Assembly (NCBI GenBank): GCA_965223665.1
Contig: OZ245011.1
Span: 1,856,001-1,920,000 of the forward strand
Direction of reading: 5' to 3'
Length of the DNA: 64,000 nucleotides
From: Nitrospinaceae bacterium
Lineage (GTDB): Bacteria; Nitrospinota; Nitrospinia; Nitrospinales; Nitrospinaceae
Shown: positions 1-64,000 of the stretch, in pieces
How the letters are laid out: each line of letters starts with the position of its first letter
Position numbering within the stretch: position 1 is the stretch's first letter
The notes under the pieces: generated by a model
Databases searched by the model: none
Seen by the model: only the letters and a program-made list of their open reading frames with translations
Told to the model about the DNA's origin: nothing
Program-made: the position numbers and the translations under genes

Positions 1-8
1 ATATGACC

Positions 9-36
9 TTGACTGTATCGAAAAGGATTTTATTAA
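9..36 (+). promoter_or_regulatory. sigma70-like promoter of small secreted protein copy 1
   Basis: TTGACT-N16-TATTAA; equivalent TTGACA-N16-TATAAA upstream of paralog at 6640-6667. Confidence 0.55.
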
Positions 37-44
37 TCTTATAA

Positions 45-155
45 CAAACCCGAGTAGCCGGATAGCTACAACCTAATAATAGGGGTTGAAAGTAAGACAT
101 GTTGATTTCTTAATTAATGATTAACTTCGGGTTTGGGTCCCACAATTTCCGGCTA
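45..155 (+). ncRNA. candidate structured cis-regulatory leader RNA (pseudoknot), copy 1
   Basis: Pairings 46-53/127-134, 55-62/148-155, 69-74/83-88, 101-106/120-125 are all retained in copy 2, with compensatory or G-U changes in three of the helices. Confidence 0.6.
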
Positions 156-188
156 TAACTTTTCATTTATTTTTTTAAGGAGGTTACC

Positions 189-428
189 ATGAAAAAACTC
201 TTATTTTTATTGATCACCGTTTCATTTTTAATTGGAATTTCCTCAGTCAACGCATTTGCCAGCGAACCGGCACCCGATCCTATGGACCGCCATGCAGTCT
301 GGACTAATACCTCCACTGTTGGAAAGGGCGGCACGGCACCCATGCCTATGACCACCAAAGGTGACAAGGGAAAAACTTTTGACTTTATTCGTGAAACAAA
401 GTCTTACGAATACAATAAAAATTCTTAA
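189..428 (+). CDS. small secreted protein (79 aa), paralog of 6822..7064
   Basis: AAGGAGG RBS, Sec signal peptide ending AFA, motifs DRHAVWT and FDFIRETKSYEYNK shared with paralog. Confidence 0.85.
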   Translation: MKKLLFLLITVSFLIGISSVNAFASEPAPDPMDRHAVWTNTSTVGKGGTAPMPMTTKGDKGKTFDFIRETKSYEYNKNS

Positions 429-447
429 TTAATCGTTAACCTGTTTT

Positions 448-481
448 ACGGCTCCTCCTAAAAGAGGAGCCGTTTTTTTTT
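448..481 (+). terminator. intrinsic terminator
   Basis: ACGGCTCCTC-loop-GAGGAGCCGT followed by T run. Confidence 0.85.
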
Positions 482-581
482 ATCTGTTCGCAAAAGTTTT
501 GCGGGTGGATGTAGAGGACTTCTTTATATCGGGTTGAGTTTTGTCCTCATTTTTCAGGCTAAAATCTGTTAACCGATTTTG

Positions 582-1745
582 TCAGGAAGAAGATTCCAAT
601 ACAAGAGGAATTTCAATATGTTTACCTTCACGCCACAATTTCACTTTCACAGTGTCGCCAATCTGGTAGCGATTAATTACCTTAACCAGGTCATCCATCT
701 TTCCTATCTTTTCATCATTGATGGCAAGGATGATATCGCCTCCTACAGCAAAACTTAAATTGCCAATGATTAAATTCGTGTGGCCTCCTTTAATACCACT
801 TTTACGTGCCGGGCTTCCCGGAAAGGTTTCCACAACCAAAACACCGGTTTCCAGACTGATATTGAGAATCTTTCCCAATTCGGGGTTCAGGTTTAAACCC
901 GAAATGCCTATCCAGGGTTTCGCGTACTTCCCTGTGGTGATCAGCTGTATGGCTACCGCCTTGGCACGATTGACCGGGATGGAAAATCCAATTCCCTGAT
1001 ACCCGCCGGACAAACTGAAAATAGCGGTGTTGATTCCGATCACTTCACCGCTGGAGTTGAGTAACGGTCCCCCTGAGTTTCCGGGGTTGATGGCCGCATC
1101 GGTTTGGATGAGATCGTACAACACGCCGCCGTCATTACTTTGGATTTGTCGATTCAGCGCACTCACGATACCCACCGTCATGGTGTGGGACAGTCCGAAT
1201 GGGTTTCCAATCGCAATAGCTTTTTGTCCTACTTTAATCTTGTCCGAATTCCCCAGAACCGCAACACGGGTTACATATTTCTCCGGAATTTTTATTACCG
1301 CCAAATCAGAGGAGGGATCTCGGCCAATTAAAACCGCATCCACTTTTTTCTGGTTTCCCAGCGTAACAGTGATAATCTTTGCGTTTTCTACCACATGGTT
1401 ATTCGTCAGAATATAACCCTTTTTATCAATAATGAATCCCGTGCCCTGCCCCTGTTTCGGAATAATGTTCCTCCAGTAGTTCATGGTCAAGGTGGTAGCA
1501 GCAATATTCACCACCGCTTCATGCACCTGTTCGAATACATCCGTAGTGATTTTTTCATCGGGCGAAATAACGAGGGGACGGTCCAATTTTTCAGGCCGAT
1601 TGAAATCCAGTTCCTGAGCCGACGGCGAATCCACCACTGCTAAAGAAATTTTTTCCCATTGGCCCCACAGGGTCAGCAACAGGGCAAACAGCATTAGAAT
1701 CCAGAAGTGTGATTTTGAATTTTTAAATGATGAAAATAAGTTCAT
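582..1745 (-). CDS. htrA: HtrA/DegP-family serine protease with one PDZ domain
   Basis: TNNHVV, DLAV, QTDAAINPGNSGGPL catalytic triad motifs; N-terminal hydrophobic anchor; C-terminal PDZ. Confidence 0.92.
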   Translation of the reverse strand: MNLFSSFKNSKSHFWILMLFALLLTLWGQWEKISLAVVDSPSAQELDFNRPEKLDRPLVISPDEKITTDVFEQVHEAVVNIAATTLTMNYWRNIIPKQGQGTGFIIDKKGYILTNNHVVENAKIITVTLGNQKKVDAVLIGRDPSSDLAVIKIPEKYVTRVAVLGNSDKIKVGQKAIAIGNPFGLSHTMTVGIVSALNRQIQSNDGGVLYDLIQTDAAINPGNSGGPLLNSSGEVIGINTAIFSLSGGYQGIGFSIPVNRAKAVAIQLITTGKYAKPWIGISGLNLNPELGKILNISLETGVLVVETFPGSPARKSGIKGGHTNLIIGNLSFAVGGDIILAINDEKIGKMDDLVKVINRYQIGDTVKVKLWREGKHIEIPLVLESSS

Positions 1746-1773
1746 TTTTTTCCTGTTTTTTTCAGCCCCTAAC

Positions 1774-1802
1774 TTGACAGAAAATCTAGTGGGTATTATT
1801 TA
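1774..1802 (+). promoter_or_regulatory. sigma70-like promoter of hsp20 pair
   Basis: TTGACA-N17-TATTTA; same -35/-10 as the promoter of the hsp20 at 3609-4055. Confidence 0.5.
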
Positions 1803-1923
1803 ATTTATAGGAAGGTAATAAAATGTGTCCGTTTGTATGTCAAGAGAAGGAATCTGTTTTGTGCAGTGGTTAACACTCATGGGCTAACAAGCCATGAAAT
1901 TTCAATAATTTTTAATTGGAGGT

Positions 1924-2436
1924 ATGACCATGAACCTTAAAGAACTGATTCCCTGGTATCGGGATAAAGATGGAAATTTGTTGAAAAACACCGATGATAA
2001 TCCTTTTTTGACTTTACAACGGGAAATGAATCAGATGTTCGACAGTTTCTCCCGATCCATTTTCGACGACTCCTCCTTTTTTAAGGGAAGAGGATCCGGG
2101 ATGGTATCCACTAAAATGGATGTTAAGGAAACTGATAAAAATATCCAGGTGACATTGGAACTACCCGGAATCGAGGAAAAGGATATTGATGTGAATGTTA
2201 CCAAAGATCTGCTGACGATTAAGGGGGAAAAACAAGCAGAAAAGGACGAAAAGAAAGAGGGCTATCATTTGATTGAAAGATCCTTCGGTTCTTTTCATCG
2301 GTCTGTCCCTTTACCACCGGGTGTAGAAACAGATCAGGTGAAAGCGAATTTTAAAAATGGAGTGCTGAAAATAACGCTTCCTAAATCTGAGGAAGCACAA
2401 AAAGAAACAAAAAAAGTCGAGATTAGTTCCGACTAG
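1924..2436 (+). CDS. Hsp20/alpha-crystallin small heat-shock protein
   Basis: ELPG, ERSFGSFHRS, ANFKNGVLKITLPK, C-terminal VEI motif. Confidence 0.95.
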   Translation: MTMNLKELIPWYRDKDGNLLKNTDDNPFLTLQREMNQMFDSFSRSIFDDSSFFKGRGSGMVSTKMDVKETDKNIQVTLELPGIEEKDIDVNVTKDLLTIKGEKQAEKDEKKEGYHLIERSFGSFHRSVPLPPGVETDQVKANFKNGVLKITLPKSEEAQKETKKVEISSD

Positions 2437-2542
2437 AAAAAAATGAGGCAATAGCAAAAGTGGGCCTGCCCTCTTATCTCTATTGCCTCAGCTTTATGCG
2501 AAAGATAATTTGGGTCTCAATGTTTTTAAAAGGGGCAATGTG

Positions 2543-3235
2543 ATGAAACCAAATGATTTTTCAAAAACAAATATTTCAGACACACCACCTGAAGCCAACG
2601 ACGCAGAGATGCATCGGATGAATGAATCCTACATGAACGATTTCGAGTCAAGGCGGCAATTTAAAATTAATCAGTGGCTGTGGGTAGCCATCGTGGTACT
2701 CTCTGTGATCATTGCAGTGCAAAGTTACCTGTTGTGGAAACCGCTGCAGCAACAATCTAAAGGGGATTCCTCGTCTTTAGGTTTAAAAATGGATGATTTG
2801 TTTAAACAAAAAGATCCGATAGGTCAATGGGACGCATTTGATGAATTTCAGAAAATGCAAAAGCGAATGGATGACTTTTTTAAAGAGTCTACTTCCCAAT
2901 GGGAAACCCACGAACCCCCAATGAAAAGTTTTTCCTTCGGCGGGCCGTTTTCTCAACAATACGATTTAAAAGAAACGGATGATCAAGTCATCGTTTCTTT
3001 AAATCTGCCAGGGTTAAATGAAACGAATATCGATGTGACCGTTCAAGAGGGTACTTTAAAAATCAGTGGAACCCTGCGGGAAGAAAAGAAGCGAAGCAAA
3101 GACAACTCCACCTTTCAAAGCAAAAGATCTTCTCATTTTGAGCGTTATCTCACCCTTCCCCAACCGGTTAAGGAAAACTCCCTGAAAGTAGACTACGAGG
3201 ACAATACCTTAACTGTTCAATTGGATAAAAAATAA
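2543..3235 (+). CDS. membrane-anchored Hsp20-family protein
   Basis: TM helix WLWVAIVVLSVIIAVQSYLLW then alpha-crystallin domain (NLPG, FERYLTLP, YEDNTLTV); start chosen at ATG 2543 after AGGGG. Confidence 0.85.
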   Translation: MKPNDFSKTNISDTPPEANDAEMHRMNESYMNDFESRRQFKINQWLWVAIVVLSVIIAVQSYLLWKPLQQQSKGDSSSLGLKMDDLFKQKDPIGQWDAFDEFQKMQKRMDDFFKESTSQWETHEPPMKSFSFGGPFSQQYDLKETDDQVIVSLNLPGLNETNIDVTVQEGTLKISGTLREEKKRSKDNSTFQSKRSSHFERYLTLPQPVKENSLKVDYEDNTLTVQLDKK

Positions 3236-3476
3236 CCTGCGAAAAGACATCTTGCCGTTTAACAGAAAAGGTTTTTAAGAAGTTGACGGCGAATCTCCAT
3301 TTGTCCTGGAGGCTCCTGTATTTTCCAGTGTCTGCGACAATAACAAACCGGAAAGAATTTAAAAAATAAAGTTGCCTCCTCCAGTTTAAGTTTTTTTAGG
3401 ACAAATACTCGGGGTAAGAAAGGCTCTTCAATTTTAAGACAAAATCAAAGTTAATGGTAAGCTCTGAATTTTCCAC

Positions 3477-3512
3477 AAAAAAAAAGCCTGCGCTCGAAGA
3501 AAACGCAGGCTT
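3477..3512 (-). terminator. intrinsic terminator of minus-strand hsp20
   Basis: AAGCCTGCG/CGCAGGCTT stem preceded by an A run on + strand. Confidence 0.75.
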
Positions 3513-3608
3513 ATTGGTTCAAAGGTTAGGTTGTTAAAGGACCTCGTAAAATTTAAATCTCCGAGCCAAACCCGTTCCCGGGGCCTGGCCCGCAGACAGT
3601 TTCATATT

Positions 3609-4055
3609 TTAGGAGGTGCCCTGGATTTCGACCTTCACGGTCTTGGGTTTCACTTCCTCACGCTTGGGCAGAACCAGAGTCAGAACTCCGCTGTCCAGCT
3701 TCGCGGAGATCTTCTCCGGGTCCACTCCATCACCTAGCACAAAGGAGCGTTCAAAACTTTGTGATGCAAATTCACGCATGTGATAGTTTTCCTCTTGCTT
3801 CTCAGTCTTTTCTTCTACATGACCTTTGAGGAACAGTTTACCGTCGCGAGTTTCCACACTGATGTCTTTTTCAGTCAATCCGGGAACCTGCGCCGTTAGT
3901 GTAAAGTTATCTTCGTTTTCTACCACATTCACTTTGACAGAACTCGTTTTCGCAGGAGCCCACTCAGGGTTCCAGCGAAACGCATTATTAAAAAATGGAT
4001 CGTCATCAAAAAAACGATCAATAAAATGATTTGGTTTATAAGTTACTACATTCAT
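3609..4055 (-). CDS. Hsp20/alpha-crystallin small heat-shock protein
   Basis: QVPG, FERSFVL, AKLDSGVLTLVLPK, VEI. Confidence 0.95.
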   Translation of the reverse strand: MNVVTYKPNHFIDRFFDDDPFFNNAFRWNPEWAPAKTSSVKVNVVENEDNFTLTAQVPGLTEKDISVETRDGKLFLKGHVEEKTEKQEENYHMREFASQSFERSFVLGDGVDPEKISAKLDSGVLTLVLPKREEVKPKTVKVEIQGTS

Positions 4056-4154
4056 TTGGGACCTCCAGTTATGTAATTCATCCTAAAAATAAAACAATTT
4101 TTTGTTATTGATTAATTTTTAAGAGCCGGCACTCATTTAACTTGTTCTGCTTAA

Positions 4155-4183
4155 TAAATAAAATCGCCATTTTCACCTGTCAA
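4155..4183 (-). promoter_or_regulatory. sigma70-like promoter of hsp20
   Basis: Minus strand TTGACA-N17-TATTTA. Confidence 0.55.
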
Positions 4184-4341
4184 GGTGACAAGTCATTTTT
4201 TTTATTTTCTGAAATTTCAAACCATTGAAAAAACCTTAAAATAAGGGCTGTTTCGACGATCCCCCTAAATTTCCAATCACTTACCCTCTCACCAAAATTG
4301 TAAAATTCTGACAAAAAATTAAAACTTTTCTGTAATTTTTT

Positions 4342-4356
4342 TCAGAGTTTTTCTGA
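4342..4356. promoter_or_regulatory. candidate NarL/LuxR-type operator
   Basis: TCAG-N7-CTGA palindrome; related boxes at 15982, 20096, 20119. Confidence 0.4.
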
Positions 4357-4478
4357 TTGTCGAAACTAAACCGTTTTTTTTAATATAAAGAACGTTCCTT
4401 ATATAGGGCAGGATTTTAGGGTTTTTTTAATTGATAGAATTCGTTTTAAAACATTCCATTTGAGAAAGGTTGTATTGC

Positions 4479-5003
4479 ATGTGTGGTCAGGATCACTTAA
4501 CTCCCATTTATGAGTCTGGTTTAAGTAAAATTGAAAAATGGTCCGGGAGTTTGCACACTCTGCTATCTTACGATTCGGACTATTTATCGCTGAAAATCTG
4601 GCAGAATATTTTACACCTGCAAGGTCAAATGCTTCAGGAATGCATTGCCAAAGAAGCTCCTATATATCTCTTTCTTCCGCCTTCCAACTCCAGAGAAAAT
4701 GAAATTCAAATTCAAAACAGGGCTCATGTAAAAAACATTTCGATGAGCTCTGTCTTGAATTTATCGATTGTTTCCAAAAACAGTGGAAAAGAAATTTTGT
4801 CCGTAAGAGAACTCTCTCCCCACAAAGAGTTGCAGTTTGAGTTTAAGAAGGAAGGAGCCTATGAATTGATTTATTCCTTCGTAAATCAGCAAAAATTCGA
4901 GAAACAAATTATTAAAGTGGTTCCCAGGCGCGATTCCTCCCAACCCTATCCACCCAACTATAACCCGGACCTCAATCCCAACTGGGCCAAACGGATTTAT
5001 TAA
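4479..5003 (+). CDS. hypothetical protein, possible cupredoxin-like beta-sandwich without Cu ligands; paralog of 20221..20673
   Basis: Clear alignment with 20221 ORF (IWxNIL, IYLF, SM.S.LNLSI, EF.KEG.(Y/F)E.IY.F, IKV.P, PN(Y/F).P.L.P.W). Confidence 0.7.
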   Translation: MCGQDHLTPIYESGLSKIEKWSGSLHTLLSYDSDYLSLKIWQNILHLQGQMLQECIAKEAPIYLFLPPSNSRENEIQIQNRAHVKNISMSSVLNLSIVSKNSGKEILSVRELSPHKELQFEFKKEGAYELIYSFVNQQKFEKQIIKVVPRRDSSQPYPPNYNPDLNPNWAKRIY

Positions 5004-5050
5004 ATTAAATACTTTCATTCTGGCCTATCCGTTCTAAGCAGAATAAACTT

Positions 5051-6052
5051 TTATTGGGGAGAGTCTATGGAATCTCGAATTTCTTCAATCCAGGGACCGG
5101 AAAGGAGTTGGTCAAAATGTTGAATGTATTTAAGGGACATTTCTTGGAGCAAATCCGAATTGTGCGCCAGGCGTTCGACTTGAACCCACAAATTCCATTC
5201 CTTTCGTAAGCTCCAATTCGGATCGTTCAATCTTGAATCCGGCAAACGGTAATGAAAAGTTGGCCGCGCAGAAGTCAGGTCGTCATTTAGCTGTTTTTCA
5301 ACTTTTTCTCTATTCAAAAACGTAAGTAACGGTAGTAAATCCAATTCTCGATTACGGGTCGAATTATCCGACAAATAATCATCTATAAATTGATTTAAAT
5401 CGGGTTGATACGCACTATTCATTATCTTAAGGCAATACGATTCCGGAAACGAATTAATATAGGGAGATATTTTTCGAGCCACATCCACATCAATGGCCTC
5501 GTGAAGCCAGTCACTTAACAGAAGAAATGCCCGCAAATGATTTAGGATCGCCTCCACCTTCCTGGAAGGAACTTCAGGATTGATATGAACCCCAAAGGCA
5601 AATATAAAAGCTTCATCGGTACCTTTAACATCCAGTTCCTTTAAGCCGTCGACTAAAGCATCCAACTCATTTAAGCGATCCAGCGGGATGGCATCGGTAA
5701 TCACTTCATACGGAACGACGGATTTGCTAATATCCCCAACAATTTCGCACAACTTTTCCACTGCTTCATATTTAAGAAACCGTTCCAATTCACTTTCGTC
5801 CAGTTGGTCTTCGGAAGATTTTTCAGGATGCACCAGTTGCGTATCGAGTTGCACTGAAAAATCACCCAACTTGCTTTTCAGAATTTTATAGTAATGTGCA
5901 TTGACGGTTTCGAGACGGCCACCAAAAATATCCTTAATTTTCTCTGCCACTTCCAACGGGTTTTCTGCAGCAAACTCGATTTCAAAACCAACGGTTCGCG
6001 TTTTGCCCTTATCGTTTTGGATAATGGGAGGCAGTAAAAAGGAATCATTCAT
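5051..6052 (-). CDS. putative amidoligase (COOH-NH2 ligase, Amidoligase_2-like)
   Basis: GFEIEF, YEVIT, FGVHINP, RNRELDLLP, RPTFHYRLPD motifs. Confidence 0.85.
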   Translation of the reverse strand: MNDSFLLPPIIQNDKGKTRTVGFEIEFAAENPLEVAEKIKDIFGGRLETVNAHYYKILKSKLGDFSVQLDTQLVHPEKSSEDQLDESELERFLKYEAVEKLCEIVGDISKSVVPYEVITDAIPLDRLNELDALVDGLKELDVKGTDEAFIFAFGVHINPEVPSRKVEAILNHLRAFLLLSDWLHEAIDVDVARKISPYINSFPESYCLKIMNSAYQPDLNQFIDDYLSDNSTRNRELDLLPLLTFLNREKVEKQLNDDLTSARPTFHYRLPDSRLNDPNWSLRKEWNLWVQVERLAHNSDLLQEMSLKYIQHFDQLLSGPWIEEIRDSIDSPQ

Positions 6053-6158
6053 TCACTTCTCCTTTATTTTTTGTGATCACAAAAATCTAAATCTTCCCCA
6101 GGACACCGGCCCACATCGTAGAAACCTTTATGGTCAGTTTCGCTTCCTCCTTCATACC

Positions 6159-6458
6159 TCACAGTATTTTACTTTTCACCCAATCCTTAATTCCTTCAAA
6201 AGTCGCGTTCAGGTCTTCACCCAAACCATCCAGCTTGGCTTTCAATCCTTCCAGGGCACTGTCTTCCGCATTTATAAGTAGACTTTGCAGTTCCTTAATG
6301 ACGGCAATTTGTTTTCTAAGGTTAACGATATGCTCCTCATATTGTTCTTTAATTTCATCCGAGGCATTTTCCAGGTCTTTTTTTAGAACCTCAATATTAA
6401 ATGTATATTGTTCCAGCTTTTGATCCAGCTGGTCCAGATACTCTTGTTTTTTAAACAT
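6159..6458 (-). CDS. small coiled-coil protein
   Basis: Heptad-rich helical sequence; GGGG RBS before ATG 6458. Confidence 0.7.
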   Translation of the reverse strand: MFKKQEYLDQLDQKLEQYTFNIEVLKKDLENASDEIKEQYEEHIVNLRKQIAVIKELQSLLINAEDSALEGLKAKLDGLGEDLNATFEGIKDWVKSKIL

Positions 6459-6639
6459 GGTTTCCCCTTGCAAAAAAGTGAACTCCTTATCCTTTTATCA
6501 CTAAACAGATTTAAATTGAAAGATTTTTAATTCAGGTATTTAAGAGAGACCCTTTCCAATGAAAAGTAATTCCTATAAAAGCCGAGACTATCAACCCAAA
6601 GGGCATCCTGAATTTTTTTTAATTTTTTTTCTACTGACC

Positions 6640-6667
6640 TTGACAATTTTCCAGTCCATTTTATAAA
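6640..6667 (+). promoter_or_regulatory. sigma70-like promoter of small secreted protein copy 2
   Basis: TTGACA-N16-TATAAA. Confidence 0.6.
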
Positions 6668-6675
6668 TAAATTAA

Positions 6676-6788
6676 CAAGCCTGATTGGCCGGAATATTTG
6701 CAACCTGACTTTAAGGGTTGAACTAAAACCATGATGATTTCTTAATTAATGAATTATTTCGGGCTTTAATCTTTTTTGGTTCCGGCTG
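6676..6788 (+). ncRNA. candidate structured cis-regulatory leader RNA (pseudoknot), copy 2
   Basis: 6677-6684/6759-6766, 6686-6694/6780-6788, 6701-6706/6715-6720, 6733-6739/6752-6758 pairings equivalent to copy 1. Confidence 0.6.
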
Positions 6789-6821
6789 TAACTTTTCATT
6801 TTTTTTCTTTAGGAGGTTACC

Positions 6822-7064
6822 ATGAAAAAACTCTTATTTTTATTGATTGCAACTACCCTACTCATCGGATTTTCAGGAGTCAGCGCTTTTGCCAAAGACC
6901 CCGCTTCCCCCGAAGTAGACCGTCACGCCGTATGGACCCATGCCACTTCATCTGGCAAATGGAGTCAAGGCCCCATGATCTCAAAAGACCGCAAAAGCAA
7001 TCCTTTTGACTTTATTCGTGAAACAAAATCTTACGAATATAATAAAGGCAGTAAACAATCTTAA
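6822..7064 (+). CDS. small secreted protein (80 aa), paralog of 189..428
   Basis: AGGAGG RBS, signal peptide ending AFA, shared conserved motifs. Confidence 0.85.
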   Translation: MKKLLFLLIATTLLIGFSGVSAFAKDPASPEVDRHAVWTHATSSGKWSQGPMISKDRKSNPFDFIRETKSYEYNKGSKQS

Positions 7065-7077
7065 TTAATAACCTATG

Positions 7078-7108
7078 AGCGGCTCCTCTCAGGAAGAGGA
7101 GTCGCTTT
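7078..7108 (+). terminator. terminator-like hairpin (weak U tail), homologous to 448-481
   Basis: AGCGGCTCCTCT/AGAGGAGTCGCT stem then TTT. Confidence 0.55.
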
Positions 7109-7171
7109 AAAATTTAACGTGCCCTAAAAATAATCCGGTTTTAAACTTTCTTTTAACAAAAAGGAGGAGCC

Positions 7172-7357
7172 ATGACCGTTGCGGAAATAACTCGAAATGA
7201 AGAAACGCGCGCCGTGGAAGAATCACAGGCGGATAACCTGAAACAAAAAATTGAAGGTAGCTTTAAATCCGAGAAAGACGAATTTCACCAACCGAAGTGG
7301 CAAAAGCGCTCTCTCATTCAGGACGCGTTTTACCGATACGGCGGGTATTATTCCTGA
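7172..7357 (+). CDS. small hypothetical protein (61 aa)
   Basis: Strong AAGGAGG RBS; ends FYRYGGYYS. Confidence 0.65.
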   Translation: MTVAEITRNEETRAVEESQADNLKQKIEGSFKSEKDEFHQPKWQKRSLIQDAFYRYGGYYS

Positions 7358-7371
7358 ATCGTTAATACGCT

Positions 7372-10300
7372 TCAACTTTCAAGGGAACTCAGGTTTTTTG
7401 CCAGATATTCGTCAATGGTTTTTAAAAAATGGGGAATAGAAAATGGCTTCGTTATATAAGCTTCAAATCCACACGACAAAGCTTTTTTCTTATCCGTTTC
7501 CATTGCATTGGCACTCACAGCAATCACAGGGATATTTTTTGTTTCTTCATAAGATTGAAGATATTTGAATGCTGTAATCCCGTCTATTTCCGGGAGGTTT
7601 ATATCCATAAGAATTAATTCAGGCTGGTGTTTTTTTGCTAATTCAATACCTATATCTGCTTTGCCGGCTGAAACAAAGCGAATTTCATCACGATTAGATA
7701 GTATTTCTTTTACAAGAAGATGATTAGCTGGATTATCTTCAATATAAAGCAGAGTAAACTTTTTATCAGCCGGCAAAATATTTTTTCTCACCTTGGGTTG
7801 CCCCATGGATACTGAATTTTTGTTTACAGGATTTTTTCCCATTGGAAAATTAACCATAAAACAACTTCCCTTGCCAGGCGTACTGTCTACCCCAATGGTT
7901 CCATTCATCATTTCAACTAAAGATTTTGTCAAAGAGAGACCTATCCCCGTTCCTTCAATCCCCGTGGTTTCGAAACCTATCCTATTAAAGGGCTCAAATA
8001 TTTCCTTCTGTTTTTCTTTTGAAATCCCTGGTCCTGTGTCACTAACTTTTATTTGAACCTGATCGCTTTCCATGAGGGAATAGTCAATTGAAATCGTCCC
8101 TCCTTCTTTGTTGTATTTAACTGCGTTGGAAAGTAAATTCAGCAAAACTTGTTTAAATCGAAGCCGGTCCACATTCACGAAAATTTCTTCGTTTGGGTCC
8201 ATCAGGTTAAAAATATCAATATCCCTCTTTTTCGCCATAGGGCGAAGCAGTGTTAAGGATTCCGAAACTATTTCTTTTAGATTTACATTTTCAATAGAGA
8301 AAGTTGTTTTGCCCGATTCTATGGATGCCAAATCAAGAATTTCATTGATGAGCGCCAATAAATGATTTCCCGCATTTATTATTTCTTTACATCTATCCTG
8401 CTGAGCAGGAGATAAGAGCATTTTGGAATCATTTTTTAATAACTGTCCAAATCCTAAAATTGCATTTAAAGGAGTTCGTAATTCATGACTCATGCTGGAT
8501 AAAAATTTAGATTTTGCGTAATTGGCTTTTTCGGCGTCTTCTTTGGTTTTGATTAATTGCTTTTCAATTTCTTTTCGTTCTGTTATATCTCGGACAATAC
8601 CCACAAAATATATTTTTTCCCCAATGACCATTTCATTAATTGCAAGATCCATAGGGAAAGTTTTTCCAGCTTTAGACAACCCTCTGACTTCGCGTCCAAT
8701 TCCAATTATTTTTGACTTTTTATTTGAAAGGTATTGTTTTAAATAGTTATCGTGATCTGAAGCATAGGGCTCCGGCGCTAGATATGAAATATTCTTTCCA
8801 ATAACCTCAGAAGCCTCATACCCGAAAATTCTTTCTGCACTTGAATTGAACGACTGAATGATTCCCTTGTCATTGATTGTGATCAGTCCGTCTGCAATAT
8901 TTTCGATTATCGAATTGAGCCTCACCTGATTTTCTGCTAATTGAACATTTGTGGAATTAAGTTCTTTAGTCCTTTCATTGACCAGTTGTTCAAGGTGATT
9001 TTGATACTCTTCCAATTCCTGCAAGTATTTTTTTTGCTCGGTAATATCCCGAATAATACAAACATAGAGCAAATGTTCCTCAACATGCATGGGCTTTATC
9101 CGCAATTCAACAGGGAACATGTTCTGATCTTTTTTTATTCCCATGCCTTCCAATTCTTTGGAGGGTTGGGACTCAGCCCATTGAATTAATTTTTTAATGA
9201 GAATATTTTCAGAGATTTTTTCCGAAATCGTAAAAAGACGGTTCAAATTCTTCCCAATAATTTCATTCGAACTGTAACCAAACATTTTTTCTGCAGCCGG
9301 ATTAAAGGATTCCACTACACCTTTTGGGTCGAAAATAGCTACTCCTTCTGTTAAATTATCTATGGTTGCAGAAATCAGTGCTTCATCTCTTAATAATTTT
9401 TCTTCCAGGGCTTCCAAATTGTGTTCTGAAATATCCAGACCAATTCTTTCTTCCTTATAATTCACCCGAAGAGGAAAAACTTTATTTATTCCCCATAAAA
9501 ATACATAGGCAGTACCAAAAGACCAAACGAAACAAATACCCACACCTTCCATTTGTACCCAAAGCTGTTCTAAAACACTGTTCCGGGACCCCCAGGAGGA
9601 GGGATCTCCAAATAATGCAACGGCTAAAGTTCCCCAAACCCCGTTAACACAATGAATGGGAATAGCGTTGACCACGTCATCGATTTTTTGTTTCTCTAAA
9701 AATTGGGTGGCAAAAAAACTTAAAAGACCCGCCACCAGCCCAATAATGATTGAGGATTGATCATCTACAATGTTACAGCAAGCAGTTATAGCCACTAAGC
9801 CCGACAAACTTCCGTTGATTAGAGTTTCCGGGCTGGGGCGTTTCAGTATTATCCAGGATATAAGGAGAGAAGATAAACTTCCGGAAATGCCGGCTAAAAG
9901 AGTATTGAGAATAATGTTGGGTACTTCTTGATTAAAATGTAAGGTACTTCCCCCGTTAAAACCAAACCATCCAATCCATAATAACAATCCGCCCAACACG
10001 GCCAGGGGAATATTATTCGGCTGAAAAAATTTCTTTTCACGATTATACCTTCCAGTTCGAGGCCCTAAAATAATTAATGCGGCCAGGGCGACCCATCCCC
10101 CAACACTGTGAACTACAGTCGACCCGGCAAAATCTATAAAACCTCTTTCCGCTAGCCAACCCACCGGCTGCCCGGATTCCAATCCCGCCCACGCCCAATG
10201 CCCAAATAGGGGATAAATAATTCCTGAAACTATCATCCCGATAATTAGATAGCCCAAAAACCGGACGCGTTCGGCGATTGCTCCTGAAATAATAGTGACC

Positions 10301-10626
10301 GCCGTCCCGCAAAACATCAACTCAAACAGAAAAAATGTTTTTTGCCAGGGATCATATATTTCGTTTAGGAAAAATCCAGTGGTGCCTAATAAACCGTTAT
10401 GGGAAACACCAAACAGGAGAGCAAAACCCCATATCCAAAAAATACTGGAAGAAATGGTAAGATCGGCAAAATTCTTTAGAGCAACATTGATTGCGTTTTT
10501 TCTTCTAACCAATCCCGCTTCAAGACAAGTAAAGCCCGCTTGCATAATTATTAGAAAACCAGTGCAAACAATAAGCCAAATTAAATCCTGATTGGAATAG
10601 ATTAAATTATTCAAAACTATGTCCAA
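7372..10626 (-). CDS. ammonium transporter (Amt)-PAS-PAS-hybrid histidine kinase-receiver fusion
   Basis: Amt motifs DFAGSTVVH, WIGWFGFNGGS, IDDVV..IPIH; two PAS domains; SHELRTPLNAILGF H-box; N/G boxes; REC (IEDN, LMDINLP, YITKP). Confidence 0.93.
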   Translation of the reverse strand: MDIVLNNLIYSNQDLIWLIVCTGFLIIMQAGFTCLEAGLVRRKNAINVALKNFADLTISSSIFWIWGFALLFGVSHNGLLGTTGFFLNEIYDPWQKTFFLFELMFCGTAVTIISGAIAERVRFLGYLIIGMIVSGIIYPLFGHWAWAGLESGQPVGWLAERGFIDFAGSTVVHSVGGWVALAALIILGPRTGRYNREKKFFQPNNIPLAVLGGLLLWIGWFGFNGGSTLHFNQEVPNIILNTLLAGISGSLSSLLISWIILKRPSPETLINGSLSGLVAITACCNIVDDQSSIIIGLVAGLLSFFATQFLEKQKIDDVVNAIPIHCVNGVWGTLAVALFGDPSSWGSRNSVLEQLWVQMEGVGICFVWSFGTAYVFLWGINKVFPLRVNYKEERIGLDISEHNLEALEEKLLRDEALISATIDNLTEGVAIFDPKGVVESFNPAAEKMFGYSSNEIIGKNLNRLFTISEKISENILIKKLIQWAESQPSKELEGMGIKKDQNMFPVELRIKPMHVEEHLLYVCIIRDITEQKKYLQELEEYQNHLEQLVNERTKELNSTNVQLAENQVRLNSIIENIADGLITINDKGIIQSFNSSAERIFGYEASEVIGKNISYLAPEPYASDHDNYLKQYLSNKKSKIIGIGREVRGLSKAGKTFPMDLAINEMVIGEKIYFVGIVRDITERKEIEKQLIKTKEDAEKANYAKSKFLSSMSHELRTPLNAILGFGQLLKNDSKMLLSPAQQDRCKEIINAGNHLLALINEILDLASIESGKTTFSIENVNLKEIVSESLTLLRPMAKKRDIDIFNLMDPNEEIFVNVDRLRFKQVLLNLLSNAVKYNKEGGTISIDYSLMESDQVQIKVSDTGPGISKEKQKEIFEPFNRIGFETTGIEGTGIGLSLTKSLVEMMNGTIGVDSTPGKGSCFMVNFPMGKNPVNKNSVSMGQPKVRKNILPADKKFTLLYIEDNPANHLLVKEILSNRDEIRFVSAGKADIGIELAKKHQPELILMDINLPEIDGITAFKYLQSYEETKNIPVIAVSANAMETDKKKALSCGFEAYITKPFSIPHFLKTIDEYLAKNLSSLES

Positions 10627-10791
10627 ATATTTTCGAAGTCAAACTTTTTAAACAGAAAAATATTCCATGGCCCCTACCCAGAGATGAGCTAAACCATTAA
10701 ATTATTTAAATTTACCTGAATTTTCATTGTAATTTATTATTAGACAAAGATGAATATTTTTATCAAACTTTGTCAAAATAATGGACCAGAC

Positions 10792-10809
10792 GTTCCAAAA
10801 TATTGGAAC
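10792..10809. promoter_or_regulatory. perfect inverted repeat in divergent promoter region
   Basis: GTTCCAA-AATA-TTGGAAC between the Amt-HK and FIST genes. Confidence 0.4.
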
Positions 10810-11004
10810 ACCGTAAAAGTTCCTGAAGCGGAAAATTGTTTGCGTTGGGTCAATTAAGGGGTAGCAGCCTATTATATATTTACATTCGGTTTCACTATAT
10901 TATAAAATAGATAGAACCCCGAAATGCCTTAGGGAAAGGCTGAATATTTCCACACCATCGTGTGTTTTGACTAAAGCATTACGAGAAAATTATAGGGAGA
11001 GGCT

Positions 11005-12147
11005 ATGAAGATTGAGCAAAGAGTTTGGACTGAAGAAAAAGGATGGAATTCTCCATCTTCCTCTTTATTTACCGAAAAAAGCCAACTGGTTATTTTATTT
11101 TGTGGCAGCAATATCGTAAAAAATGACAAGGTCTTAAACGAAGTTAAGGAAAGTTACCCAAACTCAACCATCGTGGGTTGTACTTCTGCAGGAGAAATTT
11201 TAGAAACTCAGGTTTATGATGACTCTCTGGTAGTCACTGCCGTGGTTTTTGAAAACACTCCCATTAGTTCCCATTTAGAAAAAATTGAGAGTCCCGAAAA
11301 TAGTTATCAAACCGGAAAAGATTTAATTCAAAAAATTCCTTCGGAAAACTTAAAACACGTCATAATTTTTTCAGAGGGAATCCATTTGAATGGGAGCGAA
11401 CTGGTCCGGGGAATCCGAGAGAATATCCCTGCCAACGTGGGTTTGTCCGGAGGACTTGCGGGGGACGGGATTTCTTTTAAAGAAACCTTTGTATTTTACA
11501 ATGGCGAGCCTATAAAAAACGGAGTGGTGGCAGTCGCTTTTTATGGAGACCGGATCCAGATTGGACATGGTTCCATGGGAGGATTCAGCCCCTTTGGACC
11601 CGAGCGATTGGTCACCAAATCCAAAGGAAATATTTTGTATGAACTGGATGACCAACCGGCCGTTGAATTGTATAAAAAATATCTGGGAGAAGAAAAATCC
11701 AAAGACCTGGCAACCAATCAATTCTTCTTTCCTTTAAGTTACCGAAACAAAGATATGGAAGAAAGTGTGGTTCGAACGATTTTAACCATTGACGAAGAAA
11801 ACAACTGCATGGTGTTTGCCGGGGATTTAAAAGAGGGTGGATATGCCAGGTTAATGAAGACCAATCCTTTTAAATTGGTGGAAGGATCAGATAAAGCGGC
11901 GCAATTCTGTGTGGACAGTTTAGATTCCGATACTCCAGACTTAGCCATCTTGATCAGTTGCGTGGGAAGAAAGATTATTTTAAAACAGAGAGTCGAAGAA
12001 GAAGTGGAAGCCGTTCGGTTCCATTTTAAAAATGGAATTTCTATGACGGGTTTTTATTCTTATGGCGAGATCGCCCAGTTTAATTTTATTAAGTCCTGTC
12101 AACTGCACAATCAAACTATGACAATTACCGTGTTCAAGGAAAATTAA
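11005..12147 (+). CDS. FIST-domain (FIST_N + FIST_C; NosP-like) signal transduction protein
   Basis: GCTSAGEI, GGLAGD, SCVGR, GFYSYGEI, HNQTMT motifs. Confidence 0.92.
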   Translation: MKIEQRVWTEEKGWNSPSSSLFTEKSQLVILFCGSNIVKNDKVLNEVKESYPNSTIVGCTSAGEILETQVYDDSLVVTAVVFENTPISSHLEKIESPENSYQTGKDLIQKIPSENLKHVIIFSEGIHLNGSELVRGIRENIPANVGLSGGLAGDGISFKETFVFYNGEPIKNGVVAVAFYGDRIQIGHGSMGGFSPFGPERLVTKSKGNILYELDDQPAVELYKKYLGEEKSKDLATNQFFFPLSYRNKDMEESVVRTILTIDEENNCMVFAGDLKEGGYARLMKTNPFKLVEGSDKAAQFCVDSLDSDTPDLAILISCVGRKIILKQRVEEEVEAVRFHFKNGISMTGFYSYGEIAQFNFIKSCQLHNQTMTITVFKEN

Positions 12148-12149
12148 AA

Positions 12150-13526
12150 TTGCATCGATTACTCGCTAAACAGGTCGACCGCTATTTAATGGATGGGAAT
12201 TTGTCCAAAGAAAACCTGGATAAATTTTTAGAAGCAGTGAGCGAAGCTTACGAGCAATCCGATGAAGACTACAAAACTCTGGAAGCGGCAATGGATCTTG
12301 CCTCCGAGGAGTTAACCGAAAGATACAATGCCCTTCACAAAGAAATTGATGCTAAGGAAAAAGCCGTACAGGCAGACCGCGCAAAAACTGATTTTCTCTC
12401 CAGAATGAGTCATGAATTACGAACTCCCATGAATGCCATTCTTGGATTTGGCCAACTGTTGGCAAGGGACTCGAAGGATCCACTGACTCCGCAGCAAAAT
12501 AAAAATATTCGAGAAATTTTAAAAGCCGGTAAGCACCTTCTTGAACTGATCAATGACGTTCTGGATTTATCCACCATTGAATCAGGAAAACTTTCCCTCT
12601 CTATTGAAAACGTAAACCTGTTCGAAGTGGTGAAAGAGTCTTTAGAACTGGTGATGCCTTCCGCTGAACAAAGAAATATCAGAATCATTAATGAAATCCA
12701 CTCCAATAACAATTCTTATGTAAAGGTCGACCGCACTCGATTTAAACAGGTCCTGCTGAATTTATTGACGAATGCGATTAAATATAATAAAGAAAATGGT
12801 CAGGTCATTATAAAGGTAGCTGATTCTGAACCTGAGCAATTTCTTGTCACCATTGAAGATACGGGAATAGGTATCCCTGAAAATCAGCATGAATATATTT
12901 TTGAGCCTTTCAATCGAATGGGGGCGGAAGAATCTTCTGTTGAGGGCATTGGCATTGGCCTGAGTATTTCCCACCGACTCTTACACCTTATGAAGGGGAA
13001 AATTGACTTTGAAAGTGAAGTCGGGAAGGGAACCACATTTTCTCTTCAATTAATCAAAGGAGAAGCTCCGGAATTACCTTGTCCGGAAACTACCGAACAA
13101 ACTTCTGAGAAAGATTGTGTATCCTCAGAAAACAATAAACTGGTCCTTTATATAGAAGACAACCCTGCCAATCTAAAACTGGTCGAAGAAATTTTTAAAG
13201 TACTGGATGGAGTTTCGCTTCTTACCGCTCCGCAGGCAGCCATGGGGATTGAGCTTGCCAAGAGCCATTTACCGGATTTAATTTTAATGGACATCAATCT
13301 TCCGGAAATGGATGGGCACACCGCCTTAAAGTTATTAAAATCTTATGAAGAAACGAAAGATATTCCCACCATCGCCATCAGCGCCAATGCCATGAAGGGA
13401 GATGTTGAAAAGGGACTGAAATCAGGATTCCTCAGTTACATCACCAAACCCATTCAAGTGGACACCTTCATCAGTACGCTTAAAAAATATTTGGACGAGT
13501 CGATCTACTCCAACCCCATCTCCTGA
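12150..13526 (+). CDS. cytoplasmic hybrid histidine kinase-receiver
   Basis: SHELRTPMNAILGF, NAIKYN, DTGIG, GIGIGL, REC domain; starts 2 nt after FIST stop. Confidence 0.92.
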   Translation: MHRLLAKQVDRYLMDGNLSKENLDKFLEAVSEAYEQSDEDYKTLEAAMDLASEELTERYNALHKEIDAKEKAVQADRAKTDFLSRMSHELRTPMNAILGFGQLLARDSKDPLTPQQNKNIREILKAGKHLLELINDVLDLSTIESGKLSLSIENVNLFEVVKESLELVMPSAEQRNIRIINEIHSNNNSYVKVDRTRFKQVLLNLLTNAIKYNKENGQVIIKVADSEPEQFLVTIEDTGIGIPENQHEYIFEPFNRMGAEESSVEGIGIGLSISHRLLHLMKGKIDFESEVGKGTTFSLQLIKGEAPELPCPETTEQTSEKDCVSSENNKLVLYIEDNPANLKLVEEIFKVLDGVSLLTAPQAAMGIELAKSHLPDLILMDINLPEMDGHTALKLLKSYEETKDIPTIAISANAMKGDVEKGLKSGFLSYITKPIQVDTFISTLKKYLDESIYSNPIS

Positions 13527-13842
13527 ATTGGGTTACATCCATTTGTTTTTCTTAAGAAACCTAAACTGAACCACAATTACAATGATCAGCAAACTACATG
13601 AAATGCAAACCTGTATTCTGCACCCGGAATTCCATCCACGTTGATTCCCAAAAGCCCTGTAAAAAATCAAAGGGGAAGGAATAGGACGGTTATGATGGAC
13701 AGCACATATGTTTTCCTATTAAGTTGTTTTGAAAATCGGTTCATCAAATCCTGCTGAGAGACCGGGGCCCGATTGCGATCCGAATCTATTTTTCAATATA
13801 TGAAACGATTCGATCACATTCCCGCTTTAAGATGGTTATTTT

Positions 13843-14496
13843 CTATTTGATTAAATTATTTTGAAATGCGTAACGCGTGATTTCTGAATTGCTGCTCAAA
13901 TTTAATTTCTTCAAAATATTAGTGCGGTGTGAGTTGGCGGTATTGATACTGATGGAAAGTTCACGAGCAATTTCTTTAATTTTTTTACCTGATGCAATCA
14001 TAAAAAAGATTTGATGTTCACGATTAGACAAAGTTTCATGGAGTAAACCATCTGAACTTTTTCCTAGATTCATTGCCAACTTTTCGCTAAGCGCTTGAGT
14101 AATGTATTTTTTCCCATCCGCCACCTTTCGAATGGCTTCTAATAACTGCTCTGGAGGGCAGGTTTTTGACAGATAAGCTGAAGCTCCTGAATTTATTAAT
14201 CGCAGTCCATATTGTTCCTCCTCAAAAATACTAAGTATAATAACGGGAAGTTCCGGATACTGAGTTTTTAGCTGAACCAAAACCTCGATCCCCGTTTTTC
14301 CCGGCATTTCAATATCCATTAACACTACATCGATTTCCAAGGTACGCAATTTATCTAAAACCTCAGAACCGTCTTCTGCTTCACCTGCGATTATAATACT
14401 CGAATCCTGAGAAAGAATATGGCGCAAACCATGCCGTACGACTGCATGATCATCTACAATTAACACCTTAATGAATTTTTCGAAATATGGGCTCAT
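13843..14496 (-). CDS. NarL/UvrY-family response regulator (REC + LuxR HTH)
   Basis: IVDDHAVVR, MDIEMP, YLSK, LSNRE...IARELSIS. Confidence 0.93.
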   Translation of the reverse strand: MSPYFEKFIKVLIVDDHAVVRHGLRHILSQDSSIIIAGEAEDGSEVLDKLRTLEIDVVLMDIEMPGKTGIEVLVQLKTQYPELPVIILSIFEEEQYGLRLINSGASAYLSKTCPPEQLLEAIRKVADGKKYITQALSEKLAMNLGKSSDGLLHETLSNREHQIFFMIASGKKIKEIARELSISINTANSHRTNILKKLNLSSNSEITRYAFQNNLIK

Positions 14497-15865
14497 AATT
14501 TTTTAAGGGTATGGAAACATGAAGAGTGGTCCCCTCTTGCGATTTTCCGTTTATATTAAATTTTCCTTTCCAATAATTAACGCGTTCTTCAATACCGAGT
14601 AATCCCAGAGATTCATAATTAGGGTACTGATATTTTTCAATTCCCACTCCGTTATCCATAATTTTTAAATTTAAATTTTCGCTATCAATTTGCAAAAGCA
14701 CTTCAATCTTGTTGGCCTTTGCATGTCGAGCTACATTGGTGAGAGCTTCCTGAAAAATTCTAAAAATTGAAGTCTTCAGGTTTTTATCCAATTTAACTTC
14801 CTTATTGGGTATATTGACATTGCATTGGATTCCCGTTCTTTGTTGATAGTCTTTCGCCTGCCATTCAATAGCTTCTGCCAACCCCAATACATCCAAAATC
14901 TGCGGCCTAAGTTCCGTTGCAATTCTACGGACTGAATTTATTGTGGTTTCGGTAAGTTCCTTCATCGACAATATTTTTTCATGCAAACAACCTGGGTCCT
15001 CTTTCAGATCATTCTCCAGGCAGGATAATTCCATTTTTAATCCAGTTAACATTTGCCCCAATTCATCATGAACTTCCCGGGCAATTCTGGTCTTTTCATC
15101 TTCTCGAATTGATTGCAGTTGATTGCTTAATTTCCGCAAACTTTCTCTTGAGTTCCTTAAATCTTGATCCGTACGCAGTCTTTCTTGAATTTCATTTTCT
15201 AAAATTTCATTTGTTTTCTTTAAATTTTGAAAATCTTTGGCCCGCAATTTTTCCAATTTATACAAAGTGATAACTACAAACAAGGCTAAAATAATTCCTG
15301 TAGTTATGAGAGCAAACTGAGTGAAACGAAATCGGTTTAAATCCTCTGCCATCACCTTTTGTAAATTTCTTTTGACTTCTTTTGCTTCCTTAAGAAAAAC
15401 AGCAAAAATGCGGTTGTATTTTTTATCGATTTCGGTCCCAGGTCCTGATGTTTCCCTTTGTGATAACCGAATTTTAGATATTTTTTTAAACTCAGATAAC
15501 CGTCTTATCAAATCTTTAACAATTGTCCGCATTTCTTTACTTTTGAGTGGCAAAATTATGGTTTCTTTATTTTCACCTCCCTGAAGTATTGCATTGGCAT
15601 ACCATTCGGCTTGAGCATAATGTTCCCAGACCAAATTTTCCTCAAATTCATCTCCGTTTAAAATTTCTTCAACCAAAAGATGGGCCATGGTCACATTTAA
15701 TTCCACCTCAACACTGGAATAAATTAGGGGAGCGTATAAGGTATTCATCCGAACCGCTTTGTTGTAACTATACACCATGGTTCCAACAATGATTAAGCCG
15801 ACAACGCCCATCAGAAAATAAGTACCCCAGGATATGGACAGATTTTTGATTTTGTGTTTAATCAT
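14468..15865 (-). CDS. membrane sensor histidine kinase (HisKA_3, NarX/UhpB type)
   Basis: Two TM helices, IAREVHDELGQ, LRP, QEALTNVARHA, DNGVG, LGLLGIEER. Confidence 0.92.
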   Translation of the reverse strand: MIKHKIKNLSISWGTYFLMGVVGLIIVGTMVYSYNKAVRMNTLYAPLIYSSVEVELNVTMAHLLVEEILNGDEFEENLVWEHYAQAEWYANAILQGGENKETIILPLKSKEMRTIVKDLIRRLSEFKKISKIRLSQRETSGPGTEIDKKYNRIFAVFLKEAKEVKRNLQKVMAEDLNRFRFTQFALITTGIILALFVVITLYKLEKLRAKDFQNLKKTNEILENEIQERLRTDQDLRNSRESLRKLSNQLQSIREDEKTRIAREVHDELGQMLTGLKMELSCLENDLKEDPGCLHEKILSMKELTETTINSVRRIATELRPQILDVLGLAEAIEWQAKDYQQRTGIQCNVNIPNKEVKLDKNLKTSIFRIFQEALTNVARHAKANKIEVLLQIDSENLNLKIMDNGVGIEKYQYPNYESLGLLGIEERVNYWKGKFNINGKSQEGTTLHVSIPLKNYEPIFRKIH

Positions 15866-15981
15866 GGTGAAGTCTGTAGAAGGTAAAGTTAAGAAGTTTT
15901 CCCTTCAAGAAATCCAAGTTTATTGCGTGAATTAAAATAATTCTGATTTTTTTATGGGTTAGTTTAAAAAAATTTTGGACT

Positions 15982-15996
15982 TAGGACAATCCCTGA
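15982..15996. promoter_or_regulatory. candidate NarL/LuxR-type operator
   Basis: TAGG-N7-CTGA in divergent region between HK and sensor gene. Confidence 0.35.
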
Positions 15997-16285
15997 CTCT
16001 TTTAAAAATTGTGTGATTTCTCTCTATAAAAGAGGAAAAAGATTTTAAGCCCTTAAGAAAGAATTACATAAAATTTTAAGGGCTTTTCTCTAGCAAAATC
16101 TATTAGATAGAAATCACAAAAATTGTTAGGTTGAAATCACTAATTTTGGGATTCCAGCAAAAATCTTTGAAATATATGGTGATACAAATACTTCAATTTT
16201 TGGTATGACAAGTTTGGGGTTGCAGGGAACTTCATACAAGCAATATTTAGGTAACCTAACGGTAGGTTTAAAGGAGATTGTAAGA

Positions 16286-17500
16286 ATGCCTGGATTTAAG
16301 GATTGGTCTTTGCCGAAAAAAATGGGATGGGCTTTTGGAATAAATGTTCTCATTCTCATTGCAGTTGTTTCAGTTGTCATTTTCCATACCAAAAGCTTGG
16401 AAAATGTCACAAAAAAAATCCATCAAATCCGTGTTCCCACCTCACATACTAGTATGGAGATGTTGAATGGTATCAATCATTCTTTGGCTGCTTTGAGAGG
16501 TTGGGTAATTTTGGGAGAAGAAAAATTTAAAAGTGAAAGAATTGTAGCGTGGAACGACCAAATCGAACCTTCATTAAATCGCATGACTACCCTATCCAAA
16601 CTGTGGACCAACCCTGAGAATAGAGAGCGGTTGAATAATATACAAAAGGACACCCATAATTTTAAGATTATTCAGGAAAAAATTGAGTCTATTGCACACA
16701 CGGCTCAAAATAATCCTGCAAAAAAAATGTTTTTTGAGGAGGTTGCTCCTTTAGAAACCCTCATAATGTTGGATTTAAAAAAAATGATTACTCAAGAAAT
16801 CCAAAACTCTATCCCTTCGTCCTTCGAAAAACTTCAAAAGTTAACAGAATTGGAAGTCACTTTTCCTTTGGTAATGACGAATGTGGACCAGTTTTTACTT
16901 TCTGGTAAAAAAGAGTTCAGGTCTTTGTTTTTTAAAAATTTGCAGAAATGTAATAAATTACTTTTGCAAGTGAAAAAAATTCAAACTACCTTTAGCAAAC
17001 CACAACAAGCCGCCCTTAATCAGTTTGAGCAGTCCTTTAAAAAATTTGATGCCAGTGTCAATAAGGTTATTTCTATTCGAGCAGGTGAAAAATGGAACCT
17101 TGCTCAATATGGGTTAGAAATTGAAGCCATTCCTACCGCTTTAAAAATTAAAGAGAACTTGAAAAGAATGGTGGAAAACCAGGACTTGCTTTTGAATGGG
17201 GATGTTGAAGACCTTTCAAAGAATATCCATTTCCTGGTGGTTGTCTTGGTATTGTTATTATTCTTATCCACTTTGTTAAGTGGATTAGTGGGCTCAAAAA
17301 TTACCAGGGATATTAAAGATCGTATTCGGACCTTAAGCACCCGCGCGACTAACCTTGCAATGGGCAAATATAGAAATAAGCCTTTGTCGGACGATTCTAA
17401 TGATGAGTTTGGGCAACTGTCCAACCATTTAAATACAATTATGAATAAATTAATTTCCACAAAAAAAAATGGAAATTTGGACAAAAACGGTTTGACGTAG
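16286..17500 (+). CDS. MCP-like periplasmic sensor + HAMP with no output domain
   Basis: TM-helical periplasmic domain-TM-HAMP (DEFGQLSNHLNTI), stop about 20 aa later; AAGGAG RBS before ATG 16286. Confidence 0.75.
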   Translation: MPGFKDWSLPKKMGWAFGINVLILIAVVSVVIFHTKSLENVTKKIHQIRVPTSHTSMEMLNGINHSLAALRGWVILGEEKFKSERIVAWNDQIEPSLNRMTTLSKLWTNPENRERLNNIQKDTHNFKIIQEKIESIAHTAQNNPAKKMFFEEVAPLETLIMLDLKKMITQEIQNSIPSSFEKLQKLTELEVTFPLVMTNVDQFLLSGKKEFRSLFFKNLQKCNKLLLQVKKIQTTFSKPQQAALNQFEQSFKKFDASVNKVISIRAGEKWNLAQYGLEIEAIPTALKIKENLKRMVENQDLLLNGDVEDLSKNIHFLVVVLVLLLFLSTLLSGLVGSKITRDIKDRIRTLSTRATNLAMGKYRNKPLSDDSNDEFGQLSNHLNTIMNKLISTKKNGNLDKNGLT

Positions 17501-17560
17501 TTTGATTCAATATGGTTTTAAAATCTAATCCGTAATTTATCAATTTTTTAGAAAGACCTT

Positions 17561-19312
17561 GTGAGTAATTATTATTTATCTACAACCCAAAATGCCGTTA
17601 AAAACTTTTTTAAAAGATTCCCCCTTTACAATTGGAGAGGCGATTTTGCAGGGGGTATTTCGGCAGGCATCATAGCCATTCCTTTGGCTCTCGCCTTTGG
17701 AACACAATCGGGCTTAGGTCCAGTTGCTGGGCTTTATGGAGCCATTTCGTTAGGAATTTTCGCATCCGCTTTTGGAGGAACTCCAACCCAAATTAGCGGA
17801 CCCACGGGGCCTATGGTCGTTGTAGCCGCAATGGTGATCGGAAACTCCATTGAAAAATTTGGGGGATTAGAAGCGGCGTTACCCAATATTATTTTTACTT
17901 TTTTTCTTGCAGGTGTTTTTCAATTTTTGTTTGGGATCATCAAAATAGGAAAATATATCCGCTACATTCCCTACACTGTAGTCTCAGGGTTCATGACGGG
18001 AATTGGGATCATCATCATCCTACTCCAAGTTTTCCCCTTGATGGGAAAGGAATCTCCCAAAGATATAGTTAGTATTTGCACTCACATTTCCGAAGCATTT
18101 CAAAATTTTAAGCCAGAGGTAGCGGTATTGGGAATTGCCACTATTTCAATAATTTATTTGTTTCCTAAAATTACCAGATCCGTTCCCAACATTTTAGTCG
18201 CCCTGATTTCGGTTTCGGTTGTAGCAATATGGACTGACCTGGATGTACCTGTTGTAGGCCAAGTTCCCAACCAACTTCCCGAACTCAAATTGTCTCTGCT
18301 TGCAGATTTTTCTTTATTGGATTTAAAAGATGTTTATCTTCCGGCTCTAACTCTGGCTTTACTGGGTTCCATTGACTCTTTATTAACCTCAGTTATAGCA
18401 GACAATGTGACCAAAATACGACACGATAGCGACAAGGAACTAAAAGGTCAGGGCATTGGGAATATGTTGTCTGCTTTGATCGGTGGGATACCGGGAGCTG
18501 GTACCACAATGTCCACTTTGGTCAACACAAATTCCGGCGCAAGAACTCGACTTTCCGGTCTGGTTCATGGAATCTCATTAATAATTGTGTTGTTAATCGC
18601 GGGAGAATTTGTTGAGAAAATTCCCGTACCGGTTTTGGCGGGAATCCTTATTACCGTAGGAGTGGGAATTATAGATTATAAAGGATTAAAAAATTTAAAA
18701 AATTGGCCAAAAGCAGAAGCTATTGTCATGTTAATTGTTTTGTTTTTGACTGTATTCGTGGATCTCATTGAAGCAGTAGGCATTGGTCTATTTTGTTCCC
18801 TTTTCATATTTATGAAAAAAATGGGAGATATGGTTGAAAACCAGGCAGAAATTTTACCGCTTTCTGAAAAACTTAAATCGCTTGAAAAGCATCCACAGCT
18901 TTTGGCAAATGCCCAGGTTTGCCTTACAGATAATCTCAGAAAAGAAATTTTGGTTAAAAAATTTCAGGGGCCTTTATTTTTTGGAGTGGCAACTACTTTG
19001 CAAGATTTAGCCAAACAGGTAAAAAATATTCGAGTGGTCATCCTGAAAATGAACGAAGTACCTTATATCGATCAAACTGGATTATATGCATTGGAAGAAA
19101 TGGTTATGGAACTAAAAACCCGAAAAATTGCCGTTTTAATCTCGGGCCTCCGTGAACAACCTAACGATATGTTAAGGAAAATTGATTTGATTCCCAGTTT
19201 GGTAAAAGAAAAATTTACTTTTGGAAACTTTTCGGAATGCATTACTTTTTTAACAAAACAAAAACATTTGGAATTTTTAAACGAAGAAAACGAAGAAATG
19301 GAGTTTGCTTGA
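17561..19312 (+). CDS. SulP/SLC26 anion transporter with STAS domain (BicA-like)
   Basis: GDFAGG..PLALAFG, GGTPTQISGPTGPM, ELKGQGIGN, GPLFFG, YIDQTG. Confidence 0.92.
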   Translation: MSNYYLSTTQNAVKNFFKRFPLYNWRGDFAGGISAGIIAIPLALAFGTQSGLGPVAGLYGAISLGIFASAFGGTPTQISGPTGPMVVVAAMVIGNSIEKFGGLEAALPNIIFTFFLAGVFQFLFGIIKIGKYIRYIPYTVVSGFMTGIGIIIILLQVFPLMGKESPKDIVSICTHISEAFQNFKPEVAVLGIATISIIYLFPKITRSVPNILVALISVSVVAIWTDLDVPVVGQVPNQLPELKLSLLADFSLLDLKDVYLPALTLALLGSIDSLLTSVIADNVTKIRHDSDKELKGQGIGNMLSALIGGIPGAGTTMSTLVNTNSGARTRLSGLVHGISLIIVLLIAGEFVEKIPVPVLAGILITVGVGIIDYKGLKNLKNWPKAEAIVMLIVLFLTVFVDLIEAVGIGLFCSLFIFMKKMGDMVENQAEILPLSEKLKSLEKHPQLLANAQVCLTDNLRKEILVKKFQGPLFFGVATTLQDLAKQVKNIRVVILKMNEVPYIDQTGLYALEEMVMELKTRKIAVLISGLREQPNDMLRKIDLIPSLVKEKFTFGNFSECITFLTKQKHLEFLNEENEEMEFA

Positions 19313-19377
19313 CCTCAGAACCACTAGAATAAACCAAGCTAAAATAAACTCCATTCTTTAACCAACTTTAAAAAACA

Positions 19378-20016
19378 ATGAAACAAAAGACAATTCAATT
19401 AATCATTGCAGAAGGTCACCCCATTTATTTAATTGGATTGATAAATATTTTTAACGAAGTGGCGGATATTCATATCCAGGCAAAAGTTAACAATGAAAAA
19501 GATTTATTCAAGAAACTTAGCGAAAGAAATTTTGATTTAGTTTTACTTGATTCTAATTTGCCGGGCAATTCTTGTTTAGATATTTTAAAAAAATTAAAAA
19601 CTAAATATCCTCGGTTACCCATTTTTGTTTTAAGTAACTCTCCAGAAGAACGTTTTGGGCGAAATATAATGAATGCCAATGCATCAGGTTTTTTGACCAA
19701 AGAAGCGCCAGGTAAACATATTTTAGAAGGCGTTAGAAAAATTGCCGATGGAGGAGTTTTTGTTAGTCCCAGCATACTCGAAAGATTTGCTTTTGATTTT
19801 TCACCTATTAATCAGGTTTTACACGGAACTCTCTCCCGGCGAGAATATCAGGTGTTTTGCTTGATTGCGCGGGGATGTGCTCTGGTGGAAATAGGTGAAA
19901 TATTAAACTTGAGTGTCAAAACCATCAGCACATATCGCACACGAATATTAGAAAAAATGCAAATGAAAAAAAACGCAGAACTCATACATTATGCATTGGA
20001 CCAGAATTTAATTTAA
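19378..20016 (+). CDS. NarL-family response regulator with atypical acidic pocket
   Basis: REC (AEGH instead of DDH; LLDS, LTK) plus LuxR HTH (LSRRE, LSVKTISTYR). Confidence 0.9.
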   Translation: MKQKTIQLIIAEGHPIYLIGLINIFNEVADIHIQAKVNNEKDLFKKLSERNFDLVLLDSNLPGNSCLDILKKLKTKYPRLPIFVLSNSPEERFGRNIMNANASGFLTKEAPGKHILEGVRKIADGGVFVSPSILERFAFDFSPINQVLHGTLSRREYQVFCLIARGCALVEIGEILNLSVKTISTYRTRILEKMQMKKNAELIHYALDQNLI

Positions 20017-20095
20017 TCGAATTTATGTATTGCTATTCTTATGTAAAGCTAATCTCAATTCTCCCCCCTAAAAATATTTTAACCAAAAAAACGAT

Positions 20096-20133
20096 TCAGA
20101 AATTTTCCGACATGGTCTTAAGTGGATTTCCTA
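20096..20133. promoter_or_regulatory. tandem candidate NarL/LuxR-type operators
   Basis: TCAG-N7-CCGA (20096) and TAAG-N7-CCTA (20119). Confidence 0.4.
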
Positions 20134-20220
20134 TGCAAGCATTTCAGGAGTCGATTTCCAATTTTATGAGAAAAGGGTCACCCCATCGAATTAAAGAGTT
20201 ATTGTTGAGGAGTAGTTTTT

Positions 20221-20673
20221 ATGGATGAAAAGTCTTTAACCGCTTCCATAGATTTCAACCCCATTATAATTTCCACGAGAATTTGGACGAATATTCTCCA
20301 AATAGAAGGGAAATTGATTCCAAATGTCAGAGAAAAAGAAACAACAATTTATTTATTTCAAACAAGAAATGATCCGCTGGAAGTTGAGGTTCCTGTTCAC
20401 CAATGGGTCCATTTTAGAAATAATTCAATGAATTCCATTTTGAACTTGTCAATACTTTATAAAAAGACCCGAGAAGAAGTATTAACTTTGAAAGAACTCC
20501 CAGCCCAAAAAACAATAGGCCTTGAGTTTAGGAAAGAAGGATTTTTTGAAGTTATTTATTTATTTGCCAACTCTCAAAAGTTTTTGAGACAGTTTATTAA
20601 AGTTATACCTGGTGACCAGGAATCTAAACGACCCTCTCCTAATTTTCACCCTAAATTAAAACCTTTTTGGTAG
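20221..20673 (+). CDS. hypothetical protein, paralog of 4479..5003
   Basis: GAGGAG RBS; alignment to 4479 ORF. Confidence 0.75.
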   Translation: MDEKSLTASIDFNPIIISTRIWTNILQIEGKLIPNVREKETTIYLFQTRNDPLEVEVPVHQWVHFRNNSMNSILNLSILYKKTREEVLTLKELPAQKTIGLEFRKEGFFEVIYLFANSQKFLRQFIKVIPGDQESKRPSPNFHPKLKPFW

Positions 20674-20759
20674 TGCTGTGGTTACTAATTTCTTAAGGAA
20701 AGAAAATAGGAGGTCAGCAGACAACAAAAAGTAAATTCCCACTATATTGAGGCTTATCA

Positions 20760-21521
20760 TTAAAAAAACAGGTCCAGTGTATTCAGGAAGTTTGCCCTTA
20801 ATTGGTGTAATCGTTCTTTTTTAATTTCCAATGTGTCGCGATTGAACCAGGGGTCGGATAAATAGAGTTTGCGGTTCATTTCTATTTGTATCCAGGGCAG
20901 GGGTCGGTACCCGTAAACCCGGGTGATGAAACCACCCGCAAACGGTTTGTTGATGGTAATATCGCTTTCGTTTAATTTAAAAGCGGTTTGAAAGCAGGTT
21001 GCCAGGTGACGGACCGTTTCTTCCGGACAACTTTGATGGTTGTTGCTTCCCAAACAGATTAAAGGGCGCTCGGAGCCTGAGTCCGGTGCAATTTCAGGGC
21101 CTACGGGTTCCATGGTATGACAATCCAGACAAAGCTGGATTCTTTCCGAACTCACAGAAAGATTCATAATATTGTCATGATAGGGTTGGTAGTAATTCTT
21201 TATCAGCGTTTCCGTCAACGCTCCATCCGGGTGTGAATCTTCATGGTAAATCGGTTTTCCATGACAGGTCATGGATTTCACAATACCGTCTGGATTTTTG
21301 GGGGGACGGTCATCGACATCTCGATTTAAATCAACAAACGCCCGGGCAATCGATGTATCCAAAAACGCATCAACGTGATCTTCGATCCCGTAAATTTCTC
21401 TCGTAAAGGCATCTCCATCTTCAAACAAATCAAGTGGAGTGATGCAGGTTCTCCCCTCAAGTTCTTTGGGAGTTTCGCTGCCTCCGTGTGGAATGGAGAT
21501 AAGAACGGGATGTTTAGACAT
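20760..21521 (-). CDS. N-formylglutamate amidohydrolase family protein
   Basis: ISIPHGG, D, RAFVDLNR, YYQPYH, DCHTM, PFAGG, IQIEMNR. Confidence 0.9.
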   Translation of the reverse strand: MSKHPVLISIPHGGSETPKELEGRTCITPLDLFEDGDAFTREIYGIEDHVDAFLDTSIARAFVDLNRDVDDRPPKNPDGIVKSMTCHGKPIYHEDSHPDGALTETLIKNYYQPYHDNIMNLSVSSERIQLCLDCHTMEPVGPEIAPDSGSERPLICLGSNNHQSCPEETVRHLATCFQTAFKLNESDITINKPFAGGFITRVYGYRPLPWIQIEMNRKLYLSDPWFNRDTLEIKKERLHQLRANFLNTLDLFF

Positions 21522-21524
21522 AAA

Positions 21525-23156
21525 TTAGTATCCCGCGGCGGTGCCGTCTCTCCGGATTTCGGCCACACCCTGGAACTCATTTTTGGTTTGGCATTTCAGA
21601 ACGGCATGGATCGCGCCCAGATAAAATGAATACGGTTCCCTTCGATCCAGTTTATAACCGACCTGTTCCAGATAGCTGAGAATATCCGGGTCGACTCTCT
21701 CCGCTTCAATGCTCAGTTTACCCCCGACAGTACAATGAAACCGTGGTTCCAACATGGCTTCGCCTATGGAAAGACCCGAGTCCACGATATGGGAAATAAA
21801 CTGACTCATCGCAGAAAAGATGCGCTCACTGCCGGGACTTCCCGCCACCAACCAGGGTCTATCTTTATACAACGCTATGACCGGGGCGACCGAACTCCAG
21901 GGAATGGCGTTCGGCCTCAAATAATAAGGATGTGAAGGATCTTGTGTGTCCAGTGAACTCATGTAATTATTGTATATAAATCCTAACCCACGTGCGGCCA
22001 CTTTCGAACCGTATACCAACTCAATTGACTGTGTGATACCGATAGCGTTGCCCTCCTTATCCATAACGGAAAGATGAGTTGTGTCATTTCCCAGGGTAAA
22101 CAGTTCGGTTAAAGGCAGAGAGGGATCGATGCCGTCCCGAATCGTAGAAGAAAGATACCGCGCAAACGTTTGACTCAGTATTTTTTTATCATCCGGCAAC
22201 TGTGAATAAATATTCGGATCGAAAGGACGTTCCTTATGATTCAACAGACCTTTTCTGAAAATTTCCGCCATGAAATGGTACGTCTGCGCATTCCTGCGCT
22301 TCAGTATTTTGGACGGAAGGTTCTTTAAAATTTGCAACACTAAAAGCAAGGTTCGTCCTGCACCAGGCGGTGGGCTGGTAAAAACCTTCAGTTTTCGATA
22401 ACTTCTGCTGATGGGTTTTCTTTCAACCGGCCAGGGAATTAAAGCTAAATCTTCAGCCCGCAAAAACCCTTCATGAAACCGCATGTCTTCATCGATTTGT
22501 TTGGCAATGTCTCCCGTGTAAAACGATTTCACTCCATGGCGAGACAAATGCTCCAGTAGCTGTGCATAATCTTCCTGCACAAACCGGTCCCCCACCGAAT
22601 AGGGAGTGGCGCCATCCTTTAAAAAATATTTCGCTCCGGAAAGCGAGTCCACACTTAGAAATTTTGCGACTTCTCTTTTTTGAAGATCATGCTGAAGTTG
22701 GGTGATGGCGTAACCTTCACGAGCAATACGCAAGGCCGGTTCCAAAATGGTCGACCATTCCAGTTTACCGTAGTGGAAATTCAAATACCCGAGCAAGGCC
22801 GGAGTGCTGGGAACCGTAGTGGCTTTGTAACCTTGAAACCGATGTGTCTTTTTATCGATCCGATCGATATGCGCCAGCGATGGAACGCGACTGGAACCGT
22901 CTAAAGCAATGGTCTTTCCCCGAAAATGAAGGATGGCCATGCTTTGGCCGCCAATTCCGCTTGCCTGCGGTTCACACACTCCCAGCGCAAACGCCGCCGC
23001 GCAGGCCGCGTCAACCGCATTGCCACCCCGTCGCAGCATCTCGACGCCGGCTTCCGTCGCCTCAGGAAATGCTGTTGATACCATACCATTTTCGGCAGCG
23101 GCGCACTTCTTGTCTTCTGTCGGGGAAAACCTGTTTTCAATCTTCTCTAGTTTCAT
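21525..23156 (-). CDS. ggt: gamma-glutamyltransferase family protein (cytoplasmic)
   Basis: GGNAVDAA, SGIGG, TTHLSV nucleophile, GSPGS; no signal peptide. Confidence 0.9.
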   Translation of the reverse strand: MKLEKIENRFSPTEDKKCAAAENGMVSTAFPEATEAGVEMLRRGGNAVDAACAAAFALGVCEPQASGIGGQSMAILHFRGKTIALDGSSRVPSLAHIDRIDKKTHRFQGYKATTVPSTPALLGYLNFHYGKLEWSTILEPALRIAREGYAITQLQHDLQKREVAKFLSVDSLSGAKYFLKDGATPYSVGDRFVQEDYAQLLEHLSRHGVKSFYTGDIAKQIDEDMRFHEGFLRAEDLALIPWPVERKPISRSYRKLKVFTSPPPGAGRTLLLVLQILKNLPSKILKRRNAQTYHFMAEIFRKGLLNHKERPFDPNIYSQLPDDKKILSQTFARYLSSTIRDGIDPSLPLTELFTLGNDTTHLSVMDKEGNAIGITQSIELVYGSKVAARGLGFIYNNYMSSLDTQDPSHPYYLRPNAIPWSSVAPVIALYKDRPWLVAGSPGSERIFSAMSQFISHIVDSGLSIGEAMLEPRFHCTVGGKLSIEAERVDPDILSYLEQVGYKLDRREPYSFYLGAIHAVLKCQTKNEFQGVAEIRRDGTAAGY

Positions 23157-25360
23157 ATATTGAAATTCTTGGAAGATTGATAAATGGTATAAGCGAGAAG
23201 AACCCCGCGGTCGATTAAACTGTCACGCACCACATGCTCATTGTTGGAGCCATAACCTCCAGTGACCGGACCAAATCCATCCAAAGCCGGAATACTATCA
23301 GTCACATTTGCCGTGCAGGAGACGATGCTGTTGTCTGCTTTTTTAACGCGGACTTCCAAAATCTTAGCCATCTTTTCGACTTTTTCAAAAAACTGAAGGG
23401 ATTTTTCCGTTTCCATAAACGGTTTTCTTTGCGCTCCCTTTGTCACATGCACTTTTATACTGTCTTGTGGTTTAGTCGCAAAAATCTGATTGATCTGATC
23501 CTCCAGTTTTTTCCTTTGGTTGGAACTTCGGTAACTCACCATAAAAGACAACGCTGCATGATAAGTTGGCTGGTCTTCCATGCCTTTGGTTTGCAAACCG
23601 GTGATGGAAATATAAATTCCATCCGACTCTGAATTTAGTTTCCTTAAGGAGTTTATTTTCTGGGAAGCATACAGAACCGGATCACTGGCTTCCGCGGATG
23701 CCTTGAGACCTTGCTTGTTTTGTGCACGGTTGATTTCAATTTCATATCTTAAGGTTCCAAAGCAGGAGGTCATAATCTCCCCACTCAACCCGGCGCCTCT
23801 TAGTCCCACCACAAAATTTGATTTTTTTGAAACCTCTTCGATGACCGGTTTGGAGGATCGTTGCCCCAACGATTCATCGGTGATCAACAGAACACCCAAC
23901 TTCACCCTTTTTAAACTTCGAGTGTAACGCAAGGCTTTTATGGCACCCAATAAAACAGCGATGCCGCCTTTTCCCCGCGCCACTCCGGTTCCATACAGGC
24001 GGCCCTTCTCTTCATAGAAAGCGTGGTAGTCTTCAAAATCCACCGGGTTGTCCAGATTTCCTATGATAAGAATATCGTTATGGTCTTCCATATGATTCGT
24101 GAGATATAAAATATTTCCAAACTCCGCTCGCGAGTACACATGCCGATGAAACCCGAGAGCACTCAATTTATTTGCAATCCACCGACCGAGAGAATTGATA
24201 CCTTCAATATTTTGAACATAGGAATTGATATCGACCATTTTTTCAAGGTCGTCTTCCATCGTTTTCAGATTGCCGCGGAGATAACTTCTTAATCGTATTC
24301 GCAGCGGATCTTTTTTGGTTTTGGATTCAGGCTCTTGAACCGCAACTTGATCCAATTGTTGTCCGCCAAAATAACGTTCTACCGCAACATCCAACATTCG
24401 ATTCACCATAGTGTCGTAAGTGTAGCCGGCGACTTCCGCCGCATGAACGTAAGACCCCGTCCGACCAAGACTCGCCATGGAATTCAATTCCAGGATATAT
24501 AATTTGCCTTCACTGTCCATTCGGTAATCGACGCGGCAAAAATCATAGATGCCCAAAACCCGGAAGGTTTCTTTCGTCAGGCGTTGCAGCTCTTCTTTAG
24601 TTTTGTCATCCACTTTAGCAGGACAGATTTTTTCTTTAGGTTTTTTAAGTTTATCCTCGAGGCTTTGAATCGCATCCGGGTCGCCCTGCAGATCAATTTC
24701 AAGAATAGGAAGAATTTCAGGGTTTGTGTTGCCCAACAGTCCGACCGCAAACTCTCTTCCCGGAATAAACTGTTCGACCAAAATAGGTTGTTTAAACTGT
24801 TCCACCAGATCGGCAATGGCGGTTTTTAAAGACGGCAGATCATGGATGACCTGAATCCCCATAGAAACCGCTTCCATTTTCGGTTTTGTAATCACCGGGA
24901 ACGGCATATCCTCAGGAATCTGATCCGCATTATAAAATACCCAGTACGGTGCGGTGGGCAGTCCCGCCGCTTCGATCATCACTTTCGTGGTCACTTTATC
25001 GAGCGCCACTCCATGCCCGGCAGGGCTCGACCCCACATAAGGCACTCCCAGCATTTCAAGTAAGGAAGGAATGTGAGTATAGCGGCTCACTCCCTGGAGG
25101 CCGTAAGCCATGTTGAAAACCATTCCGGGTTGTTCGCCCTGCACCACCCGCGGCATAAAATTCTGCAACTGTTCAATGACATTAATATTACCGTCAATGA
25201 CTCGAACGTTGTGGCCTCCTTTTTCCAAAGCGGAAGCGACTATTTCGACCGTTTTTGGGTTATACGTTTCCTGGTTTTGCATTCCGAAAACGTTGAGCAC
25301 TCCCTGAACGTCTTTGGATTTATTGTAAATGACAGCAACTTTCATAATGAATTCCCCCAA
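23153..25360 (-). CDS. D-Ala-D-Ala-ligase-like ATP-grasp fused to degenerate M20 peptidase domain
   Basis: FNMAYG, PYVGS, KP..EAVSMG, VEQFIPGRE, RVDYR, ELNS; C-terminal M20-like fold with GNLD, GVARGKGG, TDES. Confidence 0.85.
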   Translation of the reverse strand: MGEFIMKVAVIYNKSKDVQGVLNVFGMQNQETYNPKTVEIVASALEKGGHNVRVIDGNINVIEQLQNFMPRVVQGEQPGMVFNMAYGLQGVSRYTHIPSLLEMLGVPYVGSSPAGHGVALDKVTTKVMIEAAGLPTAPYWVFYNADQIPEDMPFPVITKPKMEAVSMGIQVIHDLPSLKTAIADLVEQFKQPILVEQFIPGREFAVGLLGNTNPEILPILEIDLQGDPDAIQSLEDKLKKPKEKICPAKVDDKTKEELQRLTKETFRVLGIYDFCRVDYRMDSEGKLYILELNSMASLGRTGSYVHAAEVAGYTYDTMVNRMLDVAVERYFGGQQLDQVAVQEPESKTKKDPLRIRLRSYLRGNLKTMEDDLEKMVDINSYVQNIEGINSLGRWIANKLSALGFHRHVYSRAEFGNILYLTNHMEDHNDILIIGNLDNPVDFEDYHAFYEEKGRLYGTGVARGKGGIAVLLGAIKALRYTRSLKRVKLGVLLITDESLGQRSSKPVIEEVSKKSNFVVGLRGAGLSGEIMTSCFGTLRYEIEINRAQNKQGLKASAEASDPVLYASQKINSLRKLNSESDGIYISITGLQTKGMEDQPTYHAALSFMVSYRSSNQRKKLEDQINQIFATKPQDSIKVHVTKGAQRKPFMETEKSLQFFEKVEKMAKILEVRVKKADNSIVSCTANVTDSIPALDGFGPVTGGYGSNNEHVVRDSLIDRGVLLAYTIYQSSKNFNI

Positions 25361-25363
25361 TGA

Positions 25364-26089
25364 TTAAGCCCACTCGAGTGCCTCCAGAGATTTTTTTAAT
25401 TCTGATATATGTTTATATTTTTTAAGAATCAGACTTTTCTTCAGGCCGCAGCAAATATCTTTTACGATTTTGGGTTGTTGAGCATAGTTTTTTTTGCCAC
25501 CTAAAACTTCATAAAAAATATGGATCAACCCGATCAGATCTTCTTTAAAAAATATGGGCTTTGCTGACCCATAGTGGAACAGGTCCAAAAGTTTGAGTTC
25601 CACCGTCAGGCCAAATTTATTAACAATGATATTATCGGTATGCAAATCTCCGTGGTATTCCTTTTTTAAGTGGATTTCTTCAATGCCCTGGGTGAGAGCG
25701 TACAGCAAATGAAGCGCTTTATAAGGTTCCAGCTTGTTTCCCCTAAAGTTTTTCAGAAATTCCGATAAAAGGATACCTTCAACATACTCTGATATTAAAA
25801 CAGAAATTGGGGTTTTTTTAAAAATAATTTCTTCCTGATTCAGATATTGGATGAGTAAAGAACAATTGCGCAGGTGGTAGAGTTTTTTAGCATAGATTTT
25901 GGAGGCTCGCTCCCGGATGTTTCTTTGTGGAAAAAATAACTTGGCAGCTCTTTCTAAACCTGTTTTGGTCTCCCTTACTTTATAGACCTCACCTTCCCAA
26001 CCGGCACCCAGTTTTGAAATCACTTTATATTTCCCGGCAATGGACCTTCCCGGTTGGAGGTTGAATTCATGAATTTGGGGAAATTTCAT
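25364..26089 (-). CDS. Ser/Thr protein kinase-like protein
   Basis: LGAGWEGEVY, AAK, HGDLHTDN, LLDL. Confidence 0.85.
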   Translation of the reverse strand: MKFPQIHEFNLQPGRSIAGKYKVISKLGAGWEGEVYKVRETKTGLERAAKLFFPQRNIRERASKIYAKKLYHLRNCSLLIQYLNQEEIIFKKTPISVLISEYVEGILLSEFLKNFRGNKLEPYKALHLLYALTQGIEEIHLKKEYHGDLHTDNIIVNKFGLTVELKLLDLFHYGSAKPIFFKEDLIGLIHIFYEVLGGKKNYAQQPKIVKDICCGLKKSLILKKYKHISELKKSLEALEWA

Positions 26090-26817
26090 TCAAATATCCA
26101 CAAGGCAAATCGAGGTAAAAAGTTGTTTCATTTTAACGAAAAATTTTAAAATAGAACCAAAAAAACAACACCCTCGTCGAAAAAATTATCAAAAAGAGGA
26201 ACCGTTGAGATCTGTAGAAATAAATTAGAAAATGAGAGATTCTGCTTTTCCGAACTTTTCTATAAGGCAGTTTTGGATTTCATTCATTAAAGAAATTTAA
26301 TAAAATCACCCGTTTTACTCAAAATTTTTTTACTTTCGATTATGAATTTTATTGCTTTTCTTTTTAGAAATGTAGGATACTTATTGTCCTTCATCCAATT
26401 CTTTATTAGGAGTTTCCAAAAGTGAATTTGGGAAAGTGTGAATATATAATGAATATCCCTAAACAACTTGGGTTATTCTTCAAACCGGTAATATTCCAGA
26501 CAAACTTTTCCATAGTCGACAAATTGGAACAGACCTACTTTTCCAAAGGGTTCATGTAAAACCCTCTTACCTTCTTTTTTTCTACTTAAAAATTTTTTTG
26601 TTTATCTCAGGTTCATCAATCGTTCACCCGCAAAGAACCCAATAGTTTGTAAACTTTCTTTGGCCTAAGATCCATTTTTCTTTCGGTTAATTCCGATTGT
26701 TTTTCCACAGCCTAATTAAAGAGTAACTTTTTAAGGAGAATGGCACTGCCTAAACGGGGCCGGGCAGACACAACAAAGTGGTTAACTATTTCATTAATTT
26801 TTTTGGAGATCAAACTA

Positions 26818-27006
26818 ATGCCTAAATTTAAATTATTCGCAATTCTTTTCACATTAATGGCTTTTCTTCTTTCAGCTAACCTCGGATTTTCATCCCCACA
26901 AACTCTAGTTGTGGACAATGAAGCTCCGGTAAAATCACTCATCGTTAAAAGTGACGACAAAGACGATGATGATAAAGATGATGATGACCACGAAGAAAAC
27001 AAGTAA
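26818..27006 (+). CDS. small secreted protein with poly-acidic tail
   Basis: GGAG RBS, signal peptide, tail SDDKDDDDKDDDDHEENK. Confidence 0.7.
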   Translation: MPKFKLFAILFTLMAFLLSANLGFSSPQTLVVDNEAPVKSLIVKSDDKDDDDKDDDDHEENK

Positions 27007-27115
27007 ACAACCCGGTTTTATTCAGGTTTTTACTTAAGGAAAAAACTGTTTTCCAGGGAGCAGGATGCTCCCCGGAGAGCACTGAACCAATCTTCTCTCA
27101 AGGAGTTCCGATTCA

Positions 27116-27292
27116 ATGAATACCCATGACCAAATAGTGGTTGCTTACAATACTTATGTGGAAGAAAACGATAGCTTCGAACAAAAGAACACCAAAGCCG
27201 CCGCAGCCCGAGCCCGAAAAGCCCTGGCTGAATTAGGAAAACTGGCTAAAACCCGACGCGCCGAAATTCAAGAAAAGAAAAATAATCTTTAA
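27116..27292 (+). CDS. histone H1-like Hc1-family small protein (58 aa; not in ORF track)
   Basis: AAGGAG RBS; MNTHDQIVVAYNTYVEENDSFEQKNTKAAAARARKALAELGKLAKTRRAEIQEKKNNL resembles the Hc1 KAA.xRARKA motif. Confidence 0.8.
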   Translation: MNTHDQIVVAYNTYVEENDSFEQKNTKAAAARARKALAELGKLAKTRRAEIQEKKNNL

Positions 27293-27317
27293 TTCCTTGT
27301 CCGTTCTTTTTAATCAT

Positions 27318-29054
27318 TCAGTACCCCAGGGTCAGCGCGCCCGGTCGTCGTGGGTCCGAGGCACCGTAATAAATACCATTCTTTTTGAGAACCGATTGCG
27401 TGGAACCCATGGCATTTTTTTCAACGATTCGGTGGCCTCTCTTTTCCAACAACCTAAGCGTGTCCGGGCTAATACCCTGTTCCACCCGTAGCTTGTCCGG
27501 TCGCCACTGATGATGAATACGTCTCGAATTGGTCGCGTCCGAAATGTTCATGTCATGATCAATGACATTGATGATGACTTGTAGAATGGCATTGATCAAC
27601 CGCGGTCCTCCCGGACTTCCCGTTGCAAGAAACGGTTTTCCGTCTTTGAGCACCATCATCGGAGCCATCGAACTTAAAGGACGTTTCGTGGGTTGAATGG
27701 CATTCGCCTGGCCGCCGAGCAGTCCATAAGCATTGGGAACACCGGGTTTGGCGGCAAAGTTGTCCATTTCATTATTCATCAAAATCCCCGTTCCTTCCGG
27801 AACCATGCCTGAGCCGAAACTAAAGTTTAGGGTGGTGGTATTGCTTACCACATTCCCGAACCGATCCATCACAGAAAAATGAGTGGTCTCCTCACTTTCA
27901 TACGGACTCGGGGATTCCGGATGAATTTCTGAAGAGGGCCGTGTTTTTTCAGGATCAATTCCTTCTCTAAGTTTTTCTGCATACTTTTTAGAGGTGAGTC
28001 CTTCAATAGGAATGTGCCACCAATCCGGGTCTCCCAAATACTTACTGCGATCGGCAAACGCCAGTTTCATTGACTCTGCCATCAAGTGCATGCTTGCGGC
28101 ACTGAGCGCGCCCATCTCTTTTAAAGAATACCCTTCCAGAATATTCAACATTTGAATAATATGAATGCCACCGGAACTGGGAGGCGACATGCCGATAATC
28201 TCATAACCGCGATACGTGCCGCGAACCGGCTCTCGAACCGCAATGTGATAATTTTTCATATCCTCTTTTGTGATGAGTCCTCCGTGCTTCTTCATGGAAG
28301 CGAGAATTTTTTCGGCAATTGCACCCTCATAAAAAGCTTTCGGTCCGTTCTCTGCAATTTGCCGTAACGACCACGCCAGATCCTTGAAAAACATTCGTTC
28401 CCCTACCTGGTACACCGAGCCATCTGGTTTGAAATAGATCCTGCGGGTTTCCGGCCACCGTTGCAACCGCTCTTTGCCTTTGGTCAACGTGAATACCTGA
28501 TCTTTGTTAACGATGATGCCTTCTTCGGCAAGCTTAATAGCCGGGGCAATCACGGTTTTCAAAGGCAGCGTTCCATAGGTTTTTAAAACATGGGCCAGCC
28601 CTGCCACTGAACCGGGAACCCCCATCGACTTGAAACTCGATTGCGCCAATTCAACATCTACTTTTCCTTCTTTGTCGAGATACATGTCGAACGTTGCTTT
28701 AAGGGGTGCCATTTCCCGATAATCAATAGCAACGGTTTCCCCGGTCTCCCCGATATGCACCAGCATGAATCCGCCGCCTCCTATATTTCCTGCACGCGGC
28801 AACGTGACGGCCAGAGTGAACGCAACCGCCACAGCAGCATCCACAGCGTTACCACCTTCTTCAAGAATCCTTAATCCCACGCGGGTGGCTGTGGCTTCCT
28901 GGCTGGCCACCATGCCGTTTTTACCCATGACCGGATGAAACACATCTTTTTGGGAATAGATTCCTCCCTGCTGAGCCAATCCGGGGGAAAGAGAAAATAG
29001 AATCATAAGTAAAAGCGAACTTAGGGTCGCAAAAATTATTTTTTTATTAAACAT
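27318..29054 (-). CDS. ggt: periplasmic gamma-glutamyltransferase
   Basis: Signal peptide, GGNAVDAA, IDYRE, ETTHFSV, NNEMD, RPLSSM, GSPGG, ASDPR. Confidence 0.95.
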   Translation of the reverse strand: MFNKKIIFATLSSLLLMILFSLSPGLAQQGGIYSQKDVFHPVMGKNGMVASQEATATRVGLRILEEGGNAVDAAVAVAFTLAVTLPRAGNIGGGGFMLVHIGETGETVAIDYREMAPLKATFDMYLDKEGKVDVELAQSSFKSMGVPGSVAGLAHVLKTYGTLPLKTVIAPAIKLAEEGIIVNKDQVFTLTKGKERLQRWPETRRIYFKPDGSVYQVGERMFFKDLAWSLRQIAENGPKAFYEGAIAEKILASMKKHGGLITKEDMKNYHIAVREPVRGTYRGYEIIGMSPPSSGGIHIIQMLNILEGYSLKEMGALSAASMHLMAESMKLAFADRSKYLGDPDWWHIPIEGLTSKKYAEKLREGIDPEKTRPSSEIHPESPSPYESEETTHFSVMDRFGNVVSNTTTLNFSFGSGMVPEGTGILMNNEMDNFAAKPGVPNAYGLLGGQANAIQPTKRPLSSMAPMMVLKDGKPFLATGSPGGPRLINAILQVIINVIDHDMNISDATNSRRIHHQWRPDKLRVEQGISPDTLRLLEKRGHRIVEKNAMGSTQSVLKKNGIYYGASDPRRPGALTLGY

Positions 29055-29069
29055 GATGGTTGACTCCCT

Positions 29070-30377
29070 TTACAACATCCCCGAAAGCAGAGTGGCAATT
29101 CCTAAAAAGGAAAAGAACCCGGCAATATCCGTTACCGTAGTGAGAATAATCGAAGAAGCCGTTGCCGGGTCCTGACCTAATCGCGTCAATATAATTGGAA
29201 CTGAAGCGCCTGCGAACCCGGCGGCGACCATAGACAGAACCATTGAGATGGCAATCACCAACGCCAAACCAATTGAATGACTCCAAAAGTAAACACCGAT
29301 GGCGGTCGTCAATGCGATGGCGATTCCGTTTATCAGCCCCACCCACACTTCTTTGAAAACCACAGCCGCCCATTGGCGAACACTGATTTCTTTTAACGCG
29401 AGTCCGCGCATAGTGACGGCCAAAGCCTGGGCACCGGCGTTTCCCGATTGACCCGCCACTACGGGAAGTAACACCGCCAGAGCAGTAAACTTTGCGATAG
29501 TAGACTCAAAAATACCAACCACACTGGCCGCTAAAAAGGCGGTTACAAGATTGATCTCCAACCAGGGCAATCGTTTCTTTACTGAAAAAAGAGGTTTGGA
29601 AAGAGCGCGTTCATCCTTACTCGCTCCAAACATCGTTTGGATATCTACAGTGGCTTCTTCTTCAACCGCTTTGACTAAAGCATCGTAACGAACGACTCCA
29701 ACCAGATTTCCGGAAAGATCCAACACGGGTAAATTTGAGATTTTAAACTCTTCCATTTTGGTGACAATTTCTTCACGCGGGTCCATCGGGTTCACAAATG
29801 CTTTGATGGGTTGCGCTAATTCTTTAAGCGTTTGCAATGGTTCAGCCAGTGCAAGATCCTGCATTTCCAGTCTTGAAACCAGTTTGTTTTTGTCGTTGAT
29901 TAAAAATAATGTGCGCGTTGGTTTGAACTTGAGCTGGCGAAGTCGTTTAACACATTGCCGAACGGTCATGGAATCACGAAAAGGATGGGCACGTGTGTCC
30001 ATCAACCGACCTGCTGAGTCTTCCGAGTAGGTCATCATGTTTCGATAATCTTTTTGCAACGTGGCATCGACTAAACCTAAAATCCGATCCATGTTTTCTT
30101 TTTCCAACTTGACCAACAGGTTAAGAATTAAATTTGGGTTGGATTCATATAAAAGAGTTCGGAGAGTGGTGTCGGGCAACCTAGAAAAAATTTCCGTTGC
30201 AATATCCGGACTGAGCAGTTCCAGAATTTTGACAATCAAAGGAATCGGCTGAGTCTCTAATAACTTCCCGCCCACTTCCGGTTCCAGCAACTCCAACTCT
30301 TTAACCGCCTCGGAAGGATAATCCGTGAAAAACCGATGATTTAATTTTGCAACAGCATTGCCGGAGTTAGCGATCAT
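29070..30377 (-). CDS. mgtE: MgtE-family magnesium transporter
   Basis: N domain, CBS pair, RLPWL, GNAGAQ, DPATAS..LTTVTD. Confidence 0.9.
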   Translation of the reverse strand: MIANSGNAVAKLNHRFFTDYPSEAVKELELLEPEVGGKLLETQPIPLIVKILELLSPDIATEIFSRLPDTTLRTLLYESNPNLILNLLVKLEKENMDRILGLVDATLQKDYRNMMTYSEDSAGRLMDTRAHPFRDSMTVRQCVKRLRQLKFKPTRTLFLINDKNKLVSRLEMQDLALAEPLQTLKELAQPIKAFVNPMDPREEIVTKMEEFKISNLPVLDLSGNLVGVVRYDALVKAVEEEATVDIQTMFGASKDERALSKPLFSVKKRLPWLEINLVTAFLAASVVGIFESTIAKFTALAVLLPVVAGQSGNAGAQALAVTMRGLALKEISVRQWAAVVFKEVWVGLINGIAIALTTAIGVYFWSHSIGLALVIAISMVLSMVAAGFAGASVPIILTRLGQDPATASSIILTTVTDIAGFFSFLGIATLLSGML

Positions 30378-31224
30378 ATTTGGACTCCTTGTGAGTAGTA
30401 CTGCTGTCCGGCGAAGCACCGGTTACAGATCCGACCAGCCACTTTAGTGCAGAAATGTAAGCCTTGATCCCATCCATGAAAACGGAATCCATTTGCTCAG
30501 AATCGGTTTTCTCTCCGGAGATAGCCATGGCCCGGTTCAAGTTATTGAGCGTCAACATCCCCACGAACTTGGATTTGCCGTCCACCACCGGCAACGCCTC
30601 AAAACGATCCCAATAAGGAGAAGGAGCCACGGATTGGATGGTGGCTCTATCGGAGAGGGTGATAAAGTCACGCTCCATAATTCTAGAGACAGGAGTAGAA
30701 TCTTTTGTCGTAATCAGTTTAGCAATATGCAGTGTGCCTATCACCAACCCATGGGAGTCCACCACGCAGGGCGCATAATCAATTTCTTTTTTTGCCAGAC
30801 GAAAGGTTTTGCGAATTTGTTCCACTAAGGTGGTTTCCGTTACCGCCGGAATTTCAGAATCCATCCACGAGCCCACCAAATGAGAAGGATAGGATAATTT
30901 CTTTTTGATTAAAGCTTTCTTTTCCGGTACCAATTCTTTCAAAATTACTTTAGACATAGAATTAGGTATAAAACGAAACAGCGAGATTCCTTTATAAGCT
31001 TTCATACTGTTAAGGAACTCGGTACCTTTTTCGGGAGGAAACCTAAGAAAACATTGGGCGGCATATTGCGGCGCCAGAATTTCCAGCGTTTGAGCTGCCA
31101 GGTCCGTAGGCAATTCTTTTAACAATTCCACGGTGTCTTCCACCGGAAGGCTTTCCAAAGCATTCGCCGAATTCCTGGGATGCAGTTTTAAAAAATTTAT
31201 TGTAAACGCAGTGACCTCATTCAT
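30367..31224 (-). CDS. soluble MgtE-N/CBS-pair protein
   Basis: Helical N domain, YP...VGSWM, CBS pair (LPVVD..KFVG); no TM region. Confidence 0.8.
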   Translation of the reverse strand: MNEVTAFTINFLKLHPRNSANALESLPVEDTVELLKELPTDLAAQTLEILAPQYAAQCFLRFPPEKGTEFLNSMKAYKGISLFRFIPNSMSKVILKELVPEKKALIKKKLSYPSHLVGSWMDSEIPAVTETTLVEQIRKTFRLAKKEIDYAPCVVDSHGLVIGTLHIAKLITTKDSTPVSRIMERDFITLSDRATIQSVAPSPYWDRFEALPVVDGKSKFVGMLTLNNLNRAMAISGEKTDSEQMDSVFMDGIKAYISALKWLVGSVTGASPDSSTTHKESKYDR

Positions 31225-32068
31225 TCGGATTCTCCTCTTTAATGATCAAAAAAGAAGGATCGGTATGAAAAAATTTAGCAGGGACGATCACACGTCCTTC
31301 GGTGGTTGATAACACCATGGAAGTTGGATTCAATTCGAGCACGGTTCCTTCTATACTGCCAAACCTCAAATTTTGACCTGGCTGATAGACCTTCTTTAAC
31401 TGGTGACCGCTGATCAAATTACTGGCCAGGTCTTTAGTTCCCAGGCCCAATGCCAGCGCCAGACTGCCTAAAACTGCACCGAGTATGATTGATAACAGTG
31501 TGACAATAAAGTCGACCGCAATTCCCACCTGGTCCAGTCCAATGATAATGGCAGAGATCAAAATGGTTCCCTGGACAATGCCGCCTAGTAATTTCGAATA
31601 AGAAATTTGAGAAGCTTCGGTCGCAGAAAGAGTCAATTCTTTCCCGAGAGCGCTTAACAGGACCCCGAATACAATGATCAAGATTCCGGCAAAGATTTGC
31701 GGGAAATAGGCGATAAGCCGATTCACCCAAATAGAGAACGCAGTCAGCCCGAGAATTTCGGCAGATAAAACTGCAAAGAAAATAATGGTTCCCCAAAACA
31801 CAATCTTGCTGAACAGGGTAGTGATTGTGCTCGACAATTCAAAGCGCGCCAGGTTTCCTTTGGAGAGCAGTTGTTTTAAAACTCGGTTGAAAATGCTTGC
31901 CAGTCGTATACTCAGTGCCTTCAACATGCGAGCCACAAACCAACCAAAAATAATCAGAATGACGGCACCAAACAGTTTAGGAGAAAACTCAATCAATTGT
32001 TTCCATAAACCTGAAAACGTATTGGGCAATTCTTCAAGTGATTTCGTTAATTCATTCATGGTGGGCAC
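31217..32068 (-). CDS. MscS-like membrane protein with TM-helix repeats (CmpX-like)
   Basis: Repeated PKLFGAVI/PQIFAGIL helices; ALGLGTKDLASNLISG; short beta domain. Confidence 0.8.
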   Translation of the reverse strand: MPTMNELTKSLEELPNTFSGLWKQLIEFSPKLFGAVILIIFGWFVARMLKALSIRLASIFNRVLKQLLSKGNLARFELSSTITTLFSKIVFWGTIIFFAVLSAEILGLTAFSIWVNRLIAYFPQIFAGILIIVFGVLLSALGKELTLSATEASQISYSKLLGGIVQGTILISAIIIGLDQVGIAVDFIVTLLSIILGAVLGSLALALGLGTKDLASNLISGHQLKKVYQPGQNLRFGSIEGTVLELNPTSMVLSTTEGRVIVPAKFFHTDPSFLIIKEENPNE

Positions 32069-32229
32069 CTATATAAATTTTTTAATATCAATCAGTCCAT
32101 TTGAAGTCGATTTGACATTTATTGGATAATCCCTGTTTAAAATCGGTTCAACAATTATTGGATACACTAAACAATTTTTGACTTTAGAACTTTGGAGCCG
32201 ATATAGAGGAACGAGAAAAAAGCTAAAAC

Positions 32230-33195
32230 TTAATCGAAAGATTCGAGATCCTTTTTTATATGTAGATCGCGTTGCGGGAATGGAATCGAAATATTATGCT
32301 CTTTAAATTTTTTCCAAATGGAAAACATGACTTCACTTTGAGGGGTGTAGCGGCCTTTGGTGACATCTTCCACCCAGAAATAAAGTAAAAAGTTCACCGA
32401 GCTGTCCCCAAACTCGCGCAAAAAACATACCGGTTTAGGGTCCTGCATGCACCGTGGGTGTTCGCTTGCCGCTTCTATCATGAGCTCGCGCGCCTTTTCA
32501 ATATCAGAATTGTAGGAGACTCCCACAGTAAAAGCGATCCTTCCTTTGGAGTTATTAAACGTCCAGTTGGTGACGCGGTTTGCAATAAAATCTTCATTAG
32601 GGATCATAACCTCTTTGCCGTCGAACGTTTCAATCAAAGTGAACCGCGCGCCTGTTTTTCTGATAAACCCGTATACCGTGTCATGCACTTCCACCAGGTC
32701 CCCGTTCTCAATGGATTTTTCAAATAACAGAATCAACCCGCTGATGAAGTTTGAAGTGATTTTTTGCAGACCAAAACCGATACCGATGCCGATGGCTCCG
32801 CTAAAAATCGCAAGCGAGGTTAAATCGATTCCCAGAATTTCCAACGCCACAATGAACGCTATGAAGTAAATCAGAATCTGCGCAATTTTGATGAAGAGCG
32901 CCTTATTGCCTTCTCTCATGGATTGAACCGATTGAATTCTTTTTTCCAGAAATTCGGAGAGAATGCCCGTGGCCCAAATCAGTAAAATCAGAATCAAAAA
33001 AAACTTGGTTACAATGTAAACAGAAAACCGTGCATCGCCAACACGAAAAGACAACGCCTCGGAATCCAGAAACTCTTTGATCGGCTGAAGGTAATCTAAA
33101 AACCCCAACGCCAAAAACCCAAGAGCAAACAACGCCAATAACAACTTAGCCACCCATGCACGGGGTTTCAGTAAGGATATCCAGGTTTCATTCAT
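32230..33195 (-). CDS. MscS mechanosensitive channel
   Basis: GIGFGLQKITSNFISG, IPN, VTNWT, VGVSY, IPFPQRD. Confidence 0.93.
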   Translation of the reverse strand: MNETWISLLKPRAWVAKLLLALFALGFLALGFLDYLQPIKEFLDSEALSFRVGDARFSVYIVTKFFLILILLIWATGILSEFLEKRIQSVQSMREGNKALFIKIAQILIYFIAFIVALEILGIDLTSLAIFSGAIGIGIGFGLQKITSNFISGLILLFEKSIENGDLVEVHDTVYGFIRKTGARFTLIETFDGKEVMIPNEDFIANRVTNWTFNNSKGRIAFTVGVSYNSDIEKARELMIEAASEHPRCMQDPKPVCFLREFGDSSVNFLLYFWVEDVTKGRYTPQSEVMFSIWKKFKEHNISIPFPQRDLHIKKDLESFD

Positions 33196-33410
33196 GATTT
33201 ATTAACTATAAAAAAAGAACCAAAAGGAATAAATGATGTTTTCGAATTCAATTCCGTTTATCAACGTCAGATAACATTAAAATCAAACACTCGCATCAAT
33301 CGCATTGATTATACATTTGAAATTCCAAAACTCACAATGAAAGTAATGCATGTTGAAAAACGAGAGCCCCGAGCGAGTTTTTTCATATAAGATCAATCTT
33401 TAACGGAAAT

Positions 33411-34256
33411 TTAAATTTTAGAAAAGGAGATATTGTAAGAGAGGGTGGATTGGGCGTCAGTGCCACGGAAATTGCCTGTGGTAGGGGCCGCCAGGCCAGG
33501 GTGCGCTGCGGAGGCGAGTGCTATATGACGATCAGTCACGGCCAGTCCGTGGGACGGATCAAACCCACGCCATCCACCACCGGGGAGAAACACTTCGGCC
33601 CAGCCATGGAGTTCCGGAGGTTCGGCTTCGTCTTCCACAAAATAGTATCCGCTGGTGAACCGGCTGGCCAACCCGATGGATCGGCACGCATCCATAAACA
33701 ACACAGAGAGGTCTCGGCATGCACCTTTCTTTTCCCGAAAAACGGTTTCGGGCAATTCCGGGTTCCCTTCATGGCGCAGTTCCAGTTTAAAGTTTTTATG
33801 AATTTCTTCTGCCAGTTTTCCCAGAAACAAAAGTGGATCTTGTCCCACTTCCTTTAATAGTGATTTTGCAAACTCGTCGACTGCGGAAGATGGATGCTGT
33901 CGCGTTAAGTACGTAGCCAACGTATCTACATATGACGTCGAATAGGTAAAAGGAACCTTTAAGAACTCCGGATTAATTAAAATAAAATCATAGGGATTGG
34001 TCTTCAATGTTTCGACTTCGGAGTTGGCGGTGATGGACAACGTGGACGTCAAGCCCTGAAACCACAGACACGTAGCGGTGGTTCCTTCAAGGTCAGTGAT
34101 TTCCGCCTGGCCCTGCGGCGTAGGTTTCACTGTCATCTTGAATTGGTGGAGCTGTTGCCAGACATCGGTGCGTGGGCGCAGTCGAACGGTTAGCGGTTCG
34201 AGAAAAATTTCTTTAGTGTAAGTGTAACTCAGTCGATGTTCTATTTTAAAACGCAT
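33411..34256 (-). CDS. transglutaminase-like protein (Bact_transglu_N + core)
   Basis: LRLRP-like N domain; GACRD, LHGWAEV, GFDP Cys-His-Asp triad. Confidence 0.92.
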   Translation of the reverse strand: MRFKIEHRLSYTYTKEIFLEPLTVRLRPRTDVWQQLHQFKMTVKPTPQGQAEITDLEGTTATCLWFQGLTSTLSITANSEVETLKTNPYDFILINPEFLKVPFTYSTSYVDTLATYLTRQHPSSAVDEFAKSLLKEVGQDPLLFLGKLAEEIHKNFKLELRHEGNPELPETVFREKKGACRDLSVLFMDACRSIGLASRFTSGYYFVEDEAEPPELHGWAEVFLPGGGWRGFDPSHGLAVTDRHIALASAAHPGLAAPTTGNFRGTDAQSTLSYNISFSKI

Positions 34257-34274
34257 GCAATTGCGTTCCCCTCC

Positions 34275-34997
34275 TTAAGACTTTCCGAAGATGTCATCAA
34301 TCCAGTCTGCAGGTAATTCATCGAGAGAATGGCGCACTCGACTCTGCCACCACTCAGACACATTCAATAAATCTTCCTTTTCGTATTCATGCAGAATCAT
34401 ATGATTGGAGTCTTTTCTATAGAACACCACATTGATGGGAAAGTCCACGTTACTGGAGCAGCGACGGGTTGCATCAAACGCCAGAAACGCAGCCTTGACC
34501 GCCATCACCATACTGGAATCATAGTTCAGCACCAGGTCAAGCAGCGGTTTGCCGTATCCGGATTCTCCAATGATCTGATAAGGTGTTTCCGGGGTGACTT
34601 CCACCCAGTTGGCCTGCGGATAAACAAGATATAGCTTGTGCTCCTCATCTTCTTCAAGTTGGCCTCCTACTATGGAGTTCAAATCAAACACCAGGCCACT
34701 TTCATGGAGGGCGTTTTTGTCTTCGCGAGCCACCTTGCGGATCTGTTCCGACAAATGGTTCACTGCCTTATAAGTTTTTTTCAGGTGAGGATCGGAGTTG
34801 TGTGGATGTTCTTCAAAGTAGGTCACCGCTTTATCTCGAACAGAACGGAGCCCGGAGGTCATCAAAAATAATTGATGTTTTCCCTGTTCATGCAATGAAA
34901 CCTTACGGGCAGTGGCAACCTCCGATCCCGTGGTCAAACGACTGTCAGAAAGGGCCACCAGACCGCCCTCCACTTTTATGGCAATACAAAATGTCAT
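34275..34997 (-). CDS. proteasome-type Ntn protease (Anbu-like)
   Basis: MTFC N-terminal Thr, SDSR, RK, GGQ, LVYP, IGESGYGKP; canonical operon context. Confidence 0.88.
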   Translation of the reverse strand: MTFCIAIKVEGGLVALSDSRLTTGSEVATARKVSLHEQGKHQLFLMTSGLRSVRDKAVTYFEEHPHNSDPHLKKTYKAVNHLSEQIRKVAREDKNALHESGLVFDLNSIVGGQLEEDEEHKLYLVYPQANWVEVTPETPYQIIGESGYGKPLLDLVLNYDSSMVMAVKAAFLAFDATRRCSSNVDFPINVVFYRKDSNHMILHEYEKEDLLNVSEWWQSRVRHSLDELPADWIDDIFGKS

Positions 34998-35018
34998 GTG
35001 AACTCTCTCCGAAAAAAA

Positions 35019-35987
35019 CTATTTTGATAGGTACATTTGGGGAACAAAGTAGGTTTCGTGGATAGCATCGAGAACTAAATTCAATTCTTCCTGAATTTCA
35101 TCAATGTACTCATGCAAACCGGTTTGAATCACTTCTTCGACCACAGAATAATTGAGTTTAGCGCGTAACTTTCCAAGTCGACGTTCCGGCAAGCTATTCT
35201 GCGAACCTCCCGAATGAGCAGCTACAGAATAAAGGGAACGGTACGCCATGGCAATACAATGTAGAATAGATCTCGGAAACTGCGGGTCCAGCATTAAAAA
35301 TTCAACCACGTTACTGGGTGAAATTTGCCGATACTTTTTCCGATATGCTTCCAGGCCGCTGGTGGATTTCAAGAGTGCCGCCCACTGGATTTTATCCAGC
35401 GCGGAACCGACAAGGTCCACTCGCGGTAATAATAAAAAATATTTTACGTCTAAAATTCTTGAGGTTTTATCCGCCCGTTCCAGGTAGCGTCCCAATTGCA
35501 CGAAATCCCATTCTTCGCCTTGGTTCATCGTGGCGTTAGTGACTCCGGCAAACAAATGGCAATCCATTTTAATTTGTTTGAAAAAGTGGGGGCTGTCTTC
35601 AAATCCTCGATTACTCGTTTCTGCCGCTTTACGAACCATCAGGTAGAGTTTGTTAACCTGTTCCCACATTTCTGATGAGATAATTTCCCGAATGGACCGC
35701 GCGTTTTCTCGGGCTGCGATTAAGCAGGACAGAATGGAATTAGGGTAATCCCCATCGAACGTATGAAAATGAATAACGTTCTCGGCGTTGGCCTCTTTAT
35801 ATTTTTCTTTGAAATAGACTTCGTCTCCGGTGATGTTGATCAACGGTTCCCACGGGTTTCCAAATTGAGACTCTCGTGGTAAATCCAGGAGCATGGAAAG
35901 GTTAACATCAATGAACCGAGCGGCGTTTTCCGCCCGCTCTAAATAAGAGCTCATCCAGAATAAAGAATTTGCCACACGACACAGCAT
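35019..35987 (-). CDS. alpha-E domain protein
   Basis: MLCRVA..LFWM..YLERAE, ARENAR, GRYLERAD, FPRS. Confidence 0.92.
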   Translation of the reverse strand: MLCRVANSLFWMSSYLERAENAARFIDVNLSMLLDLPRESQFGNPWEPLINITGDEVYFKEKYKEANAENVIHFHTFDGDYPNSILSCLIAARENARSIREIISSEMWEQVNKLYLMVRKAAETSNRGFEDSPHFFKQIKMDCHLFAGVTNATMNQGEEWDFVQLGRYLERADKTSRILDVKYFLLLPRVDLVGSALDKIQWAALLKSTSGLEAYRKKYRQISPSNVVEFLMLDPQFPRSILHCIAMAYRSLYSVAAHSGGSQNSLPERRLGKLRAKLNYSVVEEVIQTGLHEYIDEIQEELNLVLDAIHETYFVPQMYLSK

Positions 35988-36067
35988 TTTAAAATAGGAC
36001 TCCTATCTTAATATTCCTTTGAGACCTCGATCGAAACCCAAAACTTTTATTTTTAACGAAACAACTC

Positions 36068-37501
36068 TCATTCATACAATACCCAAGTGTCTTTACTGCC
36101 GCCGCCCTGTGAAGAATTTACAATCAGCGATCCTTTTTTTAAAGCGACCCGCGTCAAGCCACCCGGGATCACCTGAATTTCTTCCCCGTATAGTATAAAA
36201 GGTCGAAAATCGACATGTCTTGGCTCAAAGTGATCGTCTACAATCACCGGTGCGCGGGAAAGCGAAATGACAGGTTGCGCAATATAACTTCTGGGACTCG
36301 CTTTAATTTTCTCCGCAAACTCATCCTGCTCTTCTTTTGTAGAACTCGGACCCATCAGCATTCCATACCCACCCGATTCCGCCACTGCCTTGACCACCAA
36401 CTGATCCAGGTTTTCCAGAACATGCTGGCGTTCGCTATCAATTACACAGCGATAAGTGGGGACATTAGGAATAATCGCGTCCTCTCCCATGTAATACTTG
36501 ATGATGTCTGGAACGTAAGAATAAATCAGTTTATCATCGGCCACGCCCAGCCCCGGTGCATTCACCAAAGCCACACGACCTTCTTTATAAACTTTCATTA
36601 ACCCCGGGACACCCAATAATGAATCGGGGTTAAACACTTCGGGATCAATAAACTCATCATCTACCCGTCGATAAATAGTATCCACCTTTACGAGTCCTTT
36701 GGTGGTTTGCATATAAACAAACCTGTCTTTTACGACAAGATCACTTCCTTCCACCAGTTCTTCCCCCATGCTTTGTGCCAGAAAGGAATGTTCAAAATAT
36801 GCGGAATTATAAATTCCCGGTGTGAGCACTACCGAACTGGGGTAGGTGGCGGTGTCTGAAGAAAGGAAATATAAAAGGTCCAACAAACGACTGGTGTAAT
36901 CTTCCACCGGTTGAATTTGTAGGGTTTCAAAAACTTTAGGAAACGTCTGCTTTTGGATTTGGCGGTTGCCGAGCACATAGGACACTCCGGACGGACAGCG
37001 TAAATTATCTTCGAGTACCATAAACTGACCTTGCCGGTCACGAATGAGATCGATACCGCTAATGTGACACCAAATTCCTTTTGGAGGATTGATGCCCACG
37101 CATTCAGGGAGAAATCCTTTGCAGGACAAAATAATTTCCTCGGGAATCACTTTGTCTTTGATGATTTTTTGCTCGTGATAAATATCGTTTACGAATTGAT
37201 TGAGGGCATAAACCCTTTGCTTGAGTCCCGGCACCAACTTTCCCCAGGTAGCTCCATCAATGATGCGAGGGATAATATCGAACGGAAAAATTTTTTCGAC
37301 CCCTTGAGAGTCGGCATACACGTTAAAGGTACTTCCCAATTGCATGAGAGCCGATTCCGCAGTGGCTTGCCGATTGATTAACCCTTGCACTGGAAGATCG
37401 TTGATGCGCTCCACAAGGGGAAGGACCCACGGGTAAGGTTTTCCGGGGGATTCAAAGAATTCATCAAAAAAATCTCCAGGGTCATAAGAATTGAAATTCA
37501 T
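36068..37501 (-). CDS. circularly permuted type 2 ATP-grasp ligase
   Basis: PFDIIPR, VLEDNLRCPSG, NSAYFEH, IYRRVDD, SGGYGM, GGLTRVAL, NSSQGGGSKDTWV. Confidence 0.95.
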   Translation of the reverse strand: MNFNSYDPGDFFDEFFESPGKPYPWVLPLVERINDLPVQGLINRQATAESALMQLGSTFNVYADSQGVEKIFPFDIIPRIIDGATWGKLVPGLKQRVYALNQFVNDIYHEQKIIKDKVIPEEIILSCKGFLPECVGINPPKGIWCHISGIDLIRDRQGQFMVLEDNLRCPSGVSYVLGNRQIQKQTFPKVFETLQIQPVEDYTSRLLDLLYFLSSDTATYPSSVVLTPGIYNSAYFEHSFLAQSMGEELVEGSDLVVKDRFVYMQTTKGLVKVDTIYRRVDDEFIDPEVFNPDSLLGVPGLMKVYKEGRVALVNAPGLGVADDKLIYSYVPDIIKYYMGEDAIIPNVPTYRCVIDSERQHVLENLDQLVVKAVAESGGYGMLMGPSSTKEEQDEFAEKIKASPRSYIAQPVISLSRAPVIVDDHFEPRHVDFRPFILYGEEIQVIPGGLTRVALKKGSLIVNSSQGGGSKDTWVLYE

Positions 37502-37651
37502 ATATTTCCTAAAGCAAGGCCCCATGAAAAAGGAACCTTTGAGCCAAACGAACAATAAAGAGGTGTGCGCTCCCCTAAAAAAACTGTCCTATTATACAGG
37601 ATTCATTATTCTAAAACCTACAATATTAAATTAGAAAAACTCTAAAAAATT

Positions 37652-37717
37652 GATGAATTCAGAAAACTGGTTAGAACCCAACGCGCCGAAATTCAGGAAA
37701 AGAAAAATAATCTTTAA
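37652..37717 (+). pseudogene. 3' remnant of the Hc1-like gene
   Basis: Encodes DEFRKLVRTQRAEIQEKKNNL*, near-identical DNA to about 27230-27292; in-frame stop just upstream. Confidence 0.75.
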
Positions 37718-37722
37718 TCCAT

Positions 37723-39467
37723 TCAATACCCTAGCGTGAGGGCGCCGGGTTTGCGTGGATCCGACGCGCCAAAAAACATTCCCTTCCGGCGAACAATCGA
37801 TTGCGACGATCCCATTGCGTTTTTCTCCACGAGGTTGTGCCCCATTTGTTTTAAGCGTTCCAGCGTGTCGGGACTCAACCCCTTCTCCACCCGAAGCTCA
37901 TCCGGAATCCACTGATGATGAATCCGCCTCGCATGTGTGGCTTCGGCGATGTTCATTTTATGATCGATCACGTTAATGAGGATTTGCAACACGGTATTAA
38001 TAATGCGCGGACCTCCCGGACTGCCGGTCGCGAGAAACGGTTTACCATCTTTGAGAACAATCGTAGGTGACATGGAACTGAGCGGACGTTTTTTGGGGTG
38101 AATCGCGTTGGCTTCTCCGCCAACCAGACCAAAGCCATTCATCGCTCCCGGTTTGGCAGAAAAATCATCCATCTCATTATTCATTAGAATCCCGGTACCT
38201 TCTGCAACAATACCGGACCCGAAACTAAAGTTAAGGGTGGTGGTATTGCTCACCACATTACCGAACCGGTCCATCACCGTAAAGTGCGTGGTCTCATCGC
38301 TCTCATAACGGCTTGGCGTTCCCGGACGAATTTCAGATGAAGGTCGCGCCTTCTGTGGGTCAATAGTACTCCGCAGTTGCCGCGCATACGTTTTGGAAAG
38401 CAGTCCTTTCGTCGGAACCGTCCACCAGTCGGGATCTCCTAAAAATTTACTGCGATCGGCAAATGCCAGCTTCATCGATTCCGCCATCAGGTGCAATACG
38501 CTGGAACTGTTCGGTCCCATGGCTGCCAAAGGATAACCCTCCAGAATGTTCAGCATTTGAATGATGTGAATGCCGCCGGAACTGGGAGGCGACATGCCGA
38601 TGACTTCATAACCGCGATACGTGCCGCGAACCGGCTCTCGAACCGCAATGTGATAATTTTTCAGATCTTCTTTGGTGATCAGTCCCCCGTTCTTTTCCAT
38701 AGAAGCTACAATTTTGTCGGCAACAGCTCCTTCATAAAACGCTTTCGGTCCATGCTCCGCAATCTGCCGTAACGACCACGCCAGATCCTTAAACACCATG
38801 CGTTCTCCCACCTGATACACCGATCCATCCTCTTTATAAAAATCCGGCGCGTTTCCGGCCACCGCTGCAATCGTTTTTTCCCATTGGAAAACGTGAACAC
38901 ATGATCTTTGTTAACTACGAGACCTTCCTCAGCGATTTTAATGGCAGGCGCCATGACACGCTTCAGCGAAAACGTCCCGTACTGTTTTAAAACATGCGCC
39001 AGCCCGGCCACCGAACCCGGAACTCCTATCGCCAGGAAACTGTATTGAGATAATTCGGAATCGACCTGCCCTTCTTTGTTCACGTACATATCCACCGTAG
39101 CTTTGAGCGGTGCCATCTCACGGTAATCGATTGCCACAGTTTTGCCGGTGTCCGCGAGGTGCACCAGCATGAATCCTCCACCACCCAGATTGCCCGCGCG
39201 TGGTAACGTGACCGCCAGCGTGAACGCCACTGCCACCGCCGCATCCACCGCGTTGCCACCGTCCTTAAGAATTTGCACACCGACCCGAGTGGCGATGGCC
39301 TCCTGACTGGCCACCATTCCCTGTGCCCCCGTAACCGGATGCACCACATCCTTCTGCGAATAAATCGCACTTTGCTGAGCCTCTGCAGAAACCGAAAACA
39401 AAAATGTAAAATGAAGCGCTAAAAAAACATCAAATATGGTTTTAGAACGAATCATAGTATTTCTCAA
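37723..39467 (-). pseudogene. ggt: second periplasmic gamma-glutamyltransferase, single -1 frameshift
   Basis: ORFs 38706..39467 and 37723..38862 join if one T is added to the T5 run (A5 at 38838-38842); close paralog of 27318..29054. Confidence 0.8.
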
Positions 39468-39625
39468 ACGAAGTTCATACTACCCATGCAACCAAAACAG
39501 GCTTTCAATTAATAACACAAAATCACACCTTTTTAATTATATGGTTTTTTAGTTGGGCGTTGTATAAGTTTATTAGGGGTGTTAAGATTGCACCACAACT
39601 TTCCTCTTCTATATAGGAGGCACTT

Positions 39626-40114
39626 ATGTCAGGCCGAAATATTTTTATTCTTATTTTGGTGGCTATCGCAGCAGTGACTGGGTTGTTTTTGTCCGGGACC
39701 ATAGACCGTGTATTGTTTAAAAAAAGCGACGATGGGACCACTCTGGAAATCGATAAAAAATCTACGGAACCCGCAAACCACAAAGCCCCAACTTCAACTC
39801 CATCGACATCCACAACAATCACCAGTGAAAACAATGAAGGCATCATTCAGTCCGGCTCCGGTAACCAGGCCACCATCACTAACAACGATAATATAAACAT
39901 CGGAGATAACACCTCCGGCAACATTAATATTAACGGCAATCAAGTGGGAGACATCACTGGCAATACAGGCTCGATCCATGTGGGCGACAGCTTTGGCGGT
40001 GACAAAGTGATGGGCGACAAAATTGTCGGCGACACTCACATCAGCGGTAACGAAGTCAACGTGATTGAGGAAAACAAAGGCACTGTCAACATTGGTGGAA
40101 TTGAGTCTAAGTAA
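39626..40114 (+). CDS. membrane-anchored Asn/Gly/Ile-rich putative amyloid/beta-solenoid protein
   Basis: GGAGG RBS; N-terminal TM; Pro/Thr/Ser linker; NNEGIIQSGSGNQATITN and GDKVMGDKIVGD repeats. Confidence 0.8.
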   Translation: MSGRNIFILILVAIAAVTGLFLSGTIDRVLFKKSDDGTTLEIDKKSTEPANHKAPTSTPSTSTTITSENNEGIIQSGSGNQATITNNDNINIGDNTSGNININGNQVGDITGNTGSIHVGDSFGGDKVMGDKIVGDTHISGNEVNVIEENKGTVNIGGIESK

Positions 40115-40133
40115 TCCAGGGAACCACTGAATA

Positions 40134-41561
40134 ATGAAATCGTTACCACTCACTTCCTTATATATATACCTGCTCATCAGTTTGGTCTTATGTGGAACGC
40201 CGGGCCTTGGTCACGCTGAGGATAACTTCACTCAAATTAAAACACTGGCCAGCAAAAATATAAACAACGAAGGGATAATTCAGGAAGGAAAAGGCAACCA
40301 AGCGACCATTCACAATTTCAATGTAGACACACCGGAAGGATACGAAAGAAGTCCTGAAAAAAAAGAGAATAATCGCAACCGCGGGATCATTCAGCAGGGG
40401 GATTACAACATTGCCACGATTTACAATTTTAATATTGGAATCTCAGTCGAGGATTACGAGAAGGGTCTTCGCATTCAGCAAGCTAACTTTCAACAGCAAC
40501 TCAAAAACCTTCGACTCGACGAAAAACAAAAAGAATTAGAACTAAACGCAAGTTTGATGGCAGTCAACAAAAAACTATCCAATGTAAAAGCATCCTATGA
40601 CCAAACAGTTATCGAATTAAAAGCCACCAATAATGAATTGATCAAATTTAAAGATCAGTTATCCACCGAGGAATTAATCACCGCCCATGAAGCCTTGGAA
40701 AAGGGCGATACCCAACTAGCCAAGAAATTATTACAAACTGTAGCGGATAAAAGAGAAATACTGATTGAAGAAACCGCCAGCATTTATTTTCGACTGGGAA
40801 AACTGAATTTTGATGAAGTAAATTATCGTGAATCGTTGGAGAACTTTGAACGCGCGTCACAACTGGCCCCTGGAAACGCAGGGTATTTAAACGATACCGG
40901 CTTTCTATTTTACACCCTGGGTAATTTCGATGAAGCCATTCATTATTATGAAAAAGCCCTTAAGAAAGATTTTAAAAATTTCGGAGAGGATCATCCTCTG
41001 ATTGCCACACTTTGGAACAATCTGGGATTAGCCTGGCACAGCAAAGGCTACTATGATCAAGCCATTGAGTATTATAAGAAAGCCTTGGAAAGCGATCTCA
41101 AAAACTTTGGTGAGAATCATCCCAACGTTGCCATACGTTGGAACAACCTGGGATCGGCCTATGAGAGAAAAGGAGAACCCAATAGAGCAATTGAGTATTA
41201 TAAGAAAGCCCTGGCTATCAATCTCAAAATCTTCGGTAACACTCACCCCAATGTTACCACCAGTTGGAACAATCTGGGAACAGCCTGGCAGGCCAAAGGT
41301 AACCACGACAAAGCCATTGAGTATTTCGAAAAAGCCTTGGAAAACAATCTCAAAATCCTTGGCGCTGGGCACCCGCATGTAGCAGGAGCATGGAATAATC
41401 TGGGGGTAGCATTTGGTTTTAAGGGCGACTATGATAAAGCCATTTCTTATTTCGAAAAAGCCCTGCAAGCAGTCCAAAAAATGGGCTTAGAACATCGAGC
41501 TCTATTAATTAAACAAAACATCGAATTTTTAAAACTTCTAAGTTTAATTCCTCCGGAATAA
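40134..41561 (+). CDS. exported TPR protein with two N-terminal curlin-like motifs and a coiled coil
   Basis: Signal peptide; NEGIIQEGKGNQATIHN and NRGIIQQGDYNIATIYN; 42-aa TPR units WNNLG.A...KG....AI.YY.KAL...HP. Confidence 0.9.
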   Translation: MKSLPLTSLYIYLLISLVLCGTPGLGHAEDNFTQIKTLASKNINNEGIIQEGKGNQATIHNFNVDTPEGYERSPEKKENNRNRGIIQQGDYNIATIYNFNIGISVEDYEKGLRIQQANFQQQLKNLRLDEKQKELELNASLMAVNKKLSNVKASYDQTVIELKATNNELIKFKDQLSTEELITAHEALEKGDTQLAKKLLQTVADKREILIEETASIYFRLGKLNFDEVNYRESLENFERASQLAPGNAGYLNDTGFLFYTLGNFDEAIHYYEKALKKDFKNFGEDHPLIATLWNNLGLAWHSKGYYDQAIEYYKKALESDLKNFGENHPNVAIRWNNLGSAYERKGEPNRAIEYYKKALAINLKIFGNTHPNVTTSWNNLGTAWQAKGNHDKAIEYFEKALENNLKILGAGHPHVAGAWNNLGVAFGFKGDYDKAISYFEKALQAVQKMGLEHRALLIKQNIEFLKLLSLIPPE

Positions 41562-41804
41562 AAAAAGAAAACCATTTGGCATCCATATTCCTTCAAAGTT
41601 TATAATTGAGCTAAAGCCTTTTGCAATAAGGAGAAGTGAATCAAATTCTCCATTTAAATTATATTTTCAAAGACCACCTTTCATTATCCATCCTTTATAT
41701 ATAGACCCTTCTCAACCCACACACTCAAAACAGTTGAAGTTTCAAACTTTCGCACTTCTGCAATTTCCGGTGATAAACTTTGGGGCAAACCTGCCGATAG
41801 GTTA

Positions 41805-42023
41805 ATGAACCCAAACAAATCTATTATGGCGCATTATATTTCGACAACCTGTCCGCTTTGCGGAGCGACCACCAGTCTGGATGTCCCCAGGCAGCAAAGT
41901 CGGTTTCCCAGGAGCATCATCCGAATCCTCTGCCGCAGTTGTGGATTCCGTAAGGAATTCTTCATGCACCAATCCCCTATATATAGGAACCAACCCGTGA
42001 TTGAAAAAAGGGAATGGCTTTAG
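41805..42023 (+). CDS. small zinc-ribbon protein
   Basis: CPLC ... CRSC. Confidence 0.55.
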   Translation: MNPNKSIMAHYISTTCPLCGATTSLDVPRQQSRFPRSIIRILCRSCGFRKEFFMHQSPIYRNQPVIEKREWL

Positions 42024-42183
42024 GCAAGATAACTTTCCTCTTAAACTTCCCTTAATTTCTGCACCAATTCTACTCAAAATTTCCTGAAAATTTTCATTTG
42101 TCTTTTTTAATAAGAGCACTTACCCTGAATTTAGCTCTTAAAAAATAAAATCACACCTGTTTTTCTCATAGGAATCGTTATTC

Positions 42184-43497
42184 ATGAAAAGGCTACTTCT
42201 TGCCTCACTATGGGCTATTCTCATTCTATTTTGCAGCGAAACATCTTTCGCTAGAACCGTCACTTTAATCACGCCGAAAGATACGTACGTCCGTTCTACA
42301 GCTCCCACAAAAAACTACGGCACCGAACCGCGAATGATTGTCGACGGAGTCAGCCTGGACCCGGAGACCCGAACGTTTGGCGAAGTCGCCGGCTTGTTGC
42401 AGTGGGATGTGTCTTCCATTCCGGTGTACTCCATTGTCGACTCAGCTAAAATCACTCTGCGTTTGTACAATTCCAGTTCCGGCGTGTATCACATTTTTGA
42501 ACAAATCGGATCGTGGAGCGAAAAGTCCGTAACCTGGGATGATTTTTCTCCGGGAAGTACTCCCCTCGGTTCCATCCCGGCTAATCGAAGCGGTCCGGTT
42601 ACCATTGAACTTAACGATGACGGGATAGCTCTGGTGCAAGGTTGGATCGATGGGACTTTAGACAATAACGGTTTCGCCCTTCGCGCCGGGGGCACCAATG
42701 ACGGCATCGGATTGCACACCAAGGAAGGTTCCATCGATTTTGCAAAACTTAAAATTTCGTTTTCAGATGGGCCCGCCACCATTGAACAACTTCAGGGAGA
42801 AATCAATCGACTGAGTGCACTGCTTGCCGGACTTCGCAGAAAGGGAGACACGCTTATTTTCGAAGGCATGAACGTTCAAATTGTGAATGGGTATGGCGCC
42901 ACCAACGGACACCCCGGACAAAAAGACGAACTGTCACCTTTAAAAACCAATGTCAATGGATTAGGCAACCTCATTGTCGGTTACAACGAAAAAATAGATA
43001 CAGATTCGTTCGAGGATTTCTTAGACGAGGATTCTGTGTTGTCGGACAAAACCGGCTCTCATAATATTATCGTAGGACATGGCCACAATTATTCAAGTTT
43101 CGGCGGCCTGGTGGCCGGCTGGGATAATATTGTATCGAGTCCATATTCTACAGTGAGCGGAGGCAAATACAATCACGCCAGCGAATTCTGCTCTACGGTC
43201 GGTGGCGGATTCCTCAACGTCGCCAGTGGAGATTACTCGGCGGTCAGTGGCGGTTACCAGCAGATTGCCAGTGGAGACAACTCCAACGTGAGCGGAGGAT
43301 TCCGTAACAAGGCCACCGGATTTGCTTCGCATGTTAGTGGCGGATTTTCCAACATCGCCAGCGGGGAAAGATCGAGTATCAACGGAGGCATCGCCAACAA
43401 AGCCTTTGGAGAAAACTCTACCGTCAGTGGAGGCGGCCACCGGGAAGCCTCCGGAGAAAACGATTGGGTGGCCGGCAGTTTGTATGAGAAAGAATAG
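42184..43497 (+). CDS. secreted DNRLRE(CBM96)-like domain + 15-aa beta-solenoid repeat protein, paralog 1
   Basis: Signal peptide, DTYV..PTKNYG, LLQWDVSSIP, LVQGW, NNGF; coiled coil; GLGNLIVGYNE; 8 repeats; DWVAGSL. Confidence 0.85.
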   Translation: MKRLLLASLWAILILFCSETSFARTVTLITPKDTYVRSTAPTKNYGTEPRMIVDGVSLDPETRTFGEVAGLLQWDVSSIPVYSIVDSAKITLRLYNSSSGVYHIFEQIGSWSEKSVTWDDFSPGSTPLGSIPANRSGPVTIELNDDGIALVQGWIDGTLDNNGFALRAGGTNDGIGLHTKEGSIDFAKLKISFSDGPATIEQLQGEINRLSALLAGLRRKGDTLIFEGMNVQIVNGYGATNGHPGQKDELSPLKTNVNGLGNLIVGYNEKIDTDSFEDFLDEDSVLSDKTGSHNIIVGHGHNYSSFGGLVAGWDNIVSSPYSTVSGGKYNHASEFCSTVGGGFLNVASGDYSAVSGGYQQIASGDNSNVSGGFRNKATGFASHVSGGFSNIASGERSSINGGIANKAFGENSTVSGGGHREASGENDWVAGSLYEKE

Positions 43498-43652
43498 TTT
43501 TGTTCCCTTCCCCGAACATAGTGTTTCCTTCCTTTTTCGACAAAAAGTTCTAAACCATTAAAAATCGCTAACATAGACCTGCCTTTTTCTTTACGATCCA
43601 GTTTGTACCGAAATCGGTTTTCCAATTACCCCCAATTTGCCCCCATCAAGTT

Positions 43653-43681
43653 TTGACAAAACCGGCTAAAGGGTATAAATT
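43653..43681 (+). promoter_or_regulatory. sigma70-like promoter
   Basis: TTGACA followed by TATAAATT at 15-17 nt. Confidence 0.5.
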
Positions 43682-43730
43682 TTGGCCAAATAACCAAATT
43701 TAATACAGTTTCTCACCGTGAGGAGGGGGC

Positions 43731-44957
43731 ATGAAACGAATTACATGTTTTTTAACTTTAATCGCATTGCTACTGACCAGTACATCTGCATGGGCGGTGG
43801 TAGATTCATTTTCCAGTCCGCAGGATAGTTACGTACGCCAAAGTTCTCCGGCCATGAATTATGGATCCGAAAATGTTCTTATCGCAGATGGTATCAGTCA
43901 GGATCCCGACAACGGATTGTACGGCGAAGTCGCAACACTTATCAAATGGGATCTATCCAGCATACCTTCTGGTTCTAATGTCACTGCTGCTTCCATCACT
44001 CTGGATTTTTTCAATTCCAGTGGCGGCACTTATAACATATTGCAACAGCTCAACGCCTGGAACGAAAACTCGGTGGACTTCACGGATTTATCCACTTCAG
44101 GCACAATCCGTGGAATCATTCCTGCTGGAAGCAGCGGCGTAGTCAAAATTCCTTTAAACGCCAGCGGGATCGCTTTAGTGCAAGGTTGGATCGATGGCAA
44201 CATTGACAATAATGGATTTGCTATTCGCACCTCCGGCACTAACGACAGTATTGGTATGGACTCGCGAGAATCTTCCGGAATGGCACCGACATTAGAAGTG
44301 GATTATGAAGGGGCTGTCCTGACCCTGGAAGAACTCACCGCCAAGGTTCGCGAATTTGAAGAACTCTTTGAAGGAATCACCCGATCCGGATCTAACATTT
44401 TTATCACCGGTGCCAATGTGCATATACGCAACGGCCTGGGATCAACAGATGGCAGCGATAGCTCCAATCCTCCACGAACCAATGGACTGGGGAATTTAAT
44501 TGTTGGTTATAATGAACCGCCTCCCTGCCCTCCGGCAACTATATGTTTGAATCGGCTCGGTTCGCACAATGTGGTCATTGGTCCCGAACACACCTATACC
44601 AGTTATGGAGGTTTGATAACTGGAGACCGAAACAGAATCACAGATATTTACAGTGTGGCGGTTGGAGGTTTTCTCAATCAATCCACCGGTGCTTATTCAG
44701 GCACGTTCAGTGGTTCCGGCAACCAGGCGACGGGAAATTTTTCCACAGTTACCGGTGGAGCCAGTAATACCGCAAGCGGCGGTACCTCTCATATCAGTGG
44801 CGGACGGCAAAACAACGCCACCGGTGGATTTTCCACTGTGAGCGGCGGACGTGAAAACACTTCTTCCGGAAACTCTGCAACCGTCGGTGGTGGATTTCAA
44901 CGAAGTGTTAACGGGTTCGACGACTGGAGAGCTGGCAGTTTATTTGAAACTCAATAA
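43731..44957 (+). CDS. secreted DNRLRE-like + beta-solenoid repeat protein, paralog 2
   Basis: Same architecture; 7 repeats; DWRAGSL. Confidence 0.85.
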   Translation: MKRITCFLTLIALLLTSTSAWAVVDSFSSPQDSYVRQSSPAMNYGSENVLIADGISQDPDNGLYGEVATLIKWDLSSIPSGSNVTAASITLDFFNSSGGTYNILQQLNAWNENSVDFTDLSTSGTIRGIIPAGSSGVVKIPLNASGIALVQGWIDGNIDNNGFAIRTSGTNDSIGMDSRESSGMAPTLEVDYEGAVLTLEELTAKVREFEELFEGITRSGSNIFITGANVHIRNGLGSTDGSDSSNPPRTNGLGNLIVGYNEPPPCPPATICLNRLGSHNVVIGPEHTYTSYGGLITGDRNRITDIYSVAVGGFLNQSTGAYSGTFSGSGNQATGNFSTVTGGASNTASGGTSHISGGRQNNATGGFSTVSGGRENTSSGNSATVGGGFQRSVNGFDDWRAGSLFETQ

Positions 44958-44970
44958 TTTGTTTTATCAT

Positions 44971-45006
44971 GGCAGACCCCGGTTCCTACCGGGGTCTGTT
45001 TTTTTT
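44971..45006 (+). terminator. intrinsic terminator (family shared with 46663 and 48232)
   Basis: GGCAGACCCCGGT/ACCGGGGTCTGTT plus T run. Confidence 0.85.
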
Positions 45007-45178
45007 GTTTGATAAACCAACTCTCAGCTCCTGGAACCTGAGAAGGCTTCCAGGTTTTTTTGATGGCTGCCATGCCAATCCTTCCTTAAAAATATTATTC
45101 TTGTGACGAGCCCAGTGCATTTTCTTCTTGAACAGACTTAAGTATTTTTTCAAAGATTGTTTTACGGGTTTGGTCACA

Positions 45179-45206
45179 TTGACAAACCTTAGGAAAAGGT
45201 TATAAT
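45179..45206 (+). promoter_or_regulatory. consensus sigma70 promoter
   Basis: TTGACA-N16-TATAAT. Confidence 0.7.
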
Positions 45207-45334
45207 TTGACAAGCCCTGAAATTTAATATCGAGTCTAAAGCAGTTCTCATGAAATGTTGTTTAAGATGAATCTCTTTAAATATTTTCCTTTCAATTTTT
45301 TCAAATAACTAATCCTTATTCAGTGGGGGGAACT

Positions 45335-46648
45335 ATGAAAAATAATATTAGAGCAATTCTAATTTTTTCATTTTTACTTTTAAGCGGTTACAGTTACGCA
45401 CAAACCACAGTGAGCTTTCAAGATGGGGTGTCACCCGATGCAGGGTACACCGGGACACAAGACAGTTATGGTCGGAGCACATCTCCCGGCGCAAACTATG
45501 GCAGTGACAATACTATAATTTCTGACGGGGTGGCGCAGGATCCGGATAACGGTCTTTTTGGAGAAGTTGCCGGAATCGTCAAATGGGACATTTCATCAAT
45601 TCCGGCATCCGCCACCGTAACCAGCGCTTCGATAACGGTGAATCTGACCAATAACAGTTCTGGCGCTTATAACTTTTTGCAGCAAACCGGAGCCTGGTCG
45701 GAAGGTTCAGTTACCTGGAGCGACTTTAATTTTGGAGGCGTTATTCTGGGTACCATTCCCGCGTTTGCTTTTGGCAGCACGACGGTCAATTTAAATGCTT
45801 CAGGGATTGCACTGGTTCAAGCCTGGGTCGATGGATCAATAGCTAATGATGGAATCCTGGTTCGGCATGGAGGGACTAACAACAGTATTCAATTTGAATC
45901 TACAGAGTCAGGCGGTAACTCCCCCATATTAGAAGTAACTTATACAGGAGGAACCCAAACCTTGGAAGAGCGAGTGGCGTTTTTAGAAGCTCTTTTGGCC
46001 GGCGTGATGCGCAATGGAAATAAGATAGTGTTCGATGGATTGAATGTTCAAATTACTAATGGTTTAGGTGCCACTAATGGCAATCCAGGTAATCCGGACA
46101 GCGACACCACCACTGAAGTTAATGGTTTAGGTAATTTGATTGTGGGTTATGACGAAGACATTAATCCTTACAATGTAGATGGAACACCGTTATCAAACAA
46201 AAGTGGTTCACACAATGTGATCATCGGTCACGGGCACAACTACAGCAGTTTCGGTGGCTTTGTGGTTGGCCAGGATAACATAATCAGCGATTCCTACGCC
46301 AGCGTCAGTGGGGGAAATCAAAATACTGCAAGTGGAATCTGGTCCAGCGTCAGTGGTGGATTTTTCAATACTGCAAGCGCAAGCAGGTCCAGCGTCAGCG
46401 GGGGAGAACGAAATACGGCAAGTAGCCCTCAGTCCAGCGTCAGTGCTGGACTTCGCAATACTGCAAGTGGAATCGGTTCCAGTGTCAGTGGGGGAATAGA
46501 TAATACTGCAAGTGGACCTAATTCCAGCGTTAGTGGGGGAGATAATAATACTGCGAGCGGAACAGAATCCACCGTGAGTGGAGGGGAAAGCAGATCGGTT
46601 ATTGATACCCATGACTGGAGAGCAGGCAGTTTATTTGAAAATAATTAA
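45335..46648 (+). CDS. secreted DNRLRE-like + beta-solenoid repeat protein, paralog 3
   Basis: Same architecture; FQDGVSP..Y.GTQD N-terminus; 8 repeats. Confidence 0.85.
   Translation: MKNNIRAILIFSFLLLSGYSYAQTTVSFQDGVSPDAGYTGTQDSYGRSTSPGANYGSDNTIISDGVAQDPDNGLFGEVAGIVKWDISSIPASATVTSASITVNLTNNSSGAYNFLQQTGAWSEGSVTWSDFNFGGVILGTIPAFAFGSTTVNLNASGIALVQAWVDGSIANDGILVRHGGTNNSIQFESTESGGNSPILEVTYTGGTQTLEERVAFLEALLAGVMRNGNKIVFDGLNVQITNGLGATNGNPGNPDSDTTTEVNGLGNLIVGYDEDINPYNVDGTPLSNKSGSHNVIIGHGHNYSSFGGFVVGQDNIISDSYASVSGGNQNTASGIWSSVSGGFFNTASASRSSVSGGERNTASSPQSSVSAGLRNTASGIGSSVSGGIDNTASGPNSSVSGGDNNTASGTESTVSGGESRSVIDTHDWRAGSLFENN
46301..46585 (+). repeat. 45-bp tandem coding repeat (6 full units plus a partial one)
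   Basis: AGCGTCAGTGGGGGA-N6-AATACTGCAAGT-N9-TCC encoding SVSGGxxNTASxxxS. Confidence 0.9.
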
Positions 46649-46662
46649 TTTAATTTTTTCAT

Positions 46663-46700
46663 GGCAGATCCCGGTTCCTTCCGGGGTCTGTCTTTTTATT
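46663..46700 (+). terminator. intrinsic terminator
   Basis: GGCAGATCCCGG/CCGGGGTCTGTC plus T run. Confidence 0.8.
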
Positions 46701-46855
46701 TTCGCATAAAAACTTTTATGATAGTCGGTGATTGACCGGCGAGGAGTTTACAAACAAAATATATCGCTCGCGGGATAATTCCTACCAAAAACCTGCGTTT
46801 TCTTCTCCCTTTCTTTTAGATTGATCCGAATTAACCTTTTTCCGTTTCAAACCGG

Positions 46856-46883
46856 TTGATTTTGAAGTGAACAAATCTATAAT
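46856..46883 (+). promoter_or_regulatory. sigma70-like promoter
   Basis: TTGATT-N16-TATAAT. Confidence 0.55.
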
Positions 46884-47068
46884 GAGCCATCCTAAAAATT
46901 TGTCTGGCTCAAAGATTATTTAAATCGGTTTTGGTTTTTATAATTAGTCTCAGTTCAATCTAAATCTTTAATGAGAGGTCTTCCTTTGGGTTCAGACGTC
47001 CGTTGTTTGAAGATTTTTCTATTTCAGACCTCTCTCAATAATCTGACTTCCAAAGGGGGGGGCGTTTC

Positions 47069-48217
47069 ATGAAAAAAATATTCTTTATTTTATCTATCTG
47101 TATATTCGTTTTCAGCCATGAGGCATTCGCGGTTACCGACACCTTTACCAACCCGGAGGACAGTCATGGACGCAGTACGTCACCGACCTCAAATTTCGGA
47201 GCTGGATCCAGTGTGATCGCCGATGGAGTGGCGCAGGACCCGGCAAACAGTTTATACGGTGAAATCGCAGGTATTCTCAAATGGGACATCTCATCCATTC
47301 CCAATACAGCCGCAGTAACCAGTGCATCCATCACCATCAACCTCACCAACAACAGTTCCGGTGATTACAACTTTCTTGAGCAAACCGGAGCCTGGACCGA
47401 GGGCACCGTGACATGGAACGACTTTAATTTCGGCGGCACCGTCTTAGGAACTATTCCGGCATTCGCTTCGGGCAACACGACCATCAATCTTAATGCCAGT
47501 GGGGTGGCTTTGGTTCAGGCCTGGGTCGATGGCTCGACTCCTAACGATGGTCTGCTCGTGCGCACCGGCGGTACCAACAATAGTATTGCATTCGATTCCA
47601 GTGAGTCCGGCGGTTCCCCTGCGGTACTGGAAGTGACATATACCGGCGGAGCTCCCACATTAGAATCCTTACAGGCAGAGATCGATGCATTGAAAGCCAT
47701 ATTAGCCGGAGTGACACGCAACGGAAATAATATTGATTTTGATGGAGTGAATGTTCGAATCCGCAATGGCCTTGGCGCCACCAACGGCAACCCGGCGGAC
47801 CCCAATAGCGAGACCGGTACCAATGTGAATGGGCTTGGCAATTTGATCGTGGGTTACAATGAAAACCATAAAGATTGCACTGGGACCTTTTGTTTTCTGG
47901 ATAAATTAGGATCTCATAATGTAGTGATCGGCCATGGTCAATCCTATACCAGCTATGGGGGGTTGGTGGCAGGTCAGGACAACCTGATATCAGCACCTTA
48001 CGCCAGTGTGAGTGGAGGATTTGAAAATCGGGCTACCGCATTTTTTTCAAGTGTGAGTGGTGGAGGTGACAATGAAGCCAGTGATTCTATGGCGAGTGTA
48101 AGCGGAGGATATGGTAACGAAGCCAGTGGATTTCGATCCACTGTCAGTGGAGGGGCGCACCGATCGGCCACGGATTTTGAGGACTGGGTCGCCGGCAGTT
48201 TAATAGAAGATAATTAA
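47069..48217 (+). CDS. secreted DNRLRE-like + beta-solenoid repeat protein, paralog 4
   Basis: Same architecture; 5 repeats; DWVAGSL. Confidence 0.85.
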   Translation: MKKIFFILSICIFVFSHEAFAVTDTFTNPEDSHGRSTSPTSNFGAGSSVIADGVAQDPANSLYGEIAGILKWDISSIPNTAAVTSASITINLTNNSSGDYNFLEQTGAWTEGTVTWNDFNFGGTVLGTIPAFASGNTTINLNASGVALVQAWVDGSTPNDGLLVRTGGTNNSIAFDSSESGGSPAVLEVTYTGGAPTLESLQAEIDALKAILAGVTRNGNNIDFDGVNVRIRNGLGATNGNPADPNSETGTNVNGLGNLIVGYNENHKDCTGTFCFLDKLGSHNVVIGHGQSYTSYGGLVAGQDNLISAPYASVSGGFENRATAFFSSVSGGGDNEASDSMASVSGGYGNEASGFRSTVSGGAHRSATDFEDWVAGSLIEDN

Positions 48218-48231
48218 CCATACGGTATTCA

Positions 48232-48266
48232 GCAGACTCCGGTTTTTCCGGGGTCTGCCTATTTTT
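48232..48266 (+). terminator. intrinsic terminator
   Basis: GCAGACTCCGG/CCGGGGTCTGC plus T-rich tail. Confidence 0.75.
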
Positions 48267-48300
48267 GAAAATGAAATTTATATTTTTATTTAATAAATTT

Positions 48301-48834
48301 TCAGGGAAATAAAAATTCTTTTTGGACTTCCAATTCCTGTTGCGTGATTTCTTCCAGCATTTTTGGGTTATCGGCTTCGAGGGCTTTCCAACCCTTATAA
48401 TATTTTCTCAGATAAGATTTTCTATTATTTGAAAACAATCGACCCATTTCTTCTTCTGCAAAGTCGAGCATGATTTCAAATTTGATTTCATCCACTCGAA
48501 AACTGTATTCCGCATTTAAGGCCTGATATTCTTCAGGGGAATTAGGGTTACCTATTTCAAAAGTTTTTCCCTCTTCCATTCCCGCTTCTTTTTTAATAGC
48601 AATAATCTTCTTGTTTATTTCCTGTAATTCATTATCTTCCTGAACTTCATTTATTTTATAATCGGAGAGCTTTTCTAACGCGAGGGCGATTCCATAGAAA
48701 ATTAAATTGTGATAATCGGGAGCCATGGAAAAACTCCTCATTCTTTGAAGTTTTCGAATCAGTTCCGACAACTTTTCAATTTCTTTACCCTGACAACTCT
48801 GGACATTTCTAATTAATGGAATGATATTTTCCAT
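48301..48834 (-). CDS. hypothetical helical protein
   Basis: 177-aa ORF with no recognisable motif. Confidence 0.65.
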   Translation of the reverse strand: MENIIPLIRNVQSCQGKEIEKLSELIRKLQRMRSFSMAPDYHNLIFYGIALALEKLSDYKINEVQEDNELQEINKKIIAIKKEAGMEEGKTFEIGNPNSPEEYQALNAEYSFRVDEIKFEIMLDFAEEEMGRLFSNNRKSYLRKYYKGWKALEADNPKMLEEITQQELEVQKEFLFP

Positions 48835-49438
48835 GAGGAGTTTCCTAAAATTAATCAGAATATTTAAAATTCAGCCACATTAAAAAGGAATTAGCAAAGA
48901 GATGCAAGAGTAAGTTTAAAAGGTAAATCCCATAAACAAATCACAGCAATCCTGGCATGAAACCTGTAAGCTAATGGAAAACTGGAGGAAGAATAATGGA
49001 AAACACTATTTTTTATATCCTGGTCTCTTCAATGATTCTTAATTTTTTTGTGCTGGGGATTTCGATAAACCGACCGAACTCATTTTATCCCGTAGCTTTG
49101 TGTGCGCTCTCCATAGGATTGCAGGGTTTTGCCTTACGGTTAGTCGCTATGAGTTCTATCAGTTAAACCAGATTGACTGGCCAAAACTTCTTTTCTTTAA
49201 ATACTTTTATTTTATGGCAAGACCCGGTTAAAGTTCTAACTGGTTTTTAAATAAGGACATTTTTACTAATTTCTTCCTGGATTGAGTGTTGTGTCCGTTG
49301 GGTAATTTGACAGAATAAGTAATTGGGACTATGTTTTTGAGACACGATTGTTTTTTACCTGAGTAAAGCACTTTAATTTAGTGTGACCTTTAGATTTTCA
49401 AAGCTACTAAATCTAATCATTTGGAGGAGGAACAGTTT

Positions 49439-49861
49439 ATGTCTATCATAGAAAATGTTTCAGGCACCCATGGAAAGATTTTAGTTATTGATGACGAGGA
49501 AGATGTAAGAGATATTGTGAAACTTCAATTGGAAGAATCCGGCTATCAAGTTATTACGGCCAAGGATGGAGAAGAAGGGATCAACCTTTTAAAACAGGGG
49601 TCCAATTTGGTGCAGGTTGGGTTGATCATTTGTGATATTCGCATGCCTAAAGTGAATGGAATTGAGGCGATTGAATACATAAAAGAAAATGCACCCTCCA
49701 AACCCATTATGGTACTCACCGGATACCCGGACACCAATTTAGCTGTATCTCTTATAAAAAAAGGCGTTAAAGAATATGTCGTCAAGCCCGTTGATAAAGA
49801 TGTATTGTTGGAAAAAGTGAAAACAATTCTTTCCTCCAAACAGGACTTTGATTATGCTTAG
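49439..49861 (+). CDS. single-domain response regulator (REC)
   Basis: VIDDE, ICDIRMP, LTG, VVKP; GGAGGAGG RBS before ATG 49439. Confidence 0.92.
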   Translation: MSIIENVSGTHGKILVIDDEEDVRDIVKLQLEESGYQVITAKDGEEGINLLKQGSNLVQVGLIICDIRMPKVNGIEAIEYIKENAPSKPIMVLTGYPDTNLAVSLIKKGVKEYVVKPVDKDVLLEKVKTILSSKQDFDYA

Positions 49862-50092
49862 ACATTAAAAAACATGTTATTTTTGCAAAGATTATAGTTC
49901 CGGGTTTTATCTTAATAATCCAAGAGAGTAGCTTTTACTGACTTACAACGGTGGAGAAATTTAATGACAACCCGGGTTCCGTTTGTTTGAAGAAAATTAA
50001 ATTTTAATGTGAAGGCAATTTCAAAAATCCTATAGTCTCGAACAAAATATTTCAGGCTAAGATTAGTGAAGTAAAAATCTCAGACGGCAATC

Positions 50093-50131
50093 ACCCCGAA
50101 AGTCAGCAGGCTTTCGGGGTTTTTCTTTTTT
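50093..50131 (+). terminator. intrinsic terminator
   Basis: ACCCCGAAAG/CTTTCGGGGT plus T run. Confidence 0.8.
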
Positions 50132-50556
50132 CCTCTCGCCCAAACACAATAATTTTATCCTATTCAGGATAATTAATTAGAAACTCTCTATGAAAAGGCT
50201 TGGACTCACCTTATTTTAGTTGCTTATATTTTTATAGTCGGCGAAACGGATTGAAATTTGGTGGGAAGAGTCTATAATTTTCTCGTTATTTGTCGAGATA
50301 TTTATTTCAAACCAAATCATAATTTAAAATCTCTTCTATATAAGAAATATTTTTCAAACATAAATCTTTTTGAGAGGAAGTTCTCAACTTTTGAGTTCTA
50401 AGTTTTCATTGCTTCATTTTTCTCGTAATCATCCTCTCATTGAAATTTAAATTACAAGAGGGGCGCCATGAAAAAATTAATTTTCATTCTTCATTGCTTC
50501 AACAATTTTGTAGCCATTGGTTCTTCCCTCCACGCAGTCAGCGGGAAGGAAAATAA

Positions 50557-52140
50557 GTGACAGCCATTGAAAAAGATCCTGACATAAACTCGCCCGTCGG
50601 CAGGAACAGAACGCTATCATTAAAAGGCCTGGCTCTTCTGCTGTTTGCCGCAAACTTTGGGGTACGGGCACTGGCGGCTACCACCTCCCCCATCTTATAT
50701 AAAGAAGCCTACTTTTGGGAATGGTCCCGCTTCCCGTCGTTAGGCTACCTGGAGCACCCGCCGCTGGTCGCCTGGATCCTTTGGGCCTGTCGTGCGATTT
50801 TTCCGGACCGAGCCTTGTTGACCGTTCGCTACGGCGCACTGATCCTGGGCACGCTTTCGTTCGTGGTGATTTGGATGCTGGCCAGACGCCTCTTTCAAAA
50901 CGAAGACGCGGCTCCGCGAGCCATGCTGGTGGCCCTGGCGCTCCCTATTCTGACAGCGGTCGGCTTCCTGATGTTACCGGACGCGCCGCTACTTCTATTC
51001 CATCTGTTAGCCACCTTATTTTTCGTTCGTGCCCTGGAGACAGGTTCGAAGACCGACTGGGCGTTGACCGGATTGACGCTGGGGCTGGCACTGCTCAGCA
51101 AATTCATGGCAGTCCTCACCGTTGCTTCGTTTGTGGTGTTCCTTTTTGCCAGCCGATCCCACCGTCACTGGCTGTTTCGGCGGGAGCCTTACGCCACGCT
51201 GGGCTTGGCCCTGGCGGTTTGGTCGCCGTTTCTGTGGTGGAACTTTCAAAACGAGTGGGCAAGCTTTGCGTTTCAATTGGGATATCGACACCTGGGAAAT
51301 TTCGGTTTTGAGTTTAAACGTATTGGCGAATATCTCTTTGAACAATTTACGGTGGGAGTGCTATTGATAGTCCCGATTGTAGCGTCTCTGTTCGTCAGTT
51401 CATTGCGCTTTCCGGAAGCGTGGCGGCCTGCGGTTCTGCTCCTGAAGTGCCAGATGGCGACGGTGCTTGGATTCTTTCTGTTTACCGGTTCTTTCAGCGA
51501 AACCCATCCGCATTGGACGGTACTGGCCTATCCATCAGCTGCGTTACTTCTGGCCGGGATCTGGTCGTCCCAACCCCACTCCTGGATCGCGCGTGCCACA
51601 CGCCCTATGGCAGCTATCATGATCGGGGCGATATTACTAACCGGTCTCCTTTCCGTTCCGGCCCTAAGTATCCTGAAAGTCATTCAACCGGAAACGTTGG
51701 GCAAACGGTGGGGAAAAAAGATAGCCACCGCCCAGGCCAGAACTTTCGGATGGAACGACCTGGTGCAAAAAATTCAGAAACTCACCGCGGACCTGCCGGC
51801 AGGTAACAAGACTCGCATCTTCGGGGAAGGCTACCGCGAGCTCAGTACGCTCTCCTTCCATTGGGAGGGTGAACCCATTGTGAACCTGGATGCATTCAAA
51901 ACCCACGGCAGGCACATGGGCGAAGCGCAGTGGTTATATCTCCCGCGCAAAGATCTGTGCGAGAAGGAGGGAGTTTTCATTACTCGTGACTTAAAGATGG
52001 AAGCACCGCAACTCATGCATTACTTCCGTTCAGTGGAACCTCTCGCCTCCTTGACCAAAGAAAAAGGCGGCGTTGAAGTGAGCCGCTACCGAGCTTTCCG
52101 GGTGGGAGGACTGCGTGAGGAACTCTTGCAGGGAGAATGA
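50557..52140 (+). CDS. ArnT/PMT-like (GT-C) membrane glycosyltransferase
   Basis: EAYFWEWS, GYLEHPPL, PDAPL, GLALLSK, P.LWWN; many TM helices. Confidence 0.88.
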   Translation: MTAIEKDPDINSPVGRNRTLSLKGLALLLFAANFGVRALAATTSPILYKEAYFWEWSRFPSLGYLEHPPLVAWILWACRAIFPDRALLTVRYGALILGTLSFVVIWMLARRLFQNEDAAPRAMLVALALPILTAVGFLMLPDAPLLLFHLLATLFFVRALETGSKTDWALTGLTLGLALLSKFMAVLTVASFVVFLFASRSHRHWLFRREPYATLGLALAVWSPFLWWNFQNEWASFAFQLGYRHLGNFGFEFKRIGEYLFEQFTVGVLLIVPIVASLFVSSLRFPEAWRPAVLLLKCQMATVLGFFLFTGSFSETHPHWTVLAYPSAALLLAGIWSSQPHSWIARATRPMAAIMIGAILLTGLLSVPALSILKVIQPETLGKRWGKKIATAQARTFGWNDLVQKIQKLTADLPAGNKTRIFGEGYRELSTLSFHWEGEPIVNLDAFKTHGRHMGEAQWLYLPRKDLCEKEGVFITRDLKMEAPQLMHYFRSVEPLASLTKEKGGVEVSRYRAFRVGGLREELLQGE

Positions 52141-52301
52141 ATTACACATAGTAATTTTCGTCAAAGACCCATCCGTGGCCGGTGGATCCCTGAATTTGCA
52201 ATTTGAACTTCTTAGCGTTTATCTTTTGTTCGTCTACCGGTCGCTCCTTAAACCATCGCAACTTTTAGTCCAGGACTTTTAAATTTAGAAAAATTAATTT
52301 T

Positions 52302-52781
52302 TTATTCTTCCTCCCGCTCCAAAACCTTCCCATCTTCGGAGATTTTAACTTCGTGATCTTTTCCTCCTTTTTCAAATTCGACTTCATAAAAAGTCTTATC
52401 ACCCTCAGTTTCCAGAGCCAGTTCCTTGATTTCTCCGCCTGCACTTTCGGTTTCCACGGTTTTTCTAACAGGGGCAGGTAAATCCTCCATATTCAAAATT
52501 TTTTCCATTTCCAAAATCTTTCCAGTGTCATCGACTTCCAGTTCGTGTTGCCTGCCGTCTTTGTCGTATTCCACTTTATAGAAATGCTTCTCGTCTTCTT
52601 TTTCGCAGGTAATTTTTTTAACCGTACCGCCTGCCGTATGCTGTTGTATCACTTTCTGAGCCGCGGCAGGCACGTCTTCGAATTTCACTTCTTTGGATAA
52701 CAATGCACAGCCACTTAACAGGATGGCTGCCACCAACAATGCTTTTGGGAAAATCCATTTTATGCGAACCATAATTTTCAC
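52302..52781 (-). CDS. PepSY-like repeat lipoprotein
   Basis: Lipobox LLSGC; two repeats (V/L)PA......YxVE...G...E..(V/I)...GK(I/V)LE. Confidence 0.8.
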   Translation of the reverse strand: MKIMVRIKWIFPKALLVAAILLSGCALLSKEVKFEDVPAAAQKVIQQHTAGGTVKKITCEKEDEKHFYKVEYDKDGRQHELEVDDTGKILEMEKILNMEDLPAPVRKTVETESAGGEIKELALETEGDKTFYEVEFEKGGKDHEVKISEDGKVLEREEE

Positions 52782-52991
52782 CTGTGATGAGTTAATAAAA
52801 GCGGATATTTATTTATATTATCATTTAATCCGCCGGACCTCTTCCCCAAGTTTCGACGGAGTTAAACTTTGCGCTCCAGTGGTTTTGCAGATTCGGTATT
52901 CTTGAATGCGGTCTCCGTTTTTCCGGGATCTGGCCGGGTTGCTGAGGGATGCTCATGATAAACAATCTTTTTTGATCGATTTATCATTCGT

Positions 52992-54191
52992 CTAATTTCC
53001 ACAGGTCACCCATATTTCCGGTTGGCCTGAAAGGTCCTTAAATTCCGGTGCACGTTTGGCATCGGAAGTGTACATGGCTCTGCCTCCGTAGTGCACTTCC
53101 TGCCCGTCCACAGTGATCGTTCCTCCACGGCTCCTGGCCATGGGGTAACGCATGGCGTTGACCTTATCATTCACCTGGTCCAATTCATCCATTTTCTGTT
53201 GCAGGACTTTTTGAAATTCGTCCGGCGGCAAAGAATTGAACTTTTTATCAGGATACTTTTCCTGAACCGCTTTGGTCTCTTTTGCCGCCCAATGGTTCAC
53301 CTTGTCTTCAAGTTGTTTTTGAATAATATAGGGTGGCAGAGTGCGTTGTTCCGGGGTCAGTTCCCCCAGGAGCAAGTCCACCGTGTGAAAATATTGTTTT
53401 TGTTTGACGGGATGACTTTTGCTGAGAAAGAGGATTGCCGGGCGGCCTCGAAATGTTCCCGTCCCTGTGGCATCGAATTCGACAATCAAGTTACCGGTGC
53501 GGTATTCTTTGGTTGAACAATAATCGGTCTGAAATGTATGCGTCTTATTACCCAATTTCAGGGTCAGAACATTAGCGGAAGATTGTGGGTTGGACTGAGA
53601 CGCTTGAGCAAAATCCATCATTTCTTTGCCGCAGGTGAGATGAAAGTTCATGGGAACTTTTCCGATATGGTCTTCCACCATTCCTTTCCAATCTAAATTC
53701 CTGCCGGTCATTAACAAGGTGGGATTACTCACTTCAAAGTGAGATCTCTTACCAAAGTGAAATTGAATATTGCCTCTCGCATGCCCCCCGCTTATTGTTA
53801 ATCGGGCATTATCAAATCCCGGAGCCTGATCGGCTTGAATCAACAAGTGCCCTGTGTTTCTATCGTTAATTTCACAACGAATGACTTTCAGATGGAACAG
53901 CATCCCATCCAAATCCACCCGAGCTTCCCCATGGCCGGCCATCTCTTCTTCAAACCTTTGTTGTGCTCTTCTCAATTTAGCATCTTTTCGTCGGCGGTCC
54001 TTTTCTATCTGACCTCTCATCATATTTTCAATTCCTTCCAGTTGTTTTGAGTCTATCCCTTGCTGTTTCAACATATCAAAAACTTTATCCATCTCCTGTT
54101 GTTGGGATTTGGGCCCTCCTTCCACAGGAACCTGCCCGGTCAAAGCAATCAGAAATACAACTGGAATCCAGACCTTATATTTTAACGACAT
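52992..54191 (-). CDS. exported hypothetical protein
   Basis: GGAGG RBS, signal-like N-terminus, no known motif. Confidence 0.7.
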   Translation of the reverse strand: MSLKYKVWIPVVFLIALTGQVPVEGGPKSQQQEMDKVFDMLKQQGIDSKQLEGIENMMRGQIEKDRRRKDAKLRRAQQRFEEEMAGHGEARVDLDGMLFHLKVIRCEINDRNTGHLLIQADQAPGFDNARLTISGGHARGNIQFHFGKRSHFEVSNPTLLMTGRNLDWKGMVEDHIGKVPMNFHLTCGKEMMDFAQASQSNPQSSANVLTLKLGNKTHTFQTDYCSTKEYRTGNLIVEFDATGTGTFRGRPAILFLSKSHPVKQKQYFHTVDLLLGELTPEQRTLPPYIIQKQLEDKVNHWAAKETKAVQEKYPDKKFNSLPPDEFQKVLQQKMDELDQVNDKVNAMRYPMARSRGGTITVDGQEVHYGGRAMYTSDAKRAPEFKDLSGQPEIWVTCGN

Positions 54192-54482
54192 AAATCCTCC
54201 CTTGTTTTTCATGGAATTGCGGGCTCACATTACTGAAACCCCCAATGGTGACTCTATTTCGCCTGCTACTGGAATTAGGTAGTTATGATACCAGAATCCA
54301 TTATCTCACTCACGCAATTAAGGATAGTTAAATGAGTTGGGTTATTATCCTTCAAAGAATATTCTGAACAAGGTCTACAGGCTGATTTTCACAAAGCCTG
54401 CATTTGGAAATTCTACCGTTGCCTTTTTTGAAAATAATTAAAGGATATTTTTTTCTGAAAATTGACGGGGGGGAAATTAAGA

Positions 54483-54509
54483 AACCAGAGGTTATTTTAA
54501 CCTCTGGTT
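54483..54509. terminator. hairpin terminator downstream of cytochrome c gene
   Basis: AACCAGAGGTTA-TTT-TAACCTCTGGTT perfect stem. Confidence 0.7.
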
Positions 54510-54552
54510 CCTTTCTTCAAAAGGTTAGAAAAATATGATTTTTTTAAGGTTT

Positions 54553-55221
54553 CTATTTATAGCAATCACGAATTCTGACTGCGATCAATGCCGTCTTCGC
54601 TTCTTCACCCTTTCCTTTGATCGAAACGTGGGTTCTCATTAGTTTTCTTCGAGTTTTTCTAAAATAACCCAATACATTTTTATCTTGAGGTTGAATGATC
54701 ACCTGGTCTCCTGCGGCAGCCACATTTACATACTGTGCGCGATCAACTGTAATTTGAGGTTTTCCCTCAAGATATAAATTGTTTAAATCGACTTTTCTTT
54801 GTTCATTAAAACAAACCGTCATTGTCATCTGGCTATCGGCCAGGAATGTTTTAATATAGGAGATCACATCAAAAATCTGTTCGTCTGATAACTCCCATGA
54901 AGGCATGGCAGTGCCAGGAATTCCATTTCGAATAGAATGGTACATGGACATATCAGAAATACGACTCATTTGCTCGAAACTTGTAAAATCTCTGGGTCTT
55001 GGCGATAAACCGTCAGCCATAAACCCATCGCCACCCCCCTGATAACCGTGACACATGGCGCATCCCATTTCCTCATAAATAATTTGTCCGGAAGACTCCT
55101 GCAAGGGCTGGGGTAATACATTGGTTTTACCTTTCGTATGCGGGTGGGCAAAACTACTTAAAGGAAACCATAAAGTCACAATTAAAATAAACCAGAATTT
55201 CTTCATTTGATCTGTCCTCAT
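54553..55221 (-). CDS. periplasmic monoheme cytochrome c with C-terminal beta extension
   Basis: Signal peptide, CAMCHG, PRPRDFT, GIPGTAMP distal Met. Confidence 0.9.
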   Translation of the reverse strand: MRTDQMKKFWFILIVTLWFPLSSFAHPHTKGKTNVLPQPLQESSGQIIYEEMGCAMCHGYQGGGDGFMADGLSPRPRDFTSFEQMSRISDMSMYHSIRNGIPGTAMPSWELSDEQIFDVISYIKTFLADSQMTMTVCFNEQRKVDLNNLYLEGKPQITVDRAQYVNVAAAGDQVIIQPQDKNVLGYFRKTRRKLMRTHVSIKGKGEEAKTALIAVRIRDCYK

Positions 55222-55528
55222 CCTTAAATGTTTTTCCTCTCTGGATCCAAAGTTTCTTAGAGGAAGGGTACCAATAATATATTTGCAAAATATCAGATTG
55301 GGAATAGCAGGCTGTAAGTAGGCCTAAAAATCAAAACAAATTTTTAAAGGGGTTTATGATTTTAAGAGGGGTTCCATATTTTATATTAAAGGATACCTTT
55401 TTGAATTCAAGGTTTATCCGAGCCTGAGGTGATATACGGCTGAATTTAAAATTTAAATGCTTTGATTTTTGCAGGGTTTTCCTTTTTGATAACCCTGGAT
55501 GGGTTTTGGAGGGTCTCTTCACAGAAAG

Positions 55529-56278
55529 CTAAAACAAGAACAGGAATGCCGTACCTACGACATGGGCCTTAAACAATTCGTTTCCTTCGATGGTCCAATA
55601 CATATAGTACAAACTAAAATTGACACCTTGAACGACCTCTGTCGTGACTCCCGCTTTGGCCCGGTTCTGATTAAAATCGTTTGGCTCGGAATCGTAAAAA
55701 AATTCGTTTGAAACATAAATATCAAAATTGCAATATTCGTATTCAATTTTTCTTTTTATTTGAATTCGTTCCCGCAGTCGCAAACTATTCTCACCATCAA
55801 TATTTCTAAGTTCGAGACGGTTTCTAAGTTCGAATTGAAACCCAGCCCATTCCCCTTTTAAAAAGGGAATAATTTCTATTCGATGTTCGGTGGTTAATTC
55901 GTTCAGCAGTTTTAACCTTTGAAATCTATAATTCATTTCAAAGTCCACATGCTTAAACCAATTATATTTGGCTCCCGCAGTAAAATTGTATAACCCCAAC
56001 CGGCTCACATCACTCAGAAACCATTGTTCGGTTTTTAAATGAACCGCAAGTTTTTCATTCAATCGATGCTTAAAACCAACCTCATTCCAATACGCCGTAT
56101 CCGTCTCTAGCGTCTCCCCGCGGTTAACGATCCCCAGAATCAGAAAACCTGCCAGAAAACAAATCAGCAAACAAAACCTGCAAATAAATTTCAAAATACT
56201 TACACCCCTCAGGAAAGTGGTCCGCCTCCATAGCTGCCGCATTATATACAAATGTGGAGCCAAGGGCGACCATACCAC
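55529..56278 (-). CDS. DUF2490-like outer-membrane beta-barrel protein (true start probably downstream)
   Basis: EHR, RNRLELR, RLRER, SNEFF, QNR..AG motifs; C-terminal Phe. Confidence 0.75.
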   Translation of the reverse strand: MVWSPLAPHLYIMRQLWRRTTFLRGVSILKFICRFCLLICFLAGFLILGIVNRGETLETDTAYWNEVGFKHRLNEKLAVHLKTEQWFLSDVSRLGLYNFTAGAKYNWFKHVDFEMNYRFQRLKLLNELTTEHRIEIIPFLKGEWAGFQFELRNRLELRNIDGENSLRLRERIQIKRKIEYEYCNFDIYVSNEFFYDSEPNDFNQNRAKAGVTTEVVQGVNFSLYYMYWTIEGNELFKAHVVGTAFLFLF

Positions 56279-56376
56279 AGATGACCCGCGCCGGGTTCTT
56301 CCTCAACTTCATCGGGGCCGCCCTGATTACGGGAGTCATCCTGCTCGTGATTCCCTATTTGTTTTTTTTAGGTTAA
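56269..56376 (+). pseudogene. C-terminal remnant of a DASS/SLC13 transporter
   Basis: Encodes TIPQMTRAGFFLNFIGAALITGVILLVIPYLFFLG*, resembling the typical DASS C-terminus; no upstream body. Confidence 0.65.
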
Positions 56377-56402
56377 ATCGAGGTTTGCTTTGATGTTCAA
56401 AA

Positions 56403-59228
56403 TTAAGGATCAGGAGGAAGTTCCACCTGGGTTTCTTCCATTCTTTTCCGTTGCTCATCCAAAGATTTTTGAACGCGCCCCAAATTCTCCTGAAACGCTT
56501 TCATAAAAGTCGGGGAAATCCATCCTCCAAATCCTTTTTTAAAAATGGCTCTATCTTTGGAATAGCTCTGCCGTTTCAGCATCTTTTCCATAAGGATCAT
56601 CGAGGCATCGTTCTTTTGCCGCTTGATCTTTTCAAAAAAACTGGAGTATCTATTAGAAAGATCCATGCTGAACACACAGTCATACGTGTTCGGTTTTATT
56701 TTACTGCAGGAATGCGCTTTGGCACTGTTGATGGTGGTGATCATATATGGAACACTGGGGTTGAAAAAAAGCTGAAATGAAATACTGTGACCGGACAGGA
56801 CACGCTGAAAATTGAGGGACAGCTTACGCGAATTCACATAAGCTTGCATAATTTCCACTTCACCCACCGCACCGGCGGCCTTGGGCTTGCCTTCGTTCCG
56901 GGCCACAATCTCTTGAAATTCTTCCTCCATTTCCAATTCCAATTTTCGTATAGCGAAACGGCCTGCCAAATCCATACGACCCAATAAATTGGTATCCCCG
57001 CGAAGACTTAAATGCCGATACATAAACTCTCTAAACTCTTTAAACGTTACCGATTTATCTGTTATAAACTCTATTAGCAGTTTTTTCGCTTCCTTGGCAT
57101 CCAATTCGCGTCGTTTCCAGAATATTTTTATATTGCGTCGAAACTCTCTTCCTTCGAGGTCTTGATAACGGGTCGTGTATTTATAATGCCAGATCATTCC
57201 CGCCTGCAGCGCCTGTAACTTGCGCCCGAGAGTATTGATTTCTTCCGGTTCACCTTTGATCCTTGCATACAATTCCGGATCATAATATTTCGGTTCTGTA
57301 CGGATACGGCTGGCATTTTTCTCCGCCAATTCGGAACGGGTTTTAAGCGGTGAATTTTTTATAAGGTCCAGCGTCCAAGGCATTTTAGTTTGATAAAACC
57401 TAATGTTGCGTTGATCACAGGGAATGGCGGTTCGCGGAAGCGGTTGTTTAGAAGGAGGAGGGATTCCCAAGCGTTGTTCAACTATCTGATCAAAGGCGGC
57501 CAGATAATTTTCTTTGGGAGACACATTACATTTCTTAAACGTACCCAATCCTATACGGATCACTGTGCGTAATTTCTTTAAACTTTCTATCCTATATCCC
57601 ATTTCTTTTGCGGGAACGGGAAATAATTCTTCCGGATCATCCCCTTTCACATTTTGGAGGATAAATCCGACAGGCCGGTCTATCGGCGGCCCTGCGGGAC
57701 CCATAGGATTTCCTTGCCCATCACTGGCAACGTAATGAAACAGCAGTTCGAGGCTGGGCGCTAAGCCTTCTTCGTTCAGTAGCACCACTTTCGGGCAATC
57801 TAATTGACGTTCTTCTCTTGGGTTATAAATGTGAGAATCTGCGGATTGTTTGGGTTTCGGTTTCGGTGGAGATAAAAAAGAAGTTTCCTTCAAAAAGTTT
57901 TTAAGAATCGCTTCATCAAACAATTCTTCCGCTTCATCCAGTTTCTCAGGATAAAGTCGATTGATCTCCTGCAGGTAGCTGCTTTTGATTTCGCCTGCCC
58001 GCTTAATATCACACTGACTGATTTTCCCCGCACGTCCAGCAACCGATTTCGCCTGGCGGATGATCTGGTCGCGCGGCACAGGAGGGCCCTCGGATTCCGG
58101 GATAGCTACATGCGTCGCGGCGGGGTCGACATCCCATTGTTTAAACCCGTGACCGGCTTTTTGAATGGCTTCTTTGAAGGCGGCTTTATCCGATTTACCC
58201 AAACCAATGTAACGCAGGCGACCTTCATTGATGAGTTCCTTAATTTCTTCAGGATCGGTATTCCCCGGTTGGTTCAATTTCGCCATGGCTGCGGCAAGCC
58301 AGTCTCTACGTTCCCGTTTCATTTCAATAAACCGAAGAGCGATGGAAGAAGAAAATTGAAGTCCCAGATCCCAAAAGGCACGTCTCATTTCCTGCCTTTG
58401 CCAGTTATATTCGTTTTCTTTCGTGGGTTTAAAACAGGGAGAGATCGTTTTATTCCAAAGATCGATTCGTTCCTGTTTACCCATACCGCGGAAGGATCGC
58501 CCAAAGACCGGAACAAAATAATGGTCTTGAAATAAATCGGCCATAAGATGATACGGTCGGGTTCGAAAGTCCACCTTCGGATAATCTTTTTCGACTTGTT
58601 CACTCCACGCAATGATTTTTCCACAGGGGATGTCATAGGTTTTCCCAGGTTGAGGTTGTTCTGAAGGAAAACCTCTTCTTCCTGCGCGTTGGTTGGTCCG
58701 TCCACCGGAACGCCGGCGGCGGGTTCCCTCTCTTTGGGTTTGTTGTCGGTTTTCCTGTGGAACCCGGGTGCTCTGTTCTCTAGAGTCCGTCGAGGGCCGA
58801 CGTCCACTAAAAAAAACATCCCGTGAAACGAAGACTGCATCAAATGGTTTGCAGAAGCGGTTACCTTGAGAAATAAATAAGGTATCTCCCTGGCGATTCA
58901 GCGAAGCTTTGAATGAAAACCGATACCCTCTGGGTATTTTCCGTATCCATTTACCTCGATTGATTTTCCAATGGCCTCCTCTGGGAATATACCTTCCGGT
59001 AATCAGGTGGCTGCCTTCTTCTGAACCACCACCAAATTCATGTCTGTAATGAATTTCACCTTTCAGGTTATCGCGAGAAGTTTCCTGCAGAACGATTTCA
59101 AGAAAGTACTTTTCTCCGTCGCAGATCGCTGTCCCTTTCCAGGTGCCATTCATTTCACCAGCAAAACTATTACCTGAAAGAGAAAGGACTGAGAGGATTC
59201 CTATAAAAAACTTCAACAAAGTTTTCAT
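56403..59228 (-). CDS. large exported hypothetical protein
   Basis: Signal peptide MKTLLKFF...SFA, GTWKG beta domain, Arg-rich linker, helical remainder. Confidence 0.75.
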   Translation of the reverse strand: MKTLLKFFIGILSVLSLSGNSFAGEMNGTWKGTAICDGEKYFLEIVLQETSRDNLKGEIHYRHEFGGGSEEGSHLITGRYIPRGGHWKINRGKWIRKIPRGYRFSFKASLNRQGDTLFISQGNRFCKPFDAVFVSRDVFFSGRRPSTDSREQSTRVPQENRQQTQREGTRRRRSGGRTNQRAGRRGFPSEQPQPGKTYDIPCGKIIAWSEQVEKDYPKVDFRTRPYHLMADLFQDHYFVPVFGRSFRGMGKQERIDLWNKTISPCFKPTKENEYNWQRQEMRRAFWDLGLQFSSSIALRFIEMKRERRDWLAAAMAKLNQPGNTDPEEIKELINEGRLRYIGLGKSDKAAFKEAIQKAGHGFKQWDVDPAATHVAIPESEGPPVPRDQIIRQAKSVAGRAGKISQCDIKRAGEIKSSYLQEINRLYPEKLDEAEELFDEAILKNFLKETSFLSPPKPKPKQSADSHIYNPREERQLDCPKVVLLNEEGLAPSLELLFHYVASDGQGNPMGPAGPPIDRPVGFILQNVKGDDPEELFPVPAKEMGYRIESLKKLRTVIRIGLGTFKKCNVSPKENYLAAFDQIVEQRLGIPPPSKQPLPRTAIPCDQRNIRFYQTKMPWTLDLIKNSPLKTRSELAEKNASRIRTEPKYYDPELYARIKGEPEEINTLGRKLQALQAGMIWHYKYTTRYQDLEGREFRRNIKIFWKRRELDAKEAKKLLIEFITDKSVTFKEFREFMYRHLSLRGDTNLLGRMDLAGRFAIRKLELEMEEEFQEIVARNEGKPKAAGAVGEVEIMQAYVNSRKLSLNFQRVLSGHSISFQLFFNPSVPYMITTINSAKAHSCSKIKPNTYDCVFSMDLSNRYSSFFEKIKRQKNDASMILMEKMLKRQSYSKDRAIFKKGFGGWISPTFMKAFQENLGRVQKSLDEQRKRMEETQVELPPDP

Positions 59229-59467
59229 GGCAAAAAATATCTCAGAATTTGTAAACACAATATATGAAGAATACGGAATGAACGCAAGCTTCTTGCCGGG
59301 AGTCTGATCTTTTTTTTCCATAAAATACTTAAACTATCTCAAGTTTTTTATTTGGCAAATATCATTTAAAAAAAATTTCTTATTGAAACTAAAAGGATTT
59401 TTAAAACACCTTTTTTTCATGACACCCTTTTAAGGCTGATAATACGGTTAATATCGCCTTACCCTAA

Positions 59468-59495
59468 TTGACTATTGTTAGACGTCGCCTATAAT
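59468..59495 (+). promoter_or_regulatory. sigma70-like promoter
   Basis: TTGACT-N16-TATAAT. Confidence 0.6.
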
Positions 59496-59666
59496 CCCTA
59501 CTAAAAAATTTTTCAAAGATTCATTTCAAAGAGGCGAATGGCCGTTCCTATTTTAGCTGGCTTAAAAGGGTTTTCATCCACATCAAAATTTGAATAGCCT
59601 CTTTAAATATTTTCAACCGTTCAAAAGTGATTGAAGAAAATTAAAAATTTCTTCGGGGGGAATCAC

Positions 59667-61214
59667 ATGCAAAGGGCATTTATATTATTCGTGGCTTTGA
59701 TGTTGCCATTCGTTTTTAACTCGCCGGCACTTGCCATCACCGATACATTTTCTAACCCCGACGACAGTTATGGCCGAAGTACCTCCCCCTCCACAAACTT
59801 TGGAACCGAAGCAAGTGTCATTTCCGATGGAGTGGCACAAGATCCATCCAATGGAAATTTTGGAGAAGTGGTTGGAATTTTAAAATGGAATATTTCCAGC
59901 ATACCGGCAACGGCAACTGTGTCCAGTGCTTCCATTACGGTAAATCTCACCAACAACAGTTCCGGGGATTATAATTTTTTAACTCAAACTGGAGCCTGGA
60001 CCGAAGGAAGTGTCGCCTGGAACAACTTTAATTTTGGCGGAACCGTTTTAGGGAGCATTCCCGCGTTTGCTTTCGGAAGCACCACCGTCGTCTTGAATGC
60101 TTCGGGAATTGCCCTGATTCAGGGTTGGGTGGACGGTTCCATTTCTAATGATGGAATTCTTATTCGCACCAGCGGCACCAACAACAGCATTGCCTTTGAC
60201 TCCAAAGACTCCTCTGGTTCACCTGCAACTTTAGAAGTGGTTTACACCAATGACCCCATTGGAGATGGAGACCCACCGGAAATAGATAGTGTGATTGTGG
60301 CCGATGATGCATGCGGCACAGGATGCGACACTTTAACAATATTGGGTTCAAACTTAAGGGATATCAGCAACGTGAACGACATTCCCGATGTCCGGCTGGC
60401 AGGGTCTTCAGCCCTTCCTTTGAATGCAGGGGATCCCGGAACCACCGAAACGGTCATCGTGGATCTTTCAGGAGTCAATCATCCGGGGGACGGCAGTCAC
60501 CGATTAAATTTTTCCAATTTGAGTGGAGACACTTCGATCAGTGTCACCATTGGTGCGCAAGGACCTGCGGGACCGCCAGGACCTCCCGGGGATTCTTTTG
60601 CCGGTCTAAGCTGTACAGCGAACTCCGTCTGTGGTAACGGCGTTGTAGAAGCGGGGGGACCCCTTCTGGGATTTTCCGCTGAGGGGAATCTGATTTGCCA
60701 AAATCAGGAAGAGTGTGATGACGGCAACACTATTAATTTCGACGGATGTGAACCCAACTGCACCTTATGTGGAGCCGATACCTTTGAGCCTAACGACACC
60801 CAGGCGACTGCATTTTTTCTTGGCACCATCACCGATGCAGACGACGATGGAGATTCCATATTAGGAACGCTGAATCCTATAGAAGAGGAAGATTGGTATT
60901 CCGTCGCCATCACCGAGGACAATCCCCTCGCTACCATTGACCCTCGATTATCCTGGTCGGTGGAATTGACTGCGTGTGTTTATTATCAGTGCACCCAGGG
61001 AACCACCGAAGTCACCTGCAATTCGGGAACCGCCGATGTAGCCCCCAACGGCGCTTTGGGTTGCTGCAGCATCAGTGGACCTTCAGGAACTACCCAACAA
61101 ATTCAACCGAACTGCCTGGGCGGAATCGACGATAGCGGCACCGCATACTTCCGAGCACTAAAAACCCCTGTCCAGACCCAGTGTCGGCCCTTCATTTTGG
61201 ATTGGACCCCCTAA
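59667..61214 (+). CDS. secreted DNRLRE-like protein with Ig-like, collagen-like, Cys-rich (myxococcal-type) and PPC-like modules
   Basis: N domain very similar to 47069 ORF; GAQGPAGPPGPPG; CGNGVVE..EECDDGN..DGC; D.FEPND, EEDWY. Confidence 0.8.
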   Translation: MQRAFILFVALMLPFVFNSPALAITDTFSNPDDSYGRSTSPSTNFGTEASVISDGVAQDPSNGNFGEVVGILKWNISSIPATATVSSASITVNLTNNSSGDYNFLTQTGAWTEGSVAWNNFNFGGTVLGSIPAFAFGSTTVVLNASGIALIQGWVDGSISNDGILIRTSGTNNSIAFDSKDSSGSPATLEVVYTNDPIGDGDPPEIDSVIVADDACGTGCDTLTILGSNLRDISNVNDIPDVRLAGSSALPLNAGDPGTTETVIVDLSGVNHPGDGSHRLNFSNLSGDTSISVTIGAQGPAGPPGPPGDSFAGLSCTANSVCGNGVVEAGGPLLGFSAEGNLICQNQEECDDGNTINFDGCEPNCTLCGADTFEPNDTQATAFFLGTITDADDDGDSILGTLNPIEEEDWYSVAITEDNPLATIDPRLSWSVELTACVYYQCTQGTTEVTCNSGTADVAPNGALGCCSISGPSGTTQQIQPNCLGGIDDSGTAYFRALKTPVQTQCRPFILDWTP

Positions 61215-61382
61215 CCTTACTTTTCAACCGTACATTCCCTTCCTATCTCCTTGTAAAACTAAGGATGACAAAAAATACATTTGAGCAATGACAGACTCTT
61301 TATCTCCTTTGGGATATTATTTTTTCGAATTAATACTTGGTTAATTTGGAGAGTTCAAAGATTTCGAATTGAGGGGAACGTT

Positions 61383-63131
61383 ATGGAAAACCAATGGAAT
61401 TCTTTTGTAGAGCTGTTACAGGTGAGAGCACAAGTCCAACCCAATGATCGCGCTTTTACTTTTTTAGATGAAAAAGGAAATGAAGAAGCCATCCTTACCT
61501 TTGAAGAACTCGATCGCCAGGCAAAAGCAGTGGCAGGGTATCTTCAATCGACGACCCAACCCGGGGAACGCGTTTTACTGTTTTTCCCACCGGGTCTGGA
61601 TTTCATCGTAGGATTCTTTGGTTGTTTATACGCTCGCTTAATCGCAATTCCGGTGTTTCCGGGAAAACGAGAACAATCATTAAACAATATTCAAAGAATT
61701 ATTTCAGATGCTCAGGTCTCCGTTTGCCTGACCAACAAATCTTTTTACAAGAAAATTAATCACTTTCATTTTAAAAATACGGACTTGGTAAACCTTCCCT
61801 GGAAGTGCGTGGACGACCTGGCTTTCCAATGTGAATATGATTGGAATCAACCCCTCATTCAAAAAACCGATTTGGCATTTCTTCAATATACTTCAGGATC
61901 TACCGGCAACCCTAAAGGTGTGATGGTGAGCCACCAGAATATTTTGCATAACTCTGAAATGATTCGCGTGGGATTTGGGCACACACAAAAAACTGCATTT
62001 GTAGGATGGCTGCCTTTATTTCATGACATGGGATTGATCGGAAATGTTTTACAACCTTTATATTTGGGAATTCAAAGCGTCATGATGGCCCCATCCACTT
62101 TTGTATCCAACCCTTACCGTTGGCTGCAGGCGATTTCCAAATACAGAGCCACTACCAGTGGCGGACCTAACTTCGCGTTTGATCTTTGTGCGCATACGGT
62201 CACTCCGGAAGAAGTCGCCACTCTGGACCTTAGCAGTTGGGACAATGCTTTTATAGGAGCGGAACCCATTTTCTCCTGCACCATGAAAAATTTTTACAAT
62301 GTTTTTAAATCCTGTGGGTTCAAATGGAATTCTTTTTATCCTTGTTATGGAATGGCCGAGGCCACCTTGTTTATCTCCGGAGCAAACAAAAGCAATCCAC
62401 CAACTTTACTGACCCAAACCACCAGCGAGTGCAATGACAATTCGGACCCATCGGAAATTTCGGAAATTATTGAAACCGAGAAAACCTATATTGGTTGTGG
62501 CCGAAGCTGGCTCGACCAGGAATACTTAATTGTCAATCCGGATACCTCGATTCCCTGTGATGAGAATGAGGAAGGAGAAGTTTGGGTTCGAGGAAACAAT
62601 GTGGCTCAAGGGTATTGGAATCAACCGGAACAAACTAAAAAAACTTTTCACAATTATATCCTGGGCAATGAAGCCGGTCCTTTTTTACGCACAGGAGATT
62701 TAGGATTTATTAATAACGGTGAGCTATTCATCACGGGAAGGTTAAAAGATATTATCATTATCAACGGTCGTAATTACTATCCTCAAGATATAGAAAAAAC
62801 TGTTGAGAAGTGCCATCCCTCGATACGCATCCACAGCACCGCGGCTTTTTCAATTGAACAAAAAGCCAGCGAACGCCTGGCCATTGGATGCGAAGTCAAA
62901 AGAGAATTTGTAAGAAATCATAATCTGGAAGAAATCGTTTCATCCGTGCGCTCTTCCATAATGGAAAACCACGCGCTCGACACCACGGCGGTGGTTCTCC
63001 TGAAACCGGGAAGTATTCCTAAAACTTCCAGCAATAAAATCAGAAGAAGTCTTTGTAAACAGTATTTCAACAATGGTGAATTCAAGAAAGTAGGTCAATG
63101 GGAAGAGCGGGCACAAGCCGTTCCTCTATAA
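61383..63131 (+). CDS. fatty acyl-AMP ligase (FAAL)
   Basis: LQYTSGSTGNPKG, WLPLFHDMGLIG, PNFAF, YGMAEATL, LRTGDLG, GRNYYPQDIE, PKTSS.KI.R. Confidence 0.93.
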   Translation: MENQWNSFVELLQVRAQVQPNDRAFTFLDEKGNEEAILTFEELDRQAKAVAGYLQSTTQPGERVLLFFPPGLDFIVGFFGCLYARLIAIPVFPGKREQSLNNIQRIISDAQVSVCLTNKSFYKKINHFHFKNTDLVNLPWKCVDDLAFQCEYDWNQPLIQKTDLAFLQYTSGSTGNPKGVMVSHQNILHNSEMIRVGFGHTQKTAFVGWLPLFHDMGLIGNVLQPLYLGIQSVMMAPSTFVSNPYRWLQAISKYRATTSGGPNFAFDLCAHTVTPEEVATLDLSSWDNAFIGAEPIFSCTMKNFYNVFKSCGFKWNSFYPCYGMAEATLFISGANKSNPPTLLTQTTSECNDNSDPSEISEIIETEKTYIGCGRSWLDQEYLIVNPDTSIPCDENEEGEVWVRGNNVAQGYWNQPEQTKKTFHNYILGNEAGPFLRTGDLGFINNGELFITGRLKDIIIINGRNYYPQDIEKTVEKCHPSIRIHSTAAFSIEQKASERLAIGCEVKREFVRNHNLEEIVSSVRSSIMENHALDTTAVVLLKPGSIPKTSSNKIRRSLCKQYFNNGEFKKVGQWEERAQAVPL

Positions 63132-63193
63132 GAACGAACATACAAACTCGTTGAAAATTTCGAGTTGACTTAAAAGTGGGGAGAAAACTTTAA

Positions 63194-64000
63194 ATGAAAA
63201 ACAAACAGGATTATCATTCCTATTGCAAACCCAAGCTAGCTGAACTGTTGTCCGCTCTCAAGCTGGACATATGCGCAAAGTCTGCGCAGGGAAATTATAT
63301 TCAGGACGAGTCCAACCATCAATACCTTGACCTGGTTAGTGGATTTGGCTCAGCGATTTTAGGCCACAACCATCCGGACATTGTTAAAACGGCAACGGAT
63401 TCTTTACAAAATAATCTTCCTGTTAATGTTCAGGGAACCGTGCGCAGTTCGTCCGCAAAGCTTGCGAAACGGTTGAATGAATTACTGCCAACCAACAGCG
63501 AAGCGTATTGCGTCAATTTTTCAAACAGTGGAACCGAAAGTATTGAAGCGGCCATCAAGCATGCGTATAAAGTCCACTTTGAAAAAGTCCAACGCAAATA
63601 TGAACATCTAAGTCGCGTACTCAACGATTTCTACTATAAAGTTGAAAACATGCCGAACCGCCCGGAATTACCCGGGAAGAATAAGAGCCTGGTCGACTTT
63701 CGCGATGACCTGGACGAATACAATTTAGAGCAGTTTGAAACGTTTCAAAATAATCCTGTCATGATTGGCTTTAAAGGCGGGTTTCACGGAAAAACAATGT
63801 CCAGCCTGAAAGTGACATTCAACAAATCGTTCCGGGAAATTTTTGAAGGTTTATCATCCATCAAACCGGTTTTTATTGATCCCAAAACTCCGGAACGCAT
63901 TGAGGAAATTCGAGACGAACAAACCTGTCTGTTTCTTTATCCGGAATTGGTCGGAAACAAAATTGAATTGCGCACCACTAAAATCACCAAAGTGATCGGT
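63194..64000 (+). CDS. class III (PLP) aminotransferase, partial (runs off window; not in ORF track)
   Basis: GGAG RBS; YLDLVSGFGSAILGHNHP, NSGTESIEAAIK, GGFHGKT, with about 60-aa insertion. Confidence 0.9.
   Translation, partial: MKNKQDYHSYCKPKLAELLSALKLDICAKSAQGNYIQDESNHQYLDLVSGFGSAILGHNHPDIVKTATDSLQNNLPVNVQGTVRSSSAKLAKRLNELLPTNSEAYCVNFSNSGTESIEAAIKHAYKVHFEKVQRKYEHLSRVLNDFYYKVENMPNRPELPGKNKSLVDFRDDLDEYNLEQFETFQNNPVMIGFKGGFHGKTMSSLKVTFNKSFREIFEGLSSIKPVFIDPKTPERIEEIRDEQTCLFLYPELVGNKIELRTTKITKVIG

Follow-up and report, generated by a model that had tools for sequence, protein, structure and literature searches.

Two genes for small secreted proteins in a Nitrospinaceae bacterium are each preceded by a long leader RNA that carries conserved, mutually complementary blocks. 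The reading as a conserved cis-acting leader RNA is supported by the comparison of four copies. We regard the leader as a translational control element, most likely an RNA thermometer; this reading comes from folding models and is held tentatively, with slightly less than even confidence. The earlier note on this DNA had offered a new riboswitch, a thermometer or a protein-binding leader. The thermometer fits best of the three because the promoter is common to heat-shock genes and the best-conserved unpaired stretch can base-pair with the Shine-Dalgarno sequence (SD) and the AUG, whereas the riboswitch is unlikely. The window referred to throughout is the whole 64-kb stretch of genomic DNA that was analyzed; its host is a Nitrospinaceae bacterium, and the titles of related records point to Nitrospinaceae and Nitrospinota metagenome-assembled genomes.

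The arrangement of a promoter and a long leader upstream of a small gene occurs twice, at window positions 1-188 and 6632-6821. The genes behind these leaders are as follows.

189-428, plus strand: mini-protein gene 1, 79 aa, with a signal peptide, a DRHAVWT motif and a FDFIRETKSYEY motif
448-483, plus strand: intrinsic terminator after gene 1, with a 10-bp stem, seven G-C pairs and a T run
6822-7064, plus strand: mini-protein gene 2, 80 aa, a secreted paralogue of gene 1

The two products are paralogues that share the signal peptide, the DRHAVWT motif and the C-terminal FDFIRETKSYEY motif, which bears out the earlier claim of two secreted mini-proteins downstream of the leaders. They have no Pfam or NCBIfam family match, the gene downstream of the leader encodes no HSP20 domain, and the AlphaFold2 model is poor (mean pLDDT 61.2, pTM 0.22). 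The mini-proteins are an undescribed secreted family that is wider than the leader type but small. It accounts for 44 of the 50%-identity clusters in a set of 1.84 billion representatives. Members were found in 23/102 genomes of the order using a one-protein query, in 27/120 genomes of the phylum using a profile search, and at six loci in a scan of metagenome contigs, none with more than 38% identity. A protein-anchored scan of genome contigs gave 12 mini-protein loci, none of which added g1-type leaders. Family proteins are 80-105 aa long and consist of the signal peptide, DRHAVWT, a variable middle and FDFIRETKSYDY; in the sister subfamily (genera g2 and g4) the C-terminus reads ...(D/R)(L/R)PWQ(R/K)(V/I)G instead of FDFIRETKSYDY. 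The stop codon lies in the context TCT TAA TTAA in three of the four gene copies (423-433 and 7059-7069 in the window), which resembles TCTTAATTAA in the leader block. As a motif in its own right, TAATTAA at the stop codon was rejected; it is absent from one of the four genes and was judged to be probably a tandem-stop context.

The promoters of the leaders and the sigma factor gene that bears on them were placed as follows.

8-37, plus strand: promoter copy 1, with CTTGAC at 8-13, a 14-nt gap and ATTTTAT at 27-33; block ATTTTATTAAT at 27-37
6639-6668, plus strand: promoter copy 2, predicted heat-shock type
G000:C1:3057067-3057858: sigma-32 family gene (NF005143)

The leader had been placed about 10 nt after a sigma70-like promoter. 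The spacing stands, with the leader start 9 nt past the -10 element, but the promoters fail a sigma-70 consensus scan and appear to be of the heat-shock type. The sigma-32 (RpoH) promoter consensus has a CTTGAA-like -35 and a CCCCATNT-like -10 and precedes chaperone and protease genes. Compared with this consensus, the -10 of the window promoter is T-rich, not C-rich. A sigma-32 family protein is encoded in the genome and scores 245.4 bits against the NF005143 cut-off of 241. A strict search of the genome for the promoter motif returned 13 matches, and nine of them precede genes named as a heat-shock set: genes for Hsp70 (DnaK-type), a ClpB-type protein, ClpP, two Hsp20 proteins, an HtrA-like protease, a Bax1-I protein and the two mini-proteins. 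The ClpP gene lies 315 nt from its match and its assignment is doubtful. The remaining four matches have no such gene behind them, and a more relaxed form of the motif goes with a third hsp20 gene of the window (1924-2436). The motif CTTGAC-N14-ATTTTAT(T)TA stands at 8-37, 1770-1806 (plus strand), 4150-4192 (minus strand) and 1818-1844 (minus strand) in the window and at G000:C1 610367, 863154, 440043 and 1855892 (minus strand) elsewhere in the genome. CTTGAC-N14-ATTTTAT appears to be sigma-32-like and is a candidate sigma-32 regulon signature for the Nitrospinaceae.

The promoter is kept before the orthologues in other genera, often with an A/T palindrome upstream. This A/T-rich near-perfect palindrome of the ATTAAAAATTTTTAAT type lies ~20-45 nt upstream of the -35 at loci L034, L036-L038, L040, L042 and L045-L047, and it is degenerate in the two copies of the window. 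The ATTAAAAATTTTTAAT-type palindrome could be an UP element or a regulator site. Both mini-protein genes are predicted members of the heat-shock regulon within an hsp20/htrA island, because their promoter is common to the dnaK, clpB, htrA and hsp20 genes, a sigma-32 protein is encoded, and the promoter is kept in the orthologues of other genera. The association with heat-shock or virulence genes by which RNA thermometers are judged is seen here in the sharing of the promoter and in the location in the hsp20/htrA cluster.

The leaders and their four helices (P1 to P4) have the following coordinates.

43-188, plus strand: leader copy 1, 146 nt, start placed from the promoter; 160.8 bits with covariance model R1
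46-53/127-134, plus strand: P1 of copy 1, 5' strand 3 nt from the predicted 5' end
55-62/148-155, plus strand: P2 of copy 1, domain-closing helix
69-74/83-88 (69-88), plus strand: P3 hairpin of copy 1, stem invariant, loop variable
101-106/120-125, plus strand: P4 of copy 1, weak helix with its 5' strand inside the invariant block
6674-6821, plus strand: leader copy 2, 148 nt; 180.1 bits with R1
6677-6684/6759-6766, plus strand: P1 of copy 2
6686-6694/6780-6788, plus strand: P2 of copy 2
6701-6706/6715-6720, plus strand: P3 of copy 2
6733-6739/6752-6758, plus strand: P4 of copy 2

The earlier note described four helices that are kept while loops and linkers diverge. P1, P2 and P3 were recovered at the positions described, but P4 is no better than shuffled sequence. 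The base changes quoted for the helices are correct on direct reading, and the end of P2 is 22 nt upstream of the SD, in agreement with an element said to end ~22 nt before the ribosome-binding site. The folding energy of the P3 hairpin is -6.8 kcal/mol in copy 1 and -7.3 kcal/mol in copy 2, and one of 200 shuffles was as good. The P4 hairpin has -3.3 and -1.7 kcal/mol, values equalled by 14/200 and 114/200 shuffles, and three of the six columns in its 3' strand are variable. Folded as a whole, the leaders have unexceptional energies (z -1.24 and -1.56). In the alignment of the four copies, 3/16 columns vary in P1, 2/16 in P2 and 0/12 in P3 (5/44 in the stems together), compared to 35/42 in the linkers, loops and 5' end. 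The difference between stems and other columns (Fisher p ~1e-11) is partly circular, the stems having been picked from conserved blocks; the informative observation is that the conserved blocks complement one another. When copy 1 was dinucleotide-shuffled 5000 times, two perfect Watson-Crick stems of at least 8 bp arose 135 times. The paralogue types are 71-79% identical in the leader, 56-66% in the region coding for the mature protein and 25-49% in the DNA that precedes the promoter. The leader pattern is more than chance for conserved complementary blocks, and not for formal covariation.

The distribution of the leader is narrow. The window genome has the two copies only, and a second genome of the genus (G001) has two more, making four in total. 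A covariance model and a search of related genomes had been called for. The model built from the four copies (R1) returned these same four from 120 Nitrospinota genomes and nothing beyond them, the next match (E 0.0136) not being at a family gene. Weak R1 matches at L109, L116 and L120 were rejected as spurious, being low-complexity or SD-region matches at unrelated genes. A DNA search gave no further full-length leader match among 61 relatives. Rfam 15 had no match at gathering score in the 64-kb window, and a search at E<=10 of window positions 1-7200 gave nine weak matches, none inside either leader. The absence of an Rfam match in either leader agrees with the statement that no known riboswitch was recognized.

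Orthologous genes in other genera have leaders that are similar in length, different in sequence and nested in architecture. In g2 and g4, which belong to the same family, the SD has its best partner at -92 to -100 relative to the AUG, in a pyrimidine-rich stretch. The g2 anti-SD pairs in 32/33 cells with one U-A/C-G compensatory change, a result equalled by 184/500 shuffles, and slid registers pair in 82% of cells. The cross-genus alignment of this region, which puts the SD out of register, was set aside. A long-range closing helix 20-35 nt before the AUG, the counterpart of P2, has p<=0.05 versus shuffles in 12/19 leaders with a predicted start, the kin among them being non-independent. In a distant subgroup (L046, L101, L102 and L104) an inner 5' strand is the partner of the strand that corresponds by homology to the P4-3'/P1-3' region, and the outer and inner helices are nested; GCCUUC in this L046-type subgroup can pair with the subgroup's own SD.

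The covariation put forward for the helices shrinks to one compensatory pair in the four-sequence alignment (P1, A-U to G-C), which was reached by 181/500 shuffles. Covariation has no statistical power here because there are just four related, non-independent sequences. P1 is paired in every counted alignment cell; the count misses the terminal pair of G001a, which an alignment gap obscures and which is A.A on direct reading. The U-A to A-U swap in P4 appears by eye only; MAFFT and the covariance model both shift the register, and G001b has an A.A mismatch. The order of strands that suggested a pseudoknot was confirmed. P1-5', P2-5', P1-3' and P2-3' cross in copy 1 (46-53 < 55-62 < 127-134 < 148-155) and likewise in copy 2. 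ViennaRNA, which considers nested folds only, forms P1 in copy 1 at 20 °C and P2 at 37 °C. With connectors of 1 nt and 13 nt in the crossed fold, a P1/P2 pseudoknot is sterically conceivable, and it is possible that P1 and P2 form together. The crossed order seems peculiar to the genus of the window because the counterpart helices in sister lineages are nested.

The most conserved unpaired part of the leader is an A/U-rich block that was compared with the 3' end of the leader.

97-120, plus strand: invariant 24-nt block of copy 1, with CAUG at 98-101, anti-SD UGAUUUCUUAA at 103-113 and AAUGA at 116-120; also the P4 5' strand and loop
156-191, plus strand: tail, SD and start of copy 1, with the U-rich tail at 156-168, UCAUU at 163-167, SD AAGGAGG at 177-183 and the start codon at 189-191
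6729-6752, plus strand: invariant block of copy 2; its pairing with 6808-6824 is the minimum-energy fold
6789-6824, plus strand: tail, SD and start of copy 2, with SD AGGAGG at 6811-6816 and the start codon

The block has 2/23 variable columns and the tail/SD region 6/36 in the four copies. Three collinear antiparallel segments join them: CAUG with the CAUG at the start codon, UGAUUUCUUAA with UU(U/A)AGGAGGUUA, and AAUGA with UCAUU in the tail. This complementarity extends over ~20 bp rich in A-U and G-U, and in copy 1 the block pairs with 159-192. For the duplex of the block with the tail, SD and AUG, energies at 37 °C range across the four copies from -12.1 (copy 1) to -15.2 kcal/mol. Mononucleotide-shuffled blocks average -5.0 to -5.7 kcal/mol, and the observed value was reached in 0.15-0.65% of 2000 shuffles (0.65% for copy 1 and 0.25% for copy 2). 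The best partner of the SD anywhere in the leader is no better than in shuffles (p 0.37, 0.14, 0.105 and 0.16 for the four copies), and SD pairing is ordinary for the genome, the two genes lying at percentiles 43 and 19 when set against 530 other genes with an SD. The case for SD hiding draws on the conservation-based choice of the block, and not on energy by itself, because U-rich leaders pair easily with the SD. Two other roles for this region were considered and rejected. The AUG within the block, taken as the start of an upstream open reading frame, lacks a preceding SD; it is probably better accounted for by its complementarity to the start-codon CAUG. A transcription attenuator was set aside, with no terminator-like site on the plus strand in 1-190 or 6630-6825.

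Folding calculations were used to follow the fold in which the block hides the SD and AUG. Unconstrained RNAfold at 37 °C gives this fold as the minimum-energy structure of copy 2. It is the free minimum-energy fold of G000b from 10 to 55 °C, of G001b from 10 to 30 °C and of G001a from 30 to 37 °C, and in constrained folding all four copies have it at or near the minimum among nested folds at temperatures up to 37 °C. The gap between the hiding fold and the P2+P3+P4 fold with a free SD moves in G000a from -7.9 kcal/mol at 10 °C to +0.6 kcal/mol at 45 °C. The two folds cross between 55 and 65 °C in G001b and G000b, and the gap is nearly temperature-flat in G001a (-2.0 to -2.7 kcal/mol from 10 to 45 °C). 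The nearest-neighbor model has the hiding fold losing ground with temperature in three of the four copies. The crossover temperatures (45 to >55 °C) depend on the model, which was calculated without the pseudoknot, and the predicted accessibility of the SD rises only gradually with temperature. We infer the temperature response of the leader from these models.

The thermometer reading can be set out as a sequence of steps. Transcription would begin at the sigma-32-like heat-shock promoter, from which the leader start is deduced. The RNA would fold around a G+C-rich scaffold in which P3 is a solid hairpin, P2 closes the domain and P1 ties down the extreme 5' end. The A/U-rich 24-nt block would alternate between the weak P4 hairpin and pairing with the tail, SD and AUG. 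At low temperature a long, weak A-U/G-U helix would hide the SD and AUG. Upon heat shock the block-tail helix would melt, the G+C-rich scaffold would persist and translation would begin; P4 may hold the released anti-SD after melting. A translational layer would in this way be added onto transcriptional heat-shock induction. A bolder version makes the leader a new architectural class of thermometer, in which a pseudoknotted G+C-rich scaffold (P1 crossing P2, plus P3) is combined with a tripartite weak helix of ~20 bp that buries the tail, SD and AUG, giving two-layer control (sigma-32 and RNA melting) of an undescribed periplasmic family of heat-shock mini-proteins in the Nitrospinota. We consider this complete version unlikely, if conceivable.

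The leader may instead stabilize the mRNA, P1 burying the 5' end and the closed domain blocking 5'-end-dependent decay, with no switching and an incidental complementarity to the SD. P1 begins 3 nt from the predicted 5' end, a local G+C-rich hairpin is at the same place in other genera, the closing long-range helix recurs (12/19 leaders at p<=0.05, with non-independent kin), and the SD pairing energy is ordinary for the genome. A stabilizer leaves unexplained, however, why the A/U-rich block is as conserved as the stems (2/23 variable) and why its complementarity to the tail, SD and AUG goes beyond shuffles. We give this explanation an appreciable but low probability. The conservation of the block at the sequence level would also suit a binding site that the P1-P3 scaffold displays to a protein or small RNA, such as a factor for envelope stress or chaperone feedback, so that the factor and not temperature regulates. 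A partly similar loop motif occurs in the distant L046-type subgroup. A candidate factor was not found, however, and such a site would be expected at other regulon genes but is absent from the dnaK, clpB, htrA and hsp20 leaders that were read. The three-segment complementarity of the block to its own mRNA is, moreover, a self-contained explanation, and a trans-acting factor seems doubtful to us.

The leader might have no function, the similarity being a residue of gene duplication. There are four copies only, in two genomes of one genus, as this explanation would have it; but divergence is concentrated in the linkers (35/42) and spares the stems (5/44), and conservation is higher in the leader than in the sequence coding for the mature protein. 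We judge it improbable that the leader is inert. A metabolite riboswitch with the pseudoknotted P1/P2 core as its aptamer would account for the multi-helix junction, the possible pseudoknot and an SD-pairing expression platform, and it would be new, since Rfam has no match. An aptamer core would be expected in the junctions and loops, yet 35/42 of these columns vary within one genus. The R1 model has no other copy in 120 Nitrospinota genomes, the leaders of orthologues in other genera differ in sequence and are nested, and no metabolic role is known for the gene, which is placed in the heat-shock regulon. A riboswitch is very unlikely because no core is conserved outside the genus. Conservation at the DNA level, with the TTAATTAA palindrome in the block as a repressor operator downstream of the promoter, can be given hardly any weight: the 8-bp palindrome is perfect inside the invariant block in 3/4 copies and TAATTAA also follows the stop codon in 3/4 genes, but G001a breaks the palindrome, and the other conserved blocks are complementary pairs with wobble-compatible (G-U) changes, which place the conservation on the RNA because they make sense only there.

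The thermometer reading was compared with known SD-sequestering leaders. ROSE elements lie upstream of sHSP genes and have the anti-SD motif U(U/C)GCU. This motif is in 0/4 of our leaders, which also differ in having no Rfam ROSE match, a gene that is not an sHSP gene, and long-range helices. The likeness to ROSE is that a multi-hairpin 5' UTR of heat-shock regulon genes hides the SD (PMC4166951), as the leader is predicted to do. The same paper describes RNA thermometers as having little sequence conservation, unlike riboswitches, and a varied architecture, and has fourU thermometers controlling heat-shock genes including that of periplasmic HtrA (PMC4166951). In fourU elements (Salmonella agsA and htrA), as predicted for the leader, a U- or pyrimidine-rich stretch pairs with the SD by A-U and G-U pairs, and the genes are heat-shock genes including a periplasmic one (PMC4166951). 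In the leader a UUUCU-containing anti-SD is predicted to pair with AGGAGG. It differs from fourU in that the anti-SD lies ~70 nt upstream in another domain and not in a local hairpin. There is no run of four U opposite AGGA; the predicted anti-SD partner is UGAUUUCUU(AA) in 4/4 copies. The AUG and tail would be paired too, long-range G+C-rich helices frame the element, and there is no Rfam match. The defining feature of fourU, four U pairing with AGGA in a local hairpin, was not found in the leaders. Local U runs are present beside the SD and share part of the pairing in the ensemble, and these may make a fourU-like contribution in the folding model.

The Escherichia coli rpoH mRNA thermosensor uses a complex long-range structure, and not a simple hairpin, that frees the start region on heating (PMC4166951), which is what the leader is proposed to do. 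It differs in that rpoH uses up to 229 nt of coding sequence, whereas the partners in the leader are all in the 5' UTR and AUG. In SD-sequestering pseudoknot riboswitches such as preQ1-II and SAM-II, an SD-carrying 3' tail pairs with the loop of an upstream domain. The SD-bearing 3' tail of the leader would likewise pair with the loop of an upstream domain, but the leader has no aptamer core conserved beyond one genus and no link to a metabolic gene. The leader is absent from Rfam, and we place it as a putative member among the SD-sequestering heat-shock leaders.

Several other features of the neighborhood were recorded. The hsp20 leaders at 4056-4160 (minus strand) and G000:C1 ~1855845-1855870 (minus strand) have in common a short hairpin, GAGU(G/A)CCG(G/A)CUC, after a similar AA(C)nAGUUnAAUGA start; the hairpin may be a separate conserved leader element of sHSP genes. 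The gene at 2483-3235 (plus strand), directly 3' of another hsp20 gene, encodes 250 aa with a long N-terminal extension, in which a membrane segment is predicted by eye, followed by an HSP20 domain. An Amidoligase_2 family gene (E 3.2e-58) at 5051-6052 (minus strand) lies between the heat-shock genes and mini-protein gene 2. Adjoining the heat-shock island, 7372-10626 (minus strand) encodes a 1084-aa fusion protein with the appearance of an ammonium-sensing hybrid histidine kinase; its parts are an ammonium transporter domain, two PAS domains, HisKA, HATPase_c and a receiver domain.

Among marine nitrite oxidizers, the Nitrospinota are a major group. A full-text search combining Nitrospina and RNA thermometer found no literature on RNA-level regulation in Nitrospinota, and a search for thermometer and pseudoknot found, among the matches listed, general literature only and none on the leader. 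The reach of the finding is limited because a single genus accounts for all copies found of this leader type, and because all that goes further than sequence conservation is modeled. If the thermometer reading is true, a heat-shock promoter and regulon would be defined for the Nitrospinota, and a secreted mini-protein of no known family would join that regulon. The leader would then represent a thermometer design in which stable long-range helices pre-organize a distant, weak anti-SD helix.

Follow-up and report, generated by a model that had tools for sequence, protein, structure and literature searches.

A hybrid sensor kinase of a Nitrospinaceae bacterium with predicted ammonium-receptor and FixL-type heme PAS domains

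The window analysed here is a 64,000-nucleotide stretch of contig OZ245011.1 (assembly GCA_965223665.1) of a Nitrospinaceae bacterium. Positions 7372-10626 of its minus strand form a single intact ORF of 1084 codons, counted from the first TTG, without interruption. The true start is probably a TTG at 10614, four codons inside the ORF, since this is the only start codon common to the gene and its congener ortholog. That ortholog is full-length and 82% identical over residues 2-1084 (whole-gene dN/dS 0.095, dS about 1.1). All six domains exceed the Pfam cut-offs when the translation is searched, in the order Amt (14-408), PAS1, a 48-residue helix, PAS2, DHp/CA kinase and receiver; the PAS matches lie at about 418-532 and 570-681, followed by HisKA (704-772), HATPase_c (820-929) and Response_reg (960-1071). 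The order Amt-PAS1-coiled coil-PAS2-HK-REC given in a preliminary description of this DNA is borne out by Pfam and by an AF2 helix at 529-576. The full-length AF2 model (17-row alignment, mean pLDDT 67.7) was used solely for secondary structure and domain order; its pLDDT is <50 in the first 115 residues and in the linkers (391-425, 551-577). The features of the gene are as follows.

7372..10626, minus strand: whole gene, an Amt-PAS-PAS(heme-type)-HisKA-HATPase-REC hybrid sensor kinase (ORF, Pfam, congener ortholog)
9403..10587, minus strand: Amt domain, residues 14-408, predicted receptor (AmR) type (Pfam, TIGR00836, PDB matches)
10249..10542, minus strand: N1/N2 stretch with Q29, E36, K51, N52, D55, (L56), T111, S114 and Y126 (alignment to Sd-Amt1/Ks-Amt5)
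9031..9375, minus strand: PAS1, residues 418-532 (Pfam PAS_9/PAS_4, distant PDB matches)
8899..9042, minus strand: long helix, residues 529-576, the PAS1-PAS2 linker (AF2 secondary structure)
8557..8931, minus strand: PAS2, residues 566-690, predicted FixL-type heme PAS (BjFixL alignment, PF00989, PF24820)
8752-8754, minus strand: H625 codon (PAS2 alignment to FixL)
8692-8694, minus strand: R645 codon (PAS2 alignment to FixL)
7822..8556, minus strand: kinase core, DHp 691-772 (H714) and CA 773-935 with N, G1 and G2 boxes (Pfam, motifs)
7396..7758, minus strand: receiver, residues 957-1077, with D1008, S1038 and K1060 (Pfam, motifs)

The Amt domain matches PF00909 (Ammonium_transp, residues 16-405, E 7.8e-118) and TIGR00836 (411.5 bits, above the cut-off of 343.3). 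Its best PDB matches are Sd-Amt1 (8qj3, E 6.2e-114) and Ks-Amt5 (6eu6, E 1.1e-98 over 391 residues), with transporters ranking lower in the same sequence search (Af-Amt1, 1.3e-63; AmtB, about 1e-42); Foldseek with the AF2 model ranks the Amt structures identically and adds nothing beyond the sequence searches. The pore features previously claimed for this domain are all kept in the alignment to 6eu6, judged by the residue list of PMC5764959: the twin His (H173/H325, Ks-Amt5 H171/H326), the Phe gate (F105/F223, Ks-Amt5 F103/F223), the Trp/Ser site (W146/S227, Ks-Amt5 W144/S227) and the DFAG Asp (D165). In Sd-Amt1, the account of the binding site in PMC11152129 names E29, N45, D48, T104 and S107 as N1/N2 ligands and K44 and Y119 as switch residues. 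By alignment to Sd-Amt1 and Ks-Amt5, the corresponding ligands (E36, N52, D55, T111, S114) are all present, as are the switch residues K51 and Y126 and N271, at the position of the exit-narrowing N269 of Sd-Amt1. Across 17 Amt-fused relatives, each ligand and switch residue is either invariant or conserved to at least 90%. Within the genome, the N1/N2 set occurs in one of three Amt genes, the fused one; the two stand-alone paralogues are without it.

The published AmR signature, QX6EX15NX2D[F/T]X54-60TX2[S/T] (PMC11152129, for cluster 2), fails in its strict form at one position, where L56 stands instead of F/T, and in relaxed form matches residues 29-114. This position is F49 in Sd-Amt1 and is not a ligand there in the binding-site account of PMC11152129; among 120 proteins (119 relatives and the query) it is F in 75, L in 21 (query included) and I in 6. 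One of the three pore-blocking residues of Ks-Amt5 is kept (F32; L35 and L39 differ); the domain may still transport. Its dN/dS against the congener is 0.087, and the cytoplasmic transducer (PAS-PAS-HisKA-HATPase-REC) is fused after residue 408. Assignment of the domain to the receptor class of Sd-Amt1 and Ks-Amt5, more than to Amt proteins in general, is supported by the PDB matches and by the N1/N2 and switch residues.

PAS1 reads ELKQP-SKEL at its key positions; it lacks both the heme His and the LOV Cys and probably serves in transmission or dimerisation. Its distant PDB matches are DosP, YtvA and FixL (1e-10 to 1e-8), with DosP the best (1.5e-10). The helix that follows (529-576) is of the coiled-coil signalling type in the AF2 secondary structure, with pLDDT <50 at 551-577; it is 90% identical to that of the congener, with a dN/dS of 0.039.

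FixL is the textbook O2-sensing kinase. PAS2, found at 8557-8931 and placed at about 8560-8920 in the preliminary description, aligns with the BjFixL heme domain (1dp6/8js5) without gaps over 124-125 residues (E 1.6e-31 to 2.5e-32), with 57 of 124 residues identical when counted on the alignment; among PDB structures RmFixL comes next (1.5e-28), then E. coli DosP (about 1e-13). It also matches PF00989 and PF24820. The proximal heme His and distal Arg that had been read in this domain can be placed on the ungapped alignment: H625 aligns with the heme-ligand His of FixL and R645, inside IIGIGR, with its distal Arg. The Ile-Ile pair (I640/I641) and the Met/Leu/Ile pocket residues of FixL are aligned as well. 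The likeness to FixL is as close as had been asserted, with the TFPM.L.I stretch kept, although the FixL string quoted at the time was only approximate. In BjFixL numbering, we take R206 and H214 to be heme-propionate contacts, R220 the distal Arg, and I215 and I216 the Ile-Ile pair. The two propionate-contact positions are replaced here (Q631 and K639 at R206 and H214), and the congener has R and T. Among the 17 Amt-fused relatives H625 is invariant and R645 is found in at least 90%; PAS2 is among the most constrained segments between the congeners, under strong purifying selection (dN/dS 0.053).

The NCBIfam FixL model NF041777 (sens_FixL_Rhizob) matches residues 562-931 (E 1.8e-76), and since its score of 257.8 bits lies far under the equivalog cut-off of 850, we regard this part as FixL-like without being orthologous to FixL. 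With the end of PAS2 near 681-690 and the start of HisKA at 704, the heme-type PAS lies directly N-terminal to the kinase; AF2 models one helix (682-732) from PAS2 into the H-box, and in seven heme-type relatives of varied architecture the heme-type PAS always adjoins the DHp. FixL-like PAS kinases are very common: a PAS2-only database search, which ranks by summed tandem-repeat score, gave 2215 matches at E <= 1e-15, and among the 120 best-listed of these an Amt domain occurs in two, the query and its congener.

The catalytic motifs of kinase and receiver are intact (H714, N834 region, DTGPGI 863-868, GTGIGL 892-897, D1008, K1060), and both look active. The kinase-receiver part matches NF041832 (E 1e-46). 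Pfam finds no HPt domain in the protein; there are two HPt matches elsewhere in the genome, one of them a 121-codon stand-alone frame that is a candidate relay partner. Two REC-GerE regulators in the window (13843-14496 and 19378-20016) score 84.6 and 50.4 bits against a FixJ cut-off of 255 and match other families better, and from the profile matches of the regulators in the window no FixJ/FixK partner is assignable.

A divergent operon lies upstream.

11005..13526, plus strand: FIST_N/FIST_C protein and hybrid kinase-receiver, divergent operon (profile matches; conserved in congener)

The FIST/kinase pair adjoins the ortholog in the congener too, and the core of its kinase is 52% identical to that of the Amt sensor. 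Neither kinase has an HPt domain. The arrangement, a FIST_N+FIST_C protein and then a hybrid kinase-receiver without a sensor domain of its own, resembles NosP-NahK pairs but differs in its scores, which are far under the cut-offs (FIST protein against the NosP model NF041558, 75.3 vs 450; kinase against NF041832, 155.3 vs 400), and NO sensing is a matter of family resemblance alone. It is possible, as a tentative suggestion, that this operon is a sister input to the same phosphorelay. A scan of 6400-11100 gave 17 promoter-like and 5 terminator-like sites, no excess over shuffles (14.0 and 4.8), and inspection by eye of the 378-bp divergent intergenic region shows no persuasive sigma-54 or FNR/FixK box.

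The preliminary description had proposed a survey of the domain architecture, and what emerges is a recurrent family: the same heme-type PAS is found in 28 of the 119 closest Amt-kinases, and the Amt domain stays fused to a kinase in all 119 relatives retrieved. Judged by sequence, then, the protein is one member of this family, not a one-off. The simplest architecture in the family is an 834-aa Amt-hemePAS-kinase (P0028). In a tree, the kinase core clusters with FixL-like kinases from the same order that have no Amt domain, and the trees show the joining of Amt and FixL-like core to have happened on more than one occasion. A genome-contig profile search (17-sequence alignment; patterns DFAG..VVH and MSHELRTP, which are too general) returned 621 relatives (80 kept), largely plain Amt genes or kinases that are unrelated, and is not a census; among the 44 Amt ORFs over the 102 loci examined, the window's phylum included, none outside that phylum has a heme-type PAS. 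The parts are well known. We found no fusion of an Amt domain with a heme PAS described in the literature, though the domain organisations in Fig. 7B of PMC11152129 may include PAS-kinase fusions.

To our knowledge, studies of ammonium receptors built on an Amt domain cover two proteins, and each of these has one input. Ks-Amt5 of ‘Ca. Kuenenia stuttgartiensis’ (6eu6) is likewise an Amt domain fused C-terminally to a HisKA-type kinase (PMC5764959). Both proteins retain the twin His, the Phe gate and the selectivity filter, and the N1/N2 ligands (Q, E, N, D, T, T/S) are conserved between them. Ks-Amt5 differs in being 679 aa long with the kinase directly after the Amt domain, and the account of its architecture in PMC5764959 stresses that it has no PAS, HAMP or STAC. 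Neither a heme domain nor a receiver is part of it, whereas the present protein has two PAS domains and a long helix between Amt domain and kinase, and a receiver at the end. Its T51 corresponds to L56 here, and its blocking residues Y30 and F34 to L35 and L39. Sd-Amt1 of Shewanella denitrificans (8qj3/8qj4/8qpf) is the closest solved Amt domain, with about half of the residues identical, and shares the N1/N2 ligands, the switch residues K44/Y119 and the exit-narrowing Asn (PMC11152129). In both Sd-Amt1 and the present protein a trimeric sensor has to be coupled to a dimeric transducer. The output of Sd-Amt1, in contrast, is a HAMP-GGDEF diguanylate cyclase, with no second sensory cofactor domain in the description given in PMC11152129.

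FixL (Bradyrhizobium japonicum, Sinorhizobium meliloti; 1dp6, 8js5, 1d06) also has its heme PAS just before the DHp-CA and another PAS ahead of it, but is without an Amt domain; here a receiver is added and the R206/H214 equivalents are replaced. A simple anchor ties RmFixL to the membrane; BjFixL is a soluble protein. E. coli DosP (EcDOS; 1v9y, 9cdr) shares the heme-PAS fold and ranks second among the solved families matching PAS2, but its output is a c-di-GMP phosphodiesterase, PAS2 is much nearer FixL, and PAS1 here is without the heme His.

With an ammonium-sensing domain, a heme domain of the oxygen-sensor type and a kinase joined in one chain, the protein probably reports ammonium and oxygen together. 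We consider it moderately probable that it is a hybrid kinase of the cytoplasmic membrane with two inputs in series, periplasmic NH4+ and cytoplasmic O2, and a phosphorelay output. The analysis shows the architecture, the conserved residues, purifying selection and the distribution of the family; that heme is bound, that its ligand is O2, that the protein responds to NH4+, and the sign and logic of the inputs are what we infer. O2 is favoured over NO by analogy with FixL. NH4+ would be drawn in at the Trp/Ser site on the periplasmic side and redirected to the intramembrane N1/N2 sites (E36, N52, D55, T111, S114), whose occupancy would shift K51, Y126 and the cytoplasmic end of the Amt domain. 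This movement could pass through two short helices to the cofactor-less PAS1 and along the 48-residue helix to PAS2, which would bind heme b via His625 and read O2 via Arg645. The C-terminal helix of PAS2 is predicted to continue into the DHp helix with His714, so the heme state would have the last word on autophosphorylation, presumably with the deoxy form on and the oxy form off, as in FixL. The phosphoryl group would move to the protein's own receiver (Asp1008), then, as the sensor has no HPt domain, to a separate HPt protein and on to a response regulator. In the simplest logic, it would take both the presence of ammonium and low O2 to activate the kinase.

The earlier suggestion that a single protein integrates ammonium and a gas signal is supported at the level of sequence by the receptor-type Amt domain and the constrained FixL-type PAS2, as is every sequence-level prediction of that description that could be tested here. 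Kinase dimerisation is textbook knowledge, and a symmetry mismatch between an Amt trimer and a kinase dimer stands against the series reading. So does the modelling of the linkers that would carry the Amt signal (391-425 and 551-577) at pLDDT <50.

The alternatives concern one or the other input. The PAS2 heme might report NO, CO or, through the Fe(II)/Fe(III) couple, the redox state of the cell, and the protein would then link ammonium with nitrogen oxides or redox status. Ligands vary among heme PAS domains that share this fold, DosP being the second-best solved family, two propionate-contact positions differ from FixL, and the neighbour operon encodes a FIST protein that weakly matches NosP, together with a kinase resembling NahK/ErcS. 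Both the Ile-Ile pair and the distal Arg, which in FixL give O2-specific switching, are nevertheless conserved, and similarity to FixL (1e-31) is far above that to DosP (1e-13); we consider a non-O2 signal unlikely. Loss of heme binding from a PAS2 that is FixL-like by descent, leaving an ordinary Amt-PAS-PAS kinase for ammonium only, would agree with the Gln/Gln at the His and Arg positions of Gimesia-type relatives (10 Amt-fused rows) and with the changed R206 and H214 equivalents. It seems very unlikely given that the domain has the His, the Arg and all the hydrophobic residues of the pocket, the His is invariant across the 17-sequence alignment and the domain is among the most constrained segments.

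It is also conceivable that the Amt domain is an active transporter or a mere trimeric membrane anchor and the kinase a tethered FixL that reads the heme signal alone. The pore motifs are all intact, two of the three Ks-Amt5 blocking residues are absent, and the cluster-2 Amts of PMC11152129 include working transporters. The clustering of the kinase core with Amt-free FixL-like kinases from the same order implies that such a core works without Amt. Against this, two stand-alone Amt genes already exist in the genome, and of its Amt genes solely the fused copy keeps the N1/N2 set; the Amt domain is itself constrained (dN/dS 0.087), its fusion to a kinase holds in 119 of 119 retrieved relatives, and Ks-Amt5 and Sd-Amt1 respond to ammonium in the experiments reported in PMC5764959 and PMC11152129. 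An Amt domain that provides no input is, on this evidence, quite improbable.

The reading with two inputs in series can be widened, at a low probability, to one in which the sensor is an arm of a conserved multi-kinase node. The Amt-heme kinase would apply NH4+/O2 logic along one helical spine, the divergent NosP-like FIST protein and paralogous kinase would bring in a third signal, possibly NO, and both kinases would share a stand-alone HPt. If such a node existed, nitrogen or respiratory physiology would be set by NH4+, O2 and nitrogen oxide together, and the repeated independent joining of Amt and a FixL-like core would mean that selection favoured this pairing of signals several times.

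The protein is a natural chimera in which a single chain carries the two sensors in a set order: the membrane receptor leads, and the heme PAS is the final sensor, right before the kinase. It makes the question of how two signals combine along one signalling helix directly testable, and little would be lost if it proved heme-less or ammonium-blind, as the parts are already known. It would also give a molecular handle on the coupling of ammonium and oxygen in bacteria at oxic-anoxic nitrogen-cycling interfaces, with several architectures in the family to exploit, down to P0028.

The Amt-heme-type-PAS kinase is encoded by one uninterrupted open frame that counts 1084 codons from its first TTG. 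The preliminary description had read its product as Amt, PAS1, PAS2, histidine kinase and receiver, and the Pfam domain order bears this out:

Window 7372..10626 (-): Amt-heme-type-PAS kinase gene
Residues 16-405: Ammonium_transp (Pfam E 7.8e-118)
Residues about 418-532: PAS1 (Pfam)
Residues 570-681: PAS2 (Pfam, with a PF24820 match as well)
Residues 704-772: HisKA (Pfam)
Residues 820-929: HATPase_c (Pfam)
Residues 960-1071: Response_reg (Pfam)

The ortholog in a congener of the same genus (G018) is 82% identical over residues 2-1084. The first in-frame TTG (window 10626) is TGG in the congener, and the earliest start codon common to both genomes is a TTG four codons downstream (window 10614, region 10612-10626); the protein is therefore probably 1080 residues long, which has no effect on the other results, and the 1084 numbering is retained. 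The congener's gene call in the database (P0003, 1057 aa) is probably truncated: its start, 27 residues from the beginning of the alignment, falls within transmembrane helix 1.

The Amt domain is assigned to the receptor class. Its best solved matches are the ammonium receptors Sd-Amt1 of Shewanella denitrificans (8qj3, E 6.2e-114) and Ks-Amt5 of Kuenenia (6eu6, 1.1e-98), with transporters far behind (Af-Amt1, 1.3e-63; E. coli AmtB, about 1e-42), and Foldseek with the AlphaFold2 model ranks receptors over transporters in the same way. The twin His, Phe gate, Trp/Ser site and Asp previously noted in the domain were all found by alignment to Ks-Amt5 (H173/H325, F105/F223, W146/S227 and D165), and the residue numbers cited in text passages of PMC5764959 agree with the numbering of this alignment. 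What defines the class in the two receptor papers is a pair of NH4+ sites within the membrane, N1 and N2, for which passages of PMC11152129 list the Sd-Amt1 ligands E29, N45, D48, T104 and S107 and the switch residues K44 and Y119. All are matched in the window protein (E36, N52, D55, T111 and S114; K51 and Y126), and the exit-narrowing N269 of Sd-Amt1 is the same residue here (N271). The strict form of the published receptor signature, QX6EX15NX2D[F/T]X54-60TX2[S/T], fails at a single position, L56, which is F49 in Sd-Amt1 (a non-ligand there) and T51 in Ks-Amt5; among 120 proteins (119 listed relatives and the query) this position is F in 75, L in 21 (query included) and I in 6. The genome has three Amt genes, and the two stand-alone copies lack the N1/N2 set, with L/Y/H/P/A (AmtA) and H/E/I/D/A (AmtC) at the Q/E/N/D/T positions. 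Ks-Amt5 has its pore blocked by three bulky residues (F27, Y30 and F34, as given in passages of PMC5764959); here the first alone is retained (F32), and the other two are replaced by L35 and L39.

PAS2 is a predicted FixL-type heme PAS domain. In a search with residues 566-702 alone, the best hits are structures of the Bradyrhizobium FixL heme domain (1dp6, E 1.6e-31; 8js5, 2.5e-32) in a gapless alignment of 124-125 residues, of which 57/124 are identical (counted on the alignment). Sinorhizobium FixL (1.5e-28) ranks behind these, followed by E. coli DosP (about 1e-13). The close likeness to FixL first noticed by eye, including the proximal His and distal Arg, is thus upheld, with H625 and R645 aligned at FixL H200 and R220. 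Other key residues that align are Y628/Y632 (FixL Y203/Y207), I640/I641 (I215/I216), and M659, L661 and I663 (M234, L236 and I238). Two propionate contacts are changed: Q631 stands in place of R206 and K639 in place of H214. At these sites the congener carries R and T, so both positions drift. Across 17 aligned Amt-fused relatives H625 never varies, and at least 90% of them keep R645, I641 and D626. The NCBIfam rhizobial FixL model matches residues 562-931 at E 1.8e-76, but its 257.8 bits fall short of the 850-bit cut-off, and the PAS2-kinase part is accordingly classed as a FixL-like module rather than as an orthologue of FixL. The solved relatives of PAS1 belong to this PAS group too but are distant (DosP, 1.5e-10, then YtvA and FixL); at the key positions of the alignment both the heme His and the LOV cysteine are missing, and we read PAS1 as a putative transmitter.

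All catalytic residues are present in the kinase and receiver (H714 within SHELRTP; the N, G1 and G2 boxes; D1008, S1038 and K1060). Pfam finds no HPt domain in the protein, and there are two HPt matches in the genome, one within a 121-codon frame at G000:C1:3329905-3330135. The full-length AlphaFold2 model was built from a shallow alignment of 17 rows (mean pLDDT 67.7) and was therefore used for secondary structure alone; pLDDT is ~80-89 in the PAS and kinase domains and <50 in the first 115 residues and in linkers 391-425 and 551-577. The model has PAS1 strands at 428-527 and PAS2 strands at 580-680, a single helix (529-576) leading into PAS2, and another (682-732) running from PAS2 through the H-box. 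Between query and congener dS is ~1.1 and overall dN/dS is 0.095.

Constraint by region, query vs congener (dN/dS, with identity where given)
PAS1-PAS2 helix: 0.039 (identity 90%)
PAS2: 0.053 (identity 88%)
Receiver: 0.053
PAS1: 0.083
Amt domain: 0.087
Kinase core: 0.114
Pre-receiver linker: 0.305

The fused receptor and heme-type PAS are thus confirmed as observed, and a dual sensor for ammonium and a gas is supported as far as sequence reaches. The Amt fold places the C-terminus in the cytoplasm, so that periplasmic NH4+, read at the membrane, and a diffusible gas, read by the cytoplasmic heme, would both be accessible to one protein. The signal could pass from the Amt domain through helices 390-418 to PAS1, through helix 529-576 to PAS2 and through helix 682-732 to H714, which would make the heme domain the final gate before the phosphorylated histidine. 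FixL is on in its deoxy form and off in its oxy form. The Ks-Amt5 kinase responds to NH4+ (passages of PMC5764959). By analogy with these two, the simplest logic would be a kinase that is on with ammonium and low O2. Sd-Amt1 has a trimer-to-dimer symmetry mismatch, discussed in passages of PMC11152129 with two of three transducers pairing, and the window protein would share it.

Literature searches, which for the two Amt-receptor papers covered text passages, returned no paper on a protein that joins an Amt domain to a heme PAS. In those passages the authors of Ks-Amt5 describe it as having no PAS and HAMP domains (PMC5764959), and those of Sd-Amt1 call fused Amts diverse and ask for further work (PMC11152129).

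Amt-kinase fusions are common: the search returned at least 7350 proteins at E <= 1e-20, and 119/119 relatives among the matches listed have the Amt domain. The survey of domain architectures proposed in the preliminary description found a heme-type PAS (≥95 bits vs PAS2, with His and Arg at the two key positions) in 28/119 of these listed relatives, in several architectures; end-to-end alignment of the PAS-DHp-CA core gave 29/119, gaining two weak cases and missing P0013. Another 7 of the 119 have the His without the Arg, and both residues are Gln in a Gimesia-type group. The source names of family members include Nitrospirota MAGs. The heme-type PAS adjoins the kinase in every architecture examined:

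Amt-hemePAS-HK (834 aa)
Amt-PAS-hemePAS-HK, with or without REC
Amt-PAS-GAF-hemePAS-HK-REC
Long forms with two receivers and HPt

Within the phylum (120 species genomes, 20 loci examined), Amt occurs with a heme-type PAS in the window's own genome (G000), the congener and three others (G016, G037 and G065), and the exact architecture of the query, at 82% identity, in the congener only. The heme-PAS module is expanded in this genome and phylum; at least three further frames of the genome encode a FixL-type PAS with His and Arg (o3198, 829 codons, with two tandem copies; o5052, 574; o3204, 463), and a fourth (o1093, 1728 codons) has His and Lys instead. A FastTree of the PAS2-DHp-CA core (137 rows) joins the query and congener (support 100) to FixL-like kinases of the same order that lack Amt, in a starred group of 7 rows separate from the remaining Amt-heme clades, and their neighbours are unchanged in a quick IQ-TREE tree of 60 His-bearing rows, from which two long-branch rows were left out. 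An AU test rejects monophyly of the 39 Amt-fused rows, and with it a single origin (log-likelihood difference 289, p 3.5e-61), for a group named after the first tree was seen, with a short tree search and no outgroup. On the simplest reading, fusion or exchange between Amt receptors and FixL-like cores would have occurred more than once. The window protein is one of a recurrent, undescribed sub-family that combines two well-known kinds of sensor.

A divergent operon adjoins the sensor gene:

Window 11005-13526 (+): FIST_N/FIST_C protein, then a sensor-less hybrid kinase-receiver

The NCBIfam matches of this pair are weak (FIST protein vs NosP, 75.3 bits, cut-off 450; kinase vs NahK/ErcS, 155.3, cut-off 400). 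The core of the neighbour kinase is 52% identical to that of the sensor and the pair also adjoins the ortholog in the congener, which together suggest sister kinases feeding one relay. Pfam on the window finds no canonical nitrogen-regulation gene adjacent to the sensor gene. Downstream lies an Amidoligase_2 gene and, farther away, several gamma-glutamyl and amide-nitrogen enzymes.

Genes of amide and gamma-glutamyl chemistry are numerous at window 5051-6052, 20760-26089 and 33411-37555, among them Amidoligase_2, N-formylglutamate amidohydrolase, a 735-aa fusion of ATP-grasp (D-Ala-D-Ala-ligase-like) and M20 peptidase, and a cluster of circularly permuted ATP-grasp, Alpha-E and transglutaminase. 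A gamma-glutamyltranspeptidase at 37723-39467 (-) is split into two overlapping ORFs covering Pfam positions 2-148 (38706-39467) and 143-512 (37723-38862), likely through a frameshift or as a broken copy; there are also two complete paralogues, at 21525-23156 and 27318-29054. Two small ORFs without a Pfam match flank the signalling gene block, one on either side (4470-5003 (+) and 20221-20673 (+)), and by eye resemble paralogues, with a common tail ...NLSI...LKEL...EF.KEG..E.IY.F.N.QKF..Q.IKV.P. Large ORFs of 972 aa (56403-59321 (-)) and 406 aa (52992-54212 (-)) have no Pfam match at E <= 1e-8. Window 582-4055 has a gene for an HtrA-type protease and, after it, three small heat-shock genes of the HSP20 type; the product of one, at 250 aa, is extended by a long N-terminal stretch and is predicted to contain a membrane segment. 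Five paralogues at 42184-48217 and 59631-61214 (+), of which four are consecutive, encode a CBM96 carbohydrate-binding module at the N-terminus.

What the first reader, a model, noticed from the sequence alone, without database searches (positions are those of the whole stretch)
39626..41561. Adjacent membrane protein and exported TPR protein share a curlin/RHIM-like motif: candidate extracytoplasmic amyloid nucleation or signalling pair
Seen: ORF 39626 has a TM anchor, a linker and NNEGIIQSGSGNQATITN (from nt 39830), followed by N/G/I/D beta-arch repeats including GDKVMGDKIVGD. The next gene (19-nt gap) has a signal peptide, then NNEGIIQEGKGNQATIHN (from 40263) and NRGIIQQGDYNIATIYN (from 40377), a coiled coil and TPR repeats. 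Established: QxGxxNxA is the curlin (CsgA/CsgB) repeat core and resembles RHIM (IQxGxxN). In fungal and bacterial NLR systems a receptor and the adjacent effector share an amyloid motif and signal by templating. Inference: the TPR protein could sense or oligomerise and nucleate the membrane partner. There is no NACHT/NB-ARC domain, both proteins look exported, and no csg genes are in the window, so this architecture does not fit the systems I know.
Basis: partly seen in the sequence, partly recalled or inferred. Interest (0 to 1): 0.85.

Follow-up and report, generated by a model that had tools for sequence, protein, structure and literature searches.

The report
Matched-motif membrane protein and TPR pair
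Two neighbouring genes of a Nitrospinaceae bacterium, a small membrane-anchored protein and an exported coiled-coil/TPR protein, carry the same short glycine/asparagine-rich tag, and they belong to a genome-wide set of such tagged proteins that looks like a bacterial amyloid-signalling system without its usual ATPase and apparently outside the cytoplasm.

Summary
P1 (39626-40114) and P2 (40134-41561) share an 18-residue motif. The strict pattern occurs 3 times in the whole genome, all here, against 0.00026 expected. The copies are 15/18 identical in protein but only 67% in DNA, so they are old and under selection.

P1 is not a lone oddity. Its tail carries three motifs (A, B, C). A matches P2. 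B and C match the N-termini of other coiled-coil/TPR_12 paralogues, a small protein (S195) and a Peptidase_C14 caspase, encoded 160-225 kb away in three operon-like clusters. A related GDK-repeat tag links cytoplasmic paralogues to an adjacent NACHT protein and an iSTAND protein.

Best reading (0.45): homotypic beta-arch docking or templating motifs, working like BASS/HET-s amyloid signalling and closest to Bab/Agp. Here there is no NTPase, the TPR partners have Sec-type signal peptides, and one membrane protein acts as a multi-motif hub.

Curlin and RHIM membership fail. No P1/P2 orthologue was found anywhere, and the same-genus genome has other genes in this slot. Amyloid formation, binding and topology are untested. 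This scan noted a similar NTPase-free coiled-coil/TPR layout in a cyanobacterium (e1-4215412), which I did not check.

The parts
39615..39620 (+). AGGAGG Shine-Dalgarno, 5 nt before the ATG of P1
   Evidence: read from the sequence
39626..40114 (+). P1, 162-aa small protein: N-terminal hydrophobic helix, P/S/T-rich linker, N/G/I-rich tail with motifs A, B and C
   Evidence: ORF. No family at Pfam, NCBIfam or PADLOC cut-offs. Its only relatives are paralogues in the same genome.
39635..39703 (+). P1 residues 4-26: transmembrane anchor, or a long uncleaved signal sequence
   Evidence: AF2 helix 4-26, and the only part of the model with pLDDT above 70. Orientation is not settled.
39830..39883 (+). 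P1 motif A (NNEGIIQSGSGNQATITN)
   Evidence: 15/18 identical to P2 copy A1, with 9 synonymous codon differences.
39935..40027 (+). P1 motif B (GNQVGDITGNTGSIHVGDSFGGDKVMGDKIV)
   Evidence: Matches S195, Casp564, T574, T703 and T534 elsewhere in the genome.
40040..40096 (+). P1 motif C (ISGNEVNVIEENKGTVNIG)
   Evidence: 17/19 identical to the N-terminus of T525 (C1:2119865), with 12 synonymous codon differences.
40134..41561 (+). P2, 475-aa protein: signal peptide, motif A twice, helical (coiled-coil type I) region, TPR_12 array
40134..40217 (+). P2 residues 1-28: Sec-type signal peptide (n-region MK, hydrophobic core, G-H-A then E-D)
   Evidence: Read from the sequence; inference, no predictor was run. 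Six paralogues have the same kind of N-terminus.
40263..40316 (+). P2 motif A copy 1
40374..40427 (+). P2 motif A copy 2, 19 residues after copy 1
40434..40814 (+). P2 junction (IGISVEDYEK) and helical region, homologous to the type I coiled-coil region of 6 paralogues
   Evidence: Alignment A2, 28-38% identity to P2. 3.6-residue periodicity.
40776..41498 (+). P2 TPR_12/TPR_10 repeats
   Evidence: Pfam TPR_12 9.1e-52 in 5 stretches; TPR_10 1e-32

Best explanation
P1 and P2 are one unit of a lineage-specific network of 'address-tagged' proteins. Short N/G/I-rich beta-arch motifs act as homotypic docking or templating elements that bring together proteins carrying the same tag.

P2 is exported. 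It probably oligomerises through its helical region and presents two copies of motif A next to a TPR_12 ligand-binding array. P1 sits in the membrane and carries one copy of A, which stacks onto P2's copies. P1's motifs B and C do the same with other exported coiled-coil/TPR proteins, with the small protein S195 and with a caspase-like protease. P1 is therefore a membrane hub.

In logic this works like bacterial amyloid signalling pairs (Bell/BASS-NLR, and most closely Bab/Agp). It differs in having no NTPase and no Bell domain, and in a predicted location outside the cytoplasm.

Shown: motif sharing, selection on it, adjacency, the paralogous network and its domain partners. Inferred: export, binding, beta-arch stacking, the direction of signalling and the outcome.
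For: (1) Motif A occurs only in these two adjacent genes: 3 hits against 0.00026 expected.

(2) The peptides are conserved while synonymous sites have diverged. P1-A against P2-A1 is 15/18 aa, 67% nt, with 9 synonymous codon differences. P1-C against T525-C is 17/19 aa with 12 synonymous differences. P1 B-C against S195 is 43/59 aa with 22 synonymous and 16 non-synonymous differences. The copies are therefore not recent duplicates or conversions.

(3) P2's best-scoring motif partner among 20 other tagged segments is P1 (76, next 38). T574b and the adjacent NACHT669 are reciprocal best partners at 117.

(4) The layout repeats in operon-like clusters with 0-19 nt gaps or 4-nt overlaps. These are S195 [B+C] - T525 [C] - T574 [B]; T703 [B] - Casp564 [B + Peptidase_C14, 5.8e-19]; T574b [GDK] - NACHT669 [GDK + NACHT, 1.8e-11]; and iSTAND385 [GDK + iSTAND, 2.7e-5] with a MoxR-like ATPase.

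(5) These partner domains are the ones reported with BASS motifs and in NTP-dependent conflict systems. CHAT/caspase, alpha/beta-hydrolase and NACHT are named in Dyrka 2020 section 9. [quoted passage not shown]

(6) The tail of P1 is N 18%, G 20% and I 15%, with no P, L or R and with K depleted. It has beta-like periodicity. This is the bias described for BASS motifs.

(7) P1 and P2 are co-oriented and 19 nt apart, with a strong RBS. No terminator-like site lies between them on the + strand.

(8) The cassette is accessory. In the same-genus genome G001 the flanking GGT and CBM96 genes are syntenic at 84-89% nt, but the slot holds three unrelated ORFs. GC is 0.38-0.44 in the cassette against 0.45-0.55 in the flanks.
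Against: No P1 or P2 N-terminal relative was found outside this genome. This covers the 5.8-billion word searches; the exhaustive phmmer run, where 4 hits comprised 3 own-genome proteins and 1 unrelated repeat protein; 41 relatives, with best foreign E 0.04; and the metagenome scan, with 224 pattern matches and 0 confirmed. Pairing is therefore not shown to be conserved across genomes, and no covariation test across species was possible.

Purifying selection on each copy for its own self-assembly would also keep paralogous motifs alike.

Motif B does not discriminate clearly between adjacent and non-adjacent partners. T574's best match is P1, not its neighbour S195, and Casp564's best is S195, not its neighbour T703.

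P1 has no recognisable effector domain.

P1's orientation is ambiguous: 1 K/R before the helix and 3 K/R plus 3 D after it. If its tail is cytoplasmic it cannot meet an exported P2.

The AF2 monomer gives no fold for the tail, pLDDT below 50, so the beta-arch structure is an inference from composition.

No PADLOC defence family fits.
Confidence: 0.45

Rival explanations
1. Static docking scaffold. The motifs are permanent beta-strand-augmentation 'plugs', functionally like cohesin-dockerin. They tether periplasmic coiled-coil/TPR scaffolds and a protease to a membrane anchor (P1). There is no triggered templating, prion-like switch or cell-death outcome.
For: This reading uses the same sequence evidence as the best explanation. 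P1 has no effector domain and carries three different tags in series, as a hub or anchor would. This genome has many other exported TPR_12 proteins, including lipoproteins at C1:2044397-2054762. That suggests ordinary envelope roles for the fold.
Against: Related tags sit on a NACHT, an iSTAND and a caspase. These are the signalling and death domains of conflict systems, not of envelope scaffolds. The cassette is accessory and differs within the genus, which is unusual for structural envelope complexes.
Confidence: 0.25
2. Similarity by descent only. Each motif is a homo-oligomerisation neck (a beta-layer in front of a coiled coil, or a self-assembling tail). It was spread by module shuffling among paralogues. 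P1 and P2 do not touch each other.
For: The motifs directly abut a conserved junction (IGITLEEHH or IGITLAEHK) at the start of the helical region in 14 paralogues. Many paralogues have a tag but no tagged neighbour: T759, T732/T677, T497/T436 and T534, and G001's 474-aa protein. Selection for self-assembly alone would conserve each copy.
Against: P1 and S195 carry the tags without any coiled coil. Near-identity of a tag across different proteins, at about 66-70% nt identity with mostly synonymous change (17/19 and 15/18), is more than independent self-assembly requires. Motif A exists only in the two neighbours. NACHT669 and T574b, which have unrelated domains, share 117-score tags and are adjacent.
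Confidence: 0.17
3. Common sorting or recognition signal. The tags are read by a third component, such as an export, anchoring or processing machine or a protease, and not by each other.
For: In the exported members the tags sit immediately after the predicted signal-peptide cleavage site. A caspase-like protease belongs to the set.
Against: Cytoplasmic paralogues carry related tags. P1 has three different tags in one chain. No dedicated machine is encoded next to any cluster.
Confidence: 0.06
4. Curli-like extracellular fibre. P1 and/or P2 would be subunit and nucleator of a secreted amyloid fibre, like CsgA/CsgB.
For: The core Q-x-G-x-x-N-x-A is present in all three copies, and the location is predicted to be extracytoplasmic.
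Against: No Curlin_rpt match for P1 or P2 at E<=1, nor anywhere in the genome, while the E. coli control rings. There are only 1 and 2 units instead of a five-repeat array. CsgG-like matches are weak, partial and about 240 kb away. P2 is mostly TPR.
Confidence: 0.03

Closest known systems
Bab/Agp antiphage system with BASS11 (Ibarlosa et al. 2024, bioRxiv 10.1101/2024.11.07.622273; abstract and section 4 read)
   Same: Both have adjacent collinear genes. Both have a small protein with an N-terminal hydrophobic helix and an amyloid-type motif. In both, the partner has the same motif at its N-terminus followed by TPRs, and the partner is not an NLR.
   Different: Agp also has GreA/B-C and PIN domains and is cytoplasmic, whereas P2 has a predicted signal peptide, a coiled-coil region and nothing after the TPRs. 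Bab has a Bell-related helical domain, whereas P1 has none and carries three motifs. The motif sequence is unrelated as far as can be told, because BASS11 letters are not in the text I read. There is no prophage or defence-island context here.
Bell-domain / BASS1-10 - NLR gene pairs (Dyrka et al. 2020, bioRxiv 10.1101/2020.01.06.895854; abstract and sections 5, 7, 8, 9 read)
   Same: A motif of about 20 residues is shared by products of adjacent collinear genes with a very short gap. The composition bias is the same (N, G, Q, I, V up; P, L, K down). Pseudo-repeats occur on one side and a single copy on the other. Related motifs occur on caspase/CHAT, hydrolase and NACHT proteins.
   Different: This pair has no Bell domain and no NB-ARC or NACHT. 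The doubled motif is on the TPR side, whereas in the paper it is on the effector side. A signal peptide is predicted. The host is a Nitrospinaceae, not an actinobacterium or cyanobacterium. Membership in BASS1-10 could not be tested.
HET-s/NWD2 of Podospora (as described in Dyrka 2020 section 9; the rest is recalled)
   Same: Two pseudo-repeats separated by a flexible loop could form a two-rung beta-solenoid that templates a single-repeat partner.
   Different: It is fungal and cytoplasmic. The receptor is an NLR, and the effector has a HeLo pore-forming domain.
Curli CsgA/CsgB (Curlin_rpt PF07012)
   Same: It is an extracytoplasmic amyloid with nucleator-to-subunit templating, and it shares the Q-x-G-x-x-N-x-A core.
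   Different: There is no profile match, no five-repeat array and no adjacent csgEFG-type genes.
RHIM (PF12721) / BASS3
   Same: Both contain an I-Q-x-G element within a short beta-arch motif.
   Different: There is no profile match at E<=1. The third core position is S, E or Q here instead of a hydrophobic residue (RHIM consensus recalled).
Effector-associated domains and iSTAND/vWA-MoxR systems of NTP-dependent conflict systems (Kaur et al. 2020, eLife, PMC7159879; passages only)
   Same: A homotypic adaptor couples variable effectors to TPR or STAND modules. An iSTAND plus MoxR-like cluster in this genome carries the GDK tag.
   Different: The adaptors here are repeat motifs of 20-30 residues, not globular domains. 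The P1/P2 unit has no NTPase.

Membership tests
Curli subunits (CsgA/CsgB) | Match to the Curlin_rpt profile (PF07012) | tested here: not met
   No hit for P1 or P2 at E<=1. 0 matches in the whole genome, while the E. coli control rings.
Curli subunits (CsgA/CsgB) | Tandem array of about five repeats (consensus recalled) | tested here: not met
   One unit in P1 and two in P2.
Curli subunits (CsgA/CsgB) | Linked csgE/F/G secretion genes | tested here: not met
   The only CsgG-like matches are 3 partial ones at C1:1.649-1.654 Mb. None is in the window. csgE and csgF were not searched.
RHIM | Match to the Pfam RHIM profile | tested here: not met
   No hit at E<=1 in the Pfam scan of P1 and P2. 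HMMER filters can drop weak hits.
RHIM | Core tetrad (I/V)-Q-(I/V/L/C)-G (recalled) | tested here: not met
   The copies read IQSG, IQEG and IQQG, so the third position is polar.
Bell/BASS-NLR amyloid signalling pair | The same short motif on the products of adjacent collinear genes | tested here: met
   The gap is 19 nt.
Bell/BASS-NLR amyloid signalling pair | Effector with a Bell (or HeLo-like) helical domain and a C-terminal motif | tested here: not met
   P1 has only a TM helix, a linker and motifs. Motif A is internal and is followed by B and C.
Bell/BASS-NLR amyloid signalling pair | Receptor with an NB-ARC or NACHT NOD module | tested here: not met
   P2 has only TPR families. NACHT matches in the genome lie outside the window.
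Bell/BASS-NLR amyloid signalling pair | Composition enriched in Q, N, G, V, I and depleted in K, P, L | tested here: met
   P1 69-160: N x3.4, G x2.8, I x2.0, V x1.3, K x0.4, P and L 0. Q is not enriched, x0.9.
Bell/BASS-NLR amyloid signalling pair | Match to one of the BASS1-10 (or BASS11) profiles | not testable with these tools
   The profiles and motif tables are in supplements and figures that I could not see.
Bell/BASS-NLR amyloid signalling pair | Motif forms amyloid or prion and cross-seeds | not testable with these tools
   This needs ThT, EM, ssNMR or prion assays.
Bab/Agp (BASS11) | Small protein with an N-terminal hydrophobic helix plus motif, and a partner with an N-terminal motif plus TPR | tested here: met
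   compared with section 4 of the paper.
Bab/Agp (BASS11) | Partner carries GreA/B-C and PIN domains | tested here: not met
   The Pfam scan of P2 shows TPR-type families only.
Bab/Agp (BASS11) | Location in a prophage or defence island | tested here: not met
   The neighbours are an ATP-grasp gene, GGT and CBM96 proteins. PADLOC gives only generic TPR hits.

The most novel reading that the evidence does not exclude
An extracytoplasmic amyloid-like signalling network. Several Sec-exported coiled-coil/TPR sensors and a periplasmic caspase-like protease would be wired to one membrane hub (P1) through three orthogonal beta-arch tags (A, B, C). Ligand-induced oligomerisation of any one sensor would template the hub and recruit the protease. 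This would be a periplasmic, NTPase-free counterpart of NLR/BASS immunity, running in parallel with a cytoplasmic GDK-tagged set (NACHT, iSTAND) in the same genome.
Probability: 0.15. Interest if true: 0.85.

Novelty: new variant of a known kind. Interest (0 to 1): 0.6.

Why it matters
Amyloid signalling between a sensor and an effector is established in fungi and animals and has recently been reported in E. coli (Bab/Agp). All described cases are cytoplasmic, and most are driven by an NLR NTPase.

If this reading holds, three things follow:
- The principle also works without an NTPase.
- It can work outside the cytoplasm, where curli are the only well-known templated bacterial amyloid.
- Several orthogonal tags can be combined on one protein to build a network rather than a pair.

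It would also give a small, testable set of natural orthogonal self-assembly tags, with three classes in one 100-residue tail. It would extend such systems to Nitrospinaceae, marine nitrite oxidisers that are not known as multicellular bacteria.

If the reading fails, the result is still a tidy example of module shuffling in an expanded TPR family.

Tried and rejected
- **Complex prediction.** P2 30-112 x2 with P1 58-102 x2 scored 0.07 and 0.11 against a mark of 0.34. The verdict was 'no answer', which counts neither for nor against binding.
- **AF2 monomers.** P1 has mean pLDDT 47.6 and only the TM helix is predicted. S195 has mean pLDDT 40.2. Both are too poor for a fold search, so none was run.
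- **ESM Atlas.** No usable hit for S195. The best hit for P1 scored 0.75, below any useful level.
- **PDB sequence search.** Only chance-level hits, E 0.24 or worse.
- **Word-index searches.** P1, the P2 N-terminus and the NACHT669 N-terminus found only themselves. The last of these cannot tell how widespread GDK tags are.
- **Sequencing runs.** No RNA holder is listed. One further DNA run holds fragments identical to the window, so there was no variant strain for a covariation test.
- **Metagenome scan with the motif A alignment.** 224 pattern matches, 0 confirmed.
- **Genome-contig scan with the coiled-coil alignment.** 228 pattern matches, 3 confirmed, all in one same-genus MAG.
- **Caspase homologues in the phylum.** 25 of 120 genomes have a match. 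In the 6 loci I read, the matching proteins have other N-termini and no tag.
- The likeness is therefore unquantified.
- **Pentapeptide-repeat membership.** Considered for the GDK repeats and rejected. The 5-residue period is there, but there is no Pfam hit and no A(D/N)LXX pattern (recalled).
- **P1+P2 as a split gene.** Rejected. P2 has its own signal peptide and start codon.
Full report
**1. Observation**

The two ORFs are as described. P1 is 39626-40114 (+, 162 aa) and P2 is 40134-41561 (+, 475 aa), separated by 19 nt. P1 is preceded by AGGAGG five bases upstream of its ATG. Motif A is present once in P1 (nt 39830) and twice in P2 (nt 40263 and 40374/40377).

A strict pattern for the motif, G[IVL][IVL]Q.G..N.A.I.N, matches three times in the six-frame translation of the whole 4.35-Mb genome, and all three matches are these copies. 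Six-frame residue frequencies predict 0.00026 matches. The three copies share 12 invariant columns.

P1-A and P2-A1 are identical at 15 of 18 residues but only 67% identical in DNA. Nine of the 15 conserved codons differ synonymously. The similarity is therefore old and maintained by selection on the peptide. It is not a recent duplication or gene conversion.

**2. The two proteins**

P1 matches no Pfam, NCBIfam or PADLOC family at the cut-offs. AF2 predicts a single helix, residues 4-26, and leaves the rest without confident structure.

The tail of P1 (residues 69-160) is N 18%, G 20% and I 15%. It has no P, L, R, Y, W or C, few K, and beta-like hydrophobic periodicity. This is the bias that Dyrka et al. 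report for BASS motifs (section 9).

P2 has an N-terminus with the features of a Sec signal peptide: MK, a hydrophobic core, a P/G-containing c-region, and G-H-A followed by E-D. This is read and no predictor was available. After it come:
- motif A twice, separated by a 19-residue charged, proline-containing linker;
- a region of about 110 residues with 3.6-residue periodicity;
- five TPR_12/TPR_10 units, E 9.1e-52.

No NACHT, NB-ARC, PIN or other enzymatic domain is present.

**3.

Searching P1 against its own genome showed that its C-terminal half recurs in other proteins. Reading those loci gives the following picture.

The genome has at least 15 paralogues built as [N-terminal tag] - conserved junction (IGITLEEHH or IGITLAEHK) - helical region - TPR_12 array. 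They fall into two helical-region types (alignments A2 and A3). P2 belongs to type I.

P1's tail is three tags in series.
- **A** matches P2.
- **B** (GNQVGDITGNTGSIHVGDSFGGDKVMGDKIV) matches the N-termini of T574 (C1:2121451), T703 (C1:2058743) and T534 (C1:1842269). It also matches the caspase-like Casp564 (C1:2057052; Peptidase_C14, 5.8e-19) and the small protein S195 (C1:2119281).
- **C** (ISGNEVNVIEENKGTVNIG) matches S195 and the N-terminus of T525 (C1:2119865) at 17 of 19 residues, with 12 synonymous codon differences.

The clusters repeat the P1/P2 layout:
- S195 [B+C] - T525 [C] - T574 [B], with a 4-nt overlap and an 8-nt gap;
- T703 [B] - Casp564 [B], with a 4-nt overlap (one search lists the coordinates).

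All eight of these proteins have N-terminal hydrophobic segments. Seven look like cleavable Sec signal peptides, with basic n-regions and A-x-A-type sites followed by acidic residues (inference).

A second, related tag class of GDK(V/I)xGDK pentads is found on paralogues without signal peptides. It is also found on:
- a NACHT protein (C1:1683329; NACHT 1.8e-11) that directly abuts T574b, with which it is the reciprocal best tag match;
- an iSTAND protein followed by a MoxR-like ATPase and a 1381-aa TM/TPR protein;
- a tail-anchored 180-aa protein (TA180);
- the linker of a DUF900 hydrolase, in looser form.

Sixteen of the 21 family genes on contig C1 lie in 1.84-2.26 Mb, which is 9.9% of the contig.

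**4. Distribution**

The organism is a Nitrospinaceae. The nearest genome (G001, same genus by the tool's kinship) is titled 'MAG: Nitrospinaceae bacterium'.

The helical-region families occur in 11 of 120 Nitrospinota genomes for each type. There are 8 and 14 matches in G000 and 5 and 9 in G001. Elsewhere the homologues mostly have a plain N-terminal TM anchor. One, in G076, has a B-like GNITGTQGNVHVG.

P1, motif A and the exported B/C set were found nowhere else.
- The word-index searches found only the queries themselves.
- The exhaustive phmmer run over 1.84 billion representatives gave 4 hits. Three are proteins of this genome and one is an unrelated repeat protein.
- The best foreign hit among 41 relatives has E 0.04.
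- The metagenome scan confirmed 0 of 224 pattern matches.

In G001 the flanking GGT and CBM96 genes are syntenic at 84-89% nt identity. The slot between them holds three unrelated ORFs of 153, 326 and 187 aa. The TA180 orthologue is also missing from its otherwise conserved cluster. G001's 474-aa type I protein is cytoplasmic, has another tag and has no small partner. The P1-P2 cassette has lower GC than its flanks. P1/P2 is therefore an accessory, fast-turning-over cassette.

**5. Mechanism**

The best-supported reading is that the tags are homotypic docking or templating elements.

*Shown:* tag identity between neighbours; selection on the peptides across different proteins; operon-like linkage; and association of the tag classes with caspase, NACHT, iSTAND, hydrolase and small membrane proteins. 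That is the repertoire reported for BASS motifs.

*Inferred:*
- P2 is exported and oligomerises through its helical region.
- P2's two A copies form a two-rung beta-arch nucleus, HET-s-like. Here the doubled motif is on the TPR side, the reverse of what Dyrka et al. describe in section 9.
- P1's single A copy stacks on that nucleus.
- B and C connect P1 to further exported sensors and to Casp564.

The outcome is unknown. It could be membrane perturbation through clustering of P1, proteolysis, or mere scaffolding. I put 0.45 on motif-mediated hetero-assembly of the BASS kind, 0.25 on a static docking scaffold, 0.17 on similarity by descent with independent self-assembly, 0.06 on a common sorting signal and 0.03 on a curli-like fibre.

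*Weak points:*
- There is no cross-genome conservation of the pair.
- Motif B does not discriminate neighbours from non-neighbours. There is a small hint at one site: I-x-N-N in Casp564, T703 and T534 against I-x-G-[NT] in P1, S195 and T574 (sequences).
- P1's orientation is ambiguous, with 1 basic residue before the helix and 3 basic plus 3 acidic residues after it.
- By eye, P1's helix and juxtamembrane stretch resemble the N-terminal anchors of coiled-coil/TPR homologues in other genera, whose flanks suggest a cytoplasmic C-terminus.

If P1's tail is cytoplasmic, the P1-P2 contact fails unless P2's signal peptide is not functional.

**6. Comparison with known systems**

The closest is Bab/Agp (Ibarlosa et al. 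2024; abstract and section 4 read). There, a small protein with an N-terminal hydrophobic helix and a C-terminal BASS11 motif sits next to a non-NLR partner with N-terminal BASS11 and TPRs. P2 lacks Agp's GreA/B-C and PIN domains and P1 lacks the Bell-like domain. The location here is predicted to be extracytoplasmic.

Bell/BASS-NLR pairs (Dyrka et al. 2020; sections 5, 7, 8, 9 read) share the gene-pair logic, the short gap and the composition. The Bell domain and the NOD are absent here.

Curlin and RHIM membership fail on profile tests and on repeat number or core residue. Only the Q-x-G-x-x-N-x-A and I-Q-x-G resemblances remain.

BASS1-11 membership could not be tested, because the profiles and logos are in figures and supplements that I could not see.

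In the held library, a search for 'amyloid signaling' + periplasmic + TPR + bacteria returned one paper, on diversity-generating retroelements, seen as a listing only. I found no description of an extracytoplasmic or multi-tag version in the searches. This covers only that library.

It is an unchecked lead. It suggests that the NTPase-free coiled-coil/TPR class is wider than this genome.

**7. Verdict**

The feature is real and its reading is partly supported. It is a new variant of a known kind, matched-motif (amyloid-signalling-type) sensor/effector pairs. Three unusual traits are worth testing:
- predicted export;
- the absence of any NTPase;
- a single membrane protein that carries three different tags matched to different partners.

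Function, binding and amyloid nature are all untested.

Noticed in passing
window 37723-39467 (-): The gamma-glutamyltranspeptidase gene is split into two overlapping ORFs. One is 253 aa and covers profile positions 2-148; the other is 379 aa and covers 143-512. This is a frameshift, a pseudogene or an assembly error. G001 aligns at 86% nt across window 37722-39427.
   Followed up: partly
window 42184-43497, 43731-44957, 45323-46648 (+): Three tandem paralogues of secreted proteins have an N-terminal CBM96 domain (E 1e-10 to 1e-12) and C-terminal SGGxxNxASG-type repeats. One of them hits UspA1_rep and the antifreeze beta-roll family. G001 has many related copies.
   Followed up: partly
window 41805-42023 (+): A 72-aa ORF with two CxxC pairs (zinc-ribbon-like) is conserved in G001 at the syntenic place, L055 3653-3871. 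It overlaps a 105-aa ORF on the other strand.
   Followed up: no
G000:C1:1683329-1687063 (L012 2329-6063, -): A NACHT protein (669 aa) directly abuts a coiled-coil/TPR protein (574 aa). Both start with nearly the same GDKVGGDKVGRDK(I/V)V.NYNI tag. This looks like a split NLR whose NOD and TPR halves are joined by a tag. In G001 the TPR orthologue has a different downstream gene.
   Followed up: partly
G000:C1:1727436-1733799 (L013, -): A GDK-tagged iSTAND protein (385 aa), a MoxR-like AAA ATPase (351 aa) and a 1381-aa TM/TPR_12 protein lie in a row. The layout is like a vWA-MoxR-associated (VMAP) system.
   Followed up: partly
G000:C1:1.84-2.26 Mb: 16 of the 21 tagged-family genes on contig C1 lie in 9.9% of its length. 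The stretch also holds a row of TPR_12 lipoproteins at 2044397-2054762. It is a large island of TPR and conflict-type genes, and the window lies inside it.
   Followed up: partly
L017 (G000:C1:2245001-2254000): Two tandem GDK-tagged coiled-coil/TPR genes (732 and 677 aa) follow three ORFs that I read by eye as a DNA-methyltransferase fragment, a Vsr-like endonuclease and a 425-aa restriction-enzyme-like protein (no family scan was run on these ORFs). This would be a defence-island-like setting.
   Followed up: no
L055 (G001:C13:2546001-2551000): In the same-genus genome, the slot that holds P1-P2 contains three unrelated ORFs instead: 153 aa with a signal peptide, 326 aa with a TM segment, and 187 aa. 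This is a variable hotspot between conserved genes.
   Followed up: partly
L025, L026, L027, L030 (G105, G054, G016, G074): Coiled-coil/TPR homologues of other Nitrospinota genera begin with a TM helix followed by a K-rich juxtamembrane stretch and a P/S/T linker. By eye this resembles the first 60 residues of P1. If real, P1 kept the ancestral anchor of the family. It was not quantified.
   Followed up: no
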